Counted from the stretch's first letter, positions 1 to 32,000 are shown. The stretch is 32,000 nt of DNA from Promethearchaeum syntrophicum (GCF_008000775.2 NZ_CP042905.2:4230001-4262000); one strand, 5' to 3'. Notes: generated by a model from the letters alone, not told the origin. Program-made: numbers and translations.

Positions 1-606
1 AATTGAAAAAAAAATTCAAATCAATATTTGAAAACACTGGATTTTTTATAGTATTGTAGTAGCGAACGCTCTCTAATTTAATAATCAGTTTTAGAAATTA
101 ACCGATTTTTGAATTTATAAGAAAACGACTACGTAAACTTTAAATACTAATATTTCCATGAATATTATAAGAGCTAAAAAATGATATTTTAGTTCACAAC
201 TAACCTGCGAAAATAAAATTAAACTATGTTTAGATGAGTAGAATGATATCAAATCGAAATCTTATTAACCGTTTATTCGGAAAAAATATCGGTATGCATA
301 CTTTATTGCCAATAACTTATTGGACAGTAAATGACGCAATGATTAAATGCCGATTTTTTAAGATTTAATTAAGATTTCGGTAAAAATATCATGAAATCGC
401 TAAACCTGAAACAAATCCAAAACCAGTTTTAATAAATAACTGGGTATGGGTGCAGGGCTTCTTTTCCTCTGAAATTTTTACCGAGATTTTTCAAGATTAA
501 ATTATTCAAATTGATCTAACAAATTTAAAAGAAAATCCAAAGGTTAAACCCATAATACAAAAAATCAACATATGTGATGAGAAATCATCACCGGAGGAAA
601 ATAATA

Positions 607-1023
607 ATGATGTTATTCAAGGTGCAGAAATCCATCTCATTTATCCCATTTGATTATCCCGATCCATTGATGAGTGAAATATTTAAATATAAATATAAAA
701 GTCAAGCGAACCACTGGGTTAATTCAAAAAAATCAGGGAATAGATTAGAATACCTAAATAAATTGGGTTATAAGATTCCTGTGCTGGAAAATAATGAAAA
801 AAACATCAGATCATATATGACCTTTAATCGCAAATGGGATAAACCGCGATCGGTGCGGTTTCCTAGCCCAGACGATTATGATGAATTAAATCCTCATCTT
901 AGTTCATTAAGTCAGATTCTAAAGCGTATAAATCTGGGAAGAAAGTATTCAGAACCAGGCCAAGGTCGTATAAGTATTAACTACAAAAAAATCAGGAGGG
1001 GATTACAGAAAGTAGCTAAATAG
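607..1023 (+). CDS. hypothetical protein
   Basis: The track ORF is 574..1023. GGAGG at 593-597 lies 9 nt upstream of ATG 607, so the shorter start (MMLFKVQ...) is preferred. I recognise no motif. Confidence 0.45.
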   Translation: MMLFKVQKSISFIPFDYPDPLMSEIFKYKYKSQANHWVNSKKSGNRLEYLNKLGYKIPVLENNEKNIRSYMTFNRKWDKPRSVRFPSPDDYDELNPHLSSLSQILKRINLGRKYSEPGQGRISINYKKIRRGLQKVAK

Positions 1024-1171
1024 CAAAAAAATTAGTAGAAAAAGTCATATTTCCTTAATTTCAGAATCGAAACTAAAAAAATGGAGGTGTTTGTTAGAAA
1101 GATAAGAAAATAGAAGAAATAGAAAATATTAAAAAAAAATAACATAAAAAACTGGACCTATATTAACATTT

Positions 1172-1200
1172 GAAATGCAATTTCGCATTTCATTTTTTTT
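1172..1200 (+). terminator. hairpin plus T8 terminator-like element
   Basis: GAAATGC (1172-1178) pairs with GCATTTC (1185-1191) around a 6-nt loop, followed by A and T8 (1193-1200). It sits between convergent genes, and the T-run is on the + strand. Confidence 0.5.
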
Positions 1201-1211
1201 ATCCTTTTACA

Positions 1212-1649
1212 TTATTTCTGAGGTTCAAATCCGAGATCCCATCGATAAATAGGATTCCCTTCTTTATCTTCTCCAGTTTGAGTTTTTAGATAGGTAACTT
1301 GAACAGGCATATCAAAGGTAACTTCCTTGGGTTTGTCTTCTTCTACACCAATTAATTGGCCTGAAACAGAACAACCTTCATCCATTTGACAAACGGCAAA
1401 TATATAGGGTTTTTTACGGTTATATCCTTTCTGAGTCATCGCTTTTGCCCCTACATAAATCGAAGAGAAAGTTTTCAATATTCCTTTTCCTGAAAGTTCA
1501 ATCCATTCAGATTCTGATATACATTTTGAGCATAATCGACGAGGTGGTAAATCTATATTTCCACATTTAGGGCATTTTGAACCCATTAACTTCTTTTCAC
1601 GTAAGAAATTAAAATATTTATCCACAGTAACCATATTTTCTTCACTCAT
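1212..1649 (-). CDS. DUF35 OB-fold/zinc-ribbon protein (thiolase-associated)
   Basis: Zinc ribbon CPKCGN-x10-CSKC followed by an OB-fold-like region. The preferred ATG at 1649 (MSEENMV) lies 1 nt after the thiolase stop (1651-1653); the track ORF extends to 1682. The thiolase + DUF35 pairing is typical of archaea. Confidence 0.8.
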   Translation of the reverse strand: MSEENMVTVDKYFNFLREKKLMGSKCPKCGNIDLPPRRLCSKCISESEWIELSGKGILKTFSSIYVGAKAMTQKGYNRKKPYIFAVCQMDEGCSVSGQLIGVEEDKPKEVTFDMPVQVTYLKTQTGEDKEGNPIYRWDLGFEPQK

Positions 1650-1650
1650 T

Positions 1651-2925
1651 TTAGATCTTCTCCTTAGTAAATATGTTAACAACTACAGTAGCACCACTAC
1701 CACCAACATTATGGGTCATTCCAATTTTTAAGTCTTTTTTAACTTGTCGATTTCGTTCAGCGATCCCACGCATTTGCTTAAATATTTCAACTATTTGTCC
1801 TACTCCAGTAGCACCTACAGGATGACCTTTGGTCTTCAAACCACCACTTGTATTAATTGGTCGAACTCCATCACGCTTAGTTTCCCCATTACCTATTGCT
1901 GCAGCGGCTTTTCCGGCTTCATAAAATCCAAGATCTTCTAGGGCTGCTAGTTCTGCAATGGTAAAACAATCGTGAACTTCTGCTATTTGAATATCTTTTG
2001 GACCGAGTCCACTCATTTCATATGCTTGGCGAGCTGCTTCTTTAGTGGCATCTAATCCAGACAAAACTCCTCCGGTTCGATCATGAAGGCTTAAGGATGC
2101 ACTTCCTTGTCCAATTCCACTAACCCAAATAGGATTATCAGTATATTTATATGCTTCTTCTTCAGAAGCTAAGAAGACACACGCGGCTCCATCAGTAATT
2201 AGACTACAATCGAATAATCTTAATGGATATGCAATCATTGGATTTGCTCTTGATCCTAAGAAATCATACTCATCCTTCCACTCAGGTACAGGTTTACCTC
2301 TCTTTATGGCCTTATTCTTCTTATTTTCCATTATTTCCTTCAAAGTGTGTTGTTCTTGAGCGAACGGATTTTCATGACCATTTTCATAAGCTTTTATCGC
2401 AATATTCCAGAGATCTTTTGGTGTTGTTCCAAATTCATGAAAATGCGCGTTTGCAATTGCAGCATATAATCCAGGAAAAGTTGCTCCTGCAAAATATTCA
2501 TAAGTCGTATCAGCTGCTGCTGCTAAAGCTCCAGTAACACCCTCAGTATTCAATTCGTTCATCTGTTCAACCCCACCAATGCAAACAACTTCGTTCACAC
2601 CGGAAGCAATACTCATTACTCCTTGTCTAAATGCAATACCCGAGCTTGCACAAGCTCCCTCGAATCGAGAGGCAGGTTTTGGTGTCAATCCTACCAAATC
2701 TGCCATTTGAGGTGCCATATGTCCTTGGTGGTTGAATAAATCAGCAGTAAAATTTCCCAAAAAAAACTCATCGATAACTTTCGGTGAAATTCCCTTATCA
2801 GTAAGTTTAACTGCATTAATCCATGCTTCTTGCCACATGTCTATTGAGCGAAGTTTAGGATAATTGATTCCGAATTTCGACATCGCAGCGCCGACAATAG
2901 CAACTTTCCGATTTAATTTTCTCAT
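1651..2925 (-). CDS. thiolase (acetyl-CoA C-acetyltransferase / SCP-x-type)
   Basis: Nucleophile motif FEGACASSG, GHPVGATGVGQ, and C-terminal NVGGSGATVVV. 424 aa. Confidence 0.9.
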   Translation of the reverse strand: MRKLNRKVAIVGAAMSKFGINYPKLRSIDMWQEAWINAVKLTDKGISPKVIDEFFLGNFTADLFNHQGHMAPQMADLVGLTPKPASRFEGACASSGIAFRQGVMSIASGVNEVVCIGGVEQMNELNTEGVTGALAAAADTTYEYFAGATFPGLYAAIANAHFHEFGTTPKDLWNIAIKAYENGHENPFAQEQHTLKEIMENKKNKAIKRGKPVPEWKDEYDFLGSRANPMIAYPLRLFDCSLITDGAACVFLASEEEAYKYTDNPIWVSGIGQGSASLSLHDRTGGVLSGLDATKEAARQAYEMSGLGPKDIQIAEVHDCFTIAELAALEDLGFYEAGKAAAAIGNGETKRDGVRPINTSGGLKTKGHPVGATGVGQIVEIFKQMRGIAERNRQVKKDLKIGMTHNVGGSGATVVVNIFTKEKI

Positions 2926-3087
2926 TTTTTATAACCTTACTAAACTATAATTCAAATTGTATTTAGAATATACTCTCATTTTATTAGAATAATATCTATT
3001 TATTTCGGTTATGTTTTTTTTAATTCCAAAACAATTATAAATGAATTTAGACACCTCTAATATTAGTGTTTTAGGAAGCTTTTACAA

Positions 3088-3999
3088 ATGAGATCAAAGA
3101 ACAAACATTCAAGAAATTCACTTTATAAGTATTATAAAGATGTCCCTATTGAAGAATTTTCAAAATTGAAAGCTTTTAGGGAAAATCATCAATTAAAGGA
3201 AATAATATATAAAAATAATCCAATTGAATACTATTCATCTGGCTCAGGAACCATAGCAGTTTTAATATTTCCTGGAGGTGCAGGAATTGCAGAAATCAAC
3301 TATAATAGAATAATTCATCTTGAAAAAAATTTCAGAGTAATCGCTCCTTCCTTCATGTATACGAAAAATATGACCGAATACACTGAATTTATTGAATTAT
3401 TGTTAGAAAAAGAAAATGTAAGTCGGTTAATACTTTTGGGCGGCAGTGGTGGCGGTTTCCTTGCTCAAGGTGTTTTCCATAGAATTTTTCCTAAAATTGA
3501 TGGCATGATTTTATCTAACACATATCCCCCAATACCAAAATGGGTAAAGGATTATAAAAAAGCATTTATCCTTCTAAAATTCCTTCCTAATAAACTTCTG
3601 AAAAAAATAATGTTAAAGAAATTAGGGGGTTATTTCAAAGATAGCGATATCAACCATTTAACCTCTGAACAACAAAATGCAATAATGTTGATCTCTGCAC
3701 ATCTTAACGAACTTATTAATACAAAATATGATAAAAAAACTATTCTACTCCCTCAATACAATTTAATCACTAATTGGAATGCAGAAATATATAAACCCGA
3801 ATTCTATTCTACTTGGAAGGGAAATATTTTAGTCATTATCGGAGATAAAGATAAAGGTTTTGAATATCATGAACGTTTAATGTCACAGTACCCTAATATT
3901 CAAGAATATGTAATTAAAGGAGCAGGACATACAGCAGGATTGCTCAAAAAAGAAGAATATGAAGGAATTATTGATAAATTTCTCATAGATTTTATTTAA
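3088..3999 (+). CDS. alpha/beta-fold hydrolase
   Basis: Nucleophile elbow LLGGSGGGFLAQ (G-x-S-x-G), a C-terminal GAGH histidine region, and a length typical of the fold. Confidence 0.65.
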   Translation: MRSKNKHSRNSLYKYYKDVPIEEFSKLKAFRENHQLKEIIYKNNPIEYYSSGSGTIAVLIFPGGAGIAEINYNRIIHLEKNFRVIAPSFMYTKNMTEYTEFIELLLEKENVSRLILLGGSGGGFLAQGVFHRIFPKIDGMILSNTYPPIPKWVKDYKKAFILLKFLPNKLLKKIMLKKLGGYFKDSDINHLTSEQQNAIMLISAHLNELINTKYDKKTILLPQYNLITNWNAEIYKPEFYSTWKGNILVIIGDKDKGFEYHERLMSQYPNIQEYVIKGAGHTAGLLKKEEYEGIIDKFLIDFI

Positions 4000-4080
4000 T
4001 CATTACTTTTATTAGAAATCCTTAAAATAGAAGAATTTACACAGAGATAAATAAGAAAAAAATCAAAAAAAACACTATTA

Positions 4081-4908
4081 TTATATACGATTACCACAAT
4101 TTGTACAAAAGGCAGTGCCTTGATCAACAAGAGTCCCACAATTTGGGCAAGCCACCATACCAGGTGTACTTGGTTTTTGAGTTGATGCCCCTAATCCATA
4201 AGCGGGTGCGGGTGTCTTAGGAGGTTCTGGTTTAGATGCTCCGAATGCATTTTTGCTTTTCTTTGGTTTCTTCGGTGAATAGCCTGCTTGACCCGGTTTA
4301 AACCGTATCGCACCAGCAAGTGCTCCGAATGCCCCTCCGATCAAACCCCCCTCAAGACATGAGAGGAATATCGCCCAGAATGGGGGCAAATCCGTTAATC
4401 CGGTGTATATTCCATCAATTACACCAGTAAATATTGATGCTGCACCCAGATCTTGACTTGAAATCAATGCAGTTAATCCGTAAATCAAAACTAAACCTAC
4501 TATCATAAATCCTCCTCCAAGCCAAACCCCTGTTAAGAAGCCTTCTTTAGGACTCCTGGAGAAAATGATCGCAGTTATAAAAACAGCCAATATCCAAGGA
4601 ATGATAAGTGCTAGCGCATAAACTGCATCACCTGGTCTATAAGCAAGAAGCCAATGAACTGGAAAAAGTAGAATTAAGAATAAACCCATAAAGCCATTGA
4701 TAACAATTGCTATAAATGAACCTGCTTCTGGACTAAGCAATTCTAATCCACCTGTTATAGTCTCACCTACATTTACGAATAATCCACCTGTTATGGCGCC
4801 ACCTAAATCAAAAACTGTAAATGCAATGGCCGACATGAATATCAAGCAGCAACTTGTAAAACAGTTTACGAAACACGATTTAAAAAATCCGATTTTTTTC
4901 ATCTCCAA
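4081..4908 (-). CDS. Gly-rich polytopic membrane protein with Pro-rich linker and C-terminal zinc ribbon
   Basis: Multiple hydrophobic Gly-rich segments, then the PKKPKKSK...PEPPKTPAP linker, then CPNCG-x12-CTNCG at the C-terminus. Confidence 0.6.
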   Translation of the reverse strand: MEMKKIGFFKSCFVNCFTSCCLIFMSAIAFTVFDLGGAITGGLFVNVGETITGGLELLSPEAGSFIAIVINGFMGLFLILLFPVHWLLAYRPGDAVYALALIIPWILAVFITAIIFSRSPKEGFLTGVWLGGGFMIVGLVLIYGLTALISSQDLGAASIFTGVIDGIYTGLTDLPPFWAIFLSCLEGGLIGGAFGALAGAIRFKPGQAGYSPKKPKKSKNAFGASKPEPPKTPAPAYGLGASTQKPSTPGMVACPNCGTLVDQGTAFCTNCGNRI

Positions 4909-4922
4909 AATTTTTTTATATT

Positions 4923-4981
4923 AGTAAGTTCTCAACGCTTGTTAAATAAATTATGTTATAAAAAAAGCGTGCGAACTTACT
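4923..4981. repeat. imperfect 15-bp inverted repeat (hairpin) in an intergenic region
   Basis: AGTAAGTTC (4923-4931) pairs with GAACTTACT (4973-4981), and ACGCTT (4935-4940) pairs with AAGCGT (4965-4970). A 3/2 internal loop separates the two stems and the apical loop is 24 nt. Confidence 0.5.
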
Positions 4982-5093
4982 CACTAGAAGTTAAGAAATC
5001 TGATCGTAAAAGTTCTCCATATAGAAACCATATGTAGATTAAATTTATCCAATTTTTTGAATTAATAAAATATTTTTATGTTCTTTTTTCTTA

Positions 5094-6137
5094 TTACGTG
5101 CTCAATTCTCTCATAATTTTTGCGTTGAGTTCTGGAAGAGCATCGCATATCATTGTTCCCGTTCCGAGTTCCACACCCGCTAAAAATTTAAGTTTTTCTT
5201 TACCCCTAAACGGAGTATAATATTCGATGTGGAAATGAAATAAATTTTCGGAGTTCTCCTTGGTATTTACGGGAGAATTATGCATTGCCATCACATAGGG
5301 CATTATATTACCATCTCCATGAAGAGCATCATATTTTTGCACAATTTTTTTCATGATCTGGGCAAGAGATTCGATTTCTGTTTCTGTAATTTCGATTAAT
5401 GAACGGAAGTGCCTTTTGGATATAATATGAATTTCAAATGCCCAATGTGCATAATAGGGAATAATTGCCAGGAAATCATCATTTTCACAAACAATTCTCG
5501 AATTTCCACCATTTTTCAATTCGTTTTTTTCGTTTTGCTCTTCTTTTAGGATATCACATAAGATACAAGAGTTTTTTTCTTTATTGTATTGTTTAAATGC
5601 TAAATATTCTTTTTCGATTTTAGGCGGAATAAATGGAAATGAAAAGATTTGTCCATGGGGATGAGTCATTGAATTGCCGATTTCTTTTCCCCTATTTTCC
5701 ATGATGAAGATATATTTCATATCCTTCATATTTTTTATAGCAGCGAACCTTTCCTGCCACATTTTTATAAGAGCAATTATATTTTGATGTTCTAATGTTC
5801 CAAAAGAAGCATCATGATCTTGTGAATAGAGAATAACCTCGCATTTACCATAATTTGGGGCTGTTTTTTTGAAAGATCCCATGATTTTCTCTATTGAAAA
5901 ATGTTTAGTTTCATCTAAAGAAGCAAATCGGTTTGGTAACTGTTTTACAACCCATTTTCCTGATCCTTCAGGAGCATCTGGGCAAAAAGGACATGTCCAC
6001 GTCTTTTTTGGTTCCTTTTTGAAGTTTTTCCCTTGAAATGGTCTCAAGTTTCTTTTTGGCGCGTAAATAATCCATTCTTTTTGAAATGGATCCCACCGAT
6101 ATTGAGATTTATCAGATTTTTCATCTAGCATTTTCAA
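5094..6137 (-). CDS. galT: galactose-1-phosphate uridylyltransferase family (HIT superfamily) nucleotidyltransferase
   Basis: Zinc motif CPFCPD and catalytic HPHGQIF (H-x-H-x-Q). 347 aa. Confidence 0.85.
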   Translation of the reverse strand: MKMLDEKSDKSQYRWDPFQKEWIIYAPKRNLRPFQGKNFKKEPKKTWTCPFCPDAPEGSGKWVVKQLPNRFASLDETKHFSIEKIMGSFKKTAPNYGKCEVILYSQDHDASFGTLEHQNIIALIKMWQERFAAIKNMKDMKYIFIMENRGKEIGNSMTHPHGQIFSFPFIPPKIEKEYLAFKQYNKEKNSCILCDILKEEQNEKNELKNGGNSRIVCENDDFLAIIPYYAHWAFEIHIISKRHFRSLIEITETEIESLAQIMKKIVQKYDALHGDGNIMPYVMAMHNSPVNTKENSENLFHFHIEYYTPFRGKEKLKFLAGVELGTGTMICDALPELNAKIMRELST

Positions 6138-6315
6138 AGAAATTAAATTACTTGATTATATTTCTATTTATGTCTTTTATTTTGATCAAAAATGAGATTC
6201 GATCTTAGAGTATGATCCACATATTACATAGATAATTTTTAGATGATAAGTTGTCTTTAGATAATCTTTGTTTTTAATTAGGTTAGCTATCATATATTTG
6301 GTGGGCACAGCACAA

Positions 6316-7395
6316 ATGATCTTTGACTTTATAATTCTTCGAAACGGGCTACCAGTTTTCATAGAAAATTACGATCCGAAATTAAGTTTATCAGTTGACA
6401 AGCACAAATTTACCTTAATTTCCGGGTTTTTCTCCGCTATTTCGACCTTTGCAGATTCTGTTGATAAACTAGGGCAGGTAGAAGAGGTAAAGATGACAGA
6501 TTACTTTTTTACATTCAAGCGCATCGATATCGAAAAAGCCGAAATATTATTTATTCTCAGTTCTGATAAGAGTTTACCCAAAAACATCAGAAAAATCATA
6601 ATCGAAGAATCTTCGTCAAAATTCCTATCATTATTCAAGAAAGAAATGATAAATAATTGGGGCGGAAAAGTTGAACCATTTTTAAAATTTAAAGAAGTGC
6701 TTACTAATATTTTAGAAAATATCCTAAAAGAAGTTACTTATGAAGAAAAAGGGAACCGGGTAATGACACCGCTAATAGATATCAAACTCGAAGAAAATAA
6801 AGAACTTCAAGATAAAACACGGCTAATAACTAGTAGATTTGACAGATACAAAACCCTACGCCATTATCAGCATAAATATGAAATCATGTCAAGTCCATAT
6901 GTTAAACATACGGCTAACCACCCAGATGATTTACCTTGGGCATCTCCCAAAGCTTGGACTACTATTGCAAACACACCAATCAATAATTTTAATCTCCAAT
7001 CTACTCAAAATATATCGAATTTTGAATCCAATTTTCGACCCACACAAAATACTTTGAGTTATAAAAATTCCGTTATTAAACCAACAATCAATTATTCTTC
7101 ATATATTAATCCTAAAATGCAATCCGAGGGTATGTTTACTAAGGATTCATTAAATTATACAGAAAACAATATTCATACTTCGGTTTATGACATTATTCCT
7201 TCGAAATTTGCGATTACTGCAGGGGATTTCCGCACGAAATTTAAAGAAAATTTCTGGTCAAAAGTTTTATTTGTAGCGATTGATGGACATAAAACCGTGA
7301 ATGAGTTGGCGAAAGAATTGGAATCTAAGCCAATAGATATATTGCAAGCGTGTCAAAATATGGTTAAATCGAATTTAGTCCAATTTAAAAGATAA
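6316..7395 (+). CDS. hypothetical protein: longin/roadblock-like N-domain, N/S/T/P-rich low-complexity middle, wHTH-like C-terminus
   Basis: The track ORF starts at TTG 6268; ATG 6316 (MIFDFIILRNGLPVF) is preferred. The N-terminus contains FTLISGFFSAISTFADSV. The C-terminus is VAIDGHKTVNELAKELESKPIDILQACQNMVKSNLVQF. The domain calls are pattern-level only. Confidence 0.5.
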   Translation: MIFDFIILRNGLPVFIENYDPKLSLSVDKHKFTLISGFFSAISTFADSVDKLGQVEEVKMTDYFFTFKRIDIEKAEILFILSSDKSLPKNIRKIIIEESSSKFLSLFKKEMINNWGGKVEPFLKFKEVLTNILENILKEVTYEEKGNRVMTPLIDIKLEENKELQDKTRLITSRFDRYKTLRHYQHKYEIMSSPYVKHTANHPDDLPWASPKAWTTIANTPINNFNLQSTQNISNFESNFRPTQNTLSYKNSVIKPTINYSSYINPKMQSEGMFTKDSLNYTENNIHTSVYDIIPSKFAITAGDFRTKFKENFWSKVLFVAIDGHKTVNELAKELESKPIDILQACQNMVKSNLVQFKR

Positions 7396-7464
7396 TTAGT
7401 TTTTACTATTTTTATTAATTTATTTTATTTAGAATATAAAAAAAAAAGATTTTAATTCATAATT

Positions 7465-9114
7465 TTAATCAAAATCTCTATCGCGCAATTTTCGGTGTAA
7501 GATTTTTCCCACATTAGTCTTAGGAAGTTCATCAAGAAATTCTATTTCGCGTGGAAATTTATAAGCAGCCATTTGTAATTTAGCCCATTCAATTATTTCA
7601 GATTCACTAATTTTTCCAACGAATTGGGGATGTAATGCAATAAAAGCTTTAATATTTTCTCCTCCAGTTTTCGGATCTAGAATTCCGATAACGCCACATT
7701 CCAAGATCGCTTCATGTTCAAGAAGAAATGCCTCAATTTCATCGGGATAAACTGAATGACCTTTATATTTTATTAAATTCTTCAATCTTGACACGATCTT
7801 AGTATACCCTTCCGAATCCATCAATGCGCCATCACCCGTATAAAGCCAACCATCTCGAATAGTTTGTTTATTTACTTCATCTTTTTTGTAATACCCTTTC
7901 ATAATCTGAGGACCTTTAACGCAGAGCTCTCCCACTTCATTAATTTGTAACATTTTAGTTCCAGTTTCAATGTCAACAATTTTCATATCAGTATTTGGGA
8001 ATGGTAGACCTACAGTTCCATTTTTAAATCGGCCATCAAGAGGGTTTGCATGTGTAACAGGACTTGCTTCTGTTAATCCGAAGCCTTCTCGGAGTTTTGC
8101 TCCAGTTAACTCTTCAAATTTATCTTGGATTTCTTTCGGTAATGGTCCAGCTCCAGAAATACAATATTTAAGAGAGGAAAGATTAAAATCTTTTACCTTG
8201 GGAAATTGATTGATATTATTATACATTGCAGCCACTCCGGGGAATAATGTGACTTTATGTTTTGTAATTTCTTCAAGTAGTTCTTCGGCATCTCTAGGAT
8301 TAGCGACGAGAATTTGATTAGCTGCAAGTCTTACTGCTAAGTTCATGCAGAGTTGTTGTGCGTAAATATGATATAAAGGCAATGCGGTTAACATGACTTC
8401 TTTGCCCATTTGAGATTCTGTGAACCAAACTTTGCCTTGTTCAACATTAGCGACTAGATTTTTATGAGTTAACATTGCACCTTTTGGCAAGCCTGTCGTA
8501 CCACCAGTGTATTGAAGACAAGCGATATCATTTTCAGGATCAATTTTTACTTTTGGAGGATTAGGTGCAGTTTTTGGAATGATATCTTCAAGAAAAATTG
8601 TTTTTCCATCTTCGGATATTGGATCTCCTGGTAATGTTGGATCAGGGGAAAACCATGCACCTAAAGAACTGTAAATAACTTTTTCCACGCATGTTTCTGG
8701 GATAACTGGATCTACAATTTGATTAAAACCCTCCCAAACAATAAGAACCTTAGTTTCTGAATCATTTAATTGATGTTTGATTTCGAGCGCGAGGAAGAGA
8801 GGGGATAAAAGAGTTACTCGAGCTCCAATTCTTAAGACCGCATAATAACATGCAATACAAGGGGGAACATTTGAAAAATGTAAAGCAACAGTATCATTTT
8901 TTTTTATCCCCAGATCATTTGCCAAATAGGTAGCTATCCTATCTACAATTTCATCAAGGGTCTTGTAATTTAATTGATTTCCAAAATATGTGGTAGCGAT
9001 TGCATCCGGATAATTTAATGCTGCATTTCTTAGGTTAATATCAAGTGAAATATTTGGGATTTCTATTATTTTAGGAATATTTTCAGGATAAAATTTGTGG
9101 TAAAGCTTCGACAT
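7465..9114 (-). CDS. long/medium-chain acyl-CoA synthetase (AMP-forming, ANL superfamily)
   Basis: AMP-binding motif YTGGTTGLPKGAMLTH, YRTGD-like WLYTGDGA, and the C-terminal A10 lysine in PKTNVGKILHRKL. Confidence 0.9.
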   Translation of the reverse strand: MSKLYHKFYPENIPKIIEIPNISLDINLRNAALNYPDAIATTYFGNQLNYKTLDEIVDRIATYLANDLGIKKNDTVALHFSNVPPCIACYYAVLRIGARVTLLSPLFLALEIKHQLNDSETKVLIVWEGFNQIVDPVIPETCVEKVIYSSLGAWFSPDPTLPGDPISEDGKTIFLEDIIPKTAPNPPKVKIDPENDIACLQYTGGTTGLPKGAMLTHKNLVANVEQGKVWFTESQMGKEVMLTALPLYHIYAQQLCMNLAVRLAANQILVANPRDAEELLEEITKHKVTLFPGVAAMYNNINQFPKVKDFNLSSLKYCISGAGPLPKEIQDKFEELTGAKLREGFGLTEASPVTHANPLDGRFKNGTVGLPFPNTDMKIVDIETGTKMLQINEVGELCVKGPQIMKGYYKKDEVNKQTIRDGWLYTGDGALMDSEGYTKIVSRLKNLIKYKGHSVYPDEIEAFLLEHEAILECGVIGILDPKTGGENIKAFIALHPQFVGKISESEIIEWAKLQMAAYKFPREIEFLDELPKTNVGKILHRKLRDRDFD

Positions 9115-9171
9115 ACTTTTCTATCTGTCATCGAAATTTAAAAAATGGATCATCAGAAGTAAAAAAAAAAA

Positions 9172-11040
9172 TTAAAAATTCGCATATTTCGTTAAACTAA
9201 GACGTTCAAGTTTTTCCGGAGATGGCATTCCAGTAATTGGATCCCAATCTTCATATTTATAAAACTCAGAGAAGAGCAATTCTTGGTCTGGAACTTTTCC
9301 TTCTGTTACCCCTTCTATTGGAGTTACTAAAATTTTAGGCAGTTTTTCATCTTTTGGAGAATGTCCCATTTTTAAATTGAACAAACGCTTTAACGATAAG
9401 ACTCTTTCTCCCGTAATCTTGATTCTTTCTACGTCATATGGCATTCCAGTGCCTAATTCGATAAGTTTTGCAAGGTTGCTGGCCGCTGGTTTAGCAAATA
9501 CACACATGTTGATTGAGGAAAAGAAAGCGCGATATTCCATAAGGCGTGCAGAATGTTTTGACATTTCTGAGCTATTTTCTAAAGCAGGGATCGATTGAAT
9601 GTCCATTTCAGAATGGGCTTGACCTAAGCTTGTTTGATACATGTCGCACGAACAATGACTTGCCCCATAATGAGGTGCAATTCCATATGCCATCGACATC
9701 CCAAAAGAAGAACGCGTATCATGGTAGGGTGGCTCAATATGTCGAATCGTAGCAATTTGTTCAGGATCGACATTAAAATGCTTTCCAACCGCATCAGATC
9801 CATCAGCCAATACATCTCCTATTCCTGATCGATTCGCAATTTTATTCAGTAACTGATAGACATTTTCCATATTACCCCATTCCATATTTAATCCATCGAC
9901 ATCTGAAGCAGTGATTGTTTTTCCATTATTATATAAATCCATAATCAAAGAGATCACGGAACTGGATGAAATGGTGTCAATTCCCAAATCATTGCACATA
10001 TAATTCGCTTTTATTATAGATTCCAAATTAGAATTCCCCAACATCGCTCCAAAACCGGCTATAGTTTCATATTCAGGTCCTTCAAATTGTCCTTCCGGAA
10101 CTTCTAAATCATTTTTTCCAAGTTCAATTATACGTCCACAACCAATCGGACATGCAAAGCAGTAGCGTTGTTTCTTCAGATATTTTTCTGCAATTGTAGC
10201 TCCTGATATATTATCTACTTCTTCAAACTTTGAGGTTCTATAATATTTTACTGGTAATTCTCCGGTAAGAGTATACATATTTATACCACCAGAAGTTCCT
10301 AATGCACCAAACATTTGTGCAGTAAAAACAGCTAATTGGGCTGTATTCACTTCTTTTACTAGTGCTTTGAATTCATCTGGGGATGCTAATTCTATTTTAT
10401 TTGAACCTTTAATAACGACCGCTTTTAGCTTTTTTGATCCCATCACGGCTCCAAGCCCTGTACGACCAAAAGCTCTCTCTTCACATCCTATTATTGAATA
10501 TTTGACTAAATTCTCTCCCGCTTGGCCAATAGCCATCACTTTTCCTAACTTAAATTCTTCCGGGGTTTTTAAAATTTTCGTGGTTTCTTCAATGCCTTTA
10601 CCCCATAATTGAGATGCATCTTTAATCTCCGCTTTTCCATCTAGAATTTCCAAATAAACAGGTTGGTCCGATGCACCATGAACCAAGATGCCATCATACC
10701 CAGCTCTTTTCATTTGTACCCCAATTTGTCCCCCAGTATTTGATTCAGCCCAAATGCCTGAAAGAGGTGATTTAGAACAAGCAACAACACGCCCAGTACA
10801 TATTCCTTTTGAACCAAGCAATGGTCCACTCATAAGAAATATAACGTTTTCCGGACCTAATGGATCTGTGTCTTTATTAATTTTAGATATCAAGCTAGCA
10901 CATGCATATCCTGCACCCCCCACAAAGAGTTCGGCAAGATTTTCATCTAATGGCGTAGTTTTGATTGTTTTAGTAGATAAATCAATTTCAAGAATTTTTC
11001 CCGTATATCCTTTCAAATTCGACATAATTTTTTTCTCCAT
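9172..11040 (-). CDS. aor: tungsten-type aldehyde:ferredoxin oxidoreductase
   Basis: N-terminal GYTGKILEIDLS, the [4Fe-4S] motif CFACPIGCGR, and the pterin-type motif CNDLGIDT. 622 aa. An alternative start at ATG 11025 has GGAGA 8 nt upstream. Confidence 0.9.
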   Translation of the reverse strand: MEKKIMSNLKGYTGKILEIDLSTKTIKTTPLDENLAELFVGGAGYACASLISKINKDTDPLGPENVIFLMSGPLLGSKGICTGRVVACSKSPLSGIWAESNTGGQIGVQMKRAGYDGILVHGASDQPVYLEILDGKAEIKDASQLWGKGIEETTKILKTPEEFKLGKVMAIGQAGENLVKYSIIGCEERAFGRTGLGAVMGSKKLKAVVIKGSNKIELASPDEFKALVKEVNTAQLAVFTAQMFGALGTSGGINMYTLTGELPVKYYRTSKFEEVDNISGATIAEKYLKKQRYCFACPIGCGRIIELGKNDLEVPEGQFEGPEYETIAGFGAMLGNSNLESIIKANYMCNDLGIDTISSSSVISLIMDLYNNGKTITASDVDGLNMEWGNMENVYQLLNKIANRSGIGDVLADGSDAVGKHFNVDPEQIATIRHIEPPYHDTRSSFGMSMAYGIAPHYGASHCSCDMYQTSLGQAHSEMDIQSIPALENSSEMSKHSARLMEYRAFFSSINMCVFAKPAASNLAKLIELGTGMPYDVERIKITGERVLSLKRLFNLKMGHSPKDEKLPKILVTPIEGVTEGKVPDQELLFSEFYKYEDWDPITGMPSPEKLERLSLTKYANF

Positions 11041-11071
11041 CTTTTAAATTTGATATTTTTAAAAAAAATCA

Positions 11072-11470
11072 TTATTGGTAAAGTAATAAATTAGCAATCA
11101 TAAGCAGGCTGAATAGATTTCGCCCCCCTTTTTTTAATTCCCATCGAAAATGTCCAAAATCATTCTTCGTTAAGGTCATCTTCATTAAAGAATAATTTCC
11201 TGCAGAATACCACATTAAATCTTCAGGTTTAGCTTGAATTTGAAAATCATAGTCATCAATTTCTTCGTTTTTTAAAGTATAGCCCCCATCTTTTAAAATA
11301 AGAGAAATGTAAAGAAATTCTGTGGGGTATACGTGTAATTTGAAGCTAACTTTAAGATCTTTTTGAAGTTTTTTCTTCCATTTTGGGATCTCTTTTTTTT
11401 CTTCAATCGCACAGCTCACAATCTGTTTGAAGCTGTTAGAAAGATTTTCTATTTCATTTTTTTCCATCAT
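11072..11470 (-). CDS. SCP2-like small lipid-binding-fold protein (tentative)
   Basis: 132 aa, 31 nt upstream of aor in the same orientation. The pattern ...DFQIQAKPEDLMWYSAGNYSLMKMTLTKN... resembles the SCP2 C-terminal half; the match is weak. Confidence 0.45.
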   Translation of the reverse strand: MMEKNEIENLSNSFKQIVSCAIEEKKEIPKWKKKLQKDLKVSFKLHVYPTEFLYISLILKDGGYTLKNEEIDDYDFQIQAKPEDLMWYSAGNYSLMKMTLTKNDFGHFRWELKKGGRNLFSLLMIANLLLYQ

Positions 11471-11602
11471 ATTCTATTTCATTTTCTATTTCTTTTTTTA
11501 TCCAAATAAATCTTATCAAGATAATTTCACTTCCTTACTATGGAAAATGACCTAAAACTTTATTTTATCTCGGAGAAATTTGAATTAGAGGTTTAATTAA
11601 AA

Positions 11603-12793
11603 ATGTGGTTTTTTGATTCACCGAAAATAATTTTCGGAGAAGATGCACTTTCCCATCTTGAACAAATTGAAGGAAAGAAATGCTTTATTGTAACCGATCT
11701 TGGAATAATTAAAGCGAAACTTTTAGATATTCTTACAGCGGTTTTGAAGGAAGCAGGAAAAGAATGGAAGGTATTTGATGAAGTAGAGTCAGATCCTAAA
11801 GAAGACACAATACTGAAGGGTGCAAAAATCTGCCAAGAATATAACCCAGATCTCATAATAGCATTAGGTGGTGGTTCTGCTATCGATGCAGCAAAAGGTA
11901 TCTGGATATTATATGAACGCCCTGAACTTCAAATTGATGATATGCACCCCTTTATCAAGCTTGGATTAGGTACCAAAGCAAAAATGATTGCTATACCCAC
12001 CACTAGTGGAACCGGTGCAGAAACAACTTGGGCAATTGTTATTACTCGAATAAGAGATGGAATCACTACTAAATTAGAACAAGCTAATCGAGAAGCAATT
12101 CCAACAATCGCTATTATAGACCCAATATTTACTAAAGATCTTCCAGCAAAATTAACCGCAGCTACTGCATTTGACGCGTTAGCTCACCTACTCGAAGGTT
12201 TGATTTCTGCTTGGAGAAATGATTTCAGTGATGGAATGTCTCTTAAAGCAATGGATCTGATTCGTACTTATCTTTATCGCGCATATAGCGACGGTCATGA
12301 TATGGAAGCAAGAGAGAAACTCCACAATGCTGCAACAATAGCAGGACTGGCTTTTGGAAATTCTCAAGCAATTATGGGGCATGCAATGGGGCATGTTTTA
12401 GGCGCAAATTTCCATATACATCATGGAATGGCAGTAGGACTCTTCTTACCTTATATTCTACAATATTGCATAAACGATCCAGATAATAATGAAACAAAGC
12501 TGATTCTTTCGAAATTCTCAAAAATGCAAGGAATTGCACTTTGGGCAGATTCTGATGATGTAGCGGTTCAAAAACTAATTCAAGATATAAAAAATATGCA
12601 GGAACAAGTTCATATTTCAAAATCTTTAAAAGAATTAGGGATTAAGAAAGAAGAATTTGAAGAAAAACTGGAATTAATGGGTAATCAATGCTTAGAATCC
12701 GCAAGTACAACGATGAGTCCTCGTTCTGCAACCTCTGATATATTCATGCGAATATTTAGCTATGCCTATGATGGAAAAGATATTGATTTCTAA
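11603..12793 (+). CDS. iron-containing (group III) alcohol dehydrogenase
   Basis: GGGSAIDAAKG and the metal-binding His cluster HAMGHVLGANFHIHHGMAV. 396 aa. Confidence 0.9.
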   Translation: MWFFDSPKIIFGEDALSHLEQIEGKKCFIVTDLGIIKAKLLDILTAVLKEAGKEWKVFDEVESDPKEDTILKGAKICQEYNPDLIIALGGGSAIDAAKGIWILYERPELQIDDMHPFIKLGLGTKAKMIAIPTTSGTGAETTWAIVITRIRDGITTKLEQANREAIPTIAIIDPIFTKDLPAKLTAATAFDALAHLLEGLISAWRNDFSDGMSLKAMDLIRTYLYRAYSDGHDMEAREKLHNAATIAGLAFGNSQAIMGHAMGHVLGANFHIHHGMAVGLFLPYILQYCINDPDNNETKLILSKFSKMQGIALWADSDDVAVQKLIQDIKNMQEQVHISKSLKELGIKKEEFEEKLELMGNQCLESASTTMSPRSATSDIFMRIFSYAYDGKDIDF

Positions 12794-12869
12794 TATTTTT
12801 ACATTAATTTTTTTTTAATAAGTAACGAAGCTTAAAAAAACAAAAACAATTTTAGAATAGTGAAATAAA

Positions 12870-13280
12870 ATGGGATTAAAATTTGGAACACAAGAATGGC
12901 TTGATGAATACAGAAAAGTATTGAATGAAAATAAAGCCTACGAAGATGCTGCAAAGACTTGGGAAGGGGATTTCATATTTATTGTTAAACCAAGTGGAGG
13001 ATTAGATCATGAACTTAGATTTTGGATTGATTTACATCATGGAAAAAGCCCTGGTGGTAAAATGCTTGCCCCAGGCGAGGAAAAAGAAGCAGCTTTCGTT
13101 TTTTCAGGACCATGGACAAATTTTCATAAATTAATTCAGAAGAAACTTGATCCAATTCAAGGTCTTATGCAGGGAAAATTTGCTTTAAAGGGCGATATGG
13201 GCAAAGTAATGAGAGCTGTACGTGCGGCTCAAGAGTTAGTTAACACGATTTTAATGATCGATACAGAAGTCTACGATTGA
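12870..13280 (+). CDS. SCP2 sterol/lipid-binding domain protein
   Basis: 136 aa. WTNFHKLIQKKLDPIQGLMQGKFALKGDMGKVMRAVRAAQEL matches the SCP2 C-terminal pattern. Confidence 0.7.
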   Translation: MGLKFGTQEWLDEYRKVLNENKAYEDAAKTWEGDFIFIVKPSGGLDHELRFWIDLHHGKSPGGKMLAPGEEKEAAFVFSGPWTNFHKLIQKKLDPIQGLMQGKFALKGDMGKVMRAVRAAQELVNTILMIDTEVYD

Positions 13281-13509
13281 ATACCATTTATACATATCAA
13301 ATTCAATTTTTTTCTATTTATTTCTGAGCTTTTATAATTTTCAAATCTTTTCAAAACCAAATTTTGCTGAAATAGATAAGAATAACATTTAAAATAATAA
13401 TTCTCATACTAGTTCTAAGTAGAAATTTAGGGAAAATATTCATACTTTATTGAAATATATAACGAATTTTCTTGTATTTCGATTGAGTTCAAATTAGGGA
13501 ACGTGTAAA

Positions 13510-14565
13510 ATGGTCACATCTCAAAAAATTAGGGTTGGAATTCCCAGAGCATTACTTTACTATAAATTTTTTCCAATGTGGACAACATTTTTTGAAGAAC
13601 TAGGAGCAGAAGTTATTGTTTCGCCCAAAACTACTAAAATTTTGAAAGATGTGGCAGTTAGTATAGCCCCTGATGAAGATTGCTATTCCTCAAAGCTCTA
13701 CTACGGTCATGTGATGGCGCTTAAGGATAAAGTTGATTGTTTTTTCATACCAAGATTCAGTAGTGGAGGTTTCGGGAAAGGACATGAGAAAAATGTAAGC
13801 TGTCCTAAATTTATAGGTTTGGCTGAAGTTCTTCGTTCGGTTTTTCCTGATTTACCGGAAATTATAATGCCATATTTCTCCACTGCAAAAAATAATCATG
13901 GAAAAATGAAATTTCTTAAATATTGTTTTTCTATCGGATCTAAATTCACTAGAAATCCATTCAGAATAAGAACTGCAATAAAAAAAGCATTAAAAGAACA
14001 AAAAGAGCATTATCAGCATATACAAATTAGTGTGGATGAACTTCAGAAGTGGGAACGTTCAGAAATAATATTAAATGAGATTCCAGATGTTGAAGAAGGA
14101 GATGTTCCATTAAAGGTTGCGATTGTAGGTCACTCATATGTACTCAATGATCCTTATCAATCAATAGGTATAATGAAGAAATTAACAAGTCATGGGGTTG
14201 ATTATATTACATCAGAGCAAATGCCACGTCGACTTGTTGAACAACAAATGGACTACCTTGAATCTAACATGTATTTCGAATATGAACGAGAAATAATCGG
14301 GACTGTTATGCATTTTCTGGAGAGTAAAACAATAGATGGGATATTGCATTTAATAATATTCTCATGTGGACCAGATTCTATTGGTGGAGAACTATGTTCT
14401 CGATTTTCTCGACGAAAACCGGAAGTACCATTATTACAATTAGTAATTGATGAGCACACAGGAGAAGCAGGATTAAATACAAGAATTGAAGCATTTATTG
14501 ATATGCTCAGAAGAAGAAAGATTATCAAAGAAAAAAAAATAAGGAGAAAAATTGAATGCCTATAA
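13510..14565 (+). CDS. 2-hydroxyacyl-CoA dehydratase-like subunit (activase-associated, uncharacterised clade)
   Basis: 351 aa. The C-terminal VIDEHTGEAGLNTRIEAFIDML is paralogous to the next gene. The stop overlaps the next start by 10 nt. Confidence 0.65.
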   Translation: MVTSQKIRVGIPRALLYYKFFPMWTTFFEELGAEVIVSPKTTKILKDVAVSIAPDEDCYSSKLYYGHVMALKDKVDCFFIPRFSSGGFGKGHEKNVSCPKFIGLAEVLRSVFPDLPEIIMPYFSTAKNNHGKMKFLKYCFSIGSKFTRNPFRIRTAIKKALKEQKEHYQHIQISVDELQKWERSEIILNEIPDVEEGDVPLKVAIVGHSYVLNDPYQSIGIMKKLTSHGVDYITSEQMPRRLVEQQMDYLESNMYFEYEREIIGTVMHFLESKTIDGILHLIIFSCGPDSIGGELCSRFSRRKPEVPLLQLVIDEHTGEAGLNTRIEAFIDMLRRRKIIKEKKIRRKIECL

Positions 14566-15704
14566 CATTTCCTCACTTCGGATCTTTAACTTATGTTTTT
14601 GAAACACTTTTACGGGAATTAGGTCAAGACGATCTGATTGTCCCAAATAAACCAAGCAAAAGAACAGCAGAATTAGGAACTAGATATTCGCCTGAATTTG
14701 TTTGCACCCCATTTAAAATTACTTTGGGAACGTTTATTGAATCATTAGAAAGAGGAGCCGATGTGTTGGGAATGGGAGGGTGCAATGCGTATTGTCGCTT
14801 TGGCTATTATTGGCCCGTTCAAAAGCTTATCTTGGAAGATTTGGGTTATGATTTTAGATTTATTGCCATAGATTATGAAGATCCAATGGCCATTTTACGC
14901 ACTTTAAAAAATGAAAGCGATGGGTATAGTTATTTACAAACCCTTAGGGCACTTCAAAAAACTTGGGTGAAAAATCGATTTACGGATTTAGTTGATAAAC
15001 TACTGTGTAAATATCGTGCAATAGAAAGTATAAAAGGTACAACGGATCGGGTTGCAGAAAAAGCCTTTAGAACCATTGTGGAAACAAAAGGAATGGTGAA
15101 TATCCGCAAGTTGAAAAAAACAATCCCGAAGATGTTTGAAAAGGAAATTGAAATCGATAAATCGCTGGATCCATTGAAAATTGCAATTATTGGAGAGATT
15201 TATGTTGTCTTCGAACCTGCATTGAATGTTGATGTTCATCGGAGGTTAAATGAGTTAGGAGTGATAGTTGAAACACCAGCCTCCTTAAGGAGATTTATCG
15301 ATATCGGCTATAAATTAAATCCATTCTTAAAATTACACCGTGAAGTTTCAGTGAAAATAGCAGAACCATATTTAGGATATCGGTGTGGGGGAGAAGCCCA
15401 GGAATCAATTGGGGATACAATTTATTATAAACGAAAAGGATGGGACGGAATGGTACATTTGTACCCTTTTACTTGTATGCCTGAGATCATTTCAAGGAGT
15501 ATATTACCGCAAATTAGCAAAGAGTACGATATGCCCGTTCTTTCCCTTGTAGTAGATGAGCAAACAGGGGAAGCGGGATTTCAAACCCGATTAGAAGCTT
15601 TTATTGATTTGCTTTACAGAAAACGAGAAAAAGATAGAGAAGGAAAAATAATTAAGTCTAGTTTGAAACAAAATTTAACCATTCAATCAGTATATGGAGG
15701 ATGA
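14556..15704 (+). CDS. 2-hydroxyacyl-CoA dehydratase-like subunit, paralog
   Basis: 382 aa. C-terminal VVDEQTGEAGFQTRLEAFIDLL. Conserved Cys-containing segments are EFVCTPFK, GGCNAYCRFG and PFTCMPE. An ATGA overlap links it to the activase gene. Confidence 0.65.
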   Translation: MPITFPHFGSLTYVFETLLRELGQDDLIVPNKPSKRTAELGTRYSPEFVCTPFKITLGTFIESLERGADVLGMGGCNAYCRFGYYWPVQKLILEDLGYDFRFIAIDYEDPMAILRTLKNESDGYSYLQTLRALQKTWVKNRFTDLVDKLLCKYRAIESIKGTTDRVAEKAFRTIVETKGMVNIRKLKKTIPKMFEKEIEIDKSLDPLKIAIIGEIYVVFEPALNVDVHRRLNELGVIVETPASLRRFIDIGYKLNPFLKLHREVSVKIAEPYLGYRCGGEAQESIGDTIYYKRKGWDGMVHLYPFTCMPEIISRSILPQISKEYDMPVLSLVVDEQTGEAGFQTRLEAFIDLLYRKREKDREGKIIKSSLKQNLTIQSVYGG

Positions 15705-16738
15705 AGCAAGTGGAATTCAATGGAAAACATTATTATCTGGGTGTTGATGTAGGTTCAATAAGCACTAACTTGGCCGTAATTAATGATGAAAGAGAAGTTA
15801 TAGAATCGGTATATATACGAACAGAAGGTAAACCCATCAAATCTATTCAACGAGGTATGGCAATTCTACGTGAAAAATTAGGAATAGATTTAAAAATTAC
15901 AGGAGCTGGAGCAACAGGAAGTGCACGGAAATTAACGGGGATGATAGTTGGAGCAGATATTGTTAAAAACGAAATCACCGCTCATTCACTGGCTTCATTA
16001 CATGAAAGAGATGATATCCAAACAATAATCGAAATTGGCGGTCAAGATAGTAAAATTATTATAATTCGAAATGGAGTTGCTATAGATTTTGCCATGAATA
16101 CTGTTTGTGCCGCGGGAACTGGATCATTTCTTGATACTCAGGCACGAAGATTGAAAATAAAAATTGAAGATTTTGGCGGAATTGCTTTAAAATCTCACAC
16201 AGCAGTTTCGATTGCAGGGAGATGCACTGTTTTTGCAGAAAGCGATATGATCCATAAACAACAGTTGGGACATCCACTTGAAGATATTCTTAAAGGTCTG
16301 TGTGAATCTATGGTTCGGAATTATCTTAATAATGTTGGAAAAGGAAAAGAAATTCTCCCCCCTATTATGTTTCAGGGAGGGGTTGCTGCAAATATTGGAA
16401 TTCGCGAGGCTTTTAAGAAATATTTAAAACACGATGTTTTCGTGCCTGAACACTATGATGTAATGGGAGCTATTGGTGCAGCGATATTGGCATTGGAAGA
16501 GATAGAAAGGCGACCACGCAAATCTTCATTTTATGGATGGAAAATCCCAGATATGACATTTAAAACAGTTGGTTTTGAATGTTCTGATTGTCCAAATGTT
16601 TGTGAAGTTGTTGAAATTCGAAAAAATGGAGATCTTTTGGCTCGATGGGGTTCAAAATGCGGTAAATGGGACGATTTAGCTATTGTTCACGAAGAAAAAT
16701 CCAGAACATTGGAGAATTTTATTGTGGGTTCAGATTAG
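15701..16738 (+). CDS. BadF/BadG/BcrA/BcrD (HgdC-type) ATPase, dehydratase/reductase activase
   Basis: Actin-fold phosphate-1 motif LGVDVGSISTNLAVI. Cluster-ligand contexts NTVCAAGTGSFLD and GRCTVFAESD. An extra C-terminal Cys module, CSDCPNVCEV...KCGKW. Confidence 0.85.
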   Translation: MKQVEFNGKHYYLGVDVGSISTNLAVINDEREVIESVYIRTEGKPIKSIQRGMAILREKLGIDLKITGAGATGSARKLTGMIVGADIVKNEITAHSLASLHERDDIQTIIEIGGQDSKIIIIRNGVAIDFAMNTVCAAGTGSFLDTQARRLKIKIEDFGGIALKSHTAVSIAGRCTVFAESDMIHKQQLGHPLEDILKGLCESMVRNYLNNVGKGKEILPPIMFQGGVAANIGIREAFKKYLKHDVFVPEHYDVMGAIGAAILALEEIERRPRKSSFYGWKIPDMTFKTVGFECSDCPNVCEVVEIRKNGDLLARWGSKCGKWDDLAIVHEEKSRTLENFIVGSD

Positions 16739-16805
16739 TTATTTTTTTTCTATTTGAAAAAGCATAAAATTTTGTTATATCCATCACTGATTTTATTGAG
16801 AATTA

Positions 16806-17693
16806 ATGACTGCAAACCATCAATTAGATTTAAAATCAGAAATTAAATCAATTCAGAAAAAGTATAAAATCATTGGGCGGGAAAAAGAACTTCTGCTTTT
16901 ACTTATAGCATTGAGAGCAAAAAAACATATTATTCTTGAAGGTAGTGTTGGAACTGGGAAGACCTATTTAGCGCGCGCGCTTTCACACTATTCAAATGCT
17001 AATTTTTATCGCGTAGATGGTTCTGAGGATGTTTTAAGCCATGTTTTAGTTGGTTATTTCGATCCCCCTGCAGTAATAAATAAAGGATATGTGGAAGATT
17101 CATTTATATACGGTCCATTATCCTTAGCCATGCAAAATGGAGGATGTTTATTCATTAATGAATTAAATAGGATCCCTGAAGGCACGCAAAATGTTTTATT
17201 ATCAGCTTTAGACGAACACGAATTAATTATACCTAAATTAAAAACCATATCAGCTAATAAAAAAAATGGTTTTATTACAATTGCAACGCAAAATCCTTCC
17301 GCTCATGTTGGCGTTTCTGCTTTGGGGGAGGCATTAAAAGATAGATTTGTTTGGGTTGAAATTGATTATCAATATGAACATGAAGAAATTGATATTGTAA
17401 AATTAAATTTGGATAATGAATTACCACACAGCAATTTAATCGCAACCATTGCCGTAAAAATAATTGATGCAACTCGGACCCATCCAGATTTCAGAAGAGG
17501 GGCATCAGTTCGAGGAGCAATTGATCTTGCACAATTAGCCCAAGCATATGAAAAACAACCCAGTGCAAGATTTTGGCAAGATTCTGCAATCATGGCACTT
17601 CATTCAAAGGTAGAACTAACTGACGGGACCGATAGAAATATTCGAGAGATTTTAATTGAAATTGTAAATGAAATTTTTGAAAATTTTCAATAA
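16806..17693 (+). CDS. MoxR-family AAA+ ATPase
   Basis: Walker A GSVGTGKT, a Walker B/sensor region LFINELNRIPEGTQNVLLSALDEHE, and ATQNP. 295 aa. Confidence 0.85.
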   Translation: MTANHQLDLKSEIKSIQKKYKIIGREKELLLLLIALRAKKHIILEGSVGTGKTYLARALSHYSNANFYRVDGSEDVLSHVLVGYFDPPAVINKGYVEDSFIYGPLSLAMQNGGCLFINELNRIPEGTQNVLLSALDEHELIIPKLKTISANKKNGFITIATQNPSAHVGVSALGEALKDRFVWVEIDYQYEHEEIDIVKLNLDNELPHSNLIATIAVKIIDATRTHPDFRRGASVRGAIDLAQLAQAYEKQPSARFWQDSAIMALHSKVELTDGTDRNIREILIEIVNEIFENFQ

Positions 17694-17743
17694 CGGCTGA
17701 GAACACCGAAAGTTTAGAACCCGATGAAGCCAAGAGTGAAAGA

Positions 17744-18811
17744 TTGAGATTTTCAAATCTCACAGCAACCGATCTTCTAAAATATGAGATTTTACAAAAG
17801 AGAGTCAATAAGAGAAAATATTCTAAATTAGCGAAGGATATTGGATTTAATGAAATTAAAAGTATGACGGGTTTGTCGATCAGAGAAGGAAATATTGAAG
17901 CCTTAATGGGAATGGCTCAATCAAATATATATGCGGTAACTGCAGAGCTCCAGAAATCAGAATACAATCAATTTTTCTCCCAAAAATTTAAAAACAGACA
18001 AGATTCTTTCATTCCTTTTTTGTATTTCATGGTTAGACCACATGCACCTCGATCTTTTAAAATTATGCTCCAAAAACTAACCCGATCAATAATTCTGAGA
18101 CACTCACTTAATATTTCCGGAAGAGGCTCTTATGGAAAAGCCCGTCATCGTATAAAATTTTATCCAGGAATCCAAGAATTTGATTTAGATCAGACCTTGT
18201 TTAATTATCTCCAAAATGGAAACAAAATTCTCAGATTTTCTGATATTATTGGTATAGAAAGAAGGCAAAGGAAACGAAGTGTTGTTCTAATACTTGATAC
18301 TTCAGGTTCCATGTTTGGAAAGTTACTTCTAAATGCTGCTTTAACGACCTCAGTTCTAACCTACGCCTTATCTAAAGATTTCACTTCAATTATACTATTT
18401 AATTCTAAATCCTTGGTTCTCAAAGAAATAAAAACACAGAATAATACAACTCGCTTAATCGACCAGATATTGGAAACGGAAGCAGTCGGGTTTACAAATA
18501 TATCATCGGGGTTAAAAAAAGGTCTAAAAGAGTTAAATAAAATAGAAAGTGTTAGAAAAAAAGTGGGGATTCTTATAACTGATGGTGACTTCAATCGGGG
18601 AAAGGACCCGGCAATGATTGCCACTAAATTTCCCAAACTTCACGTAATCAATATCCCTCCCGAATCTCAAAAAATAACATCGAAAAAGACTCAGTCTCGG
18701 GGTCAGCTTGTTTGTCAAAAAATCGCCCGAGCTGGTCGAGGCTATTATATTCCAGTAAAAAATTTCTCAGATATTCCACGAACTCTGATGAAATTGATTT
18801 CAAAGATCTAA
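17744..18811 (+). CDS. von Willebrand factor A (VWA) domain protein
   Basis: MIDAS motif VVLILDTSGSM, plus later GFTNISSGL and ILITDGDFN. The start is uncertain: TTG 17744 in the track, and the next in-frame ATG is 17864. Confidence 0.8.
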   Translation: MRFSNLTATDLLKYEILQKRVNKRKYSKLAKDIGFNEIKSMTGLSIREGNIEALMGMAQSNIYAVTAELQKSEYNQFFSQKFKNRQDSFIPFLYFMVRPHAPRSFKIMLQKLTRSIILRHSLNISGRGSYGKARHRIKFYPGIQEFDLDQTLFNYLQNGNKILRFSDIIGIERRQRKRSVVLILDTSGSMFGKLLLNAALTTSVLTYALSKDFTSIILFNSKSLVLKEIKTQNNTTRLIDQILETEAVGFTNISSGLKKGLKELNKIESVRKKVGILITDGDFNRGKDPAMIATKFPKLHVINIPPESQKITSKKTQSRGQLVCQKIARAGRGYYIPVKNFSDIPRTLMKLISKI

Positions 18812-19188
18812 TTACTTAATTTTTCCCATTTAGCGAATAATTTCACTAGGAGGAAAATCACCAGAGCTACTATAAAAAACGTTAAAATAGTTCCTAAGAA
18901 GTGTCCCATACGGAATGGGCCAAGCATCCATTCTTCCCAAGCTAAATCGGCAGGGAGTCCATATTCAATGAGTGGCATTATCAAGTCATCAACAACCGCG
19001 TTAATGACATTTCCAACATAAATTCCCATAATAAACGCGATAGCCATCCCAAAAACTTTATATTTTTTTAAAAATGCTTTGAAATCTTCTCGAAAGTTTT
19101 TTGGTACGGGTACTGGCTTAGGGGTCAGCAATTCCTTAATTTTAGTTAATTCTTCAATCATTTTTTCTTCATTTGACAAAATTTTCAC
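18808..19188 (-). CDS. mscL: large-conductance mechanosensitive channel MscL-like
   Basis: FKAFLKKYKVFGMAIAFIMGIYVGNVINAVVDDLIMPLI matches the MscL TM1 region, and there is a second TM near the C-terminus. It overlaps the VWA stop by 4 nt (convergent). Confidence 0.7.
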   Translation of the reverse strand: MKILSNEEKMIEELTKIKELLTPKPVPVPKNFREDFKAFLKKYKVFGMAIAFIMGIYVGNVINAVVDDLIMPLIEYGLPADLAWEEWMLGPFRMGHFLGTILTFFIVALVIFLLVKLFAKWEKLSN

Positions 19189-19303
19189 CTAACCGATTTA
19201 AATTGATCCTTTCTTAATTTAAATCTTTATTATCGAAAACAGCTTGATTTGAAATAGATAAAAACTTCAAAAAAAAAATAAATTATAAAACCAATTAAAA
19301 AAC

Positions 19304-20143
19304 ATGGCAATAAACTCGAATAATAAAAAAAATAAAGAAAACCCCCTCTTTAAACCGCGATATCTTGATGCTAAAGATAAAAAAAATGCAAAAATTGCCT
19401 TTACACTCTGTATTGTTGGTATTTTGGCTTTTTTATTTCAAATGCTTTATTTTGTAGTGCGATATAAAGGATTTGATGATTGGTTAATTGTGTTAACTTT
19501 CTGGATAGTTTTTATTATGCCCGGATATATTGCTGATGCTATGATGGTCCTTGTTGGGGGCGGGGGACCGTTAGATGGAGGAAAAATTGCGAAAGATGGA
19601 AGAAGATTGTTTGGATCTGGAAAAACTAAAAGAGGTTTTTTCTTAGGTCCATTGATTGGGGGTATTATTGCATTAATCATTCACGGAATATTATTTTGGC
19701 AGTGGGAAAATATTACTGCTCTTATTATAAGCTTTACAGAAAACCCCGATATCTACTATCACTTTTATGAGAATAATGCGGAGAATTTGATCAAAGATTT
19801 TTCAATATTTTTATTGGGTAATTCATCAGGGGATACAACATTTTTAGGTTTTTTAAATTTAATTCCCCGAGTATTTTTATGTGCCTATGGAACTGCTTTT
19901 GGTGATCTTGCTGGATCTTGGGCAAAAAGACGAAAGAATATTGCTTCAGGACAACCTTTTTGGATAGTAGATCAAATCGATTTCTTAGGTGGATGTCTTT
20001 TATTCGCAGGATGGTTTGTGTTTATTCCACCAGCGATTTATACAATCCATGTTTTAATTATGCTCCTTATTATTACCCCAAGTCTTGCTTTAATATCTAA
20101 TTCAATTTCATTTCTTACTGGCGGTAAGTCAGTCCCATGGTAA
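19304..20143 (+). CDS. carS: CDP-archaeol synthase-like (DUF46/CarS family) membrane cytidylyltransferase
   Basis: GGGPLDGGKIAKDGRRLFGSGKTKRGFFLGPLIGG, GDLAGSWAKRRKNI and FWIVDQIDFLGG resemble CarS signature regions. At 279 aa it is longer than the CarS proteins I remember. Confidence 0.65.
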   Translation: MAINSNNKKNKENPLFKPRYLDAKDKKNAKIAFTLCIVGILAFLFQMLYFVVRYKGFDDWLIVLTFWIVFIMPGYIADAMMVLVGGGGPLDGGKIAKDGRRLFGSGKTKRGFFLGPLIGGIIALIIHGILFWQWENITALIISFTENPDIYYHFYENNAENLIKDFSIFLLGNSSGDTTFLGFLNLIPRVFLCAYGTAFGDLAGSWAKRRKNIASGQPFWIVDQIDFLGGCLLFAGWFVFIPPAIYTIHVLIMLLIITPSLALISNSISFLTGGKSVPW

Positions 20144-20241
20144 ATTCATTTTGTGATAATTCAAATACCAAGTAGCTACATATTAAGGAACATTCGCATT
20201 TTATAATCTTAATATTTAAGATAATAATTTGGTGAAAAAAT

Positions 20242-20409
20242 ATGAGCGATGACGAATTAAGAAAAGAAATTGAAGAACACGATAAAAGCAAAATGGCTAA
20301 AGTCTCTGCAGATGAATTAGCAGCACGTGAAGCCGAAAAGAAGAAACGAGCCGAAGAATTGGCAAAACTTAAAGAAAAACTTAAAGCGGAAGGTAAATGG
20401 GAAGAATAA
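20242..20409 (+). CDS. small K/E-rich predicted coiled-coil protein (55 aa)
   Basis: Not in the ORF track because it is under 60 aa. Translates as MSDDELRKEIEEHDKSKMAKVSADELAAREAEKKKRAEELAKLKEKLKAEGKWEE. GGTGA at 20231-20235 lies 6 nt upstream of the ATG. The tracked 105-aa minus-strand ORF is its low-complexity antisense. Confidence 0.45.
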   Translation: MSDDELRKEIEEHDKSKMAKVSADELAAREAEKKKRAEELAKLKEKLKAEGKWEE

Positions 20410-20479
20410 TTTCCCCAATTTACTAAAATCATTTATTCTCAGAATCAGCTAAAATATATTTTACATTTTTTGATTTTTT

Positions 20480-21076
20480 TCATATCTTATATTCAGTAAA
20501 TTTCATTTTTTCTTTGGTTGTTGGAGATATATAAGACCCCCCTTCTTTGTCTCGCAATATTACTTTGAATGGCATTTGTTTTGATAGAACCTTGTTCAAT
20601 CTTTTTAAACTCTCATTAGCATTTTGCCATTCTATTATATCTGTTGGAGTAGTCCTTAGGAAAAATTCTAATTGGGTTTTCATCTTTAGAATTATTCCTT
20701 CGATGTTCGTGAATTCAAAAGTTGCAGCGGGACCCCGTTCAATTATCATGCCGATTTCAGGAATTTCCAAATCGCCACGTGCACCCCTAAATACTTTGTG
20801 AGTAAAATCCCCGTCATCAACGGTTAAAAGATATTCACCTGGTTTAAATGCAGTAAACATATTAACCATATCAGATTTTTTGTAATTGCATTTATTGCAT
20901 TCTAATAGGATAATTAAAACCTCATCACCGTCTGGAAGGGAGTAAATAGTTCGGGTCATTTTTAATCCTTTTTCATTACAAACGGGGCAAAGGTAGTCTT
21001 CTGTCATCTCTGGAAGTTCATAAGTCCCCTCTTTTTTTGATAGGGATGCTTTTTCGGAGATTCCTTTTTTGACCAT
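20480..21076 (-). CDS. ZPR1-type zinc-finger protein (archaeal C4 Zn-finger, COG1779-like)
   Basis: CPVCNEKG...x...CNKCNYKKSD (a C-x2-C ... C-x2-C pair) followed by a ZPR1-like beta domain. 198 aa. Confidence 0.7.
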   Translation of the reverse strand: MVKKGISEKASLSKKEGTYELPEMTEDYLCPVCNEKGLKMTRTIYSLPDGDEVLIILLECNKCNYKKSDMVNMFTAFKPGEYLLTVDDGDFTHKVFRGARGDLEIPEIGMIIERGPAATFEFTNIEGIILKMKTQLEFFLRTTPTDIIEWQNANESLKRLNKVLSKQMPFKVILRDKEGGSYISPTTKEKMKFTEYKI

Positions 21077-21175
21077 TACTAAATTTGAATATTTTACTTT
21101 TGAAAATTCTTATGTTTTATTTTGAAAATTTTTATGTTATATCTAAAATTATGAATACCCGTTGAGGAATTTATT

Positions 21176-21778
21176 ATGACTGATGAAAAAATCATTTACG
21201 AAGTTACAATGCATGGTAGAGGTGGGCAAGGAGCAATAACTGCTGCCCTTCTGCTCTGTGAAATCGCATATGCCGATGGATTTAAAGATGTTTTATCTAT
21301 CCCCAAGATAGGAGCCGAAAGACGAGGCGCTCCAATCAAGGCGTTTAGTAAATTATCTCCAAAAAATGAGATAAAGAACTACAGTGCAACAGAAGATGCA
21401 GATTTTACCATAATTTTTGATCCTACTTTACTCTCAATACCAGGAGTAGCAGACGGAATAAAACACGGAACAGTTCTGATTAATACAAACGCAGACGTTG
21501 ATGTATCAATATTTCCTAAAGAATGTAAAATCTATACAGTTCCAGTAACAGATATTGCACTTAAATTAAATTTACTAGCTTCTGGATATCCAATATTAAA
21601 TGTTCCACTTCTTGGAGCACTCACAAAAGTAAAATATAAGGATGAAGCAGGTGAACGAACTTTAGGTTTACATTTGGAAACAATAAAAAAAATTGCCGAT
21701 AAAAAATTTGGATCGAAAGGTATTTTAAATTATGAAGCGGCAGTAAAAGCGGCAGAACAAGTAAAGGAGTTGCGATAA
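21176..21778 (+). CDS. porC: 2-oxoacid:ferredoxin oxidoreductase gamma subunit
   Basis: HGRGGQGAITAA motif. It is first in a gamma-delta-alpha-beta order, and its stop TAA directly abuts the ATG of the next gene. Confidence 0.85.
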   Translation: MTDEKIIYEVTMHGRGGQGAITAALLLCEIAYADGFKDVLSIPKIGAERRGAPIKAFSKLSPKNEIKNYSATEDADFTIIFDPTLLSIPGVADGIKHGTVLINTNADVDVSIFPKECKIYTVPVTDIALKLNLLASGYPILNVPLLGALTKVKYKDEAGERTLGLHLETIKKIADKKFGSKGILNYEAAVKAAEQVKELR

Positions 21779-22126
21779 ATGACTGAAGAAGAAAAGAAAA
21801 ACTGGGAAGTAATAAGAATGTGTCGAGATGATCGACCAGAAGTCCAATGTTGGACGAGTTATTGGGATCTTCCATATGGTCCTGTTTCACTACCAGTAAA
21901 GGGTAGCGCAGGAAAGACGGGGGATTGGAGAACATTTACACCGGTTGTTAACAATGAAAATTGCATCAAATGCTATTTCTGTTATATGTATTGTCCCGAA
22001 GGTACGATTTCTGTAAATGATGAAACCGGATTTGTAAAAATTGATTATGATTATTGCAAAGGATGTGGAATTTGTGCAAAAAATTGCCCAAAAGAATGTA
22101 TTTCAATGGAAAAGATGAGTAAATAG
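21779..22126 (+). CDS. porD: 2-oxoacid:ferredoxin oxidoreductase delta subunit (2x[4Fe-4S] ferredoxin-like)
   Basis: CIKCYFCYMYCPEG and CKGCGICAKNCPKEC. Confidence 0.9.
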   Translation: MTEEEKKNWEVIRMCRDDRPEVQCWTSYWDLPYGPVSLPVKGSAGKTGDWRTFTPVVNNENCIKCYFCYMYCPEGTISVNDETGFVKIDYDYCKGCGICAKNCPKECISMEKMSK

Positions 22127-22135
22127 GTGAAAAAT

Positions 22136-23434
22136 ATGGCAAAACCAAAATTTATGGAAGGCCCATTAAAAGGGAATTTTGCATCAGCGTATGCAGCAAT
22201 GGATGCAGATATAGATGTTTGTACCGCATATCCTATTACACCACAAACCACCGTTGTTGAAAAACTTAGTGAATTAATAGGAGAAGAAGAATTTATTGAA
22301 CGTCAACATGTTGAATATGTCCGTATGGAATCAGAGCATAGTGTTGGGGCAGGTTTGGTCGGTGCGAGTTATGGCGGAGCTAGAACATTTACTGCCACTG
22401 CTGGACAAGGTTTATTATATATGACTGAGATGGTCCATTGGATGACTGGAGCTCGATTACCACCGGTAGTAGCGATTCAAACACGCGGTATCACAGGTCC
22501 TGGTTGGAATATTTGGGCGGATTATGGAGATATTTTAAGTTTACGAGATAGTGGGATAATGATTCAATTTATTGCTTCTCATCAAGAAATATATGATTCA
22601 ATTATTCAAGGATACAATATCACTGAACACCCAGATGTTATGTTGCCTCTTTTTCCAGCTTATGGAGGATTTGTTTTAAGTCATACTGCAAAACCTGTGA
22701 AGAGAATTCCATGGGAAGATGCACAAAAATTTGTTCGACCTAAGACACCAGAATGGCCACATGTTTGGGTAGATGGGGAACGTCCTATAATGAGTAACGC
22801 TCTCATTATGCCACAAAATTTCTATACAGAGTTCAGAATTAAAATTCATGAAGCACAAATGAACGCATTACCAGTAATAAAAAATACCATGGCAGAATTC
22901 GAAAAATCATTTGGAAGAGGCTATGGTAATGGTCTGGTTGTTCCATATAAATGTGAGGATGCTGAAGTTCTTTTAATTGGATATGGAGGAAATGCTCTTC
23001 AAGCAGAGGACGCTGTTGATAAAGCGCGTGAGCAAGGTTATAAGGCGGGAGCATTAAGACTAAGAACATATAGACCATTTCCACAAGAAGATCTCCTACA
23101 TTATATCAAAAAAATTCCTTATGTAGCCGTTATGGAACGCGCTCTTGCTTTTGGAAGTCCTACGGGGGGAGCTGTAAGCACTGATATTATGGCTATTTGT
23201 CAGCGAGATCCCGAAGCGAGAAACGCAAATATTGTTCCATTCATTGGAGGATTAGGAGGTCGGGATGTATTTTTAGATGAACAAATCGATCAAATTAAAA
23301 TTTTATATGAATTGAAAGAAAAAGGTGAAGTTCCTGATAGGAAATACAAGATGTGGGATACCTTTTGGACTGGTTTAATTACGGGTGATAAAAAAATGGC
23401 TATAGAAAATGAAGAATATTTTGGAGATATCTAA
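22136..23434 (+). CDS. porA: 2-oxoacid:ferredoxin oxidoreductase alpha subunit
   Basis: N-terminal MEGPLKGNFASAYAAMDADIDVCTAYPITPQT. The track starts at GTG 22127; ATG 22136, with AGGTGA 5 nt upstream, is preferred. Confidence 0.9.
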   Translation: MAKPKFMEGPLKGNFASAYAAMDADIDVCTAYPITPQTTVVEKLSELIGEEEFIERQHVEYVRMESEHSVGAGLVGASYGGARTFTATAGQGLLYMTEMVHWMTGARLPPVVAIQTRGITGPGWNIWADYGDILSLRDSGIMIQFIASHQEIYDSIIQGYNITEHPDVMLPLFPAYGGFVLSHTAKPVKRIPWEDAQKFVRPKTPEWPHVWVDGERPIMSNALIMPQNFYTEFRIKIHEAQMNALPVIKNTMAEFEKSFGRGYGNGLVVPYKCEDAEVLLIGYGGNALQAEDAVDKAREQGYKAGALRLRTYRPFPQEDLLHYIKKIPYVAVMERALAFGSPTGGAVSTDIMAICQRDPEARNANIVPFIGGLGGRDVFLDEQIDQIKILYELKEKGEVPDRKYKMWDTFWTGLITGDKKMAIENEEYFGDI

Positions 23435-23448
23435 GGGACTGATTAGAA

Positions 23449-24387
23449 ATGGCAAAAACAAAAATTAAAGATATACTTGCAAACCCAGAATCACGAAGGG
23501 AATATTTTCTTCCTGGTAATAGTACCTGCCAAGGTTGTGGCCTTGACATGGCGCTGAGATGGGCAATGAAAGCGTTAGGGCAAAATACGGTCATGATCTC
23601 TCCAGCAAGCTGTTCAAATGTAGTAACTGGTTTATGGCCAAAAAGTGCACCAGACTGGCCTTATTTCAATATGGCTTTCGCAGGTGCTGCTGCTGCCGCT
23701 ACAGGAATGAAACATGGCTTAATAACCAAAGGCAAAGGAGACTATAACGTTGTAGTTTGGGCTGGTGATGGTGGAACTACTGATATTGGTTTACAAGGAT
23801 TAAGTGGAGCAGCCGAACGGAATGAAGATATTATATATGTTTGCTACGATAACGAGGCTTATCAAAATACGGGAAATCAAAGGAGTAGTAGCACACCTCA
23901 TGGTGGAGCAACCACAACTACACCTTATGGAAAAGAGCGGTATAAAAAGAATCTTCCTATGATTGTTGCAGCACATAATGTTCCTTATGTAGCTACGGCT
24001 AGTGTGGGAGATCCAATGGATTTGTATGATAAATTTATGAAAGCAAAGAAAATAAAAGGATTTCGATATATTCATATTTTAGCACCTTGTCCTCCAGGAT
24101 GGCGATATCCTGCAGAAGAAACAATTCAACAAACAAAATTGATAGTCGATACTGGGGTATTCCCACTCTTTGAAATTGAAGATGGAAATTTGACTTTAAA
24201 TGGAAAAAGCAAACGGTTACATGATAAAACCAAACGAAAACCCCTTGGAGAATATTTCAATAAAAAAAATCAAGGAAGATTTAAGGTTGTTGATGAGAAA
24301 ATTCTTGGAGAGCTCCAAATGGATACAGATCGATGGTGGAAATGGATTGATCGATTTTTAGTTATTCAAGATTACGAGGAAAAATAA
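23449..24387 (+). CDS. porB: 2-oxoacid:ferredoxin oxidoreductase beta subunit (TPP-binding)
   Basis: CQGCG near the N-terminus. TPP motif WAGDGGTTDIGLQ...YDNEAYQNTG. Confidence 0.9.
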   Translation: MAKTKIKDILANPESRREYFLPGNSTCQGCGLDMALRWAMKALGQNTVMISPASCSNVVTGLWPKSAPDWPYFNMAFAGAAAAATGMKHGLITKGKGDYNVVVWAGDGGTTDIGLQGLSGAAERNEDIIYVCYDNEAYQNTGNQRSSSTPHGGATTTTPYGKERYKKNLPMIVAAHNVPYVATASVGDPMDLYDKFMKAKKIKGFRYIHILAPCPPGWRYPAEETIQQTKLIVDTGVFPLFEIEDGNLTLNGKSKRLHDKTKRKPLGEYFNKKNQGRFKVVDEKILGELQMDTDRWWKWIDRFLVIQDYEEK

Positions 24388-24466
24388 ATTAAGCAATTGT
24401 TAAAGTAGTTTTTTCTTTTTTCTTTTTTATTTTTAAAAAATATGTATGAATTGGCTGATTTTGAAC

Positions 24467-25006
24467 ATGAAAAACTTTAATTTAATAATTTCTACGGGAC
24501 GGGACTTTGAAGATCAGGCTGAATACGAATTATGGTTTAATCTATTAGCATTAGGAGATGAATCCCCCATAATTTTTCGTTCCGGAAATCAAGGATTAAT
24601 ATTAGCAAAAACTACGATTAATCCACTAGATCTTATTCAACATTTCCGTGAAATCACACAGAATAAAGATAGAAATTATATCCAATTTATCCATAAATTA
24701 ACCCCAATCGATATTGTAGTTCCGTCAGATCTAGATTCATTAAAGGAGGGTATGCTTAAATTGATAGAAAAACACCCACTTGGTCAAGATTCCACAACAA
24801 AATATAGAATTTCGGTAAAAAAAAGACAATCTACATTACAAACTTCTGAAATCATTGATATAATTGCTTCAACCTTGCCAAATGATGTTTCATTAAAAGA
24901 ATATGATTGGAATGTTCAAGTCGAAGTAATAGGAGATTCTACAGGGATCGCATTACTTAGGAAATCAGATATATTTAAACCAATCAGCGAAAAAAGACAG
25001 TTATAA
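24467..25006 (+). CDS. THUMP domain-containing protein (small archaeal type)
   Basis: MKNFNLIISTGRDFEDQAEYELW... and C-terminal WNVQVEVIGDSTGIALL match the pattern of stand-alone archaeal THUMP proteins. The track start is 24446. Confidence 0.6.
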   Translation: MKNFNLIISTGRDFEDQAEYELWFNLLALGDESPIIFRSGNQGLILAKTTINPLDLIQHFREITQNKDRNYIQFIHKLTPIDIVVPSDLDSLKEGMLKLIEKHPLGQDSTTKYRISVKKRQSTLQTSEIIDIIASTLPNDVSLKEYDWNVQVEVIGDSTGIALLRKSDIFKPISEKRQL

Positions 25007-25035
25007 TTAGTTGTATTTTTAAGAAAAGAGAAAAA

Positions 25036-25165
25036 GAGGCCGCGTGCAGCACCCGCATCAAACCGATGCGTAAAAGGAGGACCTCTTCTACGAAGAGGTT
25101 AAATCAAGCCATCTCGATTAGAGATGACATCCAAAAAGACAAAATAATTAACTGCACGCAAGCCA
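25036..25165. ncRNA. candidate structured small RNA (GC-rich island); family and strand unknown
   Basis: 33/60 G+C in 25041-25100, against an AT-rich background. An 8-bp closing helix (25042-25049 with 25152-25159) encloses three hairpins: 25054-59/25065-70, 25081-88/25092-99 and 25110-15/25121-26. T-runs follow on both strands. Confidence 0.4.
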
Positions 25166-25275
25166 TGGTTTATCTTTTTTTTTTAAATCTGCTACATTTA
25201 AATTCTAAGTTTTCTTCAATGTATAGTAAATTTTCTGATTGCCTCTAAATTACTGAACAGATTCAAAAAGACTAG

Positions 25276-25361
25276 AAAAAATTTGTTCTAATAAATTTTC
25301 CCCGTTTATCCTTCAAATAAGTCGAAAATTTACTAAATTGTTTCTTAAGAACAAATTTTTT
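25276..25361. promoter_or_regulatory. 14-bp perfect inverted repeat upstream of pfk
   Basis: AAAAAATTTGTTCT (25276-25289) and AGAACAAATTTTTT (25348-25361) are separated by 58 nt. The element ends 40 nt upstream of ATG 25402. Confidence 0.4.
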
Positions 25362-25401
25362 TGGAATGCGTTCTAAATCAATCTAAGGATTGAAAATAAA
25401 A

Positions 25402-26616
25402 ATGCGAGTAGGAATTTTGACCGGCGGTGGAGATTGTCCGGGACTAAATGCGGTTATTTACGGGGCATTATTGAGGGCATCTACTGAGAAAGATAAAGAA
25501 GTGGATGTAATAGGCATAATAAAGGGTTGGAAAGTTTTCGCAATAGAAAATATTTCCCCTGCAGATGTAGATCATTACACCCAAAAATTGGATATCGGAG
25601 AATTAGATGATTTGCACACAAAAGGGGGAACAATGTTATATACTTCACGAACAAATCCCTTTAAGGCTATAGCTAAATTAAAAGATCCGATTGAAAAAGA
25701 AGAAAAGACTAAAGAAATCGGATTGGAGTTAGCAAATAAGTTCAAAACTTTAAACATTGATGCTTTAATTACCATTGGCGGAGATGATACATGCGGTGTA
25801 GCTGCAGCCATGTATCAATATGGTAATGCAAAAGTATGTGCTTGTCCAAAAACGATCGATAACGATCTTGCAGGAACTGATTTTACATTTGGATTTTTTA
25901 GTGGGGCTCAATTAGCGAGTAATACACTTGATAATTTAACAACCACAGCACATTCTCACCAACGCATTTTTATTACCGAGATTATGGGTCGTGATGCAGG
26001 ATGGTTGACTTTATACAGCGGTCTTTCGAGTGGTGCAGATATAATTCTTTTACCTGAGACTCCATTTGACTTTAAGAAGGACATTGTGGAAGTTCTAATG
26101 GCACGTGCAAATTCTGGTTATAAATTTCATATGATTGCTTGTAGTGAAGGAGCATACCCGACTAAAGAATCTTTGGATAGGGATTTTTCTGTTATTTCAC
26201 AAAAAGATATAGATAATTTACCAAAAGATGCTTTTGGAAATCCAGAACTACCTAAATTGAATATTGCAGACAAAATTCAAAAAGAATTAAACAAACGAGA
26301 CGATATTAAGAAATATTTCAATGATCGCCACGCGCATTACGAAATTCGTTCAGTAGTGTTAGGGCATACAATGCGCGCGGGAACACCTAACGTGTTTGAT
26401 CGAGTACTTGGGCTACGTTACGGCTGGCATGCAATGAGTTATATTATTGACGGTAATTATGGCAAATTAAGTGCTTTGAAAGGAACGGATATTGTACCAG
26501 TTGATTTAATTGAGGGATCTAAAAAAGGGTTGATAGATCCTACTTCGGATTTAATACAGATTAGAGATGCAATGACTACTGTGAAGCATAAATCTAAAGA
26601 AAAATTGTTTAAATAA
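25402..26616 (+). CDS. pfk: 6-phosphofructokinase, PfkA family, PPi-dependent-type signature
   Basis: MRVGILTGGGDCPGLNAV, GGDDTCG, CPKTIDNDL and MGRDAG. The track start TTG 25390 is rejected in favour of ATG 25402. Confidence 0.9.
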   Translation: MRVGILTGGGDCPGLNAVIYGALLRASTEKDKEVDVIGIIKGWKVFAIENISPADVDHYTQKLDIGELDDLHTKGGTMLYTSRTNPFKAIAKLKDPIEKEEKTKEIGLELANKFKTLNIDALITIGGDDTCGVAAAMYQYGNAKVCACPKTIDNDLAGTDFTFGFFSGAQLASNTLDNLTTTAHSHQRIFITEIMGRDAGWLTLYSGLSSGADIILLPETPFDFKKDIVEVLMARANSGYKFHMIACSEGAYPTKESLDRDFSVISQKDIDNLPKDAFGNPELPKLNIADKIQKELNKRDDIKKYFNDRHAHYEIRSVVLGHTMRAGTPNVFDRVLGLRYGWHAMSYIIDGNYGKLSALKGTDIVPVDLIEGSKKGLIDPTSDLIQIRDAMTTVKHKSKEKLFK

Positions 26617-26777
26617 TTTTCGTGACATTTTTTTATTTTCTTTTTTCTTTCATTCTACAATGCTTTTTCTTTGAGATATGATTCTGATCTCTTCCAATCA
26701 CATTCGTTTACTCTTTCTCTAGTTAATTTTAGGATATTTTCTGTCAAAAGACCCCCCTTCGCCTCCATTGAGATTGC

Positions 26778-26824
26778 AAGTTTACGGTATAAGATACTTT
26801 CAGCCATGAAGTTTACGGTACAAG
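26778..26824. repeat. 16-nt direct repeat, two copies 31 nt apart
   Basis: AAGTTTACGGTATAAG (26778-26793) and AAGTTTACGGTACAAG (26809-26824) match at 15/16 positions. The 31-nt offset is not a multiple of 3. Confidence 0.6.
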
Positions 26825-26939
26825 CCATTCTCCAAATTTTTATAAAGGAAGTCGACAAAATAATTATCACGGAGTCATATCAACACCAACTCCCCCGAAT
26901 GTGATTGGAGAACAATTAATAATTTATGTGTCTTGAACC

Positions 26940-27166
26940 AGGCACATCGAAAAAAAGTATGTCATTCCGCGCGTGGGGAACCCTTTCATCGAAAATTGGT
27001 GGAGGAGGTTCTCAGGGTCAAGCAATCTTTCAGAGATATTGGGATGTTTGCCTCTTGGCGAGCAGGTGGGAACTCAGCACCGCAACAGCTCGTTCGAAGG
27101 GGGAACCCCATGCCACGAAATTTCGGCTATCCCCTGTGCAGCTGATGCAATCCTTCGGGTTTTTTC
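26940..27166 (+). ncRNA. candidate IS110 left-end non-coding (bridge/guide-type) RNA
   Basis: GC-rich, with all three forward frames open and no SD. Hand-found helices are 27003-09/27050-56, 27023-30/27034-41, 27082-90/27140-48 and 27098-103/27130-35. T6 lies at 27160-27165. The position upstream of the recombinase matches the IS110-group layout. Confidence 0.45.

Positions 27167-32000: not shown

Follow-up and report, generated by a model that had tools for sequence, protein, structure and literature searches.

Within the window, the 32,000-nucleotide stretch of Promethearchaeum syntrophicum DNA analysed here, positions 13510-16738 probably encode the three subunits of an ATP-driven enzyme with radical or reductive chemistry, from the DUF2229 branch of the BCR/HAD/DCCP ('archerase') superfamily, and the MoxR-VWA pair that follows is separate from it. 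Five ORFs, all on the + strand, lie at the coordinates given to them in a preliminary description of this DNA:

ORF1, 13510..14565, + strand, 351 aa: Red1-type subunit, with a full DUF2229 and an HGD-D-like C-terminus
ORF2, 14556..15704, + strand, 382 aa: Red2-type subunit, counterpart of PlsR (Red2)
ORF3, 15701..16738, + strand, 345 aa (342 aa from GTG 15710): HgdC/BcrAD-type ASKHA ATPase, the activase
ORF3 C-terminal Cys4 module, 16580..16660, + strand: presumed metal- or Fe-S-binding mini-domain
ORF3-ORF4 spacer, 16739..16805, + strand: T8 run, A/T-rich box and TTGAG box
ORF4, 16806..17693, + strand: MoxR-type AAA+ ATPase (AAA_5/AAA_3), a neighbour outside the triad unit
ORF5, 17744..18811, + strand: VWA/MIDAS protein, partner of ORF4 and likewise a neighbour outside the triad unit

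The first three genes form a conserved, self-contained unit, as had been proposed. The order ORF1, ORF2, ORF3 is kept in 55 of the 57 independent loci where all three occur, in Asgard archaea and many anaerobic bacteria, with median intergenic gaps of 12 and 32 nt, a recurrence well beyond chance. A literature search on this split triad found no reports. In the window, the 10-nt overlap between ORF1 and ORF2 is confirmed: the ORF2 ATG at 14556, which an AAGGAG box precedes by 10 nt, lies within ORF1, whose TAA ends at 14565. The ATGA described at the next junction is present at 15701-15704, but whether the genes overlap there depends on the start chosen for ORF3. The NCBI version of 342 aa begins at GTG 15710, 9 nt past a GGAGG (15696-15700), and the junction is tight under both starts: the genes overlap by 4 nt or lie 5 nt apart.

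The preliminary description had joined this triad to ORF4 and ORF5 in a five-gene module, in which the MoxR-VWA pair would be a dedicated cofactor-insertion or remodelling chaperone, the enzyme's own maturation ATPase. The identities of the two products hold. ORF4 is a MoxR-type AAA+ protein (Pfam AAA_5, 1e-19; AAA_3, 2e-16; GvpN-like, 4e-20), and ORF5 matches Pfam VWA_CoxE, VWA_2 and VWA with an intact MIDAS (DTSGS at 185, T of GFTNI at 249, D of ITDGD at 278). The pair lies on the same strand as the triad across short gaps, correctly given as 67 nt (ORF3-ORF4) and 50 nt (ORF4-ORF5), the arrangement is kept in the congeneric locus L009, and MoxR-VWA pairs elsewhere mature metalloenzymes (CoxD/E, NorQ/D, CbbQ/O). 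The comparative data nevertheless largely refute the module, which we regard as highly improbable. Of the 41 triads in this order whose downstream sequence extends for 2.5 kb or more, just one, that of L009, is followed by MoxR/VWA genes, so the two units are not co-conserved, and the proposed maturation role is not supported. Outside the genus, 6 of 6 MoxR-VWA orthologs lack the triad; ORF4 orthologs with 54-73% identity, at six other Asgard loci, have a VWA partner in every case and the triad in none, and ORF5 is co-conserved with MoxR in L096-L101 at 44-68% identity. L. ossiferum carries the two units at different genomic locations.

The spacer upstream of ORF4 points the same way. A T8 run directly after the ORF3 stop, which may act as a terminator and whose position is not conserved in L009, is followed by an A/T-rich box, AAAGCATAAAATTTTG, a TTGAG box and then the MoxR ATG; AAAATTTTTG-like and TTGAG elements recur 5' of MoxR both in triad-bearing loci and in those that lack it. 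ORF4 and ORF5 (16806-18811) are a conserved Asgard gene pair that stands apart from the triad and has upstream signals of its own. The pair resembles CoxD/CoxE, NorQ/NorD, CbbQ/CbbO and GvpN in its AAA_5/AAA_3 and VWA_CoxE domains, its MIDAS and its adjacent, co-conserved genes. It differs from CoxD/CoxE-type pairs in its Walker B (F-I-N-E), where Asn replaces Asp (N118, invariant in 120/120 orthologs), and in that three orthologous pairs from distant Asgard genomes come after Moco-biosynthesis genes. The comparative evidence indicates that the client of the ORF4-ORF5 pair is not the triad.

The adjacency of the two units in the window is explained by a Promethearchaeum-specific block of 9.3 kb, a local rearrangement. 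Locus L097 is otherwise colinear but lacks the whole block, and its MoxR gene comes directly after the homolog of hyp375. The triad shares the block with companion genes (7465..13280; Pfam/NCBIfam assignments) that are conserved with it only in the congeneric L008 and L009:

7465-9114, - strand: acyl-CoA ligase (long-chain-type)
9172-11040, - strand: aldehyde:ferredoxin oxidoreductase (AOR)
11072-11470, - strand: SCP2
11603-12793, + strand: Fe-alcohol dehydrogenase (ADH)
12870-13280, + strand: SCP2

The ligase, the two SCP2 genes, AOR, ADH and, 2.6 kb downstream, a CarS-like gene make a lipid-leaning context, and PlsX, YceD and PLD lie close to some bacterial triads elsewhere. Conservation of the window's lipid-type companions does not extend beyond the genus.

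ORF1 and ORF2 had been described as dehydratase-like paralogs with a common C-terminal motif. The motif is real but understates a kinship that spans the full length: the two proteins share 33% identity over 163 aa (BLASTP, E 5e-21), and their family profiles align over 314 columns (hhalign, probability 99.96%, E 6e-39). Three cysteines are invariant in each family, C58, C98 and C286 in ORF1 (56/56 homologs) and C50, C80 and C307 in ORF2 (55/55), so both paralogs have Fe-S ligands. The AF2 model of ORF1 (pLDDT 87) matches HadB and HadC best, at a TM of about 0.5, and its top 20 Foldseek matches are all HadBC, DCCP, BzdNO or MbdON. ORF1 and ORF2 are supported as Fe-S-ligand-bearing paralogs of the HAD/BCR/DCCP fold. 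Pfam profile searches, the route suggested earlier for assigning the paralogs, gave DUF2229 for ORF1 (3.8e-47, profile positions 1-216 of 218) and HGD-D below its cut-off of 28.4 bits for both, at 27.5 and 26.5 bits and covering only the C-terminal ~100 aa. ORF1 and ORF2 were accordingly rejected as classical dehydratase subunits. Unlike HgdAB and HadBC, the triad subunit has DUF2229 as its N-terminal half. What stands of the dehydratase-like label is the superfamily fold and the Fe-S ligands; the proteins are instead DUF2229 orthologs of Red1/Red2 modules.

Judged by profile similarity, the nearest characterised relatives of ORF1 and ORF2 are by far the Red1 and Red2 (DUF2229) modules of PlsA/PlsR and Ger. 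ORF1 matches fused Red1 at E 3.6e-49 and ORF2 matches fused Red2 at E 1.4e-22 over 329 columns (hhalign), against 1e-4 for DCCP and 0.28 for HadC. The triad maps colinearly, module for module, onto eight fused proteins, ORF3 on Act1 and Act2, ORF1 on Red1 and ORF2 on Red2. A NJ tree separates ORF1-type plus Red1 from ORF2-type plus Red2 with support of 100/100, and three Cys columns are common to all four module types (55/55 sequences). Fused activase proteins of >1000 aa had been mentioned in the preliminary description as having an unknown substrate. They do exist, but that part is outdated: PlsA/PlsR is an anaerobic plasmalogen synthase and Ger a glycerol ester reductase, both identified by heterologous expression (PMC13159169, PMC9702350, PMC12838417), and their function is experimentally established (PMC13159169, PMC9702350, PMC8788747, PMC12838417).

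One close characterised system is PlsA/PlsR (C. perfringens CPE1194/1195, with single-gene fusions in Listeria, Enterococcus and Lactococcus). The split triad shares with it the activase, the Cys4 module with CX2CX3CX18C spacing, Red1 (DUF2229) and Red2, and identical three Cys columns in both Red modules. The triad differs in being three genes in the order Red1-Red2-Act rather than Act1-Act2-Red1(-Red2), in having one activase gene where PlsA/PlsR has two tandem domains, and in its host, an archaeon not known to make plasmalogens. Ger (T. maritima Tmari_0479; D. alkenivorans SHJ90043), compared by architecture and PlsA-type proxies only, is a second close system, sharing the Pfam blocks PF01869, PF09989 and PF06050, the BBD(H...) architecture (PMC13159169) and, by prediction for the triad, strictly anaerobic chemistry. 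Where the triad has separate genes, Ger has a single chain of about 1400 aa. Ger homologs have been reported in Lokiarchaeota (including Prometheoarchaeum) and Heimdallarchaeota by a search that demanded at least 30% query coverage (PMC13159169); these matches may not be the triad genes, because a protein of 345-385 aa falls short of that coverage. The split triads make a group apart at about 20% identity to the fused clade (about 22% for Red1, 19-20% for Red2), outside which the NJ tree places them (bootstrap F1 98%, F2 100%), so their function may have diverged.

ORF3 is upheld as an HgdC/BcrAD-type activase by Pfam BcrAD_BadFG (9e-46), TIGR00241 (174.5 bits; cut-off 125.4) and its PDB matches, MbdQ (1.9e-35), HgdC (5.5e-35) and HadI (1.5e-33), the likeness to the HgdAB/HgdC and HadBC/HadI systems thus lying at 1e-33 to 1e-35. 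The cysteines pointed out earlier in NTVCAAGTG and GRCTVFAESD (C136, C175) are invariant in 53/53 homologs, as are those of the extra module (C294-x2-C297-x3-C301-x18-C320) in 53/53 split-triad activases. HgdC and HadI, unlike ORF3, have no Cys4 module, and the same spacing occurs between Act2 and Red1 in 7 of the 8 fused PlsA-type proteins. ORF3 matches both Act1 and Act2 of all eight, Act2 always being the closer.

DCCP/DCCP-R (6ENO, 7YYL) shares the fold and is likewise an ATP-driven reductase of two components. ORF1/ORF2 could in principle be a reductase of this kind, bearing a double-cubane cluster or another unusual one and acting on small molecules (acetylene-type, N-oxide) rather than an acyl carbonyl. 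DCCP is the best PDB sequence match of ORF1 (E 0.006 with the single sequence, 1e-4 with the profile) and among the top structural matches of its model, and DCCP-R matches ORF3 at 1.6e-18. The sequence match is, however, confined to the last ~70 residues at the C-terminus, the NCBIfam double_cubane model reaches 16.5 bits where its cut-off requires 350, and E-values place the PlsA/PlsR modules tens of orders of magnitude nearer. DCCP is a homodimer with six Cys per subunit for its [8Fe-9S] cluster, whereas the triad has two different subunits with three invariant Cys each. We consider a DCCP-like reductase very unlikely.

For the ATP-driven enzyme proposed here, we infer the following scheme. 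ORF3 would form a homodimer in which C136 and C175 of the two chains hold one [4Fe-4S] cluster between them. It would be reduced by ferredoxin, perhaps supplied by the AOR of the 9.3-kb block or by a 2-oxoacid:ferredoxin oxidoreductase whose gene lies 2.4 kb downstream. Upon ATP hydrolysis, ORF3 would pass a low-potential electron to an ORF1/ORF2 heterodimer, an assembly favoured by the natural Red1-Red2 fusions of 670-770 aa that exist. As in 2-hydroxyacyl-CoA dehydratases, each of the two paralogous subunits may carry a three-Cys [4Fe-4S] cluster, here with one open iron. The Cys4 module of ORF3 might provide an extra metal site, either a relay cluster or, at the docking surface, a structural Zn. 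The heterodimer would then reduce, and probably dehydrate, an acyl carbonyl via a ketyl-type intermediate.

Several triad neighbourhoods point to amino-acid metabolism (M20 peptidase, aminotransferase, PALP, decarboxylase, asparaginase). An M20 peptidase gene lies directly upstream of the triad in 10 bacterial loci, an aminotransferase gene stands beside both Red1-Red2 pairs of the Heimdall-group MAG GCA_013166775.1, and other neighbours include M1 peptidase, OCD, PALP, Orn/Arg decarboxylase, asparaginase, and DapF with LL-DAP aminotransferase. The main alternative to a lipid substrate is an amino-acid-derived acyl-CoA: the triad would be a dehydratase or reductase of such a CoA thioester, or of a 2-hydroxy/2-oxo acid derivative, with no action on lipids. 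It would belong to the reductive arm of the fermentation of peptides and amino acids and use an ATP-driven ketyl mechanism like that of 2-hydroxyacyl-CoA dehydratases. These neighbours are in its favour, as are the fold and activase, which are those of HAD enzymes; the acyl-CoA ligase, AOR and ADH of the window block would also suit amino-acid-derived aldehydes and acids, and paralog expansions in L006 and L106/L107 suggest several substrates. On the other hand, the HGD-D match is C-terminal and sub-threshold, and in profile comparisons the PlsA/PlsR modules come far nearer than HadBC or DCCP do. Unlike in 2-hydroxyacyl-CoA dehydratase contexts, neither CoA-transferase nor 2-hydroxyacid dehydrogenase ranks within the 25 most frequent neighbour families of the triads, upstream or downstream, and the surroundings of many bacterial triads are housekeeping genes (NusA, L9, L25, PlsX, Trx) rather than catabolic islands. 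We therefore judge the amino-acid alternative possible but rather unlikely.

Because ORF1 and ORF2 are orthologous to PlsA/PlsR, we somewhat favour, by analogy and tentatively, an ester-linked lipid acyl chain as the most likely substrate class, which the triad would convert to a vinyl or alkyl ether. The cultured Promethearchaeum strain reportedly produces ordinary isoprenoid ether lipids; if that holds, there is no evident ester lipid for the triad to act on. By orthology the triad is an archaeal split relative of the bacterial ester-to-ether lipid enzymes.

The window is AT-rich (GC ~33%). The preliminary description had read five of its genes, a split activase with two dehydratase-like paralogs and a MoxR-VWA pair, as a single module, and the coordinates of all five open reading frames were confirmed:

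13510-14565, plus strand: ORF1, first reductase paralog
14556-15704, plus strand: ORF2, second reductase paralog
15701-16738, plus strand: ORF3, activase
16806-17693, plus strand: ORF4, MoxR-type AAA+ protein
17744-18811, plus strand: ORF5, VWA/MIDAS protein

The closest named records to ORF1-3, hereafter the triad, are MAGs of Promethearchaeum sp. (91-93% protein identity), a cultured genus of Asgard archaea. The 10-nt overlap between ORF1 and ORF2 is real, with an ATG at 14556 and a TAA ending at 14565, and an AAGGAG box lies 10 nt 5' of that ATG. The ATGA at 15701-15704, described as the ORF2/ORF3 junction, is present as well. The start of ORF3 is ambiguous: ATG 15701 gives 345 aa and the ATGA overlap, while the 342-aa NCBI product implies GTG 15710, which has the more usual spacing, 9 nt after GGAGG at 15696-15700. 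Depending on the start, the two genes overlap by 4 nt or are separated by 5 nt. The T8 run after the ORF3 stop is a weakly supported terminator candidate; oligo-T runs follow several other genes of the window, its position is not kept in the congeneric relative L009, and the promoter and terminator scan used was of a bacterial type unsuited to an archaeon. Scanned over its whole length, the window gave no Rfam match at or above the gathering score. At 27.3-28.8 kb, the local GC rise to 0.42-0.49 is explained by an IS110-family transposase gene (27271-28830, 519 aa) rather than by an RNA gene.

ORF3 is a bona fide HgdC/BcrAD-type ATPase, in agreement with its first assignment. It matches Pfam BcrAD_BadFG at 9e-46, scores 174.5 bits against TIGR00241 (cut-off 125.4) and aligns with MbdQ, HgdC and HadI at 1e-33 to 1e-35. 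Its C136 and C175 are invariant in 53/53 homologs, and all of the motifs originally quoted for the triad were found in the products. ORF3 also carries a Cys4 module (C294, C297, C301 and C320; CX2CX3CX18C) that HgdC and HadI lack. This module is found in 53/53 split activases, and the same spacing recurs between the second activase module (Act2) and the first reductase module (Red1) of 7/8 fused PlsA/PlsR-type proteins, indicating a signature of the DUF2229 branch rather than a peculiarity of this locus.

ORF1 and ORF2 are paralogous over their whole length, beyond the C-terminal motif on which their relationship was first proposed; their family profiles align with 99.96% probability (E 6e-39, 314 columns). 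Their description as dehydratase-like, in the sense of classical subunits, did not hold. Against HGD-D (PF06050), ORF1 and ORF2 score 27.5 and 26.5 bits, under the 28.4 cut-off, and the match is confined to profile positions ~240-342, corresponding to the C-terminal ~100 residues. The family they match instead is DUF2229 (PF09989), which ORF1 covers from profile position 1 to 216 of 218 (161.2 bits, 3.8e-47) and ORF2 in part (34.4 bits, cut-off 29.4). A canonical 2-hydroxyacyl-CoA dehydratase (HgdAB, HadBC, FldBC or LcdAB) would be expected to match HGD-D over its full length and above the gathering score. ORF1 and ORF2 are not classical dehydratase subunits.

Structural modeling places ORF1 distantly within the fold of the BCR/HAD/DCCP superfamily, the two-component, ATP-driven radical enzymes also called 'archerases'. 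The best 20 PDB matches of its AlphaFold model (pLDDT 87, pTM 0.86) in Foldseek were exclusively HadBC, DCCP, BzdNO and MbdON subunits, with E-values of 4e-9 to 9e-5, TM ~0.5 and 11-14% identity. DCCP itself differs from the triad: the score for NCBIfam NF040772 is 16.5 bits, where 350 is required, and DCCP has six Cys ligands per subunit, compared with three invariant Cys per subunit in ORF1 and ORF2. When Cys invariance of ORF1-3 was assessed across 52-55 independent split triads, C58, C98 and C286 of ORF1 were invariant in 56/56 homologs, and C50, C80 and C307 of ORF2 in 55/55. The three columns are homologous across ORF1, ORF2 and the two reductase modules of the fused proteins, Red1 and Red2 (55/55 aligned sequences), and the residues are predicted Fe-S cluster ligands.

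A pair of BcrAD domains followed by DUF2229 and by pieces of HGD-D is the architecture of PlsA/PlsR, an anaerobic plasmalogen synthase, and of the glycerol ester reductase Ger, for both of which heterologous expression has shown conversion of the sn-1 ester to a vinyl or alkyl ether (PMC13159169, PMC9702350, PMC8788747, PMC12838417). Those expression results leave out of date the earlier remark that the fused proteins of >1000 aa have no known substrate. Their 'BBD' core, one polypeptide in which DUF2229 comes after two activase domains in tandem, has been described as conserved in all ether-lipid producers (PMC13159169). We compared the triad with eight fused genes, taken from mislabelled 'plasmid' records and from genome contigs and including a 1475-aa Listeria gene treated in the literature as a plsA-plsR ortholog. 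In all eight, the mapping is colinear, with ORF1 corresponding to the middle Red1 region and ORF2 to the C-terminal Red2 region; ORF3 aligns with each of the two activase domains, in every case more closely with the second.

A neighbor-joining tree of all reductase modules separates ORF1-type plus Red1 from ORF2-type plus Red2 with bootstrap values of 100/100. Profile comparisons (hhalign) give the same pairing, with E-values of 3.6e-49 for ORF1/Red1 and 1.4e-22 for ORF2/Red2, whereas the cross pairs give 6e-8 and 1e-13; with the ORF1 profile, DCCP reached 1e-4 and HadC 0.28. The tree split and the profile pairing imply that Red1 and Red2 were duplicated before split and fused forms diverged. 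By a wide margin, the nearest characterised relatives of the triad are the PlsA/PlsR-type enzymes, and the triad itself, as judged from these alignments, is a split three-gene variant of a known enzyme kind. In PlsA/PlsR and Ger the BBD core is a single polypeptide with tandem activases, whereas the triad comprises three genes with one activase, in the order Red1-Red2-Act. In the tree, which held seven fused Red1 and four fused Red2 sequences but not those of Ger and C. perfringens themselves, the fused modules are monophyletic with the split forms outside (98% and 100%) and form long-branched clades. Mean identity between split and fused sequences is ~22% for Red1 and 19-20% for Red2. Divergence between the two paralogs is much lower in the split form (E 6e-39) than between fused Red1 and Red2 (E 3e-4), which would fit a split form nearer the ancestral state. 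Among the fused genes, one of 1282 aa on a Paraclostridium bifermentans plasmid (L014, 3210-7058) lacks Cys4 and, in its C-terminal region, the Red2 Cys, but retains those of Red1; this protein may be degenerate or differ in function.

The split form is widespread. ORF1, ORF2 and ORF3 keep the same order and strand in 55/57 loci that hold all three genes, with median intergenic gaps of 12 and 32 nt. These loci span 33%-94% identity to ORF1 and GC contents of 0.26 to 0.65, and their hosts include Asgard archaea and numerous bacteria, Monoglobus among them. An ORF1-only scan of a genome collection with over-specific peptide patterns gave five loci; an alignment-based metagenome scan yielded the wider set. 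A sensitive search with ORF2 returned 2097 cluster representatives at 50% identity, most of ~360 aa, and none of the best 150 of these exceeds 1000 aa. Five matches (P0246, P0247, P0255, P0263 and P0292) are single-chain Red1-Red2 fusions of 670-770 aa, in which a full DUF2229 and HGD-D at the N-terminus precede an ORF2-like C-terminal half. These are intermediate between the three-gene form and the PlsA-type fusions of >1000 aa, and they provide Rosetta-stone support for an ORF1/ORF2 heterodimer. Gene number also varies: at one locus (L006, 6751-12173) four Red-like genes are followed by a single activase. Literature searches on DUF2229, activase-related and Prometheoarchaeum dehydratase topics found no published function for the split form.

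With respect to the genes downstream of the triad, domain matches confirm a true MoxR-VWA pair. For ORF4, which resembles GvpN, the matches are AAA_5 and AAA_3; for ORF5, whose MIDAS motif is intact, the match is VWA_CoxE. MoxR AAA+ proteins normally have Walker A GxxGxGKT and Walker B hhhhDE. ORF4 has the former (GSVGTGKT), but its Walker B (residues 115-121, window 17150-17170) reads LFINE, with Asn where Asp is canonical. All 120 of 120 orthologs share this N118, a conserved deviation of this Asgard MoxR subfamily. The top PDB matches of ORF4, to eukaryotic Midasin (E 3e-30), were rejected as an artefact: their score sums 6-8 repeated AAA domains of ~30 bits each, weaker than the 46.5 bits of the bacterial single-domain MoxR 2r44.

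Gene order argues that this pair is not part of the triad system. Downstream sequence of 2.5 kb or more was available for 41 ordered triads, and MoxR and VWA genes follow just one of them, in the congeneric L009 (91% identity). Conversely, MoxR orthologs of 54-73% identity at six other Asgard loci, all outside the genus, are always followed by VWA and never adjoin a triad, and in L. ossiferum the triad and the pair occupy different places in the genome. The Promethearchaeota MAG locus L097 is colinear with the window through Zn-ribbon, GalT, hyp375, MoxR, VWA, CarS, ZPR1 and POR gamma-delta-alpha-beta genes. There (4214-6668), the hyp375 homolog is directly followed by MoxR, whereas the window alone has a 9.3-kb block between the two:

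7465-16738: 9.3-kb block with acyl-CoA ligase, AOR, SCP2, Fe-ADH, SCP2 and the triad

In two further comparison loci, L098 and L096, MTHFR and DUF5981 genes sit at the position of this block. Similar A/T-rich and TTGAG elements lie 5' of MoxR with or without a triad upstream. The pair and the triad are thus not co-conserved across genomes, and the proposal of a five-gene module with its own maturation ATPase falls, removing a false lead. What stands of the preliminary description is its observations and part of its reading of the triad; the five-gene module and the "unknown substrate" of the fused relatives do not.

The pair has a different set of neighbors elsewhere. In three distant Asgard loci (L099 1-8988, L100 1-8985 and L101 1-8988), MoxR-VWA lies directly 3' of MoaA, MoaD, MoaE, two MoeA and MogA-like genes; in the window, L096 (1-318) and L099, an AOR gene is found no more than 7 kb from the pair. 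Together with the analogy to CoxD/CoxE, these Moco-biosynthesis and AOR neighbors hint at a Mo/W-pterin enzyme as the client of the pair, which we regard as a lead rather than a finding.

Known HgdC-type systems and the conserved ligand pattern lead us to favor the following mechanism for the triad. ORF3 would form a homodimer with one bridging [4Fe-4S] cluster, reduced by ferredoxin; plausible sources of reduced ferredoxin are the AOR of the 9.3-kb block and the 2-oxoacid:ferredoxin oxidoreductase encoded downstream. ATP hydrolysis by ORF3 would then push the electron into an ORF1/ORF2 heterodimer, in which each subunit would bind a [4Fe-4S] cluster through three Cys, leaving one iron open. 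The heterodimer would reduce and dehydrate an acyl carbonyl via a ketyl-type intermediate.

To consider what that acyl group might be, we examined the genes around split triads. The neighbor census gave no single consistent partner pathway. Neither a CoA-transferase nor a 2-hydroxyacid dehydrogenase is present among the 25 commonest Pfam families (181 flanking genes, at least 45 loci), which counts against a canonical dehydratase pathway; neither gene is in the window. A lipid ester is a possible substrate, somewhat favored here, and we put it forward tentatively. In its favor, the triad is orthologous to PlsA/PlsR; the 9.3-kb block holds AOR, ADH and two SCP2 genes and an acyl-CoA ligase of long-chain type; a CarS-like gene lies near the triad; and bacterial triads occur close to PlsX, YceD and PLD genes and in housekeeping contexts. 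The CarS-like CDP-archaeol synthase gene lies 2.6 kb 3' of the triad (19304-20143); since CarS follows MoxR-VWA in L097 and is downstream in L096 too, it is a backbone gene.

An amino-acid-derived acyl-CoA is the main alternative substrate, although it seems rather unlikely to us. Evidence on its side comes from the M20 peptidase upstream of the triad in 10 loci, the other amino-acid enzymes in the neighborhoods, the expansions of Red paralogs, and a Heimdall-group MAG in which an aminotransferase flanks each of two Red pairs. In that MAG (GCA_013166775.1), two Red1-Red2 pairs (L106 5580-9086 and L107 5774-9084) each adjoin a class I/II aminotransferase, with no activase next to either; in L107, a short CarS-like/CTP_transf_1 gene lies 3 kb upstream of the pair. 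A recurrent bacterial order runs M20-family peptidase, triad, PlsX and thioredoxin, or M20 peptidase, triad and TrxB-like flavoprotein. The loci concerned are:

L055, 7197-12733
L061, L071 and L093, downstream genes

These M20, PlsX, thioredoxin and TrxB contexts could point to where the split enzyme gets its electrons or to the pathway it serves.

To our knowledge, PlsA/PlsR and Ger constitute the sole anaerobic ester-to-ether lipid route. They have been used in arguments on the bacterial/archaeal lipid divide and on the membrane transition of eukaryogenesis. The split form is a large separate group that shares the cofactor-ligand blueprint of the fused enzymes and occurs commonly in both Asgard archaea and anaerobic bacteria. 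We consider it improbable that the triad is a functional, ancestral-type acyl-ester reductase that converts ester-linked fatty-acyl lipids to vinyl or alkyl ethers in this Asgard archaeon, with the split form the older one and PlsA/PlsR and Ger derived from it by gene fusion; if true, the archaeal lineage nearest to eukaryotes would have a working ether-lipid route of bacterial type. If the split form does not reduce lipid esters, homology surveys that count archaeal Ger homologs would be over-reading a family of other function; if it does, Asgard archaea would own a bacterial-type ether-lipid tool. Either way, a triad in a cultured Asgard genus bears on claims of archaeal ether-lipid capacity.
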